The notes: generated by a model not told the origin, from the letters alone. Shown: positions 1-64,000, numbered from the stretch's first letter. The stretch: DNA of 64,000 nt from Chitinophagales bacterium (GCA_965216955.1 CBDCGV010000016.1:160715-224714), one strand, 5' to 3'. Made by a program: numbers and translations.

Positions 1-47
1 TGTAAGAAAAGCTAATTAAGCTTATTTTACAGTTTTAATGCATTTGA

Positions 48-1805
48 ATGTCAGAAAAAGTTCAATCACCTAAGAAAATAACTTATCAAGCAGCTGTTAT
101 TATATATACAGATTATAAGCTGCTTATAAAAACCTATCTTAAAATTACAGAAGGCGGCAAGGAACGTTTTGAAAAAAGGGCTTTCAATGAATTATTTAAA
201 GATGCTCAAAAACGATACGGACTTTATAGAGGCTTTATTGGAGACACCCTTCAAAAACTGACAGCTTTATTAAATAAGAAAGTTAATAGAACGACTATTT
301 GGAAAGAGATTAATAAAGAATACTCTATGCTGATGAGTCATCGAAAGGATAGACATGTAGCAGAAACTTTCTTCAATTCTTTAACAAGAAAAATTTTCAA
401 TACAAAAGGGTTTAATCCCGAAATCGAATTTTTTGATTTCAGTGACTATTCAAAAGTTGTTCATAACGAACCCAAAGTATACGACACCATCAAAGCAGAT
501 TTCTTTAGTCCGGCCTACATTAAACAAGTGCTTTCCTATTATAACTTTTCTATCCCGTATATCAACATTGAAGAAGATGCAAAAGCCATTTTTGAAAGAA
601 TGGTCAAAGCGATTGTCTTTCAGCAAGAGTCACTTCAGCTAGAAGAGATCAGATTTTTAAAGAATGCATTTTATAGAAACAAAGGTGCATTTATAGTAGG
701 ATACCTCAAAAACAAGAGGTGGACTATGCCTTTTATAATCCCTTTATTAAATGAAGAAAGAGGCATATTTGTAGACACGGTTATTTATGATCCTAACGAA
801 GTAAGTGTAATGTTTAGCTTTACTAGGGCCTCTTTCTTTGCATATACTAGAAAACCTGTTGAATTAATTGATTTTTTGAAGCGAATTATGCCTTTCAAAA
901 ATGTCGGTGAACTATATGATTCAATAGGATATTTTAAGCATGGAAAAACGATGCTTTATCGGGATTTATATAAATACATTCACAACCACGATGATGAATT
1001 TATTATCGCTCCGGGAATTAAAGGAATGGTAATGTCTGTTTTTACATTGAGAAACTACAATTTTGTTTTTAAAATCATTAAAGACACCTTTGACAAACCA
1101 AAAAATATAAGTCGAAAACAAGTTATTGAGAAATACCGACAAGTGGAATACAACGACAGGGTTGGCAGACTCGCCTTTGCACATCTGTTTGAACATCTAG
1201 AATTTGATCGTAAACTTTTTTCAGAAGAATTAATTGACGAATTGAAAAGCGTCGCAAAAGAAACCGTTGTTTTTTCTGAAAACAAGGTACATATAAAACA
1301 TGTCTATTTAGAGAGAAGGATGACTCCTTTAAACATCTACCTAAAAAAAGCCTCTCTAGTAGATCAATGTAGAGCGGTTTTAGATTATGGATATGCTGTT
1401 AAAGAACTTGCTGCTGCCAATATCTTCCCTGGTGATTTGTTACAAAAAAACTTTGGAGTAACTCGACATGGAAGAGTTATCTTTTATGACTATGATGAGA
1501 TTTGCAAAATAACAGAATGTAATTTCAAACGCATTCCTCCACCAAGAGATCATTTTGACGAGTTTTCAAATGAACCACACTTCGCTCCTAATCCTGATGA
1601 TGTATTTCCGGAAGAATTTAAAAAATTCATGGCTCCGAAAGGTCCAACAGAACAACTTTTTATGGAAGAGCATGGAGACCTTTTTGATCCTAAGTATTGG
1701 AGAACCATAAAAAAACGTATAGAAGAAGGTGATATGGTGGAATTTTATGCATATGATGAAAGAAGACGTTTTAAGAAATCGTATACTATTAAAGAAAACC
1801 AATAA
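48..1805 (+). CDS. aceK: bifunctional isocitrate dehydrogenase kinase/phosphatase (AceK)
   Basis: 585 aa, the length expected for AceK. Long blocks match my recollection of E. coli AceK: FIIAPGIKGMVMSVFTL, YNDRVGRLA, VYLERRMTPLNIYL, AAANIFPGDLLQKNFGVTRHGRVIFYDYDEI, NFKRIPPPR, DVFPEEF. Confidence 0.9.
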   Translation: MSEKVQSPKKITYQAAVIIYTDYKLLIKTYLKITEGGKERFEKRAFNELFKDAQKRYGLYRGFIGDTLQKLTALLNKKVNRTTIWKEINKEYSMLMSHRKDRHVAETFFNSLTRKIFNTKGFNPEIEFFDFSDYSKVVHNEPKVYDTIKADFFSPAYIKQVLSYYNFSIPYINIEEDAKAIFERMVKAIVFQQESLQLEEIRFLKNAFYRNKGAFIVGYLKNKRWTMPFIIPLLNEERGIFVDTVIYDPNEVSVMFSFTRASFFAYTRKPVELIDFLKRIMPFKNVGELYDSIGYFKHGKTMLYRDLYKYIHNHDDEFIIAPGIKGMVMSVFTLRNYNFVFKIIKDTFDKPKNISRKQVIEKYRQVEYNDRVGRLAFAHLFEHLEFDRKLFSEELIDELKSVAKETVVFSENKVHIKHVYLERRMTPLNIYLKKASLVDQCRAVLDYGYAVKELAAANIFPGDLLQKNFGVTRHGRVIFYDYDEICKITECNFKRIPPPRDHFDEFSNEPHFAPNPDDVFPEEFKKFMAPKGPTEQLFMEEHGDLFDPKYWRTIKKRIEEGDMVEFYAYDERRRFKKSYTIKENQ

Positions 1806-1811
1806 ATCTGC

Positions 1812-1819
1812 TATCTTTG
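1812..1819 (+). promoter_or_regulatory. candidate Bacteroidota -7 promoter box (TAnnTTTG) upstream of rpsP
   Basis: TATCTTTG lies 72 nt upstream of the rpsP ATG. The same 12-mer TATCTTTGCAGC recurs upstream of rplS. No clear -33 TTTG element was seen. Confidence 0.35.
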
Positions 1820-1890
1820 CAGCCGCAACGTTTACACCCTTCATGTTATTTATAACAAAAAAGGCATAAAAGCGTTAAAACATATTAATT

Positions 1891-2577
1891 ATGGCAGTAC
1901 GTATAAGATTACAAAGACACGGAAAAAAGGGCAAGCCTTTCTATAAGATAGTAGTGGCAGATGCTCGAGCAAAAAGAGATGGTAAATTTATTGAACGTTT
2001 AGGCACCTACAATCCTACTACCATCCCAGCAACCATTGAATTAGATAGAGACAAAGCACTCGATTGGTTATTAAAAGGTGCTCAACCATCTGATACCGCT
2101 AACGCGATCCTAAAGTATAAAGGGGTGTTGTATAAAAAGCATCTTCTAAGAGGTGTTAGTAAAGGGGCCTTTACCGAAGAAGTTGCTGAGCAAAAATTTC
2201 AAGAATGGCTGGCGAACAAAGAAGCTAAAGTTTCTGATCATAAAAATAAGGCTGAAGCTGAAAAAACGGCTAAGATGAAAGCTGCAGTAGAAGCTGGAAA
2301 AGAAAAAGCAGAAGCTAAATTAAAAGCAAAGCAAGAAAAACTTGAAGCGGCTGAAAATGAGGATGTAGCTGCAGAAAATAGTGAAGAGATAGAAGAAAAT
2401 GTAGAAGCACCAGCGCAAGCTGAAGAAAATGTAGCAGAAGCTAATGCTAAAGAAGAAGCACCAGTAACTGCCGAAGCAGAGGAAGCTGCTGAACCAGTTG
2501 CCGAAGCTGACACACAAGAGGAAGCACCGACTAATGAAGGTGAAGAAAAAGCTGAAATTGAGGAAGAAAAGGCTTAA
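1891..2577 (+). CDS. rpsP: 30S ribosomal protein S16 with a long A/E/K-rich C-terminal extension
   Basis: The N-terminus [42 protein letters not shown] is canonical S16. About 140 further residues are low-complexity ([38 protein letters not shown]...). Confidence 0.9.
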
Positions 2578-2600
2578 ATAAAGATTATACCTAAAAATAA

Positions 2601-2628
2601 AAATCCTGGCTTATGCCGGGATTTTTTT
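2601..2628 (+). terminator. candidate rho-independent terminator or attenuator after rpsP
   Basis: The stem aaatcctggc / gccgggattt (one G-U pair) has the loop ttat and is followed by a T7 run. It overlaps the TTG that the ORF caller used for rimM. Confidence 0.55.
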
Positions 2629-2641
2629 GTTTAAACCAATA

Positions 2642-3151
2642 ATGTCTAAAATTGTCGAAATAGGAAAAGTAATTAAGACTCATGGATACAAAGGTGCTAT
2701 TAAAATTGCCATAGAGGATCTCTATGTTAAAGATTTTCTAAATGCTCCAGCAATTTTCATGAATAGATATAATGAACCTGAACCCTTTTTTATTAGCACA
2801 ATACATGAAATTGACACCACACAATTTATTATCACATTGGACGATGTTTTAGATAAAGAGACAGCTAAGCCTCTTATAAGTTCTGCAATCCATTTAAGAG
2901 AAAAAGATGTTACTGCTCAATATACAGAAACCACTATAATAGGTTATTCAATGGAAGACAAAAATTTAGGCTCTTTAGGAAAGATCCTAAAAATAAGCAA
3001 CCTCCCTCAACAAGAAATTGCAAGTGTAGAAATGCAAGGAAAAGAAATTTTGATTCCATTACACCCAGACTTCATTATTGATGTGAATGACGAAAAGAAA
3101 AAGGTTTTTGTTAACTTACCCAAAGGATTGATTGATATTTACATCTCATGA
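2642..3151 (+). CDS. rimM: 16S rRNA processing protein RimM
   Basis: The RimM-like N-terminus is [19 protein letters not shown], and the gene sits between rpsP and trmD as expected. I prefer the ATG at 2642 over the TTG at 2627, which lies inside the upstream hairpin T-run. Confidence 0.8.
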
Positions 3152-3840
3152 GAATAGATATAATTACTGCTATACCTGAATTATTAAAAGGAGGCCCCTT
3201 AGATCATTCTATTTTAAAACGCGCACAAGACAAAAAGCTTTTACAAGTTGAAATTCATGATTTAAGAACATATACAACTGGCAATTACAAACAGATAGAT
3301 GATTATGCCTATGGTGGTGGTGCAGGTATGGTGCTGATGATAGAGCCTATATTTAAATGTATTGAGCAACTAAAAAATCAGAGAGTATATGATGAGGTAA
3401 TATACCTAAGTCCAGATGGAGCATTGCTTAATCAAAAAACGGCAAATCAATTATCCTTAAAAAAGAACCTTATATTATTATGTGGGCATTATAAAGGAGT
3501 AGACGAAAGAGTACGTGAGCACCTAATCACCAAAGAAATTTCTATTGGCAACTATGTGCTTTCTGGAGGAGAACTAGCAGCAGCAGTGCTGGTGGATAGT
3601 ATCGGCCGGCTTATTCCTGGTGTTTTAAATGATGAGACCTCCGCCCTTTCTGATTCTTTCCAAGATGATTTAATTGCCCCTCCAGTTTATACACGACCAG
3701 CTAATTTTAAAGGATGGGAGGTCCCTGATATCCTATTAAGTGGGCATCAAGCAAAAATAGAAGAGTGGAGAAATGATCAATCTATCAAAAGAACAAACCA
3801 ACGAAGACCTAATCTAGGAGCTCCAAACAAAAAAGGTTGA
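3148..3840 (+). CDS. trmD: tRNA (guanine37-N1)-methyltransferase TrmD
   Basis: [13 protein letters not shown]..., [26 protein letters not shown] and [12 protein letters not shown] are typical TrmD motifs. A 4-nt ATGA overlap with rimM is present. Confidence 0.95.
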
Positions 3841-3911
3841 ATTACTGTCTCAAATAAAGAAATCTTAATACAGATTGCGACAATGTAAATACTGAATTAC
3901 TAAAAATTACA

Positions 3912-3919
3912 TATCTTTG
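3912..3919 (+). promoter_or_regulatory. candidate Bacteroidota -7 promoter box upstream of rplS
   Basis: TATCTTTG(CAGC) lies 22 nt upstream of the rplS ATG. An ATTG lies about 25 nt further upstream (3884-3887). Confidence 0.35.
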
Positions 3920-3940
3920 CAGCTCGATAATTTTTAAGCA

Positions 3941-4288
3941 ATGGATAAGGTAAGAGAATTAGAATTAGAGTTAATGCCCGATACTAAAGTTCCAGATTTT
4001 AGAGCAGGTGATAACGTGAGTGTACATTATAAAATTATTGAAGGTAGCAAAGAAAGAATTCAGGTATTCAAAGGAGATGTAATTCAAAGAAAAGGTTCTG
4101 GATTAACACAAACCTTTACTGTTCGAAAAATATCAAATGGTGTCGGGGTAGAAAGAATTTTCCCTTTATTTTCTCCTAATATTGCTAAAATTGAAATTAA
4201 TAAACACGGTAAAGTAAGGAGAGCAAGAATATTCTACTTGAGAGAACTAAAAGGTAAAAAAGCAAGAATCAAAGAAAGAAGGAGATAA
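3941..4288 (+). CDS. rplS: 50S ribosomal protein L19
   Basis: 115 aa. [35 protein letters not shown]...[20 protein letters not shown] is canonical L19. Confidence 0.95.
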
Positions 4289-4321
4289 ACTATATCTCAC
4301 TATAACTATAAATCTATTTCT

Positions 4322-4350
4322 AAGGCCACTTTTTCAAGTGGCCTTTTTTT
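4322..4350 (+). terminator. rho-independent terminator after rplS
   Basis: A perfect 9-bp stem aaggccact / agtggcctt with a 6-nt loop is followed by TTTTT. Confidence 0.75.
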
Positions 4351-4468
4351 ATGCCAATACAATTCCTACCCCCGTTTTATTTGTTAAAAAATCTTATCAA
4401 TCAATTTTTGAAACAATTTTTGCACTACAGGCACCATAACTATATATAATAAGCATCTACAAGGTAGA

Positions 4469-5605
4469 ATGTCAATTAAAACAAATAAAATGAAAAGAAT
4501 AATCACATTAACAATCTGCGCGCTATGTTTTTTTAGTTATTTAAATGTGACCGCGCATGAAAGGTCCAAAGCAAAAATACAAGTTGCACTCTTATTAGAT
4601 ACAAGTAATAGTATGGATGGATTAATTGAACAGGCTAAAGGTAAACTTTGGTCTATTGTCAATGAATTAACCTATTGCAAGAAGTATGGTCATGACCCAA
4701 ATGTAGAAATTGCACTATATGAATATGGTAATGATGGGCTACCAAAATCCGAGAACTGGATTCGAAAAGTAAACGGGTTTACAACTGATTTAGATCTTAT
4801 ATCTGAGAAATTGTTTGCATTAAAAACAAATGGTGGAAGCGAATACTGTGGAGCAGTTATACAAAAATCAGTTAAGCATCTTGGTTGGTCTGATAATAAA
4901 GAAGACTTAAAACTCACATTTATAGCAGGAAACGAAAGTTTTGACCAAGGAGGGATTAATTATACCGAATCATGCAAACAAGCAGATAAAAAAGATATTA
5001 CTATAAATACTATTTTTTGCGGAGATTATAGAACAGGTGTAGAAATGAAATGGCGCGAAGGTGCAATGATTACTGATGGTGAATACATAAACATCGATCA
5101 TAATCAAAAAGTAGCCTATATCGTTACACCCTATGATGATGAAATTTATAAACTAAATGACCTCTTAAACGATACTTATATTGGATATGGCAGCTATGGT
5201 AAGAAAAAGATTGTTATTCAGAGAGAGCAGGATAGAAATGCAAGAAGTTACTCTAAAGCAAATGCTGTAGAAAGAGCCGTAACCAAATCATCTGGAGCTT
5301 ACCAAAATGCAAATTGGGATCTAGTAGATGCTTATGAAGAAGACGCAGAGATCATAGAGGAACTTAAAGATGAACAACTTCCCAAAGAATTACATGGCAA
5401 ATCTGAAAAAGAGATTGAAACCTATGTAAAAAAGAAAAAAGCAGAAAGAGAAGAAATAGAAAATAAAATTCAAGAACTTCAAAAGAAGAGAACATCTTAT
5501 ATCACTAAAAATCAAACAACAAATAAAAACAACAGCTTAGATGATGCTATTATTAAAGCAGTTAAAAAAGAAGCCACAGAAAAAGGATTTTCTTATGAAA
5601 AATAG
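4469..5605 (+). CDS. secreted von Willebrand factor A (vWA) domain protein with a K/E-rich coiled-coil tail
   Basis: A signal-peptide-like N-terminus is present. The MIDAS-like LLLDTSNSMDG is followed by NGGSEYCG and FIAGNESFDQG. The C-terminus is charged (KKKKAEREEIENKIQELQKKR). Confidence 0.65.
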   Translation: MSIKTNKMKRIITLTICALCFFSYLNVTAHERSKAKIQVALLLDTSNSMDGLIEQAKGKLWSIVNELTYCKKYGHDPNVEIALYEYGNDGLPKSENWIRKVNGFTTDLDLISEKLFALKTNGGSEYCGAVIQKSVKHLGWSDNKEDLKLTFIAGNESFDQGGINYTESCKQADKKDITINTIFCGDYRTGVEMKWREGAMITDGEYINIDHNQKVAYIVTPYDDEIYKLNDLLNDTYIGYGSYGKKKIVIQREQDRNARSYSKANAVERAVTKSSGAYQNANWDLVDAYEEDAEIIEELKDEQLPKELHGKSEKEIETYVKKKKAEREEIENKIQELQKKRTSYITKNQTTNKNNSLDDAIIKAVKKEATEKGFSYEK

Positions 5606-5661
5606 AAGTATCTAGGTAAAAGTTAGCATTATATAAATGTATAAAGTAGCAATTCGTCTTG

Positions 5662-5712
5662 CAAACAACTTGTCAGTTTCACAATAGACCTGACAGGTTG
5701 TTTGTTTACTTT
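5662..5712 (+). terminator. candidate rho-independent terminator after the vWA gene
   Basis: A 15-bp stem caaacaacttgtcag / ctgacaggttgtttg (one G-U pair) is followed by a T-rich stretch. Confidence 0.55.
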
Positions 5713-5744
5713 TATAACTTATCTCTCTTAGCTATCTTCGCACC

Positions 5745-6887
5745 ATGAGGTATTTATTATTGGCCATTTTATTTCTTGTAACGACCCATTCTAAAGCACT
5801 CGAATTATCCAGTAACGCGGAGATAAGCTTATTGACCTGTAGCCCGGGTAGTGAAGCCTATACTTCATTTGGACATAGTGCTTTCAGAATTAAAGATGAT
5901 AGTAATTATGTAGACTGGGTGTTCAACTATGGAACTTTTGACTTTGATACAGAGCACTTTATGTGGAAATTTGTTCGTGGCAAACTCATGTACTTTCTGA
6001 ATGTAGAAAAGTTCAATCTCTTTAAAGAGGTCTATAAAAGAGAAGATCGATCCATATATGAACAAATTTTAAATTTAAATCACCCTCAAAAACAAAAATT
6101 AGCCGAATTCTTATTGAATAATGCTCAAAATGAAAATCGATATTATTTGTATGATTTTCTTTTTAATAACTGTTCTTCTATTTTAAGAGATATCGCCCAA
6201 GATGAGTTTAATGCAGCTGTCGTATTTAATAAAAACACCCCTGAAATTACTTTTAGGCAACTACTAGATAATTATATGAGAGATGCTGAGTGGAGCGACT
6301 TTGGGATCGATTTAATGCTTGGCTCTACAGTTGATAAAAAAGCGCATTACGAGGACCGTATGTTTCTCCCTTTCCAACTATACGATGCATTTGATAACGC
6401 AACCATTAATGGACAACCACTGGTAAAAAGCAGAAGTACACTTCTAAAAATGTCTGACAAACCATATAAAGACCCTCTCCCCATTAATCCTGCACCATTA
6501 TTCTGGACGCTGCTGACTTTAGCTCTTTTCCTTAAAATTTATCTGACCAATCCTTTTATAAAAGACTTAATTCCAACAATATTCATTCTTACTTCCGGAC
6601 TTATAGGAATGATATTACTCTTTATGCAGTTTTTTACAGATCATCAATCATGCTATAATAACTTAAATCTACTATGGGCATGGCCAACACATTTGTTTAT
6701 GGCTTTTACTCTATTTATAAAAAACAAGCCTAAATGGGTTGTTAGCTATTGGAAAATAGCAAAAGTTATAATAGTACTCTTACTTATTTTTTGGGGCTTA
6801 AATCCGCAAACCTATCATATTGCCATACTCCCCTATTTATTGATTTGTTTGCTTGGAATCAGTTCTAAAATGCCTGTTTTTAGATAA
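5745..6887 (+). CDS. DUF4105 (Lnb N-terminal-like) domain membrane protein
   Basis: After a signal peptide, ISLLTCSPGSEAYTSFGHSAFRIKD is as I recall for DUF4105. The C-terminal third has multiple hydrophobic helices. Confidence 0.65.
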   Translation: MRYLLLAILFLVTTHSKALELSSNAEISLLTCSPGSEAYTSFGHSAFRIKDDSNYVDWVFNYGTFDFDTEHFMWKFVRGKLMYFLNVEKFNLFKEVYKREDRSIYEQILNLNHPQKQKLAEFLLNNAQNENRYYLYDFLFNNCSSILRDIAQDEFNAAVVFNKNTPEITFRQLLDNYMRDAEWSDFGIDLMLGSTVDKKAHYEDRMFLPFQLYDAFDNATINGQPLVKSRSTLLKMSDKPYKDPLPINPAPLFWTLLTLALFLKIYLTNPFIKDLIPTIFILTSGLIGMILLFMQFFTDHQSCYNNLNLLWAWPTHLFMAFTLFIKNKPKWVVSYWKIAKVIIVLLLIFWGLNPQTYHIAILPYLLICLLGISSKMPVFR

Positions 6888-6900
6888 GTCTCCTTTAGTT

Positions 6901-8064
6901 CTACAAAAATTTTCGAGAGATGACTTCCTTCATAATCTCATTGGTTCCAGCATAAATTTTCTGCACCCTAGAATCTGCAAAGGCTCTTCCTGCTAAATAC
7001 TCCCACATATATCCATAGCCTCCATGTAATTGCATACATTCATCTGCTATTTTCACTTGTACCTCTGTTAGCTTATATTTCATCATAGATGCCATCGCAC
7101 CGTCTAATTGTTTGTTACAATGAAGCTCTAAACATCTATCTGCATAAACCCTAGCCGTTTGAAACTCCGTTATTAACTCAGCAATTTTGAATTTGGTGTT
7201 TTGAAAACGAGCAATAGATTTACCAAACGCTTCTCTCTCCTTTACATATTCAATAGTTGCTTTCAAATTTGCTTCTGCAAGCGCTAAGCCTGTCCATCCT
7301 ACTAACAATCGCTCCTGTGCCAATTCCGTCATCATATAGCCAAACCCCATGCCCTCTTGCCCTAACAAATTTTCTTTAGGCACCTCTACATTATCGAAAA
7401 ATAATTCACATGTGTCTTGTGCATGTAAACCAACTTTCTCAAATGGAAAGCCCTTGGAAAAGCCCTCCATTGTATCATCAATTATAATAAGACTAGTTCC
7501 TTTCGCACCTAAAGAAGGGTTCGTTTTAACTGCAACTACTGCTACATTACTTAGGTATCCATTTGTAATAAAGGTTTTAGATCCATTGACCAAATAGTGA
7601 TCCCCTTTATCAATAGCGGTTGTTTTAATGCCTTGTAAATCACTTCCCGCACCTGGTTCTGTCATTGCAATAGCACCAATGTATTCACCAGCAATCATTT
7701 TAGGCAAATATTTTTGCTTTGTAGCCTCACTACCATAGTGCTGTATATATGGTGTAACAATATCAGAATGTAAAGGATAACCTAATGATGGCCCCATACA
7801 ACCTGTATACCCTAATTCTTCCATAAAAATAGCATCATAGCGAAAATCATCTATCCCTAATCCTCCATATTCTTCAGACACATTCATGCATAGAAAACCA
7901 TTTTCACCCATTGCTTTCCATGATTCCCTTGAAACCATTTTATCCTTTTCCCATTTTGCATTATGGGGTGTAACCTCCTTAGCAAGAAGATCTCTAACTG
8001 ACTGTCTAAAAATTTCATGTTCCTCGGTAAAAACAGTTCTTTCAAATAATCCTTCAATTAACAT
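6901..8064 (-). CDS. acyl-CoA dehydrogenase
   Basis: 387 aa. AMTEPGAGSDL, NGSKTFITNG and YAGTNEIMKEVISR are ACAD family motifs. Confidence 0.9.
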   Translation of the reverse strand: MLIEGLFERTVFTEEHEIFRQSVRDLLAKEVTPHNAKWEKDKMVSRESWKAMGENGFLCMNVSEEYGGLGIDDFRYDAIFMEELGYTGCMGPSLGYPLHSDIVTPYIQHYGSEATKQKYLPKMIAGEYIGAIAMTEPGAGSDLQGIKTTAIDKGDHYLVNGSKTFITNGYLSNVAVVAVKTNPSLGAKGTSLIIIDDTMEGFSKGFPFEKVGLHAQDTCELFFDNVEVPKENLLGQEGMGFGYMMTELAQERLLVGWTGLALAEANLKATIEYVKEREAFGKSIARFQNTKFKIAELITEFQTARVYADRCLELHCNKQLDGAMASMMKYKLTEVQVKIADECMQLHGGYGYMWEYLAGRAFADSRVQKIYAGTNEIMKEVISRKFL

Positions 8065-8294
8065 TTATTGGAATTTAGCTAGTCTTCGCATACGCTTAGA
8101 CGATTAAAATTTAAAATATTTTCAAACGGTTACTATTCACACTTTACCGTCTAAAATTTATATAGTTCAAATATCGCAAAATTTAAGATGTTGTGGTAAT
8201 TACATGAAGATGAAAGAAAGCGATTATCGCTAATTGGGAATTGTTTTAAGCTATGGATAGTTTATTATCTTAGAATGAGTCAAAATTGTAACAT

Positions 8295-8825
8295 ATGAAA
8301 TTAAAAACAGGAAATAAAGCCCCCCAATTTTTAACGACAGATATTTTTGGAAACACAATTAAGTCCGAAGATCTCAGAGGAAAAAAATTGATGCTTTCTT
8401 TTTATAGGTACGCCTCCTGCCCACTTTGTAACTTAAGGGTTAATCAACTCATTCAAAAACATGATAAACTTGCATCTAATGGCTTAAATATTGTTTCTGT
8501 TTTTCAGTCGCCAGTTGAAAGTATTTTAAAATATGTAGGAAAACAAGATGCGCCTTTTCCTATCATTGCAGACCCTACTCATACCTTATACAAATTATAT
8601 GGCGTAAGTGGAAATTGGGCGGCTTTTGCTAGAGCCGGATTAAAACTGGATAAAATGGCCAAAGCAGCAAAACTTGGTTTTATGCCCGGGAAAATGGAGG
8701 GTGATATAAAAATGGTGCCTGCGGACTTTTTAATTGATGAAAAAGGCTTTATCCATACTGCGTATTACGGTAAGGATATTTCAGACCATATAGAAATTAC
8801 AGAGATTGAAAGTTTTCTTAACTGA
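8295..8825 (+). CDS. peroxiredoxin-like (AhpC/TSA/redoxin) family protein
   Basis: KAPQF...DIFGN...DLRGKKLMLSFYRYASCPLCN fits a thioredoxin-fold peroxiredoxin-like CxxC context. Confidence 0.7.
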   Translation: MKLKTGNKAPQFLTTDIFGNTIKSEDLRGKKLMLSFYRYASCPLCNLRVNQLIQKHDKLASNGLNIVSVFQSPVESILKYVGKQDAPFPIIADPTHTLYKLYGVSGNWAAFARAGLKLDKMAKAAKLGFMPGKMEGDIKMVPADFLIDEKGFIHTAYYGKDISDHIEITEIESFLN

Positions 8826-8854
8826 ACAAAATTGATGAACTGTAGTTAATTTTA

Positions 8855-8862
8855 TAACTTTG
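8855..8862 (+). promoter_or_regulatory. candidate Bacteroidota -7 promoter box upstream of ahcY
   Basis: TAACTTTG lies 21 nt before the ahcY ATG. An ATTG lies 24 nt upstream (8831-8834). Confidence 0.35.
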
Positions 8863-8882
8863 CACCACAAAAATTAATAATT

Positions 8883-10202
8883 ATGTCAACAACAGCGGTA
8901 GATAAAAAGCTTCCATATAAGGTTAAAGATATTGCTTTAGCTGATTGGGGTAGAAAAGAGATTGAATTAGCAGAAGCTGAAATGCCAGGGCTTATGGCAC
9001 TTAGAGAAGAATATGGAGATTCGAAACCTTTAAAAGGTGCTAGAATAGCCGGATGTCTTCACATGACTATTCAAACGGCAGTATTAATTGAAACATTAGT
9101 TCATCTGGGAGCGGAAGTTACATGGTCTTCATGTAATATTTTCTCTACACAAGATCATGCTGCCGCTGCTATAGCTGCTGCTGGTATTCCTGTTTATGCA
9201 TGGAAAGGTATGAATGAAGAGGAATTTGATTGGTGTATTGAGCAAACTTTGTTTTTTGGAGAAGACAACCAACCATTAAACATGATTTTGGACGATGGTG
9301 GTGATTTAACCAATATGGTTTTAGATAAATACCCAGAACTTGTAGAAGGTATTAAAGGATTAAGTGAAGAAACTACTACTGGTGTACACAGATTATATGA
9401 AAGAGTTGAAAAGGGAACATTGCCCATTCCTGCAATAAACATCAATGACTCTGTCACCAAATCTAAATTTGACAATAAGTATGGTTGCAAAGAATCATGT
9501 GTCGATGCCATTAGGAGGGCTACTGATGTAATGATGGCGGGTAAAGTTGCTGTTGTAGGAGGATACGGAGATGTAGGAAAAGGTTCTGCTGCTTCTCTAA
9601 GAGGTGCTGGTTGTAGAGTGATTGTAACTGAAATAGATCCAATTTGTGCTTTACAGGCTGCAATGGACGGATTTGAGGTTAAAAAAATGGCTGATGCCGT
9701 AAAAGAAGCTGATATCATTGTTACCGCTACTGGAAATAAAGACATTATTGCTGGAAGGCATTTTGAAACCATGAAAGACAAAGCAATTGTTTGTAATATA
9801 GGTCATTTCGATAATGAAATAGACATGGCATGGTTAAATACAAACCACGGTGATTCAAAAGTTGAGATTAAACCTCAGGTAGATAAATATACCATCAATG
9901 GTAGCGATGTAATTATTTTGGCGGAAGGCAGATTGGTGAATTTAGGGTGCGCTACAGGACATCCTTCTTTTGTTATGTCTAATTCGTTTACCAATCAAAC
10001 ATTAGCGCAGCTAGAACTTTGGAACAATTCCGGAAATTATGAAAACAAAGTATATGTGCTTCCTAAGCATTTAGATGAAAAGGTTGCAAGGTTACACTTA
10101 AAGAAAATAGGTGTTGATTTAGAAGAATTAACGCAGGAACAGGCGGACTACATTAGTGTTCCTGTTGAAGGTCCATTTAAGCCTGACTATTATAGGTATT
10201 AG
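8883..10202 (+). CDS. ahcY: adenosylhomocysteinase
   Basis: 439 aa. [58 protein letters not shown] and [18 protein letters not shown] are canonical. Confidence 0.97.
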
Positions 10203-10220
10203 AAAATAATACTATCGTTT

Positions 10221-10259
10221 AAAAGCCGCTCTATTTTTTATTGAGCGGCTTTTCTTTTT
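10221..10259 (+). terminator. rho-independent terminator after ahcY
   Basis: An 11-bp perfect stem aaaagccgctc / gagcggctttt is followed by cttttt. Confidence 0.75.
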
Positions 10260-10271
10260 AAATAATAAAAT

Positions 10272-10622
10272 ATGGAGACTTCCTCTTTTGATACATTGGT
10301 TTTTTATGCAGCACATGATGAAAATGACACTCCTGACCAAAAATTTGAATCTCTCCTATTGTACTATTATGATGAAGATGAAAACTTTCTAGGTGTCGAT
10401 ATTGCTCCATATTTAACAGTATTGGATGCACAACAAATGCTTGAAGAAATTCAGCTTCAGTTGAATACAGCCAATGACCTATTCAAAGAAAATATGCTTA
10501 ACAAAATAAAAAATTGGGTTAATCTTATGGTTTCTAAAGGGTATCCCTTTTTTATGTATGAATTGGAACCCAAGCAATTAGCAGGGAAGGCTTACCCTTT
10601 GGCAGCAAATGAGAAATTATAA
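10272..10622 (+). CDS. hypothetical protein (acidic, 116 aa)
   Basis: Only an ORF with local codon usage; no motif recognised. Confidence 0.45.
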   Translation: METSSFDTLVFYAAHDENDTPDQKFESLLLYYYDEDENFLGVDIAPYLTVLDAQQMLEEIQLQLNTANDLFKENMLNKIKNWVNLMVSKGYPFFMYELEPKQLAGKAYPLAANEKL

Positions 10623-10667
10623 AGTTTTCAGTTATCCGAAATATTGAACCTAAAAAATAATCTTAAT

Positions 10668-11903
10668 CTACATAAATAGATTCTCCAATGCAGGCACATT
10701 CCCTAAAACCTGATGAACCATACTTGATGAGGCACCAAGCATCTCCTTCATAATTGAAGCATAAATACTTCTAAAATCTATATCGTATTGCAAATTTCCA
10801 TTAAGATCGGGTCTAACTAAATCTACAGCCCTACCTGTTGTTCCTCCATGAACCTGATCTCCAATCAAAAAAACAGGACCTGCCGTACCATGATCCGTTC
10901 CACCAGAAGCATTTTCTTCTATTCGGCGTCCAAACTCAGAATAAATAAAACAAACCACTTGTTTATCCATTTCCCTCTTTTTTAGATCCGCATAAAAAGC
11001 AGCAAGATTTTTATCAAGTATTTCTAGCAAATGATCGTGCTCCCATTTCTGATTAATGTGTGTATCAAACCCATCTAAAGCGCAGTAATAGACTTTAGAT
11101 CTCAGTCTTCCTTTTATCAATTTCGCTACCATCGATAAATGCTCAGCAAGTATACTGCCATCTTCATAAGCAACATCGTTCTTTCCATTATCAATAGCCT
11201 TTTGTATCGCATTTGCATAACTAAAAGTCGAATTGGTAGTTTGCTTTAAAAAATCAAGCACCTTGTTATAACCATCTTCCTTACCTGATATTACATACTC
11301 TAAAGGGGCCCTTGTTAGTTCTGTTAAATCCTCCATGTCAGAAATAGCCGCATGATAGCTCCTTTTATTCCCCTGAAAGAGTAATCCACTTTCACCACTA
11401 ATGTGGGTAACGGGTGGAGACGACAATGTCTTTTGTTCATGTTTATATTGTACTTCTAACCACCTTCCAAGCCATCCAGAATTGTCTTTCATAGCCGAAT
11501 GCCATGTGTCAAAGGATTGAAAATGAGATAAATTTGGATTAGGATATCCTACATTTCGAATGATTTGCAAATTTCCCTCATCCCATCTTTTTTGAAAAAA
11601 ATCGAGCTTTTTATTCAATGCAAGATACTTCGACAGGTAATGTATATCACTTTTTTTAAGATGTAATTCGGGTCTTTTCTCTTTGTATACTTCATACTGA
11701 TGAACTGGAATTAACGTATTAAGGCCATCATTTCCTCCTCCTAAATAGATAAAAACTAAGATTTGATCATTATCTAAATAATTAATATCTGACAAGTGCA
11801 TACCTCCAGCACGAACAGGAAAAGCCCCATTCAAATATGCTGTTGCACCAATAATGGACAAATATTTTAAAAACTCTCTTCTATGCTGTTTTCTAATTCC
11901 CAT
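10668..11903 (-). CDS. DUF1501 domain protein (sulfatase-fold-like, Tat signal)
   Basis: The twin-arginine-like N-terminus is RKQHRREFLKYLSIIGATA. GGGNDGLN and GGTDHGTAGP are as I recall for DUF1501. It sits immediately downstream of a DUF1800 gene. Confidence 0.8.
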   Translation of the reverse strand: MGIRKQHRREFLKYLSIIGATAYLNGAFPVRAGGMHLSDINYLDNDQILVFIYLGGGNDGLNTLIPVHQYEVYKEKRPELHLKKSDIHYLSKYLALNKKLDFFQKRWDEGNLQIIRNVGYPNPNLSHFQSFDTWHSAMKDNSGWLGRWLEVQYKHEQKTLSSPPVTHISGESGLLFQGNKRSYHAAISDMEDLTELTRAPLEYVISGKEDGYNKVLDFLKQTTNSTFSYANAIQKAIDNGKNDVAYEDGSILAEHLSMVAKLIKGRLRSKVYYCALDGFDTHINQKWEHDHLLEILDKNLAAFYADLKKREMDKQVVCFIYSEFGRRIEENASGGTDHGTAGPVFLIGDQVHGGTTGRAVDLVRPDLNGNLQYDIDFRSIYASIMKEMLGASSSMVHQVLGNVPALENLFM

Positions 11904-11907
11904 ATTA

Positions 11908-13317
11908 TTATGTCAATTGAAATTCCGGCAGTCTAAATAAATAAAAGACCATATTTATTATCATCCATTTTTTTTCCTCCTCATCAAGATGATTAAAATA
12001 TTGAACGGAGAAGCCTTCTGTAATTTTTTTAAGCAGATATTCCTTTTGTTCTTTGGACTCCCCCTTGTAAAAAAAGTATTTTAAACAGGCATCTACAATA
12101 CTAGAGGAGTCTTCTATATTTGCTCCAATATTCAGCAAAAAATCAACAATCCCGTTCTCTTTTTTCCGCTCAATAAAACGTTCAAACATTTCATAACAAA
12201 GCCCCCATCTTAACTGCAACCACTCCGTTGAAATCCATCTGGTATGTCCCTTCCATCCAGCGACATCCGGAGGGTTAAAAAGTTCCTGTCCAATAAATGC
12301 AATGTAATCGTTTAACTCAACTAAGTCTTTATCAGACGGTTGCTCTCCCATAAAATTTATGAGCTGCAAAGAAAGGTCTAATGGACTTTTAATAAGTGTT
12401 CCAATATTTTCTTCTGAAAAAAAATAATGGCTTTTAAATAAAACCGCTAATATGGGTAAAATTTCAAAATCGTTTTTCAATATAATCTTAGCAAATTCAT
12501 TTATCGCCTCTTCAGATGTATAAGGTGTTACAAATGCAAACAAAAGCCGAGTACTTAAATGCATTGCCATCTCCCCCTTTCTATGCTCAAATAAAATATC
12601 TATGATATCTTCATAATGCCATTTTCCTACCTGATCAAATATTTTTTTCTCTCCACCATCCCAATGTGCTGTTTCAAACTTTGAATCGTTGACTGAGACT
12701 ACTTCCCAACCCGTAAAAGCCCTTGCTATCTCATAAATATCTTTTTGAGTATAATTTTGATCACGTCCTAAGGTGAAGAGTTCTAGCAATTCCCGAGCAT
12801 AGTTTTCGTTGGGATTTTCTTTAAAATTTTCATTCCCATTTAAAAAAAACAACATTGCTGGGCTCTTTCCAACCTGTCGAACTAAATCTCTCAGATTCCC
12901 AAGAGCGTTCTCATAAATCAATTGATGATAATGATATCCGTATGAGGGAAATTCGTACGCATCAAACCTTGTAACGAACAAATTGTGCCAAAACAAAGTC
13001 ATTTTATCCCTTAAATTACCTTTAATCAATTGCTGTAACCAAATGGTTTGCATCTCCTGAAAATGCTCGTAATTTTCTTCCGTGTCTTCTTCATAGTCAT
13101 CTTCTCCCCAATTAGCCCATTTAGGTTTCAAAATGGGTTTAATGACCTTCGATTTATTAATTAAATGATCTATAATCTGAGTAGGTGCATTTTTAAGCTG
13201 CCCGTCCAAATATTTAGGGTAGTATCCAAATTGCAATCGGCCATAAATGTGCTTGAGCCGCATTATATTCCATGGCATCAATTCATTTGGAACGTATATA
13301 TCAAAGTAATTACTCAA
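11908..13317 (-). CDS. DUF1800 domain protein
   Basis: LFWHNLF, ENYARELLELFTLG and PPDVAGW are DUF1800 motifs as I recall them. Only a 4-nt gap separates it from the DUF1501 partner. Confidence 0.75.
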   Translation of the reverse strand: MSNYFDIYVPNELMPWNIMRLKHIYGRLQFGYYPKYLDGQLKNAPTQIIDHLINKSKVIKPILKPKWANWGEDDYEEDTEENYEHFQEMQTIWLQQLIKGNLRDKMTLFWHNLFVTRFDAYEFPSYGYHYHQLIYENALGNLRDLVRQVGKSPAMLFFLNGNENFKENPNENYARELLELFTLGRDQNYTQKDIYEIARAFTGWEVVSVNDSKFETAHWDGGEKKIFDQVGKWHYEDIIDILFEHRKGEMAMHLSTRLLFAFVTPYTSEEAINEFAKIILKNDFEILPILAVLFKSHYFFSEENIGTLIKSPLDLSLQLINFMGEQPSDKDLVELNDYIAFIGQELFNPPDVAGWKGHTRWISTEWLQLRWGLCYEMFERFIERKKENGIVDFLLNIGANIEDSSSIVDACLKYFFYKGESKEQKEYLLKKITEGFSVQYFNHLDEEEKKWMIINMVFYLFRLPEFQLT

Positions 13318-13389
13318 ACTCTCGTTTCCGAAAAAACGATTCGATAGAGAAAAAAATTGTGTATGCTAAAAAAGGACGTTTTAAGTTAA

Positions 13390-13884
13390 CTAACTGGTCG
13401 GTACAAGTCGGGCACCCAACCAACTTTTTTTAAGGGGAACCTTAAATTGTGTTTCAAACTCTGATTTATTTTTTACAAGTGTATTAAAAACAATCGTATC
13501 TAAACTAATCGCTCCATCTTGTATAAGAGATTGGATTTTATTCATATGAACACTTCTAATCTCTTCGCCATCTATATAACAGATATGCACTCTATCAAAT
13601 AGATTAAGGTTAAAATCTAGTCCTATTTGTTTAATTATTTTAACGGAACTATCTATAGAACAACCACTAACCATTGTTGATTGTTCATCAGCCATAAGCA
13701 CAATAAATCTATTGGCATAAACTTTACCAAACCCTTTTACAGGTTGGTTATGTGCGACCCAACCAGCCACAAATTCATTAAGAATAGAATTAATTTCTGC
13801 AACTTCCCTTTCATTTAAGGCTCTATCGATCTGATAAATCCAGATCTTCGAATTAGGCGCTAAATCTTCGTAGGATGCAATCAT
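13390..13884 (-). CDS. conserved hypothetical protein downstream of the Fe-S oxidoreductase pair
   Basis: A 164-aa ORF lying 8 nt after the CCG-domain gene; no motif recognised. Confidence 0.5.
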   Translation of the reverse strand: MIASYEDLAPNSKIWIYQIDRALNEREVAEINSILNEFVAGWVAHNQPVKGFGKVYANRFIVLMADEQSTMVSGCSIDSSVKIIKQIGLDFNLNLFDRVHICYIDGEEIRSVHMNKIQSLIQDGAISLDTIVFNTLVKNKSEFETQFKVPLKKSWLGARLVPTS

Positions 13885-13892
13885 TTTTTTAA

Positions 13893-14768
13893 TTATAAAC
13901 CATTTGCCTGAGCAACGAGTTCCGCAATATCAAAGACCTTTATACTTTCTTGAAGTTCTTTTTCTTTAACACCATCTGTCATCATCGTATTACAAAAAGG
14001 ACACCCTACAGCAACAACATCAGGCATTATTTCTAGTACTTGATCCGTTCGTTCTTGATTAATTCGTTTATTTCCGGGCTCATTCTCCTTAAACATCTGA
14101 GCACCTCCTGCACCACAACATAAGCCCTTGGTTTTACAGGATTTCATTTCTACTAAATCGGCATCGAGCTCTTCTAAAACTGCTCTCGGAGCGACATAAA
14201 CATCATTGGCTCTACCTAAATAACAGCTATCATGAAATGTTATTTTTCTCCCTTTGAACTCCCCTCCTTCAACTGCCAATTTCCCATCTTTTATTAGGTT
14301 TTGTAGATATTGTGAATGATGCACAACTTCATAATTACCTCCTAAAACAGGGTACTCATTCTTTAGTGTATTATAACAATGCGGGCATGTTGTTACTATT
14401 TTTTTAACATTATACATGTCCAATGTTGCTATATTTTGTTGAGCTAACATTTGAAAAACAAATTCATTACCCGCTCGACGTGCAGGATCACCCGTACATG
14501 CTTCTTCCGTACCTAAAACTGCATAATCTATACCTATAGAGTTCAATATTTTTGAGAACGCTATAGTCACACGTTGCGCACGCTGATCAAAGCTCCCTGC
14601 GCAACCTGTCCAAAATAGGATTTCAGGTTGCTTTCCAGCTGCTATTTCATTGGCCATTATCGGCACTACCAATTTTTTCTTTTCAATCGCCGCAGCCACT
14701 TCTTCAACAATAGGCTCTACCTTCTCTTGTGATTCCTCCGGCTGAATTTGATTTTGTTCCTCGCTCAT
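13893..14768 (-). CDS. (Fe-S)-binding protein with two cysteine-rich CCG domains (HdrD/GlpC C-terminal-like)
   Basis: The CCG-type motifs occur twice: WTGCAGSFD...CPHCYNTL, then CCGAGGAQMF...GCPFCNTMM. Confidence 0.8.
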   Translation of the reverse strand: MSEEQNQIQPEESQEKVEPIVEEVAAAIEKKKLVVPIMANEIAAGKQPEILFWTGCAGSFDQRAQRVTIAFSKILNSIGIDYAVLGTEEACTGDPARRAGNEFVFQMLAQQNIATLDMYNVKKIVTTCPHCYNTLKNEYPVLGGNYEVVHHSQYLQNLIKDGKLAVEGGEFKGRKITFHDSCYLGRANDVYVAPRAVLEELDADLVEMKSCKTKGLCCGAGGAQMFKENEPGNKRINQERTDQVLEIMPDVVAVGCPFCNTMMTDGVKEKELQESIKVFDIAELVAQANGL

Positions 14769-14818
14769 AATTATTATCTATTGGTTATGATGATGATTTA
14801 CTAAAAGACTTTATTATA

Positions 14819-16153
14819 CTAGGCATTCGCTTCCTCTAACCATTTAAGTCTATCGTCTGTTGAGAATTGCCATGGCGCCTGATTGTTTTCCAAATTGGTG
14901 AACATAGTATTCCATTCTTGAGGAGAATCAGCCTCCTCCATAATCATATATCTACGCAATTCTAAAATAATATTTAATGGACTAATGTTAACAGGACATT
15001 CTTCTACACATGCATTACAAGTCGTACACGCTCTTAATTCTTCCTTAGAAATGTAATCTCCAATGAGCATTTTACCATCATCGTAGTCAGGCCCCTGATC
15101 TCTTTTATTTGTTCCTACTTCTTCCAATCTGTCCCTCGTATCCATCATGATTTTTCTTGGAGACAATTTCTTACCCGTTTGATTTGCCGGACAAGCCTCT
15201 GTGCAACGACCGCATTCTGTACAAGTATATGCATCTAACAAGCTTTTCCAACTCAGGTCTGTAACATCTTTTGCTCCAAAACTTGGCATTTCTTCATCCA
15301 TTCCTGTGTCTACTGGAGCCTCATCACTAAACATAGAGGCCACTTCTTTTTGAACAGATGGCATATTAGCAATTTGTCCCTTAGCTTCTGGCCTTGTAAA
15401 AAAAGTATTCGGAAACGCCAATATAATATGCAGGTGTTTTGAATAAGTCACATAATTCAAGAAAAACAATACCAAAAGAATATGTCCCCACCAACCTAAT
15501 CGCTCAATGAAAATTAATGTATTCTCAGGTAGAAATTGCAACATTGAAGCCAATGGATAAGTAAAAATAAAAGGGTCCGTGTGATGGTAAACGCCTTTCA
15601 TTTGTAGCGCTTGATCTCCTCCATTCATACATGCAATAAAAAAGAGTAATGAAAGCTCAAATATCAAGATGAGATTGGCATCAAGTGTTGGCCAACCTTT
15701 CATCTCAGGTTTATGAAAACGAGGAATTTTAAGTGCATTTCTTCTATATAAGAAAATCAAGGTGGCTACTAATGCTCCAACGGAAGCAAATTCTATAAAA
15801 TTGATCGTTAAAGTATATACCCATCTTGTTGGCTCCCATTTTTCAAAAAGGTGCCAAATGATTCTATGTTTACCTGTAAAGCCATCTAAGAAGATTTCTA
15901 TCAATTCTATCTGGGTAATCATAAAAGCTCCATAAATGGCAAGATGTAACAACGCAACTATTGGCTTTTTAAACATTTTCTTTTGCCCAAAAGCAATTAA
16001 AAGCATCTTTTTTATCCGAAACGAAAGATCTGAATTAATCTCTTCATCCTTACCAAGTTGAATATTATCATATATCTGCTTTAATCTATCAAAGAAGAAA
16101 AAGAATGCCAATGTTACGGCTGATATGAATAATATTTGCTGTGCTAGTCCCAT
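14819..16153 (-). CDS. membrane-anchored 4Fe-4S dicluster protein (HdrD/GlpC N-terminal-like)
   Basis: The N-terminal half has about 5-6 hydrophobic helices. The C-terminal half has two ferredoxin motifs, CTECGRCTEACP and CTTCNACVEECP. Confidence 0.8.
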   Translation of the reverse strand: MGLAQQILFISAVTLAFFFFFDRLKQIYDNIQLGKDEEINSDLSFRIKKMLLIAFGQKKMFKKPIVALLHLAIYGAFMITQIELIEIFLDGFTGKHRIIWHLFEKWEPTRWVYTLTINFIEFASVGALVATLIFLYRRNALKIPRFHKPEMKGWPTLDANLILIFELSLLFFIACMNGGDQALQMKGVYHHTDPFIFTYPLASMLQFLPENTLIFIERLGWWGHILLVLFFLNYVTYSKHLHIILAFPNTFFTRPEAKGQIANMPSVQKEVASMFSDEAPVDTGMDEEMPSFGAKDVTDLSWKSLLDAYTCTECGRCTEACPANQTGKKLSPRKIMMDTRDRLEEVGTNKRDQGPDYDDGKMLIGDYISKEELRACTTCNACVEECPVNISPLNIILELRRYMIMEEADSPQEWNTMFTNLENNQAPWQFSTDDRLKWLEEANA

Positions 16154-16374
16154 TTAAATAAGCTTTATTCTGCGAAAATAACTAGATATATCATCAATTT
16201 TAAGTAATTAAAGATAGCTTAAAACCTTATATGTTTATTTAGAATAAATCTAAATAAAATAATGAATACTAAATATCCTGTTTTAATTTAAACCTCAAAT
16301 CTTTATATAGGTGAGTTCAATAAAAAAGTATAATTTTAATTTATGGCTTAAAGCCAAATTTCGTATAAATCTGA

Positions 16375-16899
16375 ATGTTTCATAACAAGATGAATAGAAC
16401 AAGAAAAAAAATAATTTTAGACAATACAACGATTACTAAAAAGCTGAATCGCATGGCTTATCAGATTTTAGAATCTAATTATAATGAAGAAACAGTTATT
16501 TTGATTGGCATTGCTAATAAAGGATTACTTCTAGCTAAGAAGCTTTCCACTATTTTAAAGAGAATATCAGATATAGAAATTAAAACTATATGGGTCAAAA
16601 TGAATAAAAGAAACCCATTAGAAGGTGTAACACTAGAAAAGGAACTTGATTTTAACAACAAGTCTATTATCATTATTGATGATGTCGGAAATACTGGAAG
16701 AACCGTATTTTATGCCATGCAACCATTATATCAATATTTACCAAAGAAGATCCAAACAGCTGTTTTAGTTGATAGAAAACACAAATCTTACCCTATTAAA
16801 GCCGATTTTGTTGGATTAGAACTGGCTACAACCTTAGATCAAGAGGTTATTGTGGATATGAATGACAAAGAAAAAGTGTTTGAAGCATACCTTACATAA
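16375..16899 (+). CDS. phosphoribosyltransferase, PyrR-like
   Basis: The PRPP-binding motif is SIIIIDDVGNTGRT, with a PyrR-like N-terminus (KKIILDNTTITKKLNRMAYQILE) and a length of about 174 aa. The start could be the ATG at 16390. Confidence 0.65.
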   Translation: MFHNKMNRTRKKIILDNTTITKKLNRMAYQILESNYNEETVILIGIANKGLLLAKKLSTILKRISDIEIKTIWVKMNKRNPLEGVTLEKELDFNNKSIIIIDDVGNTGRTVFYAMQPLYQYLPKKIQTAVLVDRKHKSYPIKADFVGLELATTLDQEVIVDMNDKEKVFEAYLT

Positions 16900-17014
16900 G
16901 GTTATATTTCTTTGCATAAGATACGAGCAAAATGGTATTCATTTTATTATTTGGTATAGCGCATCAAGACAATTTCTTATTCAAAAAATCGTACTTTAGA
17001 TGTAACAATATAAT

Positions 17015-18028
17015 ATGATGTTAAAAAAGTCTTGGTTCATTTTTCTTGGGTTAAGTTTGGTTATTATATCCTGTCTAAAAGAAAATGAGGATTTTTCATT
17101 TCCTCAAGGATCTTTCTCCGCTGAAGCAAATGGACAATTCTTTAATGCTACCTCCATTAGTGCCACCGTTGATTCGGGAAAAATAAGTCTTACTGCTATT
17201 GACGACAGCAATAATCTTATCATCTCAATCATTGTAAACAGCTCAGAAGCTTATAAAGCATATAACACAGATACTGGCTTGATTGCTGAAGCAGAATATA
17301 CCATACAAACCTCCAATGGAAACATCAACTATACAACAAGCCAAACATCAAAGTCGTCTGGCAAAGTATTTATAAGGGAAATTAAGTGTTTCGAGAGCTT
17401 AATATCAGGCTCCTTTTATTTTACTGCCCATCGCCCGCAAGGAATAGTCTTTGATTCTATTATGGTTGAACAAGGTTATTTTTATGATATTCCATTTGTC
17501 AATGATGGTTTAGAATGTCCAGACACCGCAACTTGCGATGATGGCGTTCAAAATGGCGATGAGACAGGTATTGACTGTGGGGGAAGCTGTCCAATAATTT
17601 GTGACACCTCCACAACAGATACCTCGGTGATTGACACCTCTATGATTGACACTAATAATTACTCCATTAGTGCAACTATTGATGGCGCTCCCTTAGAGAT
17701 TATGGATCCAAATGTTACCAATACTTCAGGCACTGTTATTGTTACGGCCACGGTACTTAATACAGTTTTGTCGGTCAGTTTTAATGAATCCCTTAATCCA
17801 GGGTCTTATAATTCTGCTGATGGCATATCTGCTTTTAACATCTCCTATGTTACAGCTGGAATAGCATATATAGTATTTGGGAACCCCGTAAGTATTACTG
17901 TTACGGCCAATGACTTTACCAATAAAATTATGGAAGGCACCTTTAATGGCACGCTCTATAATTCGACCAACTTGAACAATGACTCTATAATTGTTACTGA
18001 CGGCATGTTTAAAATTAATTACGAATAA
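17015..18028 (+). CDS. hypothetical lipoprotein with a central Cys-rich CDDGVQNGDETGIDCGGSCP motif
   Basis: A signal peptide plus lipobox-like LVIISC is present, flanked by two beta-rich halves. No family recognised. Confidence 0.5.
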   Translation: MMLKKSWFIFLGLSLVIISCLKENEDFSFPQGSFSAEANGQFFNATSISATVDSGKISLTAIDDSNNLIISIIVNSSEAYKAYNTDTGLIAEAEYTIQTSNGNINYTTSQTSKSSGKVFIREIKCFESLISGSFYFTAHRPQGIVFDSIMVEQGYFYDIPFVNDGLECPDTATCDDGVQNGDETGIDCGGSCPIICDTSTTDTSVIDTSMIDTNNYSISATIDGAPLEIMDPNVTNTSGTVIVTATVLNTVLSVSFNESLNPGSYNSADGISAFNISYVTAGIAYIVFGNPVSITVTANDFTNKIMEGTFNGTLYNSTNLNNDSIIVTDGMFKINYE

Positions 18029-18035
18029 TTTTGGC

Positions 18036-18530
18036 TTACAATATATTTCTGATAATTGATTGCACATTATTATCAGAAATCTCCAACGCAGCTCTTTTAT
18101 AAAAAGGTAGTCTTTTAGCTAATTGCTCATTAACAAACTGAGTTAAGTCCGCTTTATCTTTAACCTTATTAAGTAAAGGTCTTTTATCCTTCTCATTAAT
18201 TAGACGATCAACAATTACATTTGTAGGTGGATTTAAAAAAACAGTAAGTCCTTTTTTGTTCATTGCTTCTATATTATCATAAAAACAAGGTGCTCCTCCT
18301 CCTGTAGCCACTACTACATTCTTATCTAATTGTAACCCTTGAATACTCTTTTGTTCTAACTTCCTAAAGTACTCCTCTCCTTCTTTTTCAAAAATTTCCT
18401 TAATTGATCTCCCCTCTAAAGATTCTATAGCACTATCCATATCTACAAAATCATAATTGAGCTCTTCTGCCAAAACTCTACCAGTAAAAGATTTACCGCT
18501 CCCCATAAAACCAATTAAAAAAATAACCAT
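18036..18530 (-). CDS. aroK: shikimate kinase
   Basis: IFLIGFMGSGKS (P-loop), FVDMD and VVATGGG, with a length of 164 aa. Confidence 0.9.
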   Translation of the reverse strand: MVIFLIGFMGSGKSFTGRVLAEELNYDFVDMDSAIESLEGRSIKEIFEKEGEEYFRKLEQKSIQGLQLDKNVVVATGGGAPCFYDNIEAMNKKGLTVFLNPPTNVIVDRLINEKDKRPLLNKVKDKADLTQFVNEQLAKRLPFYKRAALEISDNNVQSIIRNIL

Positions 18531-18551
18531 TTACACTTATATAGTTTTATT

Positions 18552-19607
18552 CTACTTTACAGAAACTCTTGGATCTAGCCAACCATAGGCGATATCTACA
18601 AGGATATTAATAACCACGAAAATAGTTGCAGTAAACAACACAGCACCCATCGCTACCGGGAAATCAAATTTTAACAAATGATTCACAGTAACATATCCCA
18701 GTCCTTTAATATCAAATATAATTTCTACAAAAAAGGCACCTGCTAATAAAGATGCAAACCACCCCGAAACTGTGGTAACCACTGGATTCATTGCATTACG
18801 TAGTGCATGTTTAAATAATACCTTACTGAATGACAGCCCTTTTGCTTTAGCCGTTCTTATATAATCTTGACTCAGCACCTCTAACATAGAACTTCTAGTT
18901 AATTGAAAAATTATACCTATGGGCCTAACTCCTAAAGCTATGCTAGGAAGAATGAGGTTTTTTAGTGATAAATACCGTTCTCCATAATCATTATATTCCC
19001 ATAATCCACCAGTCTGATTCAATCCAGTAAATTCATGTAACACTACTCCAAAAACATACCCCAAAACCATAGCAGAAAAATAAGAGGGTACAGATATTCC
19101 CATTACAGATAAACTCATTGCAAAATTATCAAACCAAGAATACTGCTTTACAGCAGCAATTACTCCTAAAAAGATCCCTAAAAAACAAGCAATTAAAATA
19201 GCTGCAATTGCCAAAATTAATGTTTGAGGAAGCGCTTCGACCAATACATCCACTACCGCTCTCTTTGTTTGATAAGATCTTCTTAAATACGGCTTTTTTA
19301 TCGCCAGTGTTTTCTTATTCAATGGAACAAGCGCAACGTAATTATACTTTTCTTTTGCAGTCTTTGTTCGATCATGAAAGGCAATTGGAGAAACGTCATT
19401 CAAGTACATTCCCAGCTGAACTATTTTAGGTTTATCCAACCCCAATTCTTTATTGATTGCATCAACTGATGCTACATCTGCACGTTGCCCAAGTGTTAGT
19501 CTTGCCGCATCAACTGGCAAAATATTAAATAGCATAAATACAACTAAAACAACACCAAGAAGGACTAAGCATCCATAAAAAATTCTTCGAATTATAAATT
19601 GAACCAC
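18552..19607 (-). CDS. ABC transporter permease (Dpp/Opp BPD_transp_1 type)
   Basis: The N-terminus MVQFIIRRIFYG is DppB/OppB-like. The EAA-loop region is DYIRTAKAKGLS...V..KHALRNA. No adjacent ATPase or binding protein is present. Confidence 0.8.
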   Translation of the reverse strand: MVQFIIRRIFYGCLVLLGVVLVVFMLFNILPVDAARLTLGQRADVASVDAINKELGLDKPKIVQLGMYLNDVSPIAFHDRTKTAKEKYNYVALVPLNKKTLAIKKPYLRRSYQTKRAVVDVLVEALPQTLILAIAAILIACFLGIFLGVIAAVKQYSWFDNFAMSLSVMGISVPSYFSAMVLGYVFGVVLHEFTGLNQTGGLWEYNDYGERYLSLKNLILPSIALGVRPIGIIFQLTRSSMLEVLSQDYIRTAKAKGLSFSKVLFKHALRNAMNPVVTTVSGWFASLLAGAFFVEIIFDIKGLGYVTVNHLLKFDFPVAMGAVLFTATIFVVINILVDIAYGWLDPRVSVK

Positions 19608-19616
19608 AGAAAGTTA

Positions 19617-20846
19617 CTATTTACTTAGTTCAACCAATTTTTCAATATCAGGTAAATGCCTCCAATGCCACTTCCCTTTTATGGTACCTCCTTTAAGTAA
19701 TGTTAAACCTGGATTAGACCGATTCATAGTTTTTATTGGAGTGGCATCTGTATTATAAAAAGTAAATGGCACATAAACTTCATGCCTATATTTTTCGGCC
19801 TCATCTAAAGGACTTCCTGTTACGGCAATTACTCTAAAGCCCGCATTTTCAGCTTCCTTACAAGCCTCTGATATCCTTTCAAACCCCTTTGTGCTTGCTT
19901 CTTGTAAATTATATGAGTTAATAACCAATGTTGGTTTTGACCCTGTCATAAACTCATCTGTAACCTCCACACCATCAATGTCTATGATTGCGAAATCTTT
20001 ACATTTAGGATCGTCTCCCTTTTGAATTAGCTTATCAATACGATCAACATATTCCCAATTTTCAAAATCTTTAGGAAACGTATTGACAAATTCCTTATTC
20101 TCCTTTGTTGCTTTATTTTTATAAACAAAAATATTCTCATAAATATAGGGTTTGGCATCTTCAGGCAGGGTTAAGCAATCTGGAATATTGGTTCCAACTG
20201 TATATGCACGGAAATCCTTAATTGGAAGATTCCTATGATTACGAATCGTAAATAGCAGGGCGAATAACGTTAACACCCATAAAACGATACTGCTTCCTGC
20301 AATACCAAAGATGGCCTTGTTCATTTTTAAAGGCCAGATAAAAAGTATAATTGTTAAAACAAGCAGAATAACGTCTTTTATAAAAGACTTATAGGGCGTA
20401 AGTTTCATAAAATCACCAAAACAACCGCAATCTGTTACTTTTCCTGTTACATGAGAGAAACCTGTTAGGAAAGTAAAGAACACCATCATCGCCAATATTG
20501 TCCAAACTGTAAATCGTCTATATGTCCCTAATAGTAAGGCTACTCCAAGAAATATTTCCAATACAATTGTAAAAATAGCTAGCGGCAAAGCATTCGCCGC
20601 CATTAAATGCCACAACCCCTTTAGTCTAGGTAGATATTCTGTAAAAACCTCAAAGTACTCTTCCAATTTGATAGCCATTCCTATGGGGTCTATTGCTTTG
20701 ACTCCTCCAGAAAAAATAAGGAGTCCTCCTACAAAAGATGAAATAATCGCTACTATCCAACTTTTTGGAGCTTCAATTGCACTTTTTATAATTGCTATTA
20801 CTAAAGCTACAGCTGCTATAATTCCAAATAGTGATGTCAATGTCAT
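19617..20846 (-). CDS. DoxX-like membrane domain fused to a thioredoxin-like domain (BT_3928-family-like)
   Basis: The N-terminal roughly 200 aa carry multiple TM helices and a CGCFG motif typical of DoxX/MauE-like proteins. The C-terminal soluble domain is thioredoxin-fold-like. It overlaps the DUF1599 gene by 4 nt. Confidence 0.6.
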   Translation of the reverse strand: MTLTSLFGIIAAVALVIAIIKSAIEAPKSWIVAIISSFVGGLLIFSGGVKAIDPIGMAIKLEEYFEVFTEYLPRLKGLWHLMAANALPLAIFTIVLEIFLGVALLLGTYRRFTVWTILAMMVFFTFLTGFSHVTGKVTDCGCFGDFMKLTPYKSFIKDVILLVLTIILFIWPLKMNKAIFGIAGSSIVLWVLTLFALLFTIRNHRNLPIKDFRAYTVGTNIPDCLTLPEDAKPYIYENIFVYKNKATKENKEFVNTFPKDFENWEYVDRIDKLIQKGDDPKCKDFAIIDIDGVEVTDEFMTGSKPTLVINSYNLQEASTKGFERISEACKEAENAGFRVIAVTGSPLDEAEKYRHEVYVPFTFYNTDATPIKTMNRSNPGLTLLKGGTIKGKWHWRHLPDIEKLVELSK

Positions 20847-21418
20847 AACTTGCCTTTTTGTTCCTCTAATTTAATTAACGCAAAAATTGCATAATTTATA
20901 ATATCCATATAGTTGCTGTCAATCCCTTCAGAAATCAGGGTTTCTCCATCATTTTCTTCAATCTGCTTTACTCTATGTAATTTAGTTAAGATCATATCTG
21001 TAAACGAAGCAATACGCATATCTCTCCAAGCTTCTCCATAATCATGATTTTTATCTATCATCAGGGCTCTTACTATTTCTACTTGCTGATCGTATAATTC
21101 CTCTGCCCTATCGCGCTTTAATTCTATAGACTCCTTTTTATCAATTGATAGTTGTATTAGGCCCATTAAGCCATAATTTACACATGCCATAAATTCTGAC
21201 TCTATACCATCACTAATTTTCTGGGTTCCTTTTTCGTCAATTGTTCTTATTCTTTTAGCCTTTATATACAATTGATCTGTAATAGACTGAATTCGAAAAA
21301 TACGCCATGAGGTTCCATAATCCTTTGTTTTTTTTAAAAAGATCTCTTTGCACCTTAATAAGACAGCATCGTATTGTTTTATTGTTCCACTCAATTGTAA
21401 GACTTGTATATTTGTCAA
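20843..21418 (-). CDS. DUF1599 domain protein (two tandem repeats)
   Basis: KKTKDYGTSWRIFR...ITDQLYIKAKRIR repeats internally as KNHDYGEAWRDMR...FTDMILTKLHRVKQI. It is divergent from folP, as is common in Bacteroidota. Confidence 0.65.
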   Translation of the reverse strand: MTNIQVLQLSGTIKQYDAVLLRCKEIFLKKTKDYGTSWRIFRIQSITDQLYIKAKRIRTIDEKGTQKISDGIESEFMACVNYGLMGLIQLSIDKKESIELKRDRAEELYDQQVEIVRALMIDKNHDYGEAWRDMRIASFTDMILTKLHRVKQIEENDGETLISEGIDSNYMDIINYAIFALIKLEEQKGKL

Positions 21419-21425
21419 TTAAAGA

Positions 21426-22283
21426 ATGGATAAAAATAATTTTTTTCATATCAATAAAACATTAAACTGTGCGGGAAAATTGCTCGACTTGTCAACACCG
21501 TTGATAATGGGTATTTTAAACGTTACGCCCGACTCTTTTTATGATGGGGGCAGGTATATTAATTCGGATCCTCTTTTAAAACAGGTTGAAAAGATGCTTG
21601 CCGAAGGAGCAGGCATTATTGATGTTGGAGGCATGTCTTCTAGACCAGGTGCTGCCATTATATCTGAAGAAGAAGAATTAAAGAGGGTAATAAAACCTAT
21701 TGAGTTAATTGGAAAAAACTTTCCTGAAGCCATTATTTCAATTGATACCATTCACTCCAAAGTTGCCAGATTAGGTATTGAAGCAGGCGCATCAATCATT
21801 AATGATGTTTCTGCAGGAAATATAGACAAAGAGATTTTAAGAATAGCAGCAGCATATAAAACACCATATATTTTGATGCACATGAAGGGTATGCCCAATA
21901 CTATGCAAAAAGATCCAAACTATGAGAACCTTTTACTTGAAATAACAGATTTCTTCATCGAAAAGATCAAAGCTTGCAACGAGGCGGGAATTAATGATAT
22001 TGTACTGGATCCTGGACTCGGTTTTGGCAAATCACTTAACGACAATTATTTGCTTCTAAAAAGGTTAAGAGATTTCGATTTTCTACAAAAACCTATCTTA
22101 ATCGGTGCCTCTCGTAAATCTATGATCTATAAATTGCTTGAATGTTCTCCCGAAGAAGCGCTTAACGGAACTACTGCTGCCCATACCATGGCCCTAATGA
22201 ATGGCGCTTCTATTTTGCGGGTGCATGATGTAAAAGCAGCTAAAGAAGCTATTTTGCTGTACAAAGCATATAATAATGCTTAG
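21426..22283 (+). CDS. folP: dihydropteroate synthase
   Basis: IMGILNVTPDSFYDGG, IIDVGG.SSRPGA, ISIDT, IINDVS and LDPGLGFGK are canonical FolP motifs. Confidence 0.93.
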   Translation: MDKNNFFHINKTLNCAGKLLDLSTPLIMGILNVTPDSFYDGGRYINSDPLLKQVEKMLAEGAGIIDVGGMSSRPGAAIISEEEELKRVIKPIELIGKNFPEAIISIDTIHSKVARLGIEAGASIINDVSAGNIDKEILRIAAAYKTPYILMHMKGMPNTMQKDPNYENLLLEITDFFIEKIKACNEAGINDIVLDPGLGFGKSLNDNYLLLKRLRDFDFLQKPILIGASRKSMIYKLLECSPEEALNGTTAAHTMALMNGASILRVHDVKAAKEAILLYKAYNNA

Positions 22284-22296
22284 ATGAGAATCTTAA

Positions 22297-22725
22297 TCAA
22301 TGCCAAACGCCAACAATACCACCCATAATGGCAAAGGTTACAATCCAATAGCCCACATTAATGGCCATATTGGTAAAGCTTTTTTGTTCATACAAAGCAT
22401 TTGTGACTAATACAGGCATAGCAACCAATATTCCTAAAAACATACCGTGAAAAGCTCCATGCTTAAATGTTTGAAATTCTGGGGTTCCATGACCTTCTGA
22501 GGCCCCACCCAGATTGATCCATACATAAAGAAAAAAAGCAGTCAAAAAGGACATTACTAATGACAAACCAAAGATCATAGGCATATTCCCTTGTTGTGCC
22601 TTTTCTTCAGTCATGCCAATAGATTTCATCCATGCGGTACCAAAAATTTTAGGATTGTACCATATAAAACCCATCACAAAGGTTGATAATGCCGCTACTA
22701 CTACTGATAAAAAATTGACGTCCAT
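22297..22725 (-). CDS. DUF1761 family membrane protein
   Basis: 142 aa with 4 TM segments. The N-terminus ...VVAALSTFVMGFIWYNPKIFGTAWMK is as I recall for DUF1761. Confidence 0.6.
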   Translation of the reverse strand: MDVNFLSVVVAALSTFVMGFIWYNPKIFGTAWMKSIGMTEEKAQQGNMPMIFGLSLVMSFLTAFFLYVWINLGGASEGHGTPEFQTFKHGAFHGMFLGILVAMPVLVTNALYEQKSFTNMAINVGYWIVTFAIMGGIVGVWH

Positions 22726-22798
22726 AGCTTAATCCATTTAGTTAGTGATCTTGAAAGTACCATTTATAAGATCAAAAAGCCAATAAAATTTTCAACAA

Positions 22799-23452
22799 TT
22801 ATATAGATGCAAGCACATCCGAGGCATATACATTTACACCAGCATTACTGTTTTTAGCATAAAAAATCATTGCCTTGGCAACTTGTTCTCCCGTTATTGC
22901 TCGATATTTCTGAAACCCACCTAACATTATTGGGTTTAACACTTTCATCACTACTTTACCGATGTCTTCTTTCAAACGTTTTTCAGAGCGGTCACCAAGC
23001 AACATAGAGGGTTGAAGAATATTAATTTTTGGTATGGATAATTTACTAATATCTCCTTCGATATATCCTTTTACTTTATTGTAAAAAATTGGAGAATTGC
23101 TATTCGCTCCCAAAGAACTCACTATTGAAAAATTTTGCACTCCTTTTTGTTCACTCAGTTGTGCCATTTTTAAAGGATATTCATAATCCACTCTTCGAAA
23201 GTTTTCTTTCGACTTTGCCTTTGCTATAGTTGTCCCTAAGCAACAAAACACATGATCAACATCAAACAAATCTTGGTATTCCTCTAATTTTGAGAAATCA
23301 ACAATATGTTGTTCAAGTTTTTCATTTACTATTGGTAAATTCCTCCTTCCAATACTGATAACACTTTTGTACATATCATCTTCCAATAAGAGTCTAAGAC
23401 AATTCCCTCCAACTAATCCGGTAGCTCCTGCTATTAATGCCTTCATAAGCAT
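22799..23452 (-). CDS. NAD(P)H-binding (atypical SDR / HTATIP2-like) oxidoreductase
   Basis: The Rossmann motif is ALIAGATGLVGG. Length 217 aa. Confidence 0.7.
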   Translation of the reverse strand: MLMKALIAGATGLVGGNCLRLLLEDDMYKSVISIGRRNLPIVNEKLEQHIVDFSKLEEYQDLFDVDHVFCCLGTTIAKAKSKENFRRVDYEYPLKMAQLSEQKGVQNFSIVSSLGANSNSPIFYNKVKGYIEGDISKLSIPKINILQPSMLLGDRSEKRLKEDIGKVVMKVLNPIMLGGFQKYRAITGEQVAKAMIFYAKNSNAGVNVYASDVLASI

Positions 23453-23471
23453 ATTTATTAAAACTATTTAT

Positions 23472-24203
23472 TTATTCTGTTTTTGAAGAATTCGCAACTG
23501 CACCCTGAATTCTATCTACCTCTTTTTTTGTTAACGCTCGCCAATGTCCTACTTTAAGGTTACCCAATTCAACATTCATAATACGAACCCTTTTCAACTT
23601 AACAACATCATAATTCAGGTACTCACACATCCGACGAATCTGTCTATTGAGGCCTTGAATCAAGATGATTTTAAATGTAAATTTATTCAATTTGACGACT
23701 TTACATTTTTTGGTTTTAGTTCCTAAAATAGGAATTCCATTGCTCATCCTTTTAATAAACTCCTGTGTAACAGCTTGTTTTACAGTTACAATGTATTCTT
23801 TTTCATGCTTATTGCCCGCTCTGAGAATTTTGTTAACAATATTTCCATCATTAGTTAGAAAAATGAGCCCTTCAGATGGCTTATCAAGCCTTCCAATCGG
23901 AAACAACCTCTTTTTATGATTAATAAAACGAATAATATTTTGGGGTTCTCTTAAATCGGTTGTGCAAACAATTCCAACAGGTTTATTAAAGGCTATATAA
24001 ATTGTTTTGGGCTTTTTATTTAATAGCTTACCATCTATTTTAACGATATCTCCTTTAAAAACTCGATTCCCTAACCTAGCACTCTTACCGTTAATGGTCA
24101 CTCTTCCTTTCACAATAAACTTTTCAGCTTCTCTTCTAGAGCAAATACCCGTATCGCTTATATATTTATTTAAACTAATCGAATGCTCATTTGTTTTTTC
24201 CAT
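23472..24203 (-). CDS. rluF: 23S rRNA pseudouridine synthase RluF
   Basis: Near-colinear with my recollection of E. coli RluF: [80 protein letters not shown]. Confidence 0.88.
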
Positions 24204-24303
24204 GCCAATACTTAGTTTAGCAAAACTACTATTTCATTAGTAAGTTGATAATTATATTGAATAAAGTAATCATAACTTTTTCTTTCCAATTATATTAGCA
24301 GTT

Positions 24304-25149
24304 ATGGTATTAATTGCAGACAGCGGTTCAACAAAAACGGATTGGTTATTTATTGATCCTTCAGAAAAAAAAACACTGATTAATACAGAAGGTATTAATC
24401 CGATGGTTCAAACAGTGGATATGATTGAGACCATTATAAATGACTTACCAAATTTAAACGTTGATAAAGTCTTTTTTTATGGAGCAAGCTGTTCAAGTAA
24501 GCAAAGAGTTGAAAAGGTAAAACAACCCTTGCAAAAAAAATTCTCTAACTGCTCTATCACAGTAAGTCACGATATACAAGGAGCTGTTTATGCTTTGTGT
24601 GGAAATGACGATGGCATCGCATGTATTTTAGGAACAGGATCTAATTCGATACTACAAGTAAATCGGGAGTTAAAGCAGATCAATCCGGCGCTAGGGTTTA
24701 TTTTAGGAGATGAAGGAAGTGGTGCCTCTATTGGAAAAAGATTGGCTAGAGATTTTCTGTATCAGCAAATGCCCAGTGAAATATATGCTATTTTTAAAAA
24801 TGAACTGGCGCTATCTAAAAATGAAATCTTTGACAGGATTTACAATAAAGAAAATCCCAATCGCTATCTAGCTTCATTTACAAGAGGGTTATCTAATCAT
24901 ATTGAACATCCCTATACAAAAAAGATAGTAGGTTATACTTTTCAGAAGTTTATAAAATACCACATTGCTTGTTTTAGCAACTATCAATCTTATAGAGCTA
25001 ACTTCGTTGGATCAATAGCCCACCACTTTAAAAGTATACTAATTGAGGAATGTGATCGGTCTAATATTCGTGTAGGAAAAATCATTAAACAACCTATCTA
25101 TGATCTCTCTGACTACATACTAAACGAAGAAGATGCAAAAAACAACTGA
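24304..25149 (+). CDS. BadF/BadG/BcrA/BcrD-type ATPase; sugar kinase, possibly a MurNAc/GlcNAc kinase
   Basis: The ASKHA-type motifs are LIADSGSTKTDW and ILGTGSNS...GFILGDEGSG. It overlaps murQ by 17 nt. The MurK assignment is an inference from context. Confidence 0.65.
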   Translation: MVLIADSGSTKTDWLFIDPSEKKTLINTEGINPMVQTVDMIETIINDLPNLNVDKVFFYGASCSSKQRVEKVKQPLQKKFSNCSITVSHDIQGAVYALCGNDDGIACILGTGSNSILQVNRELKQINPALGFILGDEGSGASIGKRLARDFLYQQMPSEIYAIFKNELALSKNEIFDRIYNKENPNRYLASFTRGLSNHIEHPYTKKIVGYTFQKFIKYHIACFSNYQSYRANFVGSIAHHFKSILIEECDRSNIRVGKIIKQPIYDLSDYILNEEDAKNN

Positions 25150-25936
25150 ACAAGCTTCAAAATACAATCATCTTGAAAAGATGTCCACAAGAACATTATT
25201 GGTTAATATTAATAATGAAGATCATATTGTTCCGAAAGTTATTGAGCAGCTAATCCCAAAAATTGAATTGCTCGTTGACTTAATAGCAGATAAGATGTTG
25301 AGCGGTGGCAGACTATTTTATATTGGTGCCGGCACCAGTGGTAGATTGGGCATTGTGGATGCTTCTGAATGCCCCCCTACCTTTGGCGTTGACCATAATT
25401 TAGTTATAGGAATTATGGCAGGTGGAGATCAAGCCATTAGAAAAGCTGTTGAATTTGCGGAAGATGATAGTGAACGAGGATGGCAAGACTTACAAGCCTA
25501 CAAAATAAATCACAAAGATGTCTTAATAGGTATTGCCGCATCAGGATCAACACCATATGTAGTGGGCGCCTTAAAAGAAGCACAGGAAAACGAAATCAAG
25601 ACCGGTTGCATAACTTGTAATTCAGGCAGTGCTTTAGCAAAGCATGCCGATTATCCTATAGAAGCAATTCTTGGACCTGAATTTGTTACTGGAAGCACTC
25701 GTATGAAGGCCGGAACTGCTCAAAAATTAATTTTAAATATGATTAGTACCTCTGTCATGATTAAACTTGGCAGAGTAAAGGGGAATAAAATGGTTGATAT
25801 GCAGCTGAGCAATGACAAGCTGGTAGATAGAGGTACTAAAATGGTATCTACGGCGTTGAACATAAGCTATGAAGATGCACAGCAAAAATTATTAGATGCA
25901 GGTAGTGTTAGAAAAGCTATTGACAGAAACAAATAA
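25133..25936 (+). CDS. murQ: N-acetylmuramic acid 6-phosphate etherase
   Basis: RLFYIGAGTSGRLGIVDASECPPTFG, GIAASGSTPYV, TGSTRMKAGTAQK and NKMVDMQ are the canonical SIS/MurQ motifs. Confidence 0.92.
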   Translation: MQKTTEQASKYNHLEKMSTRTLLVNINNEDHIVPKVIEQLIPKIELLVDLIADKMLSGGRLFYIGAGTSGRLGIVDASECPPTFGVDHNLVIGIMAGGDQAIRKAVEFAEDDSERGWQDLQAYKINHKDVLIGIAASGSTPYVVGALKEAQENEIKTGCITCNSGSALAKHADYPIEAILGPEFVTGSTRMKAGTAQKLILNMISTSVMIKLGRVKGNKMVDMQLSNDKLVDRGTKMVSTALNISYEDAQQKLLDAGSVRKAIDRNK

Positions 25937-25969
25937 TTTTTTTTACATTTAATTATGAGTCTATTTTAA

Positions 25970-26545
25970 ATGCATAATATAGAACCATATTATAACTGGC
26001 GCGACAGATACATTGCTGAAGAAGATGAGCGCTCTCCGTTTTACGGTCGTCAATACAATGAATTCCAATTCACCACTAAAATTTACAATTACTTTATTCA
26101 TCCTCAATGGGATGATATTGGCTCACCCACATTGTACATAAAACTCATTTATACCGATTACGATGAAGAATTTGCCATTTTGGAATTAATTGGAGAATGG
26201 AATGATTGTGTCAACAATGACATTATGTTCTTAAAGAGAGAAATTATAGACAAGCTAATCAACCAAGGCGTTTATAAATTTATTTTGATTGGAGAAAATG
26301 TTCTAAACTTTCATTCGTCAGAAAGCGATTATTATGAAGAATGGTTTGAGGATATTATTGAGGAAGGCGGTTGGATTACTGCACTAAATTTTAGAGAACA
26401 TATCGTTGAAGAAATGCAGCGCATTGATATTCAACAGTATATCCATTTAGGCAACAGATTTAACTCTATCAATTGGAGGACTCTGAAGCCACAAGTACTT
26501 GCCTCGACTATAGAAGCTATTCTTTTAAGAGTAATTTCTGCTTAG
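25970..26545 (+). CDS. hypothetical protein (191 aa)
   Basis: ORF only; no motif recognised. Confidence 0.45.
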   Translation: MHNIEPYYNWRDRYIAEEDERSPFYGRQYNEFQFTTKIYNYFIHPQWDDIGSPTLYIKLIYTDYDEEFAILELIGEWNDCVNNDIMFLKREIIDKLINQGVYKFILIGENVLNFHSSESDYYEEWFEDIIEEGGWITALNFREHIVEEMQRIDIQQYIHLGNRFNSINWRTLKPQVLASTIEAILLRVISA

Positions 26546-26554
26546 ATTTGCTGG

Positions 26555-27175
26555 ATGTCAATAGCTTTTGATAACGAGAAATATATCCCAGTAATGGAAC
26601 ATTTTTATACCATTCAAGGGGAAGGAAGGCATCAAGGGAAGGCAGCTTACTTTGTAAGATTGGCTGGATGCGATGTTGGGTGCGTTTGGTGTGATGTAAA
26701 AGCATCATGGGAAGTTGATAATGCGCAACTAATGCTTTTAGATGTTTTAATGGAAGCCATCAAAACGTCGAATGCTAAAACAGTAGTTATTACCGGGGGA
26801 GAACCCTTAATGTATGACCTCACCCAATTAACTAGATTACTTAAAAACCAAAAGTTAGATATTCATATAGAAACCTCTGGAGCATATAAGTTAAGCGGTC
26901 AATTAGATTGGATTACTTTTTCCCCTAAAAAATTTAAATCGCCGATTAATGAGATTTATAATTTGGCACACGAATTGAAAGTAATAGTATATAATAAAAG
27001 TGATTTAAAGTGGGCAAAGCAACATGCAGAAAAGGTTAATAACAGTTGTTATCTATATCTACAACCTGAATATAGCAGGGCAAAAGAGATGCTTCCGCTT
27101 ATAATAAAATTTGTAAAGGATAATCCTGCATGGAGAATTTCGTTACAAGTACATAAATACATGAATATACCTTGA
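26555..27175 (+). CDS. queE: 7-carboxy-7-deazaguanine synthase QueE (radical SAM)
   Basis: YTIQGEGRHQGKAAYFVRLAGCDVGCVWCD carries the CxxxCxxC-like cluster motif in QueE context. VITGGEPL is present. Length 206 aa. Confidence 0.85.
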   Translation: MSIAFDNEKYIPVMEHFYTIQGEGRHQGKAAYFVRLAGCDVGCVWCDVKASWEVDNAQLMLLDVLMEAIKTSNAKTVVITGGEPLMYDLTQLTRLLKNQKLDIHIETSGAYKLSGQLDWITFSPKKFKSPINEIYNLAHELKVIVYNKSDLKWAKQHAEKVNNSCYLYLQPEYSRAKEMLPLIIKFVKDNPAWRISLQVHKYMNIP

Positions 27176-29052
27176 CAGGTCGTTTAAAAATATTAATCCT
27201 ATTACTATCGATAACTTATTCAATCGGTCATACTCAATCTAAAAAAGCTATTAAATATTTTGAGATTGGCACCTATGAAATGGGATTAAATAAGTTTGAC
27301 ATTGCAATTTCCAATTTCCAAAAGGCTATTGATTTATATCCTGCTTACAAAGAGGCCAAATTGCGCTTAGCCGATGTCTATTTCAAGTCTAGAGACTACA
27401 AAAATGCCCTCGCACAATTTGAAGCATTATACAATGAACATAGTCTTAAAAATAATGCATTATTGTTAATGTTAAGTGAATCCGCATTTGAGATTCAAGA
27501 ATATGACAAGTGCTTAAAGTACGTCTCTGAACTCCTTGACAACGAAAACATATCAGCTAAAAATAAATCCAAAGGCATATTAATTCAACAAAATGCGAAC
27601 TTCGCAAAAAAAGCAGTAAAAACCCCCGTCTCCTTTCAACCCGTAAATTTGGGAGCAAATATCAATACTGAACATGATGAATATCTCCCTGCAATTAGTG
27701 CTGATTTTCAAAAACTAGTCTTTACTAAACAAATCGATTTTCAAGAAGATCTTTATTACAGTATTAAAGAAAATGATCAATGGGTAAAAGCAAAATCAGC
27801 AGGACCAACAATTAATACAGGACATAATGAAGGTGCGCATTGTTTAACAGATGATGGTAAACTCATTTTGTACACGGCATGTAATATGAAAAATAGTTTG
27901 GGAAGTTGTGACATATATTTCACCAAACTATCTAAGGGTAAATGGACACCCCCTAAAAACATTTCTAAGCCAATTAACTCCCCTCATTGGGAAGCCCAAC
28001 CTTCTTTTTCGTCGGATAAAAAACACTTGTACTTTGTAAGTAATCGACCGGGAGGGTATGGTGGTAAGGATATTTGGGTAGTCCACTTGCAAAAAGATAA
28101 AACTTGGTCGACACCTGAAAACTTGGGTCCCACCATTAACACTCCTTTTGACGAACAATCTCCCTTTATTCATTTTGATGGGCAAACACTTTATTTTTCT
28201 TCTAAAGGGCATCCAGGCATGGGCAAAGAGGATATTTTCGTCTCTAAACTTAAAAAAAATAAATGGTCAAAGCCTATCAATTTAGGATATCCTATTAACA
28301 CTGCTGATGTAGAGTCTGGACTAGGTGTGACTATTGATGGTTCGAAGGCCTTTTATGCAAGCAACAGATCTGATTCGTATGGAGGATTAGATATTTATAG
28401 TTTTGAATTACCTGACTATGCAAAACCGGAGTTAGTAACTTATGTTTCAGGAAAAACGATAAACAAAGCTACAGGAGAACCCGTAAAAGTATTATATGAG
28501 ATTTACAATTTGACCACCGGAGAAATAATAGAAAAGAATAAAACCTCTAGCACAGGGTCTTTCTTTACTTGTCTACCCCTAAATGCTAATTATGGATTAA
28601 CTGTTGCAGATGTTAGTTTTCTTCCTTATTCAAAACATTTTGCTTTATCAAAACACCCAGCTATTGAACCCATTCAACTTAACATTGAGCTTTCCCCAAT
28701 AAAACAATCAAAAAACACTGCTATAGTACTTAGTAATGTATTTTTCAAAATAGATAGTCATGAATTAGAGCCTACTTCATTTATTGAACTAAATGAAATT
28801 GCGTCAACAATAAAAAAAGGGGGTCATAAAGTTGAAATTAGTGGACATACGGATAATACCGGAAGTAAATCACACAATCAAGCGCTTTCACAAAACCGAG
28901 CACAAAGTGTTGTAAACTACTTAGTACAACAAGGAGTCTACCCTGATAAGTTAATCGCCATAGGCTATGGAGATACGATTCCTATTGCAGACAATTCTAA
29001 TGAAGAAGGCCGAGCTAAAAACAGAAGAACCGAGTTCAAAATAATTGATTAG
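27172..29052 (+). CDS. PorE(PG1058)-like OmpA-family protein (TPR, TolB/PD40-like beta-propeller repeats, CRD-like domain, OmpA_C)
   Basis: A signal peptide is followed by TPR-like helices. Repeated PD40-type motifs are present (EYLPAIS.D...LVFT, EAQPSFSSDKKHLYFVSNRPGGYGGKDIW, EQSPFIHFDGQTLYFSS). The C-terminus is OmpA-like: ISGHTDNTGS...N..LS..RA..V..YL...G......GYG...P......EGRAKNRRTEF. It starts at a TTG that overlaps the queE stop. Confidence 0.8.
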   Translation: MTGRLKILILLLSITYSIGHTQSKKAIKYFEIGTYEMGLNKFDIAISNFQKAIDLYPAYKEAKLRLADVYFKSRDYKNALAQFEALYNEHSLKNNALLLMLSESAFEIQEYDKCLKYVSELLDNENISAKNKSKGILIQQNANFAKKAVKTPVSFQPVNLGANINTEHDEYLPAISADFQKLVFTKQIDFQEDLYYSIKENDQWVKAKSAGPTINTGHNEGAHCLTDDGKLILYTACNMKNSLGSCDIYFTKLSKGKWTPPKNISKPINSPHWEAQPSFSSDKKHLYFVSNRPGGYGGKDIWVVHLQKDKTWSTPENLGPTINTPFDEQSPFIHFDGQTLYFSSKGHPGMGKEDIFVSKLKKNKWSKPINLGYPINTADVESGLGVTIDGSKAFYASNRSDSYGGLDIYSFELPDYAKPELVTYVSGKTINKATGEPVKVLYEIYNLTTGEIIEKNKTSSTGSFFTCLPLNANYGLTVADVSFLPYSKHFALSKHPAIEPIQLNIELSPIKQSKNTAIVLSNVFFKIDSHELEPTSFIELNEIASTIKKGGHKVEISGHTDNTGSKSHNQALSQNRAQSVVNYLVQQGVYPDKLIAIGYGDTIPIADNSNEEGRAKNRRTEFKIID

Positions 29053-29058
29053 CACCTT

Positions 29059-30318
29059 TCAATAACCATATTTCTCCCCCCACCAATTTTTCAATCTTTT
29101 TTTAAATTCATTTTCTCTAACATTATTTCCCGGTTCATACAACGTTACTCCCTTAATTTTGTCTGGCAAAAATTCCATATCAGAAAAATTCCCTTCATAT
29201 GCATGGGCGTATTGATAATTCTTGCCATAATTTAGTTCTTTCATTAATTGAGTAGGTGCATTTCTAATTTCTAAGGGAACACCAAGATTTTGTGTTTTTT
29301 TCGAAAGATCCAATGCTTTATTGATTGCCTGATAGGATGCATTACTTTTAGGAGAACAAGCCAAATATATCGTTGCTTGACTAAGTATTATTCTACATTC
29401 AGGATAACCTATTGTATTGGTCGCCTGAAAACAAGAGTTTGCTAAAACCAAAGCCGTTGGATTTGCATTCCCAATATCTTCTGAAGCTAAAATCAACAAT
29501 CTTCTGGCAATAAACTTAGGATCCTCACCACCATCAATCATTCTCGCCAACCAGTATACAGCAGCATTCGGATCACTCCCACGAATGGACTTAATAAAGG
29601 CAGAAATGATGTCGTAGTGTTGCTCTCCACTTTTATCATATCTTGCTGTATTCTGTTGAATTGCCTTTTCTACTACTTTATTAGTGATTACCTTTTTATG
29701 ATCTGGAATACTATCTATTGTTATTTCTAATAAGTTAAGTAATTTCCTTGCATCTGCCCCAGACAATTGAAGCAATGCTTCATGCTCTTTAATGACTATA
29801 TCATATTGCTGCAATTGCTCATCATTCGATATGACATTCTCTAACAATGTCAATAATTCCCGACCAGTAAAAGGTTTTAGAACATACACCTGACACCTGG
29901 ATAGTAATGCAGAAATAACCTCAAAAGACGGGTTTTCTGTAGTCGCACCTATTAGAATAATTATTCCATTTTCTACCGCACCTAATAGCGCATCTTGCTG
30001 GGATTTATTAAAACGATGAATTTCATCAATAAAAAGCACCATTTGACCTGCTTTTTTTGCCGTTTGTATCACCGCTCTCACCTCCTTTACTCCTGCACTA
30101 ATGGCACTGAGTGCAGTAAAAGGGATATCTGCACTTTTAGCAAGTATTCTTGCTAGTGTTGTTTTTCCTACCCCAGGAGGTCCCCAAAAAATCATTGAAT
30201 GTAGTTTTCTATTTTGTATAGCGATACGCAATGCTTGACCATCACCAACTAAATGTGCTTGCCCAATATATTCCTCTAAATTTTTTGGACGCATCCGCTC
30301 TGCTAAAGGTACATTCAT
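29059..30318 (-). CDS. rarA: replication-associated recombination protein A (AAA+ ATPase RarA/MgsA)
   Basis: LAERMRP..L.E..GQ.HL, the Walker A motif [35 protein letters not shown] and DPNAA.YWLARM are all present. Confidence 0.93.
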
Positions 30319-30408
30319 AAAACTAAGTTAGTATTAAGTAGTAAGTATTCAATAATAAGAATACCGTTAATATGAGTAATTTTAGTCTAAATAAAGACTG
30401 ATTATAAA

Positions 30409-31443
30409 ATGTATAAACTGTTTATTCGGCCCATTTTCTTTTTAATCTCTCCTGAAAAAGTACATTATATGGCGTTAAATCTTTTAAAGATTGCCATAAA
30501 TTTTCCTTTAATAGGTTTTTTGTTTAAAAAACAACACACCATTATTCACCCTCTTTTAGAAAAAGAAGTTTTTGGCTTAAAATTTAAGAATCCAGTAGGA
30601 TTAGCCGCAGGATTTGACAAAGATGGCAAGTATTTTGACCAATTAGAACACTTAGGGTTTGGATTCATAGAAATAGGTACCGTTACACCGAAAGCTCAAA
30701 ACGGCAATCCAAAACCAAGATTATTTAGACTACCTAAAGATAAGGCACTTATCAATAGAATGGGGTTCAATAATGAAGGAGTTGAAGCTATGGTTTCAAG
30801 GCTAAAAAATCGAAAAACATCAAATGTAATTATCGGCGGAAACATTGGAAAAAACAAAGTTACTCCAAATGAAAATGCCGTAGAGGACTATGTAATTTCC
30901 TTCAAAGCACTTTTCCCATATGTCGACTATTTTGTTGTAAATGTTAGCTCTCCTAATACACCTAATTTACGAGCACTTCAAAACAAAGCGCCACTTACAA
31001 AGCTATTAAGTACCTTAAAAAATTTGAATGAAACTTATGGACAGCCTAAACCTCTACTCCTAAAAATTGCTCCCGACCTAAACAACGACCTTCTTAATGA
31101 TATTATAGACATTGCTGCGGAACTTCAACTAGACGGTCTAGTTGCCTCCAACACAACAATATCTCGAGAAGGACTGGCTACATCTGCAGAGAGAATAGAA
31201 CAAATTGGAAATGGAGGATTAAGCGGACTTCCTGTAAGAAACAGGTCTACTGAAATCATAAAATATATCCATGAAAAGACAGATGGAAGATTGCCTATAA
31301 TTGCAGTTGGGGGGATTTTTAATGCTAAGGATGCCCAAGAAAAACTAGATGCCGGCGCATCTTTAGTTCAAATTTATACAGGCTTTATTTATGAAGGTCC
31401 TGGAGTAGTTAAAAAGATTTGTAAAGGTTTACTCAATTCTTAA
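30409..31443 (+). CDS. pyrD: quinone-dependent dihydroorotate dehydrogenase (class 2)
   Basis: [59 protein letters not shown] and GGLSG, plus an N-terminal membrane-associated helix. Confidence 0.95.
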
Positions 31444-32098
31444 ATGCATATTCAACAATATTCGCCCCCATTTTCAATGCTTTTAATCTAACTTCTTGAG
31501 GGTCTTTATGTACCTCTTGATCTTCCCATCCATCTCCTAAATCACACTCGTAGGTATAAAAAACAACTAATCGCCCTTCGTAAATCAATCCCAGTCCTTC
31601 AGGTGGTTTATTATCATGTTCGTGAATTTTAGGTAATCCTTTAGAAAAACTAAACGTCTGCCTATAAATTTCATGCTGATAAGGCAACTCTATTAATTCT
31701 AATTCAGGAAACACCTTTTTTAACGCAATTCTTACATAAGGGTCCATCCCATAATTATCGTCAATATGTAAAAAGCCTCCAGCGGTTAGATAACTTCTTA
31801 AATTTTCTGCATCGTTATCAGAGAAAACTACATTACCATGACCAGTCATATGAATAAAAGGGACGTTAAATATATCAGGATCTCCAGGCTCAACTTCTAC
31901 AATGTCGGCATCTATATTCATATTTAACTCTTTCTCGCAAAATGAAATAAGATTTGGAAGAGCCGTTGGGTTTGCATACCAATCACCACCGCCACTATAT
32001 TTAAGTAGCCCTATTTTAATAGAAGAACTTTGAGCCTGAGCACTAATAAAAAAAAGTGTACACAGAATAATACAGGAAATAGTTTTAATATTCATCAA
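31433..32098 (-). CDS. DUF4159 domain protein
   Basis: A signal peptide is followed by [22 protein letters not shown] and FIHMTGHGN, as I recall for DUF4159. Its 3' end overlaps the convergent pyrD by 11 nt. Confidence 0.65.
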
Positions 32099-32792
32099 AG
32101 TTCTCTTTTATCTGAGTACAAGCTACTATTGCAGCCGTTTCAACTCTTAAGCGATATTGGCTCAAAGTTATTGGTTGAAATTCATTTTTCATAGCTAATT
32201 TAATTTCCTCTGAAGTGAAATCACCTTCAGGGCCAATTAATATAATGCTATCAGTTTTATTTGTCAAAATATCGGCAATCCGTTTTTTAGCAATTAAGCC
32301 TTCTTCACAAAAAGCAATCATTTTTGTTTCTATTTCTGTTTTCAAAACATCTGAAAAAGTTGTTAATGGAAGTATTTCTGGCTTAACCAACCTATTACTT
32401 TGCTTCGTTGCAGACCTTATAATTTTGCTTATTCTTTCTATATTAATCCTATTCCTCTCTGTTCTCTTTGTCATCAAAGGGATAATCTGTGTCACTCCTA
32501 TCTCTGTTACTTTTTCTACCAACCACTCAAATCGAGCTACCTTTTTAGGCAACGCAACACACAATATAATATCTGTGAGCATTCGTTCATTGGCTAATAA
32601 TTCTTTAAGAATTACTGAGTAATGTCTTTTATTGATTTCTATAATTTCAGCTTTCCAAAGTTTTCCTTTACCATCAATCACTTCAATTTCATCTCCAATA
32701 GAAATCCGTAACACCTTACAGTGTTTACTTTCTTCTTCACTTAAAACTACCAGGTTATTTTCTCCTACTATATCGGCAAAAAATCGATGCAT
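32085..32792 (-). CDS. rsmE: 16S rRNA (uracil1498-N3)-methyltransferase RsmE
   Basis: MHRFF..., the PUA-like N-terminus, KVTEIGV..I.PL.T.R, and LIGPEGDFT..E (SPOUT knot). Confidence 0.85.
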   Translation of the reverse strand: MHRFFADIVGENNLVVLSEEESKHCKVLRISIGDEIEVIDGKGKLWKAEIIEINKRHYSVILKELLANERMLTDIILCVALPKKVARFEWLVEKVTEIGVTQIIPLMTKRTERNRINIERISKIIRSATKQSNRLVKPEILPLTTFSDVLKTEIETKMIAFCEEGLIAKKRIADILTNKTDSIILIGPEGDFTSEEIKLAMKNEFQPITLSQYRLRVETAAIVACTQIKENFDEY

Positions 32793-32798
32793 TCCTCT

Positions 32799-32834
32799 AA
32801 AATAAAAAGGCGCTACTTATTTTGGTAGCACCTT
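32799..32834 (-). terminator. candidate rho-independent terminator ending the giant-gene/porP/porE-like unit
   Basis: On the minus strand, the stem aaggtgctac / gtagcgcctt (one G-U pair) has an 8-nt loop and is followed by TTTTATTTT. It lies between the OmpA-family stop (32925) and the rsmE start (32792). Confidence 0.55.
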
Positions 32835-32924
32835 CTCTCTATTCTTTGTTTATTTTCTTTATTATTCTCCCTTTTATCTTAAATCACACCGCATCCTACG
32901 GTAGTTAAAACGTATCTTCGATAG

Positions 32925-35219
32925 TTAAAAAGGACAATCTGTACATGGATCTACTATGATATCCACTCGCTCTATACTTCGCTGATCAATACCATTGCCA
33001 ATCACCCTAAACTCTGTTCTTCTGTTTCGCTGATGCTCCTCCTCACTACAAGGCACATTGTCCACACATCCATTCACCGTCTGCGTCTCCCCATAGCCGA
33101 CCGCTACCAATCGATCTCTTGAGATTCCTCGTTGTACCAACCAATCTACAGCAGCCTTTGCCCTACGCTCTGATAAAGCAATATTATATGCATAACTCGC
33201 TCTCGCATCCGTATGAGATCCTATCTCTACTATCGTTCCACCATTCAATCTCATAAACTCCTCCACTACACTTAAATCGATCTCCGCCTCATTTCTAATA
33301 TAACTCTGATCAAAATCATAGTAGATATGATGTAATAAAATTCCTCCTCCACGCTCACCAGGCTGTACATAAGGATCTCTCGGGTCTACCACTATCGTCT
33401 GTAACTTTGGCAATGGAACGATCGCCTTCACTGTACCACTAGCTCCTCTTGTCGTCACATCTACACTCCCAGGTCCATAGCCCGTTGCTGTCGCCCCTAC
33501 ATTGTAATCACAATCCACCTCTACCTCATAATAACTCTTCCCACTTATATCACTACTACCCTCCTGCTTATCTTCACTACATAAACTCTGTACCAACACA
33601 CTCGACGTTGGTATTGGATTACGCGTATCCGCATCAATCACCAACACCTCTAAATCCAAGGGCTCTTCCTGCTCTAAGGGGATCTTTACATAGACCTTAC
33701 CACCTGGCTTCACGCCTACCGTGCTCGCCTCCTTCAACTCACAACCGTAACCCTCCGCACAGCCTTCCAAACGATACTCCCTACCAGGCAGTACATTAAA
33801 CTCAAACTCCCCATCACATTCTACCTTTCTGCTGCCGATCTCATCGCCCTCATACATCAACAATACATCTGCTCCACAGATTGGCTCATCCGTCTTCGCA
33901 TCTACTACGATACCTTCCAATGTTATGCCCTCATCGGTGAAACTATAAATATCATCACTGCCATAGCCGCCAGGACGATCACTCGTCAAAAAGCCGCCTG
34001 ACTTATCTTCATTAAAGATCAAACTGAAATCATCATGACTACTATTCAACGGCGCACCCATGTTCTTCACTGCTCCCCAGCTTGTACCACTGCCCTTCAC
34101 ACGGAAGATATCCAAACCACCTAAGCCACCCTGGCCATCACTGGCAAAGTACAACTCATTGTCCTTATCCACATAAGGAAACATCTCATCTCCTTCCGTA
34201 TTGATATCTGGACCTAAGTTCATCGGTACTCCCCAGCTGCCGACGCCTTCTGCCTCACATACATATAAATCCGTGCCACCATAACCGCCAGGCATGTCAC
34301 TAACAAAATATAAATAACTGCCATCTGCACTCACCGCTGGGTGACCGACACTGTATTCATCATTGTTGTACTTAAACTCCCCGATATTCGTCCACTTCTC
34401 TCCCTCTATGTCCGCCGAATAAATCTTCAACTTCACAATCTTATCGCTACTCTTACCCACCTTGCCAAATACACCGCGATTGTCATAGTTGTTTCTCGTA
34501 AACAATACCTTACTGCCCCCCTCTAAAAAAGTCATAGGACCTTCATGGTACTTCGTATTCACTCTGCCCTTAATCGTCTTCGGCTTACTCCAGTTGTCAC
34601 TCTCCTCGCCCCCTTCTTGCTCTACATAGTATAAATCATAAAAGGGCTCCCCGATCCATGTATGTACACGACTCAACGATTGCGCACTATCTCTACTTGA
34701 AGAAAAAATCACTCCTTCTTTGTAGTAATTGGGAGCAAAGTCATACACACTGCTGTTAAAAGGCATATGCTCTAAGGTATAGCGACTCGCATCTTCATAA
34801 AACTGCCGGTAACCCTTAGAAGCCTTCATCTCATTGTCTGCACGGCTATCACTAGGAACAAACTCACGGTACTGACTGTACCACTTCACCGCTTCGCCAT
34901 ACTTCTCATTGATCTGTAGTACCTGAGCATAATACAACAAATGTACAGGCTCCGCCTCTGAATATTGTACCACCTTGCTGTACCAATACTCCGCTTCATC
35001 GTATTGATTCGTCAATCGGTAACAATCTGACAGCTTCCACATCGCCTCAAAATTATCCTCCTTGCTCAGTAAATCCTGATACAACTCGATCGCTGGCGTA
35101 TACGCTAGCTTATCATAAGCCTCATTGGCACGCTGTAGCTTCCCCTGTCCATAAGATGTCATCGACATCGATAGCAGCAGTACTGATAATAAACTTGGTA
35201 GTATGGCTCGTATTTTCAT
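32925..35219 (-). CDS. PorE(PG1058)-like OmpA-family protein, locus-associated paralogue (TPR, PD40 beta-propeller repeats, two CRD-like beta-sandwiches, OmpA_C)
   Basis: A signal peptide is followed by TPR-like AYDKLAYTPAIELYQDLL...YWYSKVV...AVKWYSQY. The PD40-type repeats are GHPAVSADGSYLYFVSDMPGGYGGTDLY, EMFPYVDKDNELYFASDGQGGLGGLDIF and DDFSLIF...GGFLTSDRPGGYGSDDIY. The OmpA_C part reads IGSHTDARAS..YN..LS.RRA.A.V.WL...GI...R....GYGE...........C.E..HQ.NRRTEF. Confidence 0.85.
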   Translation of the reverse strand: MKIRAILPSLLSVLLLSMSMTSYGQGKLQRANEAYDKLAYTPAIELYQDLLSKEDNFEAMWKLSDCYRLTNQYDEAEYWYSKVVQYSEAEPVHLLYYAQVLQINEKYGEAVKWYSQYREFVPSDSRADNEMKASKGYRQFYEDASRYTLEHMPFNSSVYDFAPNYYKEGVIFSSSRDSAQSLSRVHTWIGEPFYDLYYVEQEGGEESDNWSKPKTIKGRVNTKYHEGPMTFLEGGSKVLFTRNNYDNRGVFGKVGKSSDKIVKLKIYSADIEGEKWTNIGEFKYNNDEYSVGHPAVSADGSYLYFVSDMPGGYGGTDLYVCEAEGVGSWGVPMNLGPDINTEGDEMFPYVDKDNELYFASDGQGGLGGLDIFRVKGSGTSWGAVKNMGAPLNSSHDDFSLIFNEDKSGGFLTSDRPGGYGSDDIYSFTDEGITLEGIVVDAKTDEPICGADVLLMYEGDEIGSRKVECDGEFEFNVLPGREYRLEGCAEGYGCELKEASTVGVKPGGKVYVKIPLEQEEPLDLEVLVIDADTRNPIPTSSVLVQSLCSEDKQEGSSDISGKSYYEVEVDCDYNVGATATGYGPGSVDVTTRGASGTVKAIVPLPKLQTIVVDPRDPYVQPGERGGGILLHHIYYDFDQSYIRNEAEIDLSVVEEFMRLNGGTIVEIGSHTDARASYAYNIALSERRAKAAVDWLVQRGISRDRLVAVGYGETQTVNGCVDNVPCSEEEHQRNRRTEFRVIGNGIDQRSIERVDIIVDPCTDCPF

Positions 35220-35278
35220 CGTTTTTCTTTTTTTGTCCTTCTGGTTTCCTTCTTCTATTAGATATAGAAAACTCTAAG

Positions 35279-36286
35279 TTAAAAATATCTTGGCGTTATA
35301 ATCTTACTCTTATCAAAACTAAAGTCAAAGCCCATAATCACCTCATGGGTTCCACTACCAGTGAAATCATTCAACTCCGTTAAAGTATAATCATAGGCAT
35401 AGCCAATCATAAATTGTTTCGTCACCCAAAACTCCAACAACGCATCAAAACTATCCGAATTCGTCAACTTCTCCTTCTCCTCTCGATTGCCAAACGTTGT
35501 TCGATATGTAGCGCCGATGTTTAAGCGGTCAAACAATAAAAAACTTAAGTTAAAGTCCGTAGAAAAAGGACTCTTGTATTCTCCACTTAAGATGTGCTTA
35601 AACATCACCTGAGGACGGATCTTTACCGTACCTGAAGTACCTAAATTGATCACACCTCCTGCCATCGCAAACATGTGTGGTACACGTTGAGCTATTAAGC
35701 CATTCGATAAGCGAGGTTGCTCCTCATTGTACAATTCTGATTTAATGAAGTTCGGTACACTGAAACCTACATAGAACTTGTCTGGATTGTAGAAATAAAA
35801 ACCTGCGCCTACATCCGGCATCACCTTACTTACATCATCCTGTAAGGAAGGATCACCTACATCATTGCTGATCAAACAAGTTAAACAATGCTTGTAATAT
35901 AATATACCCGCATTCACACCAAAACTCAACTTCGTGGCGCCACCACCTAATGGTACACGGTAAGCATACGTTACATTGAACCAGTTTTGGTTTACTTCCC
36001 CTAAACGGTCATTCACAAAGTTAAAGCCTAAGGCTAAATCCTCATTCTTCAAAGGACTATGAATCGAAAATGTCGCATTCTGGGGATGACCCTCGATGCC
36101 CGTCCATTGATTACGGTACAACGCGCGAATGCTTAATACCTCATTCGCCCCTGTATAGGCCGAGTTGATCGGTAGCTTATTGAACATAAACTGCGTGTAC
36201 TGAGGCTCTTGTTGACCCAGCACTGAGATACTTAGAAGCAATAACAACACCCCTAGTGACTTTCGTATTATTCTCATATAGCTCAT
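35279..36286 (-). CDS. type IX secretion system membrane protein, PorP/SprF family
   Basis: A signal peptide is followed by QQEPQYTQFMFNKLPINSAYTG, the family signature N-terminus. It has a beta-barrel-like alternating pattern, a C-terminal ...TPRYF, and a length of about 335 aa. It lies directly downstream of a type-B CTD ORF. Confidence 0.9.
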   Translation of the reverse strand: MSYMRIIRKSLGVLLLLLSISVLGQQEPQYTQFMFNKLPINSAYTGANEVLSIRALYRNQWTGIEGHPQNATFSIHSPLKNEDLALGFNFVNDRLGEVNQNWFNVTYAYRVPLGGGATKLSFGVNAGILYYKHCLTCLISNDVGDPSLQDDVSKVMPDVGAGFYFYNPDKFYVGFSVPNFIKSELYNEEQPRLSNGLIAQRVPHMFAMAGGVINLGTSGTVKIRPQVMFKHILSGEYKSPFSTDFNLSFLLFDRLNIGATYRTTFGNREEKEKLTNSDSFDALLEFWVTKQFMIGYAYDYTLTELNDFTGSGTHEVIMGFDFSFDKSKIITPRYF

Positions 36287-36367
36287 CTTTTCCTTTTTTT
36301 CTTTTTCGCTTTTTAGAGCAGCCGGGGTACTCTATCACCACCGGCTCCCCCGTTATTAATTAATTAC

Positions 36368-37936
36368 TTAGCGTTGTAACGTTATAAAACTTGATAACGC
36401 TTGTCGCTGTAACCCTTCATTCCACCTTAGTATGTAATAATACACTCCATCCGGAAGTGGACGCTCCATATAGGTGCCATCCCAGCCTGTCAATGGATCA
36501 TTTACATTCTCATAATCAGAACATCTGTACACCTCATTACCCCATCTGTTAAAGATGATCAACTCTACATTCTCTCTACCTTCTACACAAGGAATATAGA
36601 ATGTCTCATTGTATCCATCATTATTTGGTGTAATTACTTGTGGTACTATACAATCCCCTATTGTAATAAACACCCATGCCGTATCTACATCATTCGGACC
36701 ACACAATGCCGTATCAGCTGATTCATCGCAGATTACATACTGGAAGCTATCCACACCCTCAAAGTCGGTTGCTGGTGTGTAAGTAATCGTTCCATCAGGA
36801 TTTATTACTGCTGTTCCACCATTTACAGTTGTTGTCGTTGGTAATAAATCACCACTTGTTGGATCCAGCACACCGATCACGATGATCGTATCTCCACTGA
36901 TATCATTCGTAGGGACAGGAATCGTTACAGGAGTATTGAAAGTTGTTATAGTCTTATCATCAACCGCTTCAGGTCTATCTTCTTCAGGTAATACAACAAT
37001 TATGGTCGTATCACAAAGACCCAAAGAAGCATCACAATGAATCACACATAACTGCATCGTATCTACTCTATCAGTTGGTACTATTACCACTCCATTATCA
37101 CAACCCAATCCATCATTAAACACTAGTGTATCTGCTGTGCCCTGATCACAAATGACAGTACTCGTAATCGATCCAGGAAGATCTATTACATCATCCAAGC
37201 ACAATACCGTATCTGGTGTAATAATTGTATCTGTCACCGGCTTAATCGCTATGATGATTGTGGTATCACACAAGCCATTTACACAGTGTACTATACATGA
37301 CGTATCACTACCTCTAAAGTTGTCAATATCATCAATCATTAAGGTGATGCAAGCATTGGTGCTGTTCGGCATCGGAGTAGTCTCTAGACCGTCGCCATTT
37401 TCACAAACTGCTGCACTATCAAATGGTGCGGTAAGCTCTACTATCGTAGCACCCAAGCACGTATCGATAAATTGATCACTTCCTACTGGTATATAGATCG
37501 TATCGATTTCTACTGCAGGACGCAAGATAATGATCGTCGTATCACATTCTGTATCATTACAGTGTACTACACACAGTGTATTATTCGATATTAGTGGTGC
37601 ACTGTTGATCGAAATGGCTACACATTCTGTGGTATCTGCTGTTGCTGTTGAGTTAATACCCTGACCGCATACTGTACTGCTCGTTAATGGACCAGCGATG
37701 TCTAAGCCACTAGTCACACATACTTCTATCACCGTATCTGTTGGAAGTACATCACGATAGATTGTATCGACTGTAATCACTTCTTCTGGAATCAAGACTA
37801 TAATCGTTGTATCACAGTCTGTATCATTACAATGTACTACACACAGTGTATCGTATTCGATGTCAGTGGGGCATCTGTAATTGATCGAGATCTGATACAC
37901 ATTCGGTGGTATCTGCAGTCGCTGTTGAATTAGCAC
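36368..37936 (-). CDS. C-terminal portion of the giant surface protein: four-Cys modules, a cadherin/Big-like domain, and a gliding motility-associated C-terminal domain (T9SS type-B CTD)
   Basis: The last roughly 95 aa (about 36371-36660) read VITPNNDGYNETFYIP...LIIFNRWGNEVY...WDGTY...LPDGVYYYILRW...SSFITLQR, which matches the CHU_C/TIGR04131-type signature as I recall it. Upstream is AVDD..T....PV.I.V..ND...G.ITYTP...F.G.DSF.Y.I.D (cadherin-like). There is no signal peptide or credible start; the ORF opens inside a degraded module repeat. Confidence 0.85.
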   Translation of the reverse strand: MLIQQRLQIPPNVYQISINYRCPTDIEYDTLCVVHCNDTDCDTTIIVLIPEEVITVDTIYRDVLPTDTVIEVCVTSGLDIAGPLTSSTVCGQGINSTATADTTECVAISINSAPLISNNTLCVVHCNDTECDTTIIILRPAVEIDTIYIPVGSDQFIDTCLGATIVELTAPFDSAAVCENGDGLETTPMPNSTNACITLMIDDIDNFRGSDTSCIVHCVNGLCDTTIIIAIKPVTDTIITPDTVLCLDDVIDLPGSITSTVICDQGTADTLVFNDGLGCDNGVVIVPTDRVDTMQLCVIHCDASLGLCDTTIIVVLPEEDRPEAVDDKTITTFNTPVTIPVPTNDISGDTIIVIGVLDPTSGDLLPTTTTVNGGTAVINPDGTITYTPATDFEGVDSFQYVICDESADTALCGPNDVDTAWVFITIGDCIVPQVITPNNDGYNETFYIPCVEGRENVELIIFNRWGNEVYRCSDYENVNDPLTGWDGTYMERPLPDGVYYYILRWNEGLQRQALSSFITLQR

Positions 37937-38905
37937 CCTTGACCGCAGACCGTACCACTTGTTAAGTGGTCCATCAATATCTAAGCCACTACTTACGCAC
38001 GCAAGTACTTCGTATCAAGGTATCTGTTTGAAGTACATCACCGGCACATAGATTGTATCTACCGTAATTGGATCTTACAGGCACTAATACAACAATGGTT
38101 GTATCACAGTCCGTATCGTTGCAGTGTACTACACATAGTGTATTATTCGATGTCAGTGGTGCACTGTTGATCGAGATTGCTATATCTAAGCACTCTGTCC
38201 GTATCATGCATCACTATGCTGTTGAATTAGCACCCATGACCACATACTAGAAGCACGCTTGTCAATGCGTGTCCAGCGATGTCTATAAGCCACTAGTCAT
38301 CACATACATTCTATCACTAGTATCTTCTGTAGGAAGTACATGGTACGATAAATCGTATCTACGTTGTAATCGGATCTTCAGGGATCTAAGATAATGATCG
38401 TTGTATCACAGTCCGTATCGTTACAGTGCACTACACACAGTGTATTATTCTCATGTTAGTGGTGCACTATTGATTTCGAGATGGCTACACACTCCGTGGT
38501 ATCTGCAGTCGCTGTTGAATTAGTTACCCTGACCACAGACCGTACCACTTGTAAGTGGACCATCGATATCTAATTCACTTGTTACTCAAACATAATGATC
38601 CAGCAGTATCTGTCGGAAGCTATATTCTCTATGCGAATTGTATCTACTAACTAATTGGCAACTTCTGGAATCAATACAACAATGGTTGTCTCACAACTTG
38701 CACCGCTACAATGTTCCACACATAATGTATCATTCTCTGTCAATGGAACATTATTGATTGACAAGTATCTATACATTCCGTGTCATCGGCTGTTACAGTC
38801 GCATCTACTACCCTGACCACATACAGTACCGCTTGTAATTGGACCACTTAAAGTCAAAGGTTGTACCGTAAACACATACTTCTCTTATTGTATCCGCTGC
38901 CTGAG
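37937..38905 (-). pseudogene. frameshift- and stop-riddled segment of the giant gene (3-4 degraded copies of the four-Cys ...CVVHCNDTDCDTTI... module)
   Basis: The module DNA is recognisable in shifting frames (CVVHCNDTDCDTT at about 38101 and 38403; CVEHCSGASCETT at about 38688). The giant ORF's TAG at 38906-38908 is itself caused by a frame slip, because the +2 frame continues AQAADTIREVCV, the normal module start. Spacing of the gtatcaca landmark is 285-302 nt here against 255-276 nt in intact copies. Confidence 0.7.
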
Positions 38906-41900
38906 CTACTGATTACTGGTAACAGTATCCACCACCGGACATTCTACACATACATAAACACTGTCCATACATTCAGGACTGGCTTTGTCTACCAATGTAA
39001 TCCAGTGACAACCTGATGATAATCCTTCTATCAACGTGCCTTTGCTCTCTTTTCTCAACTCATACAATTCTATTACTATTCCTGTTGCTGGAACAAAGAT
39101 CTCTAGCACTCCATAATCATTCGCATTTCTTCCACCCTCTATTGAATTACCATCTATCAATGTCCATGCTCCCGCAGGATCCATCGTTTGCATATAAGAT
39201 GTCAATTCTGCTAACGTACTGTAATTGAAGTTAGGATCTGCTACATCGACACCGTTGATCATCCAGCTCAACAAGAAGAAGTCACTACCTACATAATCAC
39301 CATCCAATATCGCATCTCTGAACTCATATCTCACAAACGTATCTACATCACAGATAAATGGTAAATCAAACTGTACCTCTCCGTCGATGTACAAGTCATA
39401 GCCTGTAAACTCTGTAAATGGTAATGGCAAGCAGTAATCGCCTGTTCCGCCATTACAAGCCACTAGAGCACTATCCTCACTGATGATATCATCAGGACAT
39501 GGTACGGTTACAATTATTATCGTGGTATCACATACGCCATCTGCATCACAGTGTATCACACAAGCAGTGTCTGTACCTATGAAATCTTCTGGTGTCGTAA
39601 CACGCACACAATTGCTCGTATCATTCACACTCACCGTCACATCATCTCCCTGATCACAGATACTTGCACTCACCACATCGCCGATCTGTAAGATGGAAGT
39701 ATCTAAACAAATCTCCTCTGTGGAATCCTGTGGTATCGTTACCCATATCGTATCTATCGGTGGTACTTCCACTACTGGTGGAATCGTTACCACGATGATC
39801 GTTGTATCACAGAAACCTGTGGTACTATCACATACATAGACACATACTGTTTCTACTGTATCATCAATACTGCCAGATGTAATCTCCACACACAACGCAC
39901 TGCTTACTACCGTGCTCACTAACGTGCCACCATCACAGATCACTAGTGTGCTCGTTGGTGTAAAGCCAGTCTCTATATCCACACATACTTCCTCTGTGCT
40001 ATCCACTGGAATCGTTACTGGGATCGTATCTATCACCGGTGGCTCTACGCAATCTACACAGACTACCACACTATCCGCTGGACATAAGCCATCTTTAGAA
40101 CGTAAGGTGATTGTATGACAACCCGCAGGTAGATCTTCGATCAACGTTCCTTTGCTCTCTTTTCTCAACTCATACAACTCAAGTACGATACCCGTTGTTG
40201 GTATAAAAATCTCCATCACTCCATAGTCATGCGTATTTCTACCGCCTTCGATTGAACCTCCATCTACTAGCTCCCATAATCCTTCTGGATCTACACTTAA
40301 CATGAAGTCTCTCAATTCTTCTAATGTTGAGTATTGGAAATTCGGATCTACTACATCTACTCCATCTATCATCCATCTCAACAAGAAGAAGTCATTACCT
40401 ATATAATCGCCATCTGCTATCGCATCTCTGAAGTCATATCTAATGAATGTATCCACATCACAGATAAATGGTAAGTCAAAGTATACCACACCATCGATGA
40501 AGATATCATACCCTGTATGCTCTGTAAATGGTAATGGCAAACAGTAATCACCGGTCTCCGTTACAGGATCACAGAACACATAAGCCGTGTCTGGAAGATC
40601 CAAGCAATCAGGACACAATGTATTATCAACCGTTACAGTTATCGTATCAGTATCAACACAACCATCACCATTCACTACTCCAACCACATATGTTGTAGTA
40701 ACAATAGGACTCTCAGTTATAACTGAAGTTGTATCTCCTGTACTCCATATGTAACCAATAGCCGTTGCACTAGTTGCAGTCAGTGTCACTTCTTCACCAG
40801 GACAAATTGTAGTATCGCCTGGAGTTATCACAACATTTACCTGATCATTTAGTGCCGTTATTGTTATTACAATACTATCGCAACCGTTTGCTGCACCTCC
40901 TACTATGGTATCTACCACAGTACCTACTTCTGCAGGGTCACAAGTTGTCGCATTCACTGTTGATGTAGATGGTGGTAATAATGTTGTTACTGTTGTTACA
41001 ATACTATCGCAACCATTCGCTGCGCCACCTACTATCGTATCTACTTCTGTACCCGCTTCTGCAGGATCACAGGTTGTCGTATTTACAGTAGATGTAGATG
41101 GTGGTAATAATGTTGTTACTGTTGTTACAATACTATCGCAACCATTCGCTGCGCCACCTACTATTGTGTCTACGTCAATACCCGCTTCTGCAGGATCACA
41201 GGTTGTTGTATTCACTGTAGCTCTTGCCGTTGGTAATAATGTAGTTATTGTTGTTACTATACTATCACAACCATTCGCTGCGCCACCTACTATCGTATCT
41301 ACTTCTGTTCCTACTTCTGCAGGATCACAGGTTGTTGCATTTACTGTAGCACTTGCTGTTGGTAATAATGTAGTTACTGTTGTTACTATACTATCACAAC
41401 CATTCGCGGCACCACCTACTATCGTATCTACTTCTGTTCCTACTTCTGCAGGATCACAGGTTGTCAAGTTCACTGTTGAGCTTGCCGTTGGCAATAATGT
41501 AGTTATTGTTGTTACTATACTATCACAACCATTGGCTGCACCATCTACTATCGTATCTACCTCTGTTCCTACTTCTGCAGGATCACAGGTTGTCAAGTTC
41601 ACTGTAGCACTTGCTGTTGGCAATAATCTAGTTATTGTTGTTACTATACTATCACAACCATTCGCTGCACCGCCTACTATCGTATCTACTTCTGTTCCTA
41701 CTTCTGCAGGATCACAGGTTGTTGCATTTACTGTAGTACTAGCTGTTGGTAACAATGTTGTTACAGTTGTTACTATACTATCACAACCATTCGCGGCACC
41801 ACCTACTATCGTATCTACTTCTGTTCCTACTTCTGCAGGATCACAGGTTGTTGCATTTACTGTAGCACTTGCTGTTGGCAACAATCTAGTTATTGTTGTT

Positions 41901-44900
41901 ACAATACTATCACAACCATTCGCTGCACCACCTACTATTGTATCTACTTCTGTTCCTACTTCTGCAGGATCGCAAGTCGTTGCATTTACCGTAGTACTAG
42001 CTGTTGGTAACAATGTTGTTACTGTAGTTACTATACTATCACAACCATTCGCTGCACCGCCTACTATCGTATCTACTTCTGTTCCTACTTCTGCAGGATC
42101 ACAAGTCGTTAAGTTCACTGTTGAACTTGCCGTCGGCAATAATGTAGTTACTGTAGTTACAATACTATCACAACCATTCGCTGCACCACCTACTATTGTA
42201 TCTACTTCTGTACCTACTTCTGCAGGATCACAAGTTGTCAAGTCTACTGTTGAACTTGCTGTTGGTAACAAGGTTGTTACTGTAGTTACAATACTATCAC
42301 AACCATTCGCTGCACCACCTACTATCGTATCTACTACCGTACCTACTTCTGCAGGATCGCAGGTTGTCAAGTTCACTGTTGAGCTTGCTGTTGGCAATAA
42401 GCTTGTTATTGTTGTTACAATACTATCACAACCATTCGCTGCACCACCTACTATCGTATCTACTACCGTACCTACTTCTGCAGGATCACAGGTTGTTGCA
42501 TTTACTGTAGCACTTGCTGTTGGCAATAATGTAGTTACTGTTGTTACAATACTATCGCAACCATTGGCTGCACCACCTACTATCGTATCTACTACCGTAC
42601 CTACTTCTGCAGGATCGCAGGTTGTCAAGTTCACTGTTGAGCTTGCTGTTGGCAATAAGCTTGTTATTGTTGTTACTACACTATCACAACCATTCGCTGC
42701 ACCATCCACTATCGTATCTACTTCTGTACCTACTTCTGCAGGATCACAAGTCGTCAAGTTCACCGTTGAGCTTGCTGTTGGCAATAAGCTTGTAGTTGTA
42801 ATTACAATACTATCACAACCATTCGCTGCACCGCCTACTATCGTATCTATTACTGTACCCACTTCTGCAGGATCACAAGTCGTTGCATCTACCGTAGAAA
42901 TAGGTGTCGGCAACAAGCTTGTTGTCGTTGTTACAATACTATCACAACCATTCGCTGCACCACCTACTATCGTATCTACTACCGTACCTACTTCTGCAGG
43001 ATCACAAGTCGTTGCATTTACTGTAGTTCTTGCCGTTGGCAATAAGCTTGTTATTGTTGTTACAATGCTATCACAACCATTGGCTGCACCGCCCACTATC
43101 GTATCTACTACTGTACCTACTTCTGCAGGATCACAGGTCGTTGTATTCACTGTAGAACTTGCTGTTGGCAATAAGCTTGTTATTGTTGTTACTACACTAT
43201 CGCAACCATCAGATCCAGCAACTACATCTATAGTTGTTCCTGTATCAGCAGGGTTACAGCTTGTTGCAAGTACTGTTACACTGTCAATTTCATTTACAGT
43301 TAAGTTCAACGTTACTACACTATCACAACCATTCGCCTGTGTCAACGTAACCGTATTTGTTCCTGTAGTATTAAATACGCTTGTTCCAACTGTAACGCTT
43401 TCTCCTTCACAAATTGTGCTATCCACAACAATGCTATCAATAGGATTAACTGTTAAGTTCAATGTCACTACACTATCACAACCATTCGTTTGAGTAAGTG
43501 TTGTCATATGTGTACCAGTTGTGTTATAACTGCTATTTCCAATAGTCACACTCTCTCCTTCGCAAATCGTACTATCTACTGAGGTCATTGCGGTATCACA
43601 GAAGATCGACACAATAAAGATCGTCGTATCATATGCCATCGTTGTACTATCGTACGTCACTACGCAAATGCTATCTACATAATCACCTACTGTATTATCA
43701 CTTCTGAAGGTTATACATCCAAATGGTGTTACTTCATAATTACCATATACGCCACTTGTACCCGTAGTTCCACCACCGCACAACCAACTATTATCTGCAT
43801 TCAACACCCCATTCTCGAATGGACTATCACATACGGTAATAGAATCTTTCACTGGTAATGCAAACCAGATTGTATCCACTTCTGATGGTATACTAACTAT
43901 TATAATTGTTGTATCCGTCTGACCTGTGGTGCTATCCGTTACTACCACACAAATACTATCTATAAAGTCTCCAATATTCGTATTCGTATTGTAGATCAAG
44001 CAGCCATCATCTGTTAATGTATAACTACCATAATCACTAGATCCTGTAGTTCCTCCTTCACACAACTCAGCACTGTATCCATCTGTTCCAAATCCAGGCT
44101 CTATTGCTACACATACTGTATCTACACTATCCTGAGGTATGGTTACATAAATCGTATCCGGTGTTGGGGTGATACTTGGGATAAAGATCGTTGTATCATA
44201 GCTCATTGTTGTGCTATCATAAGTTACTACACATATTGTATCTACATAAACTCCAACTGTTGTCAGACTTGTAAAGGTGATACATCCTGCAGGGTCTACG
44301 ATAAAGTTACCGTATACTCCACTGGTTCCTGTGGTACCTCCTGTACACAACCAGCTATCATCAGCACTTACTACTCCATTCTCAAAGTCTGTATCGCATA
44401 CTACCGTATCCGTTTCTGTCGGAATAGTAAAGTATATCGTATCAATGTCTTCAGGCGTATAGAAGCCAGCATCTATGGTTAAGTCATCTCCTGTTGCAGG
44501 ATCAAAGCTAAATACTGCTGTCTGACCGGTTACTTGATTTACATCACTATCTATTGTATCATTTACTCCTTGATTCTGTGGACTTGTTATGTATGGATCC
44601 CCTGTTGTTGTAACATCAAAGGCTACAATGTAGTCTCCCTCTTCCACATCGGTAAACAGATAAGAACCATCCATTTCTGTCACTTCCGTTTGAAGCGTAT
44701 CTCCAGTAACTGCATCTATCAAGTATACAGTAACTCCCTCTATGCCTACTTCTGTACCATCTTGAATACCATCCTGATTTATATCATTCCAGACATAATC
44801 TCCGATATTGGCTGTCAATGGAATTATCGTAGGAATAAAGATCGTTGTATCTACATCTCCGTCATCATCAATAGTGATTACACAGATCGTATCTACAAAA

Positions 44901-47900
44901 TCACCAGGAATTGTATCACTAACATATACTAAACATCCAGTATCAGCAGCAAACCACTCTCCATAGATATTAGTAAAGTCTAATGGGTCACACAATTGTG
45001 TGGTTGAATTTCCGTTTACTGCATTCTCTAGAATTGGATCACAAACTATAATTGAATCTTCTACTAACAATTCAAAGTAGATCGTGTCTCTTTCCGTAGG
45101 AATAACAAATCCTGCATCAATTGTTAAGTCATCACCTGTTGATGCATCAAAAGGGAATACATCGGTCTGTCCATCCTCATTAGCATCACTATCCACATTG
45201 TCAAGACCAGCATCTTTTGTCGTAGGTATGAAATCAAACCCTGTAGTATTTGTTTGCATATCAAATGCTACAATATAGTTTCCTGAAGTAATGTCTTCGA
45301 ATAAGTATGCACCATTTGCATCGGTGGTTGTTACTCTTAACGTATCTCCAGTATCACCATCTATTAAGTAAACTGTTACTCTTTCTATACCTACTTCTCC
45401 ATTATCTTGCAATCCATTTCTATTATCGTCTACCCAAACGGTATCACCGATATTTGCTGTTGGCAAGATTGTTACAATAAAGATTGTTGTATCTATATTT
45501 CCTGACGTATCCGTTGTTACCACACAGATGGTGTCAATGAAATCAGCTGGTGTAGCATCACTATTGTATGTGATACATCCAGACTCTGAAACGGTCCAAT
45601 CTCCAAAGCTGCTACTTGTTGTTCCAGCATCACACAATTGTGTATTTGTAGGATTGGTTACACCATTCTCTAATGTATCGTCACATGCTGTAACTGTACT
45701 ATCGACAGGTACTTCAACATAAATCGTATCCTTAGGTTCAATAGCCTCAAACAATCCAACATCAATTGTTAAATCATCTCCTGTTGTAGGATCGAATGTA
45801 AATGGTGCTGTTTGTCCTGTTACAGGATTCACATCACTATCTAGACTATCTACTGTTGCATTCTGAGGACTTACATCATAAGCAACCCCTGTATTCGTAG
45901 GATCAACTGCGACCACATATTCTCCAGGAACCACATTTTCGAATAGATATAATCCATCCGCATCTGTAGTATCTGTTGCAACAGTATCTCCTGTGGTATT
46001 GTTAATTAAGTAAACAATTACCCCTTCAATACCTTCTTCTGTACCATCTTGGATACCATCCTCATTTTCATCATTCCAAACATAATCTCCAATGTCTGCT
46101 ATCGGCGTATATCCTGCATCAATTGTTAAATCATCTCCAGTAGTAGGATCAAACGTAAATGGTGCAGTCTGTCCAGTTGTTGGATCTGCGTCACTATCTA
46201 AGCTATCCACTGTAGTATTTTGCAATGTTCCAACTAACTCCAGTCCTGTATTACTAGTACTAATGTCAAACGCGACAATATAATCTCCAGCAAGCACATC
46301 TTCGAACAAGTACAATCCATCTTGATCTGTAGTAGTTGTTCTTAATGTATCTCCTGTAGCCGCATCTATCAAGTACACTGTTGCATCCTCAATAGGATCT
46401 TCTGTAGGATCTTGAATACCGTCATAATTTACATCTACCCAAACATAATCACCAATATTGGCTGTTGGAATAATTGTAGATATAAAGATGGTGGTATCAA
46501 TATCTCCATCAGGATCAATTGTTACTACACAAATAGTATCTAAGAAATCACCAGGGATATTACCACTATTGTATACTAAGCATCCCGTATTAATTGCAAA
46601 CCACGTTGCATAAATACTTGACATATCTAAAGGATCACACAATTGTGTAACAGGCGATCCACTCACACCATTTTCAAGCATCGAGTCACAAACTGTTATT
46701 GTACTGTCTTCTGGTAATTCGAAGTAAATCGTATCCTTCAACATTGGCTCAAATAGACCAGCATCCAATGTCAGGTCATCACCTGTTGTTGGATCAAAGT
46801 TGAATGGTGCTGTTTGTCCTGTTACAGGATTCACATCACTATCTAAACTATCTACGGTAGCATCTTGAGGACTAATCATATAATTAGGTCCTGCATTGCT
46901 AGGATCGATTGCAACTATATATTGACCTTCACCAATATTCTCAAACAGATACATTCCATCTTGGTCTGTAGTAGTTGTTCTCAACGTATCTCCAGTAACT
47001 GCATCAATCAAGTATACTATTACATCTTCGACACCTTCTTCTGTAGGATCTTGAATACCATCTCTATTGATATCAGACCACACATAATCACCGATATCCG
47101 CTGTAGGTGTGATGCTTACAATAAAGATTGTAGTATCTCTGGTTCCCGTTGTATCAGTAGTTACCACACAAATGGTATCTACAAAATCTCCTGCTGTTGT
47201 ATCACTGTTATAAGTTAAGCATCCAGGTTCTGTAGGACTCCAATCTCCAAAGTCACTACTAGTAGTTGCCACATCACACAACTGTGTATTAGTAGGAATG
47301 GTTACTCCATTCTCTAATGTATCATCACAAGCTGTGATTGTGCTATCTACCGGTAATTCGATATAAATCGTATCTACCTCCATTGGAACGATATATCCTG
47401 CATCAATTGTTAAGTCATCTCCTGTTGCAGGATCAAAATTAAATGGTGCTGTTTGTCCTGTTACCGGATTAGCATCACTATCTAAACTGTCAACTGTTGC
47501 GTTTTGTCCTGTTCCAGCATAATCAATTCCATCAGCATTTGTTGTTACATCAAATGCAACAATATAATCTCCTTCTGACACATCTTCGAACAAGTACAAT
47601 CCATCTTGATCTGTAGTTGTTGTTCTCAACGTATCATTTGTATTAGCATCTATTAAGTAAACTGTTACCCCTTCGATACCATCTTCATTGCCATCTTGGA
47701 TACCATCTCTATTAGCATCTGCCCATACATAGTCTCCAATATTAGCAGTTGGTGTAATCGTTACAATAAATATTGTTGAATCAATATTACCTGATGTATC
47801 CGTAGTTACCACACAAATAGTATCTACGAAATCACCTGCTGTTGTATCACTATTATAAGTTAAACATCCAGGTTCTAATACAGACCAATCTCCAAAGTCG

Positions 47901-50900
47901 CTGCTGGTAGTACCCGCATCACACAACTGCGTTGTAGTTGGATTAGTTACATCATTTTCTAACGGATCATCACAAACTGTAATCGTGCTATCTACTGGCA
48001 ATTCAATGTAGATTGTATCAGATGGCTCAAAAGATTCAAATAAACCAGCATCAATTGTTAAATCATCACCTGTTGTAGGATCAAATGTAAACGGTGCTGT
48101 AGTTCCTGTTGGATCTATATCACTATCTAAACTATCTACTGTTGCATTTTGAGGACTAATCTCATAATCTAATCCAGTATTTGTAGGATCAATAGATACT
48201 ACATACTCGCCAGCAGTTACATTTTCGAATAAGTATAAACCATCCGCATCTGTTGTATCCGTAGCAATTGTATCTCCTGTAGTATTATCTACTAAGTAAA
48301 CAATTACTCCTTCAATACCCTCTTCATTTCCATCTTGTATACCATCTTCGTTAGCATCATTCCATACATAGTCTCCAATGTCTGCAGTTTGAATGAAACC
48401 AGCATCAATTGTCAAATCATCTCCTGTTGCAGGATCAAAATTAAACGGTGCTGTTTGTCCTGTTGTAGGATCTGCATCACTATCTAAACTATCTACTGTT
48501 GCATTTTGGGCAGTTCCAATATATTCTAACCCATCAACATTTGTTGTTATATCAAAAGCAACTATGTAATCTCCCTCTGACACATCTTCGAACAAGTACA
48601 ATCCATCTTGATCTGTTGTTGTTGTTCTCAACGTATCATTCGTATTAGCATCAATTAAGTAAACCGTTACCCCTTCGATACCATCTTCGTTTCCATCTTG
48701 GATACCATCTTTATTTGCATCTGCCCAAACATAGTCTCCTATATCTGCAGTTGGAGTTATTGTTACAATAAAGATTGTTGTATCTGTATGTCCAAGTGTA
48801 TCTGTAGTTACAACACAAATTGTATCTACAAAGTCTCCAGCAGTTGTATCACTATTATAAGTAAGACATCCAGGTTCTGATACAGACCAGTCTCCGAAGT
48901 CGCTACTTGTTGTACCAGCATCACACAATTGAGTCGTAGTAGGATTAACTACTCCGTTCTCCAATGCGATATCACATTCTGTTATCGTACTATCTACTGG
49001 TAATTCGACATATATCGTATCTACTTCGTCTGGAATAAAGAATCCAGCATCGAATGTTAAGTCATCTCCATCGGCAGGATCGAAAGCAAATAGATCTGTC
49101 AATCCTGTATTTGGATCAGCATCACTATCATCGTCATCAGCCGTGGTATTTTTACCTGTTCCAATATAATCTATACCATCTACATTGGTAGTTACATCAA
49201 AGCCTATTTGATAAACTCCCAGTGGCACATCTTCGAACAAGTACAATCCATTAGAGTCTGTCGTTGTTATTCGCAATGTATCGCCACCAGTAGCTGCATT
49301 AATTAAATAAACTGTTACACCTTCTAGACCCACTTCATTGTCATCCTGAATACCATCTTTACTAGCATCAACCCAAACATAATCTCCAATGTCTGCTTTT
49401 GGCGTTATAGTAATAATGAATATGGTTGTATCAGTTTCTCCATTATCATCTACAGTAACTACGCAAACCGTATCTATAAACTCTGCTGGAATTGAATCAG
49501 AATTGTATGTTAAACAACCTTCATTTGTAGCGAACCAATCTCCATAATCACTTGATCTATCAAATGGATCACACAATTGAGTTGTAAATACATTGTCCAC
49601 TGAATTCTCCAACTGATCATCACATACTGTTAATGTACTGTCAACCGGCAATTCAAAGTAAATGGTATCATGTGTTCTTGGTACGTTGATGATTACAATT
49701 GTAGTATCGTACATCATCACACTGCTATCATAAGTCACCACACAAATCGTATCTACTCCTATGCCAGGCTCATTATCTGCTGTATATACTAAACAATCCT
49801 CAACCAATGTCCACTCACCCTCAGGACTTGACCCTGAAGTAGTTCCATCACAAAGTAGTGTTGAGAAGTCATCACCATCAAAACCTTCTTCATGTTCTGC
49901 ACAAACGGTATCGGTTTCATACTGTGGTATGGTTACAATCACCGTATCTGGTACAGGTACAATTGTTGGTATAAAGTACGTGGTATCATAGGTGTCCTCC
50001 GTGCTATCATAGGTTACCACACAGATCGTATCTACATCTCTGCCTACTGTGGTATCACTGTAGAATGTCAAACAACCGGCAGGTTCTGTAACAAAGGTAC
50101 CCCAAGGCTCACTTGTTCCTGTTGTACCTCCTGTACACAACCAACTATCACTAGCTGTTTCAACGCCATTTTCAAATGCATCATCACAGACTGTAATAGA
50201 ATCTTCCACTGGTAATTCAAACCAAACAGTATCCACCACTGATGGAATATTGACAATAATTATTGTCGTATCGTACATCATTAGACTACTGTCATAAGTC
50301 ACCACACAAATCGTATCGACGCCTGCACCAGGAATATCATTCGTATTGTATACAAGGCACTCTTCTAATACAGACCAATCACCATATCTACTAGATCCAG
50401 TCGTACTTCCATCACACAATGTTGTTGAGAAGTCGCCACCATCAAAACCTAACTCTGGTGTCGTACATATCGTATCACTATCTTCTTGTGGGATAGTAAC
50501 AATAATTGTATCCGGCTCAGGAGTGATTGTAGGAATGAAATAAGTTGTATCATATGTCATTTCTGTGCTATCATAAGTTACTACACAGATCGTATCTACA
50601 TATCTACCCACCGTCATGTCACTGAAATAAGTTAAGCAACCTTCAGGATCTACTATATAACTACCCCATGGTGCCTTACTACCAATTAAGCCACCTTCAC
50701 ACAACCAGCTAGTACTAGCCGTCTTTACTCCATTTTCAAATGCTGAGTCACATACTGTAATCTCATCATTTATTGGTAATTCAAACCATATCGTATCTAC
50801 TACTGATGGAATATTGATGATGACAATATTGGTATCATACATCATTAAGCTGCTATCGTAGGTTACTACACAGATCGTATCCACTCCGTTACCAGGAATA

Positions 50901-53900
50901 TCATTGGTGTTGTATACGATGCAATCATCTAATACAGACCAATCACCATATCTACTAGATCCAGTCGTACTTCCATCACATAGTGTGGTTGAGAAATCGC
51001 CTCCGTCAAATCCAATTTCATGTTCTACGCATATTGTATCACTATCCTCTTGAGGAATTGTAACAATAATTGTATCTGGAATTGGTGTAATAGTAGAAAT
51101 AAAGATCGTTGTATCAATATTTCCTGTACTATCCGTTGTTACCACACAAATTGTATCTAAGTGATTTCCAACAATACTATCATTACTAAAGTAGGTTAAA
51201 CAACCATCTTCAGTAGGTGTCCATGTACCATAAATACTTGAAGTCTCACTAGGATCACATAACTCCGTGCTTGCGAACGGTGCAGATGTCTCATTTTCCA
51301 ATGAATCATCACATACTGTAATCATACTATCCACCGGCAATTCGAAATATACCGTATCCGGCGGCGCGCAATTCTCTTCTGTAACAGAAAATTCAGATGT
51401 TGTTGAACAACCGTTAGCATCCGTTATTAAAATTTCATAGTCACCTCTTGCTAAATCAGTAATACATCCCTCTACATTTTCTACAAAACTTGCAGGAATA
51501 GTTCCTGTTCCAGTAATAAAGCTAACCGTATAATCTGTTGTACCACCTGTTATGGTAATACATGCCTGACCTGTTGCCTCATTACACTGTGAAGGTAACG
51601 CAGCAATATCAATATCTAAAGTACTTGGTTCTCCTACAGTTACCTGTGTATAACCAATACAACCATTAACATCTACGACTGCTATATCGTATGTTCCAGC
51701 AGAAAGACCACTGAAAGATACAGGCACTCCGCTCGTAATACTTCCACTTCCCACTCCTGGGATTAAGAAGCCATTTAATGCTGCGCCATTAGCTGTTGCA
51801 GTAATCGAAATTACTCCATCTTCAACTCCTTGGCAGCTTGCATTTGTATCAACAACAGCCGTTACAGATGGTCCATCACTATTCGTCAATGCTACAGTGA
51901 ATGTTGTATCACAACCTTCATCATCAATTGTTACTGTATAAATACCACCTTCAAGGTTAGAAGCAATTGCTCCCGCTACGAATACTCCATTAGGACCAGT
52001 CCAGCTATACGTTTCATTACCGCTAGTACCCGTTGGAGTAATTGTTATTGTACCATTTGTATTTCCACAAGTAGGATCATCTGTATCTACAGTAAATGTA
52101 TAATCTACAGGCTCCTCTTCGATACAAACTGGCTCAATCACTTTACAACCATTCACATCTTCTAAAATCAGGGTGTAACATCCTGGTGCTAAATCACCCA
52201 CAGTTAGATTACCTGTAAGTGGAACATTTGATCCTTCTACTATTGGTGTTCCATCCTCAGCGTATAAATCAAATGTATAAGGTGCTGTTCCACCGAACAC
52301 TAAATATCCTAACTCTCCATTATCCTCTCCACACTCGCTTGGCGAGGTATTTCCATTGTCTATTAACACTAACCCTGGTGTTACTATAGATTCAATTTCA
52401 TTCTCACCCATTACTGTACAAATTCCTGTTGAATCAACTACCACTACAGTATATTGACCAGCAGGTAAGTCTTCAATACAGTATTCTGTATCCGTCATAG
52501 TTGTTGTTCCAACTACTATACCCGTTGCCAGGTTGGTTATTGTATATGTAAATGGTGCAGTACCTCCAGATACTTTAGCACATATTGAACCATTGCTCTC
52601 GCCACATTCTTCATCTTCTACTACAATACTCTCTAATCCAAAGTCATCACAAAGTACACATGCATCAGGACCAATAACGCTGAAATCACCATCTGTTTCA
52701 CAACCATTTGCATCTACTATTGCAATTGAATAGTCTCCTTCTGTTAGACCAACAATACAGCTTTCAACACCTTCTTCGAAGCTAGCAGGAACAATACCTA
52801 CACCTTGTGTCATAGTTACAGTATATGGTCCAGTACCACCGTTTATAGTTACGCATGCTGAAGCATCAAAGACATCACAAAGTGATTCATCTGTTGGTGC
52901 AATATCTACATCAATAGTTGTAGGCTCTCCAATTGTAAATTGAGCAAACCCATCACAACCTAATTCATCTTTTACTAATACATCATACGTTCCAGCACCT
53001 AAGCTATCCACTGTAACTGGCACTCCAGAAGTAATTGAACCACTTCCAGCTCCAAACACCACATATCCTAATGTCGGTGCACTTCCTGCTGTTGCAGTCA
53101 ATTCTACACTACCCGTTTCGTATCCGTTACAAGTTGCATCTGTAGGAACCGCCGCAACAGACGGGCCATCAGTATTTGTTAAAATAACCGTTAAAGTAGT
53201 ATCGCAACCACCATCATCGATGGTTATATTATATATACCAGCTACTAAGTTATTAGCCGTATTCCCCACTACAGTAAAGTCGCCAAGTGGTCCAGTCCAA
53301 CTTACAGTTGCACCACCGCTGGCACCAGTTAATATGAGTTGAATTGCTCCATTATTATTTCCACAAGTTGGGTTCGTTGGAATTGATCCCACTAAGAAAT
53401 CTACTGGACCTTCTTCAATACATACTTCTTCAACTTCTTCACAACCGTTTGCATCCACCAATATTAAGGTATAGCAATCAGCTGCAAGGTTACCTACCGT
53501 TAAGTTTCCTGTAACCGGCACATTAGCATTTGCTACAATGGCAGTACCATTAGAAGCATATACACTATATGTAAATGGAGCCTGTCCTCCGGTCACCATA
53601 TATCCTAAACGACCATTTGTTTCACCACAATCTGTATTTTCTGTATTACCATTGTCTACAAGATCAGGAGCACCGATCGTTTCAATTTCATTCTCGCCCA
53701 TTACCGTACATTCTCCAGTAGCATCTGCTACCTCTACTATATATTGACCACTAGGTAAGTTTTCAATACAATATTCTGTACCCATCATAGTTGTTGTTCC
53801 AACTACAGCACTTGTTGCCAAATTCGTAACGGTATATGTATAAGGTGCTGTACCTCCAGCAACTGTAGCACATAAAGTTCCATCGCCTTGTCCACAACGC

Positions 53901-56900
53901 TCATCCTCAACAACAATACTTTCTAATCCAAAGTCATCACAATCAATACATGTATCTGGTCCAGCTATGCTAAAGTCTCCTTCCGCACCACAACCATTGG
54001 CGTCTTCAACAGCCACCGTATAGTCTCCTTCTGTTAAGCCGATAATACAATTTTCAACTCCTTCAGTAAATACCGGAGGTACTATTCCTGTTCCTTGTGT
54101 TAAAGTAACTGTATAAGGTCCAGTACCACCATTTATTGTAACACAACCTAATGCATCACTAGCATCACATTCTGTTTCTTCAGATGGTGCAATATCTATA
54201 TCAATAGTTGTTGGCTCTTCAATAGTAAATGAAGTATATCCTTCGCAACCATTTTCATCAATCACCAATACATCATAGTCTCCACCAGCAAGGCTATCCA
54301 ATGCAATCGGAACACCTGCGCTTATTGGGCCACTACTTACTCCGAATACGACATATCCTAATACCGGAGTGCTTCCATTTGCAGCCGTAACTATTGCGCT
54401 ACCTGTTTCATGACCATTACAAGTTGCCGGTGTCGGCACCGCTGTAACTGTTGGGCCATTGCTATTCGGAAGCACCACTGTTACCGTAGTATCACATCCT
54501 TCATCATCTATCGTAATAGTGTAAATTCCAGCTGCTAAGTTATTAGCTAATGTTGTTGCTGTAAATGTTCCGCCAGGACCACTCCAGCTAAATGTTTCAT
54601 TACCACTTGTTCCAACTAAATTTAAAATTATTGAACCGTCATTATTACCGCATGTTGGTAAGACAGGAGCAACATTTACTAAGAAATCTATTGGATTTTC
54701 TTCTATACATACCTCTTCTATCTCTTGGCAACCATTGGCATCTGTTAATATTAGTGTATAACAACCTGGCGCCAAGTTATTTACTGCAATGCTTCCACTA
54801 GCAGGTACAATACTATTTGTAGTAACCGCACTTCCATCAGCAGCATATAAACTATAAGTAAGCGGTGCTGTTCCTCCAATCACTGTATATGCAAATGAAC
54901 CATTATCAGCTCCACAATCACTATTAACAGGATCTCCTGTTGCATTTAGATTTGGAGCACCAATTGCCTCAATTTCATTTTCGCCAGTAACCGAACACTC
55001 ACCGGTAGCATCTACTACCTCTACAATATATTGTCCACTTGGTAAATTTTCAATACAATACTCTGTACCAGGCATTGTTATTGTTCCAACAACAGTACTT
55101 GTTGCTAAATCCGTTACTGTATAAGTATATGGTGCTGTACCACCAGCTACCGTAGCACAAAGGCTACCATCTCCCTGACCGCAATGTTCATCTTCAACAA
55201 CAATACTTTCTAATCCAAAGTCATCACAGTCAATGCAAGTATCCGGAGCACTTATGCTAAACTCTCCTGTTGCACCACAACCATTTGCATCTTCAATTGA
55301 TAATGCATAATCATCTTCTGTTAAACCAATGATGCAAGTTTCTTCTCCTTCTTGGAAAGTTAATGGTACAATACCACTTCCTTGAGTCAAAGTTACTGTA
55401 TACGGTGTTGTACCTCCATTGATCGTCAAGCAAGCCAAACCATCAATTGCATCACATTCTGTTTCATCCATTGGAGCAATATCAACATCCAATGTCGCAG
55501 GCTCTTCGATTGTAAATTGACCATAACCTTCACATCCAGTTTCATCAATTACTAACACATCGTACATTCCTGCGCCTAAACTATCAACTGTTACAGGTGT
55601 TCCAATTGTAATTGTTCCACTACCAACTCCAAAGATTACATAACCTAAAGTCGGAGCACCACCTGAAGCAGCTCTTAATTCTACGCTACCAGTTTCATAA
55701 CCATTACAAGAAGCATCTACAGGAATAGCCATTACTTCAGGACCATCGCTATTAGTTAATGTTACAGTTAATACTGTATCACAACCTACATCGCTTATTG
55801 TAATTTCATAAACACCAGCTTCTAATCCACTTGCACTTGATCCAGACACAAAGTCACCATTAGGACCTGTCCAGCTATATGTTTCACTACCACTAGTTCC
55901 CGTCGCAGTAATTGAAATAGATCCATCTACATTTCCACAAGTTGGATCAGTTGATGTAACACCTACTGTATAATCAACCGGTCCTTCCTCAATACATACT
56001 TCTTCTAGTTCTTCGCAACCATTTGCATCAGTCAATACTAAAGTATAGCAATCTGTAGTTAAGTCCCCAACAGTAAGGTTACCAGTTGAAGGCACATTTG
56101 CATCTTCAACAATTGGGCTTCCATCAGATGCGTATAAGTCATACGTAAATGGTGCTGTTCCACCAGTTACTACATAACCAATTGTTCCGTTATTTTCTCC
56201 ACACTCATTGATAGATGTATTTCCTCCATCTAATACTAGATTTGGAGCACCAATCGCTTCAATTTCATTCTCACCCATCACATTACAATTTCCAGTAGCA
56301 TCTTCTACTTCAACAACATATTGACCACTAGGAAGGTCACTTAAGCAATATTCGGTACCGCTCATTGTTGTCGTTCCAACTACTGCGCCAGTCACCAAAT
56401 TGGTAACTGTATAAGTATAAGGTGCTGTACCTCCTGCTACTGTAGCACATAAAGAGCCATCATTTTGACCGCAATGCTCGTCAACAACAACAATACTTTC
56501 TAAACCAAAATCTTTACAATCTATGCAAGTATCTGGTCTGCTTATACTAAATTCTCCGTCCGCTTCGCAACCATTTGCATCTGTTACGGTGAATGCATAA
56601 TCTCCTTGTGTTAATCCTATAATACATCCTTCTACATTCTCCGTGTAACTAACAGGAACAATACCCATTCCTTGAGTTAACGTTACCGTATAAGGAGCTG
56701 TTCCTCCATTTATAGTAATACAACCTAAACCATCAAAAGCATCACATTCTGTTTCAGGAATAGCTTGAATATCTACATCTATTTCTTCTGGCTCTGTAAT
56801 AGTCACTTCAGCATAAGCTTCACAACCTGCTAGATCTATTATTGTAACTTCATAAACACCTGCCTCTAAGCCTGTAATTGTTACCGGCTGTCCAGCTATA

Positions 56901-59900
56901 ACTGTACCGCTTTCTACTCCATTTACAACATAACCAATTAATGTAGGTCCACCGTTCGCCGTTGCAGCTGTAAATTCAAATGAACCTTCATCACTACCAA
57001 TACATAATGGCTCTGTTAACACTTCAGTAATTAAAGAAGGTCCATTGCTATTAAATAACTCTACTGTTAATGTAGTATCACAACCTTGATCATCAATAGT
57101 TACAGTATATACCCCGGCTGCTAATTCGCTAGCGGTTGCTCCTGCAGGAATACTTCCTTGAGGACCTGTCCAAGTATAAGTTTCACTACCACTTGCACCT
57201 GTCGCTGTTACTGCAATTGATCCATCTACGTTTCCACAAGTAGGATCAGTTGGTGTAACACTAACTGTGTAATCGATACCTTCTTCCTCTATACAGAACT
57301 CTACAACATCCACACATCCGTCTGCATCTTCTACCTCAGCAGAGTAGCATCCAGCACCTAAACCACCTTGTACTAATTCTCCAGCATTATTGTTAGACTG
57401 TAGTACTTGTGTTCCTGTCTCATCGTATAATGTTATGGTAAATAAGGCAGTACCATTTAATACTCTAATAGTAACTCCGCCATTTAATGCACCGCAATTA
57501 GCAGTAATAAAGTTAACCGCTCTCACTTCAGGAGCTCCATCTTCTACTGCTTCAATCTCATTAGATGCCGTAGTCGTACATTCTCCAGTAGCATCTACTA
57601 CTTCAATATCATATACTCCAGCTGATAAACCAGTAATACAGTATTCTGTACCTGGCATTGTTATAGTACCAGCAACCGCCCCACTATTTCTATTTGTAAC
57701 TGTATATGTATAAGGAGCAACACCTCCTGTCACTTCAACACAAAGTTCTCCATCATTTTCTCCACAATGCTCATCATTAACAACAACATTTGCAACATCA
57801 AAATCTGCACAATCTACACATGGATCTGGGTCTACAATTACTTCATCCTCAGAAACCGTACAACCATTTACATCTGTTACTGTAACGGTATAAGTTCCAT
57901 CTTCTAAACCAGAGATACATGTTACTTCATTCTCCATAAATGGATCTGGTAAGATTCCAACATTTGGAGAAATACTCACTGTATAAGGTGCTGTTCCACC
58001 TTCAGCGTTTAAGCAAATCTTACCATCTGCCACATCACACAATGTTGGGCTAAATGGCTCTAATTCCGCTGTTAATTCTTCCGGAGCTGTAATTTCAAAG
58101 CTACTAGCAGATTGACATCCAAAGTAATCCACTAAATAAACTTCATAATTACCTACCGGCAATCCTGTTAGTACAATAGTACCACCATTGATAATTGTAC
58201 CGTTAGTTACACCAGGTATATCATAATCTAAAAATACTGAGCTACCGCTAAATGTAATGGTTGCCCCACCTGTTGTATCTTCTGAACATACATTCACCGC
58301 GTCAACCGTAATGTCTATTTGAGGCCCATCGCTATTAGGAATAGATACATTAAGTGTTGTATCGCAACCACCATCACTTACAGTAACTGTATAATTACCG
58401 CTTGGTAAATTTGTTGGATTACTTCCTGTTGGGCTCGTTCCCGCAGGGCCTGTCCAGCTATATGTTTCACTACCTGAACCTCCTGTAACATTGACATCTA
58501 TTGCACCGTCGTTGTTACCACAAGTAGCTGTATCAACAGTGATATCTACAGTAAAATCAATGCCTCCAACTTCAATCTCGCCATTATCTCCTTGAATACA
58601 ACCATTGGCATCTGTTACTTCTAATTGGTAAGGGCCAACAGGTAAACCTGTAATATCAACAGCTCCATTGTTTACATTAATTGTACCTGTAGATACAGTA
58701 CCATTTGCATCAACAAACTCGTATGTGAAAGGAGCCACTCCAGCAGCTCTGAAACGAACTGATCCGTCGGCAACACCATTACAGTCATCGCCTCCTTCAG
58801 AGATAATTGTTACCTCAGGGCCATCGATAGTTTCAACAACTATCAATTCTTGTGCAGGACAAACGGTATCCCCTTGATCTATAATTTCTACTGTATATGC
58901 CCCAGCTGCTACACCAGTATGTGTATAAACCAATGCACTTGATGAAGCAGTTTCTGCCACTACACCATTTTCATCTAATAAATTGTATGTAAATGGACCA
59001 CTACTTGTAGTTACTATTGTAGTAGTCACTGTTCCATTATCTGTATCACATGTTGATGCATCACTTACCACATCCTCTATTAATATTGTTTCTTTATCTT
59101 CTACAACAAAATCATACTCTGGGTTACAACCAAATAAATCGGTAATCATCAGATGATAAACACCAGGTGCTAATCCTGTTAGATCTTCTGTGCTAGCAGT
59201 AAATCCATTTGGTCCAGTCCATGTATAGAATGTTCCTGGTGTTCCTCCACCAGTTCTTGTAACTGTAATATCAATTTCTCCATCCATGTGTGTATCACAA
59301 TCCGTAATATCTTGGATATCTGCAACCACTTCTATGTCTGTAGGGTTTATTGAAAGTTGTTTAGTTATATCATCGATACAACCTCCATCATTTACTGTTA
59401 AAGTCACATTGTATGTTCCAAACATATCAAATACCACCCAGATAATACTGCTATCTAAGTTGGCATTCACTATAGTTGCCGGATCAACATCCCAAGTATA
59501 AAATGCATTTGGACTTGAGAATCCGTTAAAAGAAAGTTGAATTTCTGACCCCATACATGCTGTTCCAGGAAGTAAGAAATCAGCAACCGGTGGAGGAGAA
59601 ATAAAGAATGTATCGCACGTTTCTTCTCCAATACAGGTAGTAACTGTATCCTCTCCTTGTACACATAACTCGATAGGAATTGGCACTAGTCCACCCAAAC
59701 CGATTGTTCTTACTGTTAAACTATCCGTACCCTGTCCATCAACAATTTCTACTAATCCAGGAGCAGATAAAGTCCATGTATATACCACATTTGCTTCAGG
59801 ATTATCGATAACATAACTTGCTAAACTATCATTTGCCGGACATATAGATGCTGGCCCAGTAAATGTAACATTTATTGGAGCATTGTATATAATCACTTGT

Positions 59901-62900
59901 GTACTATCGGCAGGAGAAGTACATCCATCTACTGTTACTGTCACATAGTAATAACCTGTATCTGCTAAAGTAACATCTAACAAAATAGGATCTTCATCTG
60001 TTGAAGTATAACCATTTGGTCCAGTCCAGAAGTACTGCGCACCAAGAATACTTGGATCTGCATATAACTCAATATTCTCTCCCTCACAAACAGGACCACT
60101 ATTCGTAGCCTCAGGTGCAGGTGGGATTGGTAAAAGTTCTACCGTAGTACAAGCTTGCGGAGATGTACAATCATCTATAGTTACTGTTAAACAGTAATCT
60201 CCAGCTACCGCTGGATCTACCCATGGATCTCTTAATCCAGATGTAAAGCCATTTGGACCCGTCCATGTATAAACATCTGCAATTACATTTGCAAACAATT
60301 GAACACTATCGCCTTCACAAACAGGTCCTCCATTTGTTGGGATCGGTTCATCAGGAATCTCTGTAACCTCTACTAAAGTACAAGCTTCTTCAGATACGCA
60401 ACCATTATCGTATGCCACTACACAATAATCCCCAACATCTGTTAATTGAACATTGGTAAGTACAGGGTTGAACGCTGTTGAAGTATAGCCATCAGGACCA
60501 CTCCATAAAACACTATCGGTACCAGCAGCAGCATTAGCCATTAATTGTATATCTTCTCCTTCACACTGAGGACTATCGTCTGTAGGTGCAGGCGTTTCAG
60601 GTGTTGGATAAATAATTACTGTTGTAGCAGCAGATGCCGGAGATACACAACCATCAATTGCAATGGTTACTGTATAATCACCAGCGTTACTTAATACTGC
60701 GCCAATCAATACTGGGTTTTGTTCTGTCGAAGTGAAACTACTTGGTCCACTCCAACTATATGTTGCACCCGCTACCGTTGGGCTTGCAAACAACTGTAAA
60801 TCTTCTCCTTCACAAATTGGAGTATTATTTGTTGCCACTGGTGCCGGTGGTATTGGTAAAATTTCTACTGTTGTACATCCCTGTGGAGAAGTACAATCAT
60901 CTATGGTTACAGTTAAACAGTAATCTCCAGCCATCGCAGGATCTACCCAAGGCTCTCTTAAGCCAGATGTAAATCCACCAGGCCCAGTCCAACTGTAAAC
61001 ATCTGCTACTACGTTTGCAAATAATTGAACACTATCACCATCACATACCGGACCACTATTTGTTGGTAGTGGTTGTTCTGGTATTGGTGTTACTTCTACT
61101 AAAGTACATTCTTCTTCAGACACACAACCGTTGTCATATGCTACTACACAATAATCTCCTGCATCTATTAATTGTACATTCGTTAATAATGGATTTTCTA
61201 ATGTTGAAGTATATCCATCAGGACCTGTCCATCTAACACTATCAAAACCAGCAGGCGGATTCGCCGTTAACTGTATATCTTCTCCCTCACACTGCGGACT
61301 ATCATCCGTAGGCGCAGGTGTACCAGGAATTGGGTGTATCACTACTGTTGTTGCAGCTGAAGCAGGAGACACACAACCATCTATGGTAATGGTTACGGTA
61401 TAGTCACCAGCATGATCAGCTATTGTTGCTCCAATAATTGTTGGGTTTTGCTCTGTTGAAGCGAAGCTATTTGGTCCACTCCAACTATAGGTTGCCCCAG
61501 CTACTGTTGGGCTTGCAAACAACTGTAAATCTTCACCATCACAAATCGGTCCATTGTTTGTTGCCACTGGTGCTGGAGGTATTGGTAAAATCTCCACTGT
61601 TGTAAAGCCAGTATCTGACACACAACCTGATGTTGTAAGGATTAAGCCATACTCACCAGCTACTGCTGGAGTTACCCATGGGTTTTGATCTGCTGAACTG
61701 AACCCACTAGGTCCGAACCATGAATAACTATCGGCATTCGCCATTGCAAATAATTGCACACTATCACCTTCGCATACCGGACCACCATTAGTTGGGAACG
61801 GTGCATCTTCAGGAGATATAATTGTAATAACAGTACATGAGTCTTCTGTCGTAGGACAACCATTGTAATACGCAGTAATACAATATTCCCCACTCATGTC
61901 TGCTGTTGTATTTCTTATAATAGGGTTCATTAATGTAGAAGTGAAGGTCAAAGGACCATCCCAAACTACACTATCTGCTCCAGCAGCACCTCCAAATAAT
62001 TGAATACTATCTCCCTCACAAACAGGTCCATTATTAGTAGGTGTCGGATTTGGAGGTGTTGGATAAATTGTTACGTTTGTAACTCCTGTATCTACCGCCG
62101 TACAAGTGATTGAAGAGCCATTAGGCAAAGTAAATATTTTAGTAATTGTTACTCGATACTCTCCTGTATCGGCAACCGTTACTGGGAAGATTTCAGGATC
62201 TTCTTCTGTTGAACTAAAGCCATTTGGACCAGTCCAGAAATAGGTTGCTCCTGGAACCGATGGATTCGCTTGCAATTGTATTAATTCTCCTTCACAAACA
62301 GGGCCCGTATTATCTGCCCATACCGTATCCGTAACAATAATTACTGTTAAATCAACCGATACAACACTATCACAACCGTAAATATTGGTCAATGTAATTT
62401 GATAAAATCCGGTTGTATCTAATACCGTTGTTCCAACCACTAAGCTATCTCCATCACAAATTGCTATTTCAAGATCTACAGAATCTGCAGGTAGCAACCT
62501 TGTTATTGTTTTAATTATGCTATCGCAACCATTTGGACCTACGCCAACAATGGTATCAATCTCGATTAAGTAATCTGGTTCCGTTGTACTTACACAAATA
62601 GAGTCATACTCTGTAAGCTTGCCATCACACTCACAAGGAGCCGAAGGATATTCAACCGTTTCAGTAACAGCATTAGAAGTACAACCATCTGACAATCTTC
62701 TCAAGAAAAGATTTGAATAAGTTCCTGCACTAAGGTTCAACAAAAATATTTGCCCAAATGCATCAGCCGTAACATTCAAATTGGTAGTTATTGCCGTTCC
62801 TGAAGGGAATGGACTAAACACATAAGAAAGCGCATAGCTTTGTCCCGGTTGAGCTCCATAAACAGTTATTGTACCATTAGATAAACAATCATCAAATGTA

Positions 62901-64000
62901 GATGTTGAAGTAATAAATAAACCTGAAGGATCTGTCAATTCAGCATCTACAGGATTTGATTTACAAGTTGGATTTCCTGGAAGTGCAATGGTAATATTAT
63001 CATATAACCCTGCACCCAAGTTGTCTATATATATTTTTCCGTCACCAATAAAACTTCTAATTGTAACCATGAAAGGAATTCCATTCAATTCATATTCAAC
63101 AATGTAATCGGTTCCAGGGGCCAACGGTGTTGGTTCTAAAATAATTCTTCCGTCTGACACATTACATCCTGTAGGCAACACTCTTCCATCTAAAGCCAAA
63201 GTTGGAGCTCCAGGATTACCAATCGTTGCCTCTGTTTCATTAGAAGTACAACCATCGTGATTAGGATCAACATCTACTGCTTTTATTTCAGTATAATCTC
63301 CAGTCGCCAAACCAGTAAATACTGCATTACCACTTCCATTAGCCGTAACACTAGTATAATTTAACGGTGTAATTCCATTATATAACATGGTTATATCATA
63401 TACGTTTCCAGGTGTCAATCCTTGTACCGTAATACTACCCGTGCCACCACAAGTAGCCGGATTGGTAGGTGTAGCAGTGATGACTAAGTTATCTTGAGGT
63501 ATAGTGGCTTGGAATGGATCACTAAAACATCCATTAAGACTCACGACCATATTTGTATAGTCTCCCGCTGGTAAATTCGACAAAGTAATTAAACCAGTCG
63601 CATCCGAAGTTGCAGTCGTATTTACAGTTGCACCACCATTATATTGATACGATATATTATACGTTGTAGAAGCCTGTAAACTAGTCCCTGAAATAGTAAT
63701 CGTTCCATCGTCCGCTCCACAATTCGTTTCTGCATTAGGTGTAGCATTTAAATTTGGAATTTCAGGCTCTGTAATAATAGCCGATACTTCGTTTGATTTA
63801 CAACTAGAAGGATTCGTTACTGAAATCATGGTATAATCACCAGGTGCCAGATTATTTAAAGTAATTAAGCCTCCTGCTGCTGTAACATTTCTTGTTTGAA
63901 TGGCTCCTCCATCATAACTATAACGAACTACATAGTTTGTTCCATTAACAATGTTAATACCAGACAACTCAATTACTCCCGTTTGATGCGCTGCATCACA
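38906..64000 (-). CDS. giant mosaic repeat-rich cell-surface (adhesin/SprB-like) protein, 5'-partial because the ORF is still open at the window edge
   Basis: The minus-strand ORF is uninterrupted for 25 kb. I translated the codons between 63968 and 64000 by hand (CDAAHQTGVIE) and found no stop, so the TTG at 63967 is not the true start. The protein is composed entirely of Cys-framed beta-module repeats (SprB-like, Ig-like, PKD-like, SdrD-B-like). See the repeat features. Confidence 0.9.
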   Translation of the reverse strand, partial: CDAAHQTGVIELSGINIVNGTNYVVRYSYDGGAIQTRNVTAAGGLITLNNLAPGDYTMISVTNPSSCKSNEVSAIITEPEIPNLNATPNAETNCGADDGTITISGTSLQASTTYNISYQYNGGATVNTTATSDATGLITLSNLPAGDYTNMVVSLNGCFSDPFQATIPQDNLVITATPTNPATCGGTGSITVQGLTPGNVYDITMLYNGITPLNYTSVTANGSGNAVFTGLATGDYTEIKAVDVDPNHDGCTSNETEATIGNPGAPTLALDGRVLPTGCNVSDGRIILEPTPLAPGTDYIVEYELNGIPFMVTIRSFIGDGKIYIDNLGAGLYDNITIALPGNPTCKSNPVDAELTDPSGLFITSTSTFDDCLSNGTITVYGAQPGQSYALSYVFSPFPSGTAITTNLNVTADAFGQIFLLNLSAGTYSNLFLRRLSDGCTSNAVTETVEYPSAPCECDGKLTEYDSICVSTTEPDYLIEIDTIVGVGPNGCDSIIKTITRLLPADSVDLEIAICDGDSLVVGTTVLDTTGFYQITLTNIYGCDSVVSVDLTVIIVTDTVWADNTGPVCEGELIQLQANPSVPGATYFWTGPNGFSSTEEDPEIFPVTVADTGEYRVTITKIFTLPNGSSITCTAVDTGVTNVTIYPTPPNPTPTNNGPVCEGDSIQLFGGAAGADSVVWDGPLTFTSTLMNPIIRNTTADMSGEYCITAYYNGCPTTEDSCTVITIISPEDAPFPTNGGPVCEGDSVQLFAMANADSYSWFGPSGFSSADQNPWVTPAVAGEYGLILTTSGCVSDTGFTTVEILPIPPAPVATNNGPICDGEDLQLFASPTVAGATYSWSGPNSFASTEQNPTIIGATIADHAGDYTVTITIDGCVSPASAATTVVIHPIPGTPAPTDDSPQCEGEDIQLTANPPAGFDSVRWTGPDGYTSTLENPLLTNVQLIDAGDYCVVAYDNGCVSEEECTLVEVTPIPEQPLPTNSGPVCDGDSVQLFANVVADVYSWTGPGGFTSGLREPWVDPAMAGDYCLTVTIDDCTSPQGCTTVEILPIPPAPVATNNTPICEGEDLQLFASPTVAGATYSWSGPSSFTSTEQNPVLIGAVLSNAGDYTVTIAIDGCVSPASAATTVIIYPTPETPAPTDDSPQCEGEDIQLMANAAAGTDSVLWSGPDGYTSTAFNPVLTNVQLTDVGDYCVVAYDNGCVSEEACTLVEVTEIPDEPIPTNGGPVCEGDSVQLFANVIADVYTWTGPNGFTSGLRDPWVDPAVAGDYCLTVTIDDCTSPQACTTVELLPIPPAPEATNSGPVCEGENIELYADPSILGAQYFWTGPNGYTSTDEDPILLDVTLADTGYYYVTVTVDGCTSPADSTQVIIYNAPINVTFTGPASICPANDSLASYVIDNPEANVVYTWTLSAPGLVEIVDGQGTDSLTVRTIGLGGLVPIPIELCVQGEDTVTTCIGEETCDTFFISPPPVADFLLPGTACMGSEIQLSFNGFSSPNAFYTWDVDPATIVNANLDSSIIWVVFDMFGTYNVTLTVNDGGCIDDITKQLSINPTDIEVVADIQDITDCDTHMDGEIDITVTRTGGGTPGTFYTWTGPNGFTASTEDLTGLAPGVYHLMITDLFGCNPEYDFVVEDKETILIEDVVSDASTCDTDNGTVTTTIVTTSSGPFTYNLLDENGVVAETASSSALVYTHTGVAAGAYTVEIIDQGDTVCPAQELIVVETIDGPEVTIISEGGDDCNGVADGSVRFRAAGVAPFTYEFVDANGTVSTGTINVNNGAVDITGLPVGPYQLEVTDANGCIQGDNGEIEVGGIDFTVDITVDTATCGNNDGAIDVNVTGGSGSETYSWTGPAGTSPTGSNPTNLPSGNYTVTVSDGGCDTTLNVSIPNSDGPQIDITVDAVNVCSEDTTGGATITFSGSSVFLDYDIPGVTNGTIINGGTIVLTGLPVGNYEVYLVDYFGCQSASSFEITAPEELTAELEPFSPTLCDVADGKICLNAEGGTAPYTVSISPNVGILPDPFMENEVTCISGLEDGTYTVTVTDVNGCTVSEDEVIVDPDPCVDCADFDVANVVVNDEHCGENDGELCVEVTGGVAPYTYTVTNRNSGAVAGTITMPGTEYCITGLSAGVYDIEVVDATGECTTTASNEIEAVEDGAPEVRAVNFITANCGALNGGVTIRVLNGTALFTITLYDETGTQVLQSNNNAGELVQGGLGAGCYSAEVEDADGCVDVVEFCIEEEGIDYTVSVTPTDPTCGNVDGSIAVTATGASGSETYTWTGPQGSIPAGATASELAAGVYTVTIDDQGCDTTLTVELFNSNGPSLITEVLTEPLCIGSDEGSFEFTAATANGGPTLIGYVVNGVESGTVIAGQPVTITGLEAGVYEVTIIDLAGCEAYAEVTITEPEEIDVDIQAIPETECDAFDGLGCITINGGTAPYTVTLTQGMGIVPVSYTENVEGCIIGLTQGDYAFTVTDANGCEADGEFSISRPDTCIDCKDFGLESIVVVDEHCGQNDGSLCATVAGGTAPYTYTVTNLVTGAVVGTTTMSGTEYCLSDLPSGQYVVEVEDATGNCNVMGENEIEAIGAPNLVLDGGNTSINECGENNGTIGYVVTGGTAPFTYDLYASDGSPIVEDANVPSTGNLTVGDLTTDCYTLVLTDANGCEELEEVCIEEGPVDYTVGVTSTDPTCGNVDGSISITATGTSGSETYSWTGPNGDFVSGSSASGLEAGVYEITISDVGCDTVLTVTLTNSDGPEVMAIPVDASCNGYETGSVELRAASGGAPTLGYVIFGVGSGTITIGTPVTVDSLGAGMYDVLVIDETGCEGYGQFTIEEPATLDVDIAPMDETECDAIDGLACLTINGGTTPYTVTLTQGSGIVPLTFQEGEETCIIGLTEDDYALSIEDANGCGATGEFSISAPDTCIDCDDFGLESIVVEDEHCGQGDGSLCATVAGGTAPYTYTVTDLATSTVVGTITMPGTEYCIENLPSGQYIVEVVDATGECSVTGENEIEAIGAPNLNATGDPVNSDCGADNGSFAYTVIGGTAPLTYSLYAADGSAVTTNSIVPASGSIAVNNLAPGCYTLILTDANGCQEIEEVCIEENPIDFLVNVAPVLPTCGNNDGSIILNLVGTSGNETFSWSGPGGTFTATTLANNLAAGIYTITIDDEGCDTTVTVVLPNSNGPTVTAVPTPATCNGHETGSAIVTAANGSTPVLGYVVFGVSSGPISAGVPIALDSLAGGDYDVLVIDENGCEGYTSFTIEEPTTIDIDIAPSEETECDASDALGCVTINGGTGPYTVTLTQGTGIVPPVFTEGVENCIIGLTEGDYTVAVEDANGCGAEGDFSIAGPDTCIDCDDFGLESIVVEDERCGQGDGTLCATVAGGTAPYTYTVTNLATSAVVGTTTMMGTEYCIENLPSGQYIVEVADATGECTVMGENEIETIGAPDLVDNGNTENTDCGETNGRLGYMVTGGQAPFTYSVYASNGTAIVANANVPVTGNLTVGNLAADCYTLILVDANGCEEVEEVCIEEGPVDFLVGSIPTNPTCGNNNGAIQLILTGASGGATVSWTGPLGDFTVVGNTANNLVAGIYNITIDDGGCDTTLTVILTNTDGPSVAAVPTDATCNGYETGSVELTATAGSAPTLGYVVFGAGSGSITSGVPVTVDSLGAGTYDVLVKDELGCDGFAQFTIGEPTTIDVDIAPTDESLCDVFDASACVTINGGTGPYTVTMTQGVGIVPASFEEGVESCIVGLTEGDYSIAIVDANGCETDGDFSVIGPDACVLCDDFGLESIVVEDEECGESNGSICAKVSGGTAPFTYTITNLATGIVVGTTTMTDTEYCIEDLPAGQYTVVVVDSTGICTVMGENEIESIVTPGLVLIDNGNTSPSECGEDNGELGYLVFGGTAPYTFDLYAEDGTPIVEGSNVPLTGNLTVGDLAPGCYTLILEDVNGCKVIEPVCIEEEPVDYTFTVDTDDPTCGNTNGTITITPTGTSGNETYSWTGPNGVFVAGAIASNLEGGIYTVTIDDEGCDTTFTVALTNSDGPSVTAVVDTNASCQGVEDGVISITATANGAALNGFLIPGVGSGSITSGVPVSFSGLSAGTYDIAVVDVNGCIGYTQVTVGEPSTLDIDIAALPSQCNEATGQACITITGGTTDYTVSFITGTGTIPASFVENVEGCITDLARGDYEILITDANGCSTTSEFSVTEENCAPPDTVYFELPVDSMITVCDDSLENETSAPFASTELCDPSETSSIYGTWTPTEDGCLTYFSNDSIVGNHLDTICVVTTDSTGNIDTTIFISTITPIPDTIIVTIPQEDSDTICVEHEIGFDGGDFSTTLCDGSTTGSSRYGDWSVLDDCIVYNTNDIPGNGVDTICVVTYDSSLMMYDTNIVIINIPSVVDTIWFELPINDEITVCDSAFENGVKTASTSWLCEGGLIGSKAPWGSYIVDPEGCLTYFSDMTVGRYVDTICVVTYDSTEMTYDTTYFIPTITPEPDTIIVTIPQEDSDTICTTPELGFDGGDFSTTLCDGSTTGSSRYGDWSVLEECLVYNTNDIPGAGVDTICVVTYDSSLMMYDTTIIIVNIPSVVDTVWFELPVEDSITVCDDAFENGVETASDSWLCTGGTTGTSEPWGTFVTEPAGCLTFYSDTTVGRDVDTICVVTYDSTEDTYDTTYFIPTIVPVPDTVIVTIPQYETDTVCAEHEEGFDGDDFSTLLCDGTTSGSSPEGEWTLVEDCLVYTADNEPGIGVDTICVVTYDSSVMMYDTTIVIINVPRTHDTIYFELPVDSTLTVCDDQLENSVDNVFTTQLCDPFDRSSDYGDWFATNEGCLTYNSDSIPAEFIDTVCVVTVDDNGETDTTIFIITITPKADIGDYVWVDASKDGIQDDNEVGLEGVTVYLINAATGGDTLRITTTDSNGLYLFEDVPLGVYQIGFDVTTNVDGIDYIGTGKNTTADDDDSDADPNTGLTDLFAFDPADGDDLTFDAGFFIPDEVDTIYVELPVDSTITECDIALENGVVNPTTTQLCDAGTTSSDFGDWSVSEPGCLTYNSDTTAGDFVDTICVVTTDTLGHTDTTIFIVTITPTADIGDYVWADANKDGIQDGNEDGIEGVTVYLIDANTNDTLRTTTTDQDGLYLFEDVSEGDYIVAFDITTNVDGLEYIGTAQNATVDSLDSDADPTTGQTAPFNFDPATGDDLTIDAGFIQTADIGDYVWNDANEDGIQDGNEEGIEGVIVYLVDNTTGDTIATDTTDADGLYLFENVTAGEYVVSIDPTNTGLDYEISPQNATVDSLDSDIDPTGTTAPFTFDPTTGDDLTIDAGLFESFEPSDTIYIELPVDSTITVCDDPLENDVTNPTTTQLCDAGTTSSDFGDWSVLEPGCLTYNSDTTAGDFVDTICVVTTDTSGNIDSTIFIVTITPTANIGDYVWADANRDGIQDGNEDGIEGVTVYLIDANTNDTLRTTTTDQDGLYLFEDVSEGDYIVAFDVTTNADGIDYAGTGQNATVDSLDSDANPVTGQTAPFNFDPATGDDLTIDAGYIVPMEVDTIYIELPVDSTITACDDTLENGVTIPTNTQLCDVATTSSDFGDWSPTEPGCLTYNSDTTAGDFVDTICVVTTDTTGTRDTTIFIVSITPTADIGDYVWSDINRDGIQDPTEEGVEDVIVYLIDAVTGDTLRTTTTDQDGMYLFENIGEGQYIVAIDPSNAGPNYMISPQDATVDSLDSDVNPVTGQTAPFNFDPTTGDDLTLDAGLFEPMLKDTIYFELPEDSTITVCDSMLENGVSGSPVTQLCDPLDMSSIYATWFAINTGCLVYNSGNIPGDFLDTICVVTIDPDGDIDTTIFISTIIPTANIGDYVWVDVNYDGIQDPTEDPIEDATVYLIDAATGDTLRTTTTDQDGLYLFEDVLAGDYIVAFDISTSNTGLELVGTLQNTTVDSLDSDADPTTGQTAPFTFDPTTGDDLTIDAGYTPIADIGDYVWNDENEDGIQDGTEEGIEGVIVYLINNTTGDTVATDTTDADGLYLFENVVPGEYVVAVDPTNTGVAYDVSPQNATVDSLDSDVNPVTGQTAPFTFDPTTGDDLTIDVGLFEAIEPKDTIYVEVPVDSTVTACDDTLENGVTNPTNTQLCDAGTTSSSFGDWTVSESGCITYNSDATPADFIDTICVVTTDTSGNIDTTIFIVTILPTANIGDTVWVDDNRNGLQDNGEVGIERVTVYLIDGDTGDTLRVTTTDANGAYLFEDITSGNYIVAFDMQTNTTGFDFIPTTKDAGLDNVDSDANEDGQTDVFPFDASTGDDLTIDAGFVIPTERDTIYFELLVEDSIIVCDPILENAVNGNSTTQLCDPLDFTNIYGEWFAADTGCLVYVSDTIPGDFVDTICVITIDDDGDVDTTIFIPTIIPLTANIGDYVWNDINQDGIQDGTEVGIEGVTVYLIDAVTGDTLQTEVTEMDGSYLFTDVEEGDYIVAFDVTTTGDPYITSPQNQGVNDTIDSDVNQVTGQTAVFSFDPATGDDLTIDAGFYTPEDIDTIYFTIPTETDTVVCDTDFENGVVSADDSWLCTGGTTGTSGVYGNFIVDPAGCITFTSLTTVGVYVDTICVVTYDSTTMSYDTTIFIPSITPTPDTIYVTIPQDSVDTVCVAIEPGFGTDGYSAELCEGGTTGSSDYGSYTLTDDGCLIYNTNTNIGDFIDSICVVVTDSTTGQTDTTIIIVSIPSEVDTIWFALPVKDSITVCDSPFENGVLNADNSWLCGGGTTGTSGVYGNYEVTPFGCITFRSDNTVGDYVDSICVVTYDSTTMAYDTTIFIVSIFCDTAMTSVDSTICEGESVTIGNSSYNTTGTHMTTLTQTNGCDSVVTLNLTVNPIDSIVVDSTICEGESVTVGTSVFNTTGTNTVTLTQANGCDSVVTLNLTVNEIDSVTVLATSCNPADTGTTIDVVAGSDGCDSVVTTITSLLPTASSTVNTTTCDPAEVGTVVDTIVGGAANGCDSIVTTITSLLPTARTTVNATTCDPAEVGTVVDTIVGGAANGCDSIVTTTTSLLPTPISTVDATTCDPAEVGTVIDTIVGGAANGCDSIVITTTSLLPTASSTVNLTTCDPAEVGTEVDTIVDGAANGCDSVVTTITSLLPTASSTVNLTTCDPAEVGTVVDTIVGGAANGCDSIVTTVTTLLPTASATVNATTCDPAEVGTVVDTIVGGAANGCDSIVTTITSLLPTASSTVNLTTCDPAEVGTVVDTIVGGAANGCDSIVTTVTTLLPTASSTVDLTTCDPAEVGTEVDTIVGGAANGCDSIVTTVTTLLPTASSTVNLTTCDPAEVGTEVDTIVGGAANGCDSIVTTVTTLLPTASTTVNATTCDPAEVGTEVDTIVGGAANGCDSIVTTITRLLPTASATVNATTCDPAEVGTEVDTIVGGAANGCDSIVTTVTTLLPTASTTVNATTCDPAEVGTEVDTIVGGAANGCDSIVTTITRLLPTASATVNLTTCDPAEVGTEVDTIVDGAANGCDSIVTTITTLLPTASSTVNLTTCDPAEVGTEVDTIVGGAANGCDSIVTTVTTLLPTASATVNATTCDPAEVGTEVDTIVGGAANGCDSIVTTITTLLPTARATVNTTTCDPAEAGIDVDTIVGGAANGCDSIVTTVTTLLPPSTSTVNTTTCDPAEAGTEVDTIVGGAANGCDSIVTTVTTLLPPSTSTVNATTCDPAEVGTVVDTIVGGAANGCDSIVITITALNDQVNVVITPGDTTICPGEEVTLTATSATAIGYIWSTGDTTSVITESPIVTTTYVVGVVNGDGCVDTDTITVTVDNTLCPDCLDLPDTAYVFCDPVTETGDYCLPLPFTEHTGYDIFIDGVVYFDLPFICDVDTFIRYDFRDAIADGDYIGNDFFLLRWMIDGVDVVDPNFQYSTLEELRDFMLSVDPEGLWELVDGGSIEGGRNTHDYGVMEIFIPTTGIVLELYELRKESKGTLIEDLPAGCHTITLRSKDGLCPADSVVVCVDCVEPPVIDTIPVTIPVDSTEEVCVDIETGFTPTSTLVICDGGTLVSTVVSSALCVEITSGSIDDTVETVCVYVCDSTTGFCDTTIIVVTIPPVVEVPPIDTIWVTIPQDSTEEICLDTSILQIGDVVSASICDQGDDVTVSVNDTSNCVRVTTPEDFIGTDTACVIHCDADGVCDTTIIIVTVPCPDDIISEDSALVACNGGTGDYCLPLPFTEFTGYDLYIDGEVQFDLPFICDVDTFVRYEFRDAILDGDYVGSDFFLLSWMINGVDVADPNFNYSTLAELTSYMQTMDPAGAWTLIDGNSIEGGRNANDYGVLEIFVPATGIVIELYELRKESKGTLIEGLSSGCHWITLVDKASPECMDSVYVCVECPVVDTVTSNQ
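38909..39505 (-). repeat. unassigned Cys-framed module of about 190 aa, copy 2 (the last intact element of the 25-kb ORF)
   Basis: The sequence reads PCPDDIISEDSALVACNGGTGDYCLPLPFTEFTGYDLYIDG...LYELRKESKGTLIEGLSSGCHWITL...YVCVEC. Confidence 0.7.
40045..40625 (-). repeat. unassigned Cys-framed module of about 190 aa, copy 1
   Basis: The sequence reads LCPDCLDLPDTAYVFCDPVTETGDYCLPLPFTEHTGYDIFIDG...LYELRKESKGTLIEDLPAGCHTITL...VVCVDC. It is about 70% identical by eye to copy 2. Confidence 0.7.
40860..43280 (-). repeat. about 20 tandem 120-bp (40-aa) near-identical repeats inside the giant gene
   Basis: I counted 18 copies of VN.TTCDPAEVGT.VDTIVGGAANGCDSIVTT.T.LLPTAS.T, plus one degenerate leading copy (SCNPADTGTTIDVVAGSDGCDSVVTT). 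The 40-aa periodicity is also visible in the spurious antisense ORF 40905-43493. Confidence 0.9.
44460..49400 (-). repeat. nine SdrD-B-like (Cna-B/CRD-type, putative Ca-binding) domains interleaved with four-Cys modules
   Basis: Nine copies of A(D/N)IGDYVW.D.N.DGIQD..E.G(I/V)E.V.VYLID..TGDTL.TTTTD.DG.Y.FE.V..G.Y.V.F......(D/N)SD..P.TGQT..F.F.P..GDDLT(I/L)DAG(F/Y/L). Their starts lie near 49400, 48755, 48390, 47750, 47105, 46465, 46100, 45465 and 44815. Confidence 0.8.
51365..59330 (-). repeat. about 31 SprB-repeat-like modules; the distal 6.45 kb (51365-57830) is five tandem super-repeats of about 1.29 kb (about 430 aa, 5 modules each)
   Basis: The super-repeat boundary marker C(I/V)(D/L)C.DFGLESIVV.DE.CG..(D/N)G recurs at about 57815, 56520, 55235, 53945 and 52655, a spacing of 1285-1295 nt. 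Modules carry CG..DG.I...V.GG..P(Y/F)TY and D..GC motifs. Confidence 0.8.
59880..62320 (-). repeat. ten Ig-like units of about 80 aa, organised as an A-B-C triplet super-repeat
   Basis: The unit pattern is GP.CEG..(I/V)QL.A.......Y.W.GP.GF.S....P.......AG.Y...........C.S. Units 4-6 and 7-9 are near-identical triplets (for example NNGPICDGEDLQLFASPTVAGATYSWSGPNSF versus NNTPICEGEDLQLFASPTVAGATYSWSGPSSF). Confidence 0.7.
62640..64000 (-). repeat. five or more SprB-like modules of about 88 aa (array continues beyond the window)
   Basis: The recurrent pattern is C....DG.I.I.G........Y.I.Y..NG..........G.I.L.NL..G.Y......N..C.SN. Confidence 0.6.

Follow-up and report, generated by a model that had tools for sequence, protein, structure and literature searches.

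A patch of dense frameshifts about 1 kb long divides a giant adhesin gene in a 64,000-nt stretch of a Chitinophagales genome (GCA_965216955.1 CBDCGV010000016.1:160715-224714; this whole stretch is called the window below). We believe, with a probability of roughly 93%, that this patch is a consensus or assembly error and not biology. The extra bases it contains are absent from independent reads, and taking them out restores the open reading frame, the repeat units and the modules, so we read the patch as an artefact. The real gene is almost certainly one uninterrupted ORF, 9,184 codons or longer, whose 5' end lies outside the window.

As deposited, the gene is in two pieces. The giant minus-strand ORF, 8,353 aa as called, ends at a TAG at 38906-38908; no stop interrupts its frame as far as base 64000, where it leaves the window, and its true length therefore exceeds 8,353 aa. 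The pieces and their neighbors are the following, in window coordinates.

32925 to 35219, minus strand: PorE-like / CHU_0125-like OmpA-family protein, downstream of the PorP-like gene (NF052230 E = 9.8e-112, NF053607 E = 4.1e-126, both matches under the curated full-length cut-offs)
35279 to 36286, minus strand: PorP/SprF-family T9SS outer-membrane protein (PF11751 E = 5e-67; TIGR03519 227 bits, cut-off 90.55)
36368 to 37936, minus strand: C-terminal ORF as called, 522 aa, which we take to be the C-terminal end of the giant gene; true stop at 36368-36370
36380 to 36649, minus strand: CHU_C / T9SS type B sorting domain, the predicted secretion signal (PF13585 E = 2.5e-21, aa 430-519)
36707 to 36979, minus strand: Big_9 / cadherin-like Ig domain before the CTD (PF17963 E = 9.2e-13, aa 320-410)
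38919 to 64000, minus strand: body of the giant adhesin ORF, stop-free, with SprB repeats, nine SdrD_B domains and 18 tandem 129-nt repeats

The product would be a giant SprB-like cell-surface adhesin, whose mechanism of secretion and anchoring we infer by homology. The body matches PF13573 SprB repeats (E = 1e-68) in 7 stretches, and the type B sorting domain is well above threshold in both TIGR04131 (57.3 bits, cut-off 35) and PF13585 CHU_C (76 bits, cut-off 27). The PorP/SprF gene begins 82 nt downstream of the cargo's stop, and its protein is presumed to be the cognate partner of the type B CTD. The gene order of cargo, PorP/SprF and PorE-like has been described before (PMC9143113). On sequence grounds the locus underneath the patch is a normal and complete type IX secretion cassette, with a predicted type B CTD cargo, a PorP/SprF protein and a PorE-like protein.

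It is easiest to understand this locus by its likeness to SprB/SprF of Flavobacterium johnsoniae, where a giant repetitive surface protein with SprB repeats and a type B CTD also has a PorP/SprF gene immediately downstream. SprB, a protein of 669 kDa, is expressed together with SprF and also binds to it (PMC9143113). With at least 9,184 aa inside the window, the protein here exceeds SprB in size, and we liken the two by domains and gene order, not by orthology. The nine SdrD_B domains, 18 tandem repeats of 43 aa and a family of four-Cys modules of about 90 aa that has no Pfam model are additions relative to SprB. Here a PorE-like gene follows the PorP-like gene, which is not so at sprB/sprF, and this arrangement has been suggested to mark a non-mobile, wall-anchored cargo (PMC9143113).

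The patch itself lies at the junction of the two called ORFs and takes in four modules.

37809 to 38100, minus strand: patch repeat unit 1, 292 nt raw and 270 nt corrected; 22 extra bases by paralogue alignment, 22 read-supported
37852 to 38918, minus strand: error patch, 1,067 nt, 57 insertion events adding about 78 spurious bases, some 12 substitutions, no deletions; about 989 nt corrected
38101 to 38402, minus strand: patch repeat unit 2, 302 nt raw and 270 nt corrected; 32 extra bases, 25 listed and 7 unlisted
38403 to 38687, minus strand: patch repeat unit 3, 285 nt raw and 273 nt corrected
38688 to 38905, minus strand: more divergent four-Cys module, the first after the junction, containing 38868-38885
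38906 to 38908, minus strand: spurious TAG stop

A first-pass annotation of this DNA had described a frameshift patch of about 1 kb and a giant ORF ending at a TAG created by a frame slip. Both are present in the sequence, and extra bases at 38910 and 38917 are what puts the TAG in frame. Between 37852 and 38918 the module motifs GPLTSGTVCGQG, NSTATADTTECV and LCVVHCNDTDCDTTI are spread over all three minus-strand frames, stops number 18-27 per frame, and no frame stays open for more than 73 codons. Right after the TAG the adjacent frame reads SVAQAADTIREVCVYGTTFDF. The annotation took AQAADTIREVCV for the normal start of the next module; it is indeed read in the adjacent frame, but it is partly shaped by extra bases, and the reads give AQAADTIGLCLG in its place, which is 6 nt shorter and net in-frame. 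It also placed the return of the clean frame near 37850-37936. The frame does resume at about 37851, but 37852-37936 is still out of frame, and the 522-aa ORF's GTG start and roughly its first 28 codons, which occupy those bases, are artefactual.

The extra bases extend from 37852 to 38917. The density is about 7%, or one insertion per 19 nt or so. The total of 78 is made up of 71 bases with listed positions (54 events of 1-4 nt) and 7, their positions inferred, from the gap total of the X2 contig; a further 5 of the 78 (37874-37892) were derived from contig loose ends. Single bases make up 40 of the 54 listed events and the others are of 2-4 bases, all of them insertions in the window, which refines an earlier description of mostly single-base indels. 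The landmark gtatcaca recurs in the patch at spacings of 292 and 302 nt, and of 285 nt with a one-mismatch landmark, as against 255, 276 and 270 nt in intact copies. The net insertion bias that had been drawn from these over-long units stands, with 78 extra bases and none missing. Tandem Repeats Finder called nothing in 36300-41000 and found no short-period repeat; the 270-nt units escaped it because they are too divergent or too damaged.

Four public runs (X1-X4) contain the locus in their Logan contigs. They are not known to be the runs from which this assembly was made, and they resemble environmental or mixed samples of low depth (2-7x); Logan contigs drop rare variants. The flanks match exactly, X2 over 37141-37721 and X3 over 39157-39396, each with 0 mismatches and 0 gaps, and the damage is as localised as had been claimed. 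Inside the patch the contigs lack the 71 listed window bases (54 events), add none, and carry about 12 substitutions. None of the listed insertions was present when we looked for them in the matching contigs of every run, and contigs from different runs and samples are concordant in the patch, X1 with X2 and X1 with X3. Across the spurious TAG, a 153-nt contig from X1, aligned to 38852-39012, differs from the window by 8 gaps and 1 substitution; the corrected reading there is ...ECPVVDTVTVIVAQAADTI..., and VVDTVTVIVAQAADTI is an example of a peptide across the former junction in the corrected product. The share of sampled words found in the runs tells the same story, 0.84-0.88 for the flank 30000-37800 and at most 0.18 for the patch. 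These contigs come close to the read check that the annotation had proposed, made here on reads that are not the assembly's own, and they bear out its artefact reading.

Removing the read-supported bases gives canonical module sequence in one frame in every segment tested. When all 78 bases are deleted no stops remain, and the giant ORF is fused with the 522-aa CHU_C ORF into one. The fused ORF extends from the edge of the window as far as the stop at 36368 and encodes at least 9,184 aa. The corrected patch consists of four clean four-Cys modules, intact with cysteines and motifs conserved, and correction brings the units of 292, 302 and 285 nt down to 270, 270 and 273 nt. A comparison made independently of the reads agrees. 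Alignment to the intact paralogous unit at 37539-37808 alone requires 22, 32 and 15 extra bases in the three units and no missing ones, and it confirms the number of unlisted bases (7). The extra bases placed in this way fall within 2 nt of read-flagged sites in 19 of 22, 25 of 32 and 6 of 15 cases.

The architecture of homologues is also that of the corrected gene. The closest one, P0001 (42% identity), aligns unbroken across the equivalent junction into Big_9 and CHU_C, and P0002 and P0003 have four-Cys modules and then the CTD in one polypeptide. These belong to the CHU_C 'gliding motility-associated C-terminal domain' proteins of Saprospiraceae and other Bacteroidota, which share the order of four-Cys modules, Big_9/cadherin-like domain and CHU_C. 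P0001 also has the preceding DYCLP...FDLPFICDVDT domain and GCDSIVTT repeats, as here. The relatives recovered are 31-42% identical; at 807-1,628 aa they are very much shorter, and there are many fragments among them. A search of a 5.8-billion-protein collection for a near-identical protein or a patch-spanning fragment found none, so the homologues speak to architecture, without protein-level confirmation of the corrected sequence. The GTDB species genomes, scanned with the 522-aa ORF, gave only distant matches of 36-39% identity (Chitinophaga, Lunatimonas, Sphingobacteriales) and no orthologous locus, and exact-sequence look-ups with the PorP-like protein and the 522-aa ORF returned no record.

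The obvious biological alternative, raised in the first-pass annotation, is that the insertions are real in the sequenced strain and that inactivation of the adhesin is very recent and has parted the body from its CTD and the CTD fragment from any signal peptide. The deposited sequence does read this way. The public runs are not proven to be the same strain, and the giant ORF body at 38919-48900 is poorly represented in them (0.09-0.34 of words), so the population may differ from the sequenced strain in this gene. However, in the 1 kb of the patch 57 insertion events stand beside about 12 substitutions and not one deletion, its bounds are sharp and its flanks identical to independent reads, and the insertions lie away from homopolymers and simple repeats. 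Bacterial mutation yields substitutions far in excess of indels and is deletion-biased. Once the insertions are removed the modules are intact, the cysteines are kept and there are no stops, so no decay accompanied the insertions. We know of no mutational process that scatters insertions of 1-4 nt every 19 nt or so over 1 kb. With the insertions missing from the public reads, we consider a freshly dead adhesin very unlikely. Slightly less probable again is that the 57 or so insertions are real by way of an unknown, highly localised insertion-generating process, such as error-prone untemplated repair synthesis in the repeat array. If that were true, such a process would have just knocked out a giant adhesin with every codon otherwise intact.

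A genuine bacterial pseudogene was among the candidates we rejected; the disruptions are not reproduced in the matching public contigs, and the mixed mutation spectrum and the loss of conserved residues are both absent.

The cell could also be decoding the frame changes, through programmed frameshifting, transcript editing or phase variation. Beyond the frameshifts being there we see nothing in favor of this, and the patch would ask for more than 50 frame changes through 18-27 stops per frame, far beyond any recoding system known to us. The inserted strings include GC, AG and GCAC, and there is no slippery or simple-repeat tract at the insertion sites. The bases are moreover already missing from independent DNA contigs, and we regard the probability of any such decoding as negligible. 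A phase-variable contingency locus was likewise dropped as a candidate, since the events number over 50, are scattered and all lie outside simple repeats, and Tandem Repeats Finder gave no short-period repeat.

The more serious disagreement is about what kind of artefact this is. One could argue for a 'union' consensus from mixed templates, in which reads or a PCR product of several paralogous units were collapsed. The patch does lie wholly within an array whose 270-nt units share 80-90% identity, and a pure insertion profile fits. Within 38868-38885 there are 6 net in-frame extra bases, the window reading DTIREVCVYG and the reads DTIGLCLG; these turn GLCLG into REVCVY, like the IEVCV motif of neighboring units. 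With its canonical-looking EVCV motif, the piece could also be real variation, which would speak against our preferred reading at this point. Against a union consensus, the extra bases show no association with positions that differ or are shared between copies in the corrected sequence (23 of 57 against 23.8 expected, p = 0.89), many inserted letters have no paralogue match (for example GC, GC and AG at 37997-38005), and the most divergent first module (38688-38905) is affected as well. We think this origin doubtful, at perhaps one chance in five. The same count led us to drop the idea that the errors spare the repeat-shared parts of modules, as in k-mer-based hybrid correction.

Gene-fragmenting indel errors are a known problem of long-read assembly, and short-read polishing is limited where mapping is hard (PMC12007338). 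The patch resembles the false pseudogenes made in this way, in which short indels give frameshifts and premature stops that split a real gene, and it sits in a repeat array. It differs from typical long-read assembly errors in being one 1-kb patch at about 7% density instead of genome-wide errors at low density. Long-read errors are mostly homopolymer-linked indels, and deletions exceed insertions in most nanopore tables (PMC12007338), whereas here 100% are insertions and they are not homopolymer-associated, since only 14 of the 40 single insertions equal a neighboring base (chance about 44%). This profile, without deletions and with that share of matching neighbors, is unlike a typical modern platform. 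It may be closer to raw PacBio CLR-type reads or a poor gap-closing read.

We return then to the reading we prefer, a consensus or assembly error. Indels far outnumber substitutions (57 events against about 12) and are confined to a read-sized tract, which is what marks an artefact. Within the array of similar 270-nt repeats, about 1 kb (37852-38918) would have been taken from uncorrected, insertion-rich sequence, the likely source being an unpolished read, either a single-molecule long read or a low-quality gap-closing one. Some 78 spurious bases would then have produced more than 50 frame shifts and the TAG at 38906-38908, and a gene caller would have split one gene into ORFs of '8,353 aa' and '522 aa'.

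It is important to realize what follows for this record, in which neither a pseudogene nor a pair of genes should be annotated here. Pseudogene counts, adhesin catalogues and 'orphan CTD' lists drawn from this genome would be wrong at this locus. The case is also a worked example of how error patches can be spotted from sequence, by insertion-only indels, over-long units, a lack of substitutions alongside them and abrupt boundaries. We are almost certain that the frameshift patch is not a real feature. The gene itself is, as far as its sequence can tell us, a T9SS type B CTD adhesin that is ordinary except for its very large size, with its predicted PorP-like and PorE-like partners.

The adhesin gene is deposited in two pieces on the reverse strand. 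Between them lies a patch of about 1 kb (37852-38918, minus strand) in which a recurrent four-Cys module is broken by frameshifts. We believe, with a probability of roughly 93%, that this patch is a 1-kb tract of insertion errors that makes one giant T9SS adhesin gene look like two, and that the errors are in the deposited sequence and not in the organism. The ORF listing gives the pieces as follows.

Terminates at TAG 38906-38908, minus strand: giant ORF, called at 8,353 aa
36368..37936, minus strand: downstream ORF, 522 aa

The giant frame is open to base 64000 with no in-frame stop, therefore it overruns the window edge and exceeds its listed length; the true start of the gene, with the expected signal peptide, lies upstream of the window. 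A TTG at 63967 is given as the start in the ORF listing, yet the frame stays open from there to the edge (63967-64000). The first-pass annotation described the giant ORF as stopped by the TAG with the frames hopping after it, and both the ORF listing and a three-frame translation confirm this. In the translation (37700-39300) the motifs of the module, which is about 90 aa long, switch frame repeatedly and read …DTIYRDVLPTDT.IEVCV.SGLDI.GPLTSGTVCGQG.NSTATADTTECV.ISINSAPLTSNNTLCVVHCNDTDCDTTI…. Each frame of the patch has 18-27 stops, the maximum open stretch is 73 codons, and GC content across the region is nothing unusual. The spacings of the gtatcaca landmark are also as that annotation gave them: in the patch they are 292, 302 and 285 nt, and intact copies have 255, 276 and 270 nt.

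Independent evidence comes from Logan contigs of four public runs (X1-X4; one study, two samples, 2024), all of which contain the locus at a local depth of 2-7. These runs may not be the reads behind this assembly, appear to be low-depth, mixed samples, and have lost rare variants in their contigs. Outside the patch, contigs match the window with 0 mismatches and 0 gaps (X2 over 37141-37721, X3 over 39157-39396). Inside it they depart from the window nearly always by gaps alone.

Contigs aligned within the patch
37914-38063: X2 contig, 1 mismatch, 14 gaps
38055-38299: X2 contig, 3 mismatches, 22 gaps
38286-38450: X2 contig, 2 mismatches, 11 gaps
38544-38804: X1 contig, 2 mismatches, 10 gaps
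38852-39012: X1 contig, 1 mismatch, 8 gaps

Every listed event is a base absent from the reads and none is a base added in them, therefore the extra bases sit in the window. The 54 listed events comprise 71 bases, alongside about 12 substitutions; four of the events (5 bases, 37874-37892) were deduced from loose ends of contigs, and 7 further bases at 38250-38289 are known solely through the gap total of an X2 contig. The runs and samples agree, X1 with X2 and X1 with X3, at the patch sites compared. Extra bases begin at 37852 and end at 38917, with a clean match from 38919 on. Sampled words are shared with the runs at 0.84-0.88 in the flank 30000-37800 versus at most 0.18 in the patch. The gene body at 38919-48900 is also weakly represented (0.09-0.34 of words); either the adhesin body differs between the sampled population and the sequenced strain, or repeats assemble poorly at 2-7x.

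Once only the bases listed from the reads are deleted, every tested segment reads as canonical module sequence without a change of frame; 38286-38450, for example, gives NNTLCVVHCNDTDCDTTIIILIPEDPITVDTIYRDVLPTDTMIEVCVTSGL. With all 71 + 7 (38250-38289) bases deleted, an unbroken frame of 9,184 codons enters at the window edge and ends with the stop at 36368. The corrected patch holds four intact modules, with repeat-unit spacings of 270, 270 and 273 nt, each divisible by three. Without the extra bases at 38910 and 38917 the TAG at 38906-38908 would be out of frame, and the corrected junction reads …ECPVVDTVTVIVAQAADTI…. An artefact was already the favoured reading of the first-pass annotation, and it gains support from reads that lack the insertions and from a frame that correction restores.

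The alternative, that the adhesin gene was genuinely and recently inactivated, is in our opinion very improbable. A real pseudogene with 57 indel events is expected, from bacterial mutation spectra, to have many more substitutions, some deletions and damage elsewhere. Instead the corrected modules retain all cysteines and motifs, and the insertions are absent from independent DNA. The damage is, as proposed earlier, confined to about 1 kb, with sharp borders and perfect adjoining sequence in a gene of 27 kb. Recoding and phase variation were also considered; neither can explain why the frame changes over 50 times at scattered, non-repetitive sites.

One site deserves separate mention. At 38868-38885 six extra bases, net in-frame, change GLCLG in the reads to REVCVY in the window, which is similar to the IEVCV motif of sister units. 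These bases could be real variation or the trace of a mixed-template consensus. A further contig variant, …ADTLGLCL…, with a loose end at 38867, is found in X1 and X3 and absent from the window, therefore related sequences coexist in the samples.

The insertion-error reading can also be checked without reads, by global alignment of the three raw patch units to the intact neighbour unit 37539-37808. The patch units need 22, 32 and 15 extra bases and have 0 missing bases. The read-supported count for the first is also 22, and the 32 of the second equals 25 listed plus 7 unlisted bases. The reads flag a site no more than 2 nt from the inferred position in 19/22, 25/32 and 6/15 cases.

The earlier claims of a net insertion bias and of mostly single-base indels both hold, since only extra bases were found and 40 of the 54 listed events are single (12 are double, 1 triple and 1 quadruple). 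The inserted letters are T 29, C 17, A 15 and G 10. Single insertions are identical to a neighbouring base in 14/40 cases, with about 44% expected by chance, therefore homopolymer slips are not the cause. Events are clustered (median spacing 10 nt, clean runs up to 106 nt), and on the corrected sequence the clean stretches show no association with the repeat-shared parts of the module (23/57 versus 23.8 expected, p = 0.89). Over a tract the size of a read, insertions run at about 7.3%, substitutions at about 1.2% and deletions at 0, a profile resembling single-molecule sequence left uncorrected or a low-quality read used to close a gap. Gene-fragmenting indels are documented for long-read assemblies, and short-read polishing is limited where regions map poorly (PMC12007338).

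Joined in one frame, the pieces encode a protein with SprB repeats (PF13573, 7 stretches), nine SdrD_B domains, two DYCLP…FDLPFICDVDT domain copies, several four-Cys modules for which Pfam has no model, a Big_9 / cadherin-like domain and, at its C-terminus, a T9SS sorting domain of type B (PF13585, TIGR04131). Features in and beside the gene are these.

40857-43209, in the giant gene: tandem repeat, 18 copies of 129 nt (43 aa), 88% identity, unit motif …TTCDPAEVGT.VDTIVGGAANGCDSIVTT.T.LLPTAS…
35279-36286, minus strand: PorP/SprF-family gene, directly downstream of the giant gene
32925-35219, minus strand: PorE-like OmpA-family gene, after the PorP/SprF-family gene

An 862-aa ORF on the plus strand (40905-43493) lies nearly all inside the repeat array, which most likely holds it open as a spurious antisense ORF. 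Pfam matches to IBV_3B, VBS, ERCC4 and Sec3_C_2 over 38909-51508 (minus strand) are nominally significant with zero accepted stretches; they are artefacts of composition or repeats and do not belong in the annotation of the giant ORF. A second PorE-like / CHU_0125-like OmpA-family gene lies at 27172-29052 (plus strand), less than 8 kb from the first. Both score far under the curated full-length cut-offs, and only 32925-35219 belongs to the cassette of cargo, PorP-like and PorE-like genes. A cognate PorP-like protein accompanies type B CTD cargo in secretion and serves as its anchor, and a PorE-like partner has been proposed as the cell-wall anchor for non-mobile cargo (PMC9143113). The gene order here agrees with that arrangement, and secretion and anchoring are assigned by homology.

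Among the relatives found by database search, some of the weaker ones are labelled Saprospiraceae MAG proteins. The closest is P0001, a fragment of 807 aa at 42% identity; it has the upstream domain as well, and its alignment runs unbroken over the window's TAG junction into modules, Big_9 and CHU_C. Modules and CTD also share a single polypeptide in P0003 and in P0002, which is 1,379 aa long and has a signal peptide. The module (…DT.IEVCV…GP.TS.TVCGQG…ECV.I.…TLCVVHC…CDTTIIV…) is present here at 36980-39000 (minus strand), with earlier copies near 39400-40300, and Pfam gives no match for it at E <= 0.01 over residues 1-310 of the 522-aa ORF. It recurs in many CHU_C proteins, including P0002 (about 14 copies) and P0003, and has the look of a T9SS type B cargo domain family that has yet to be curated.
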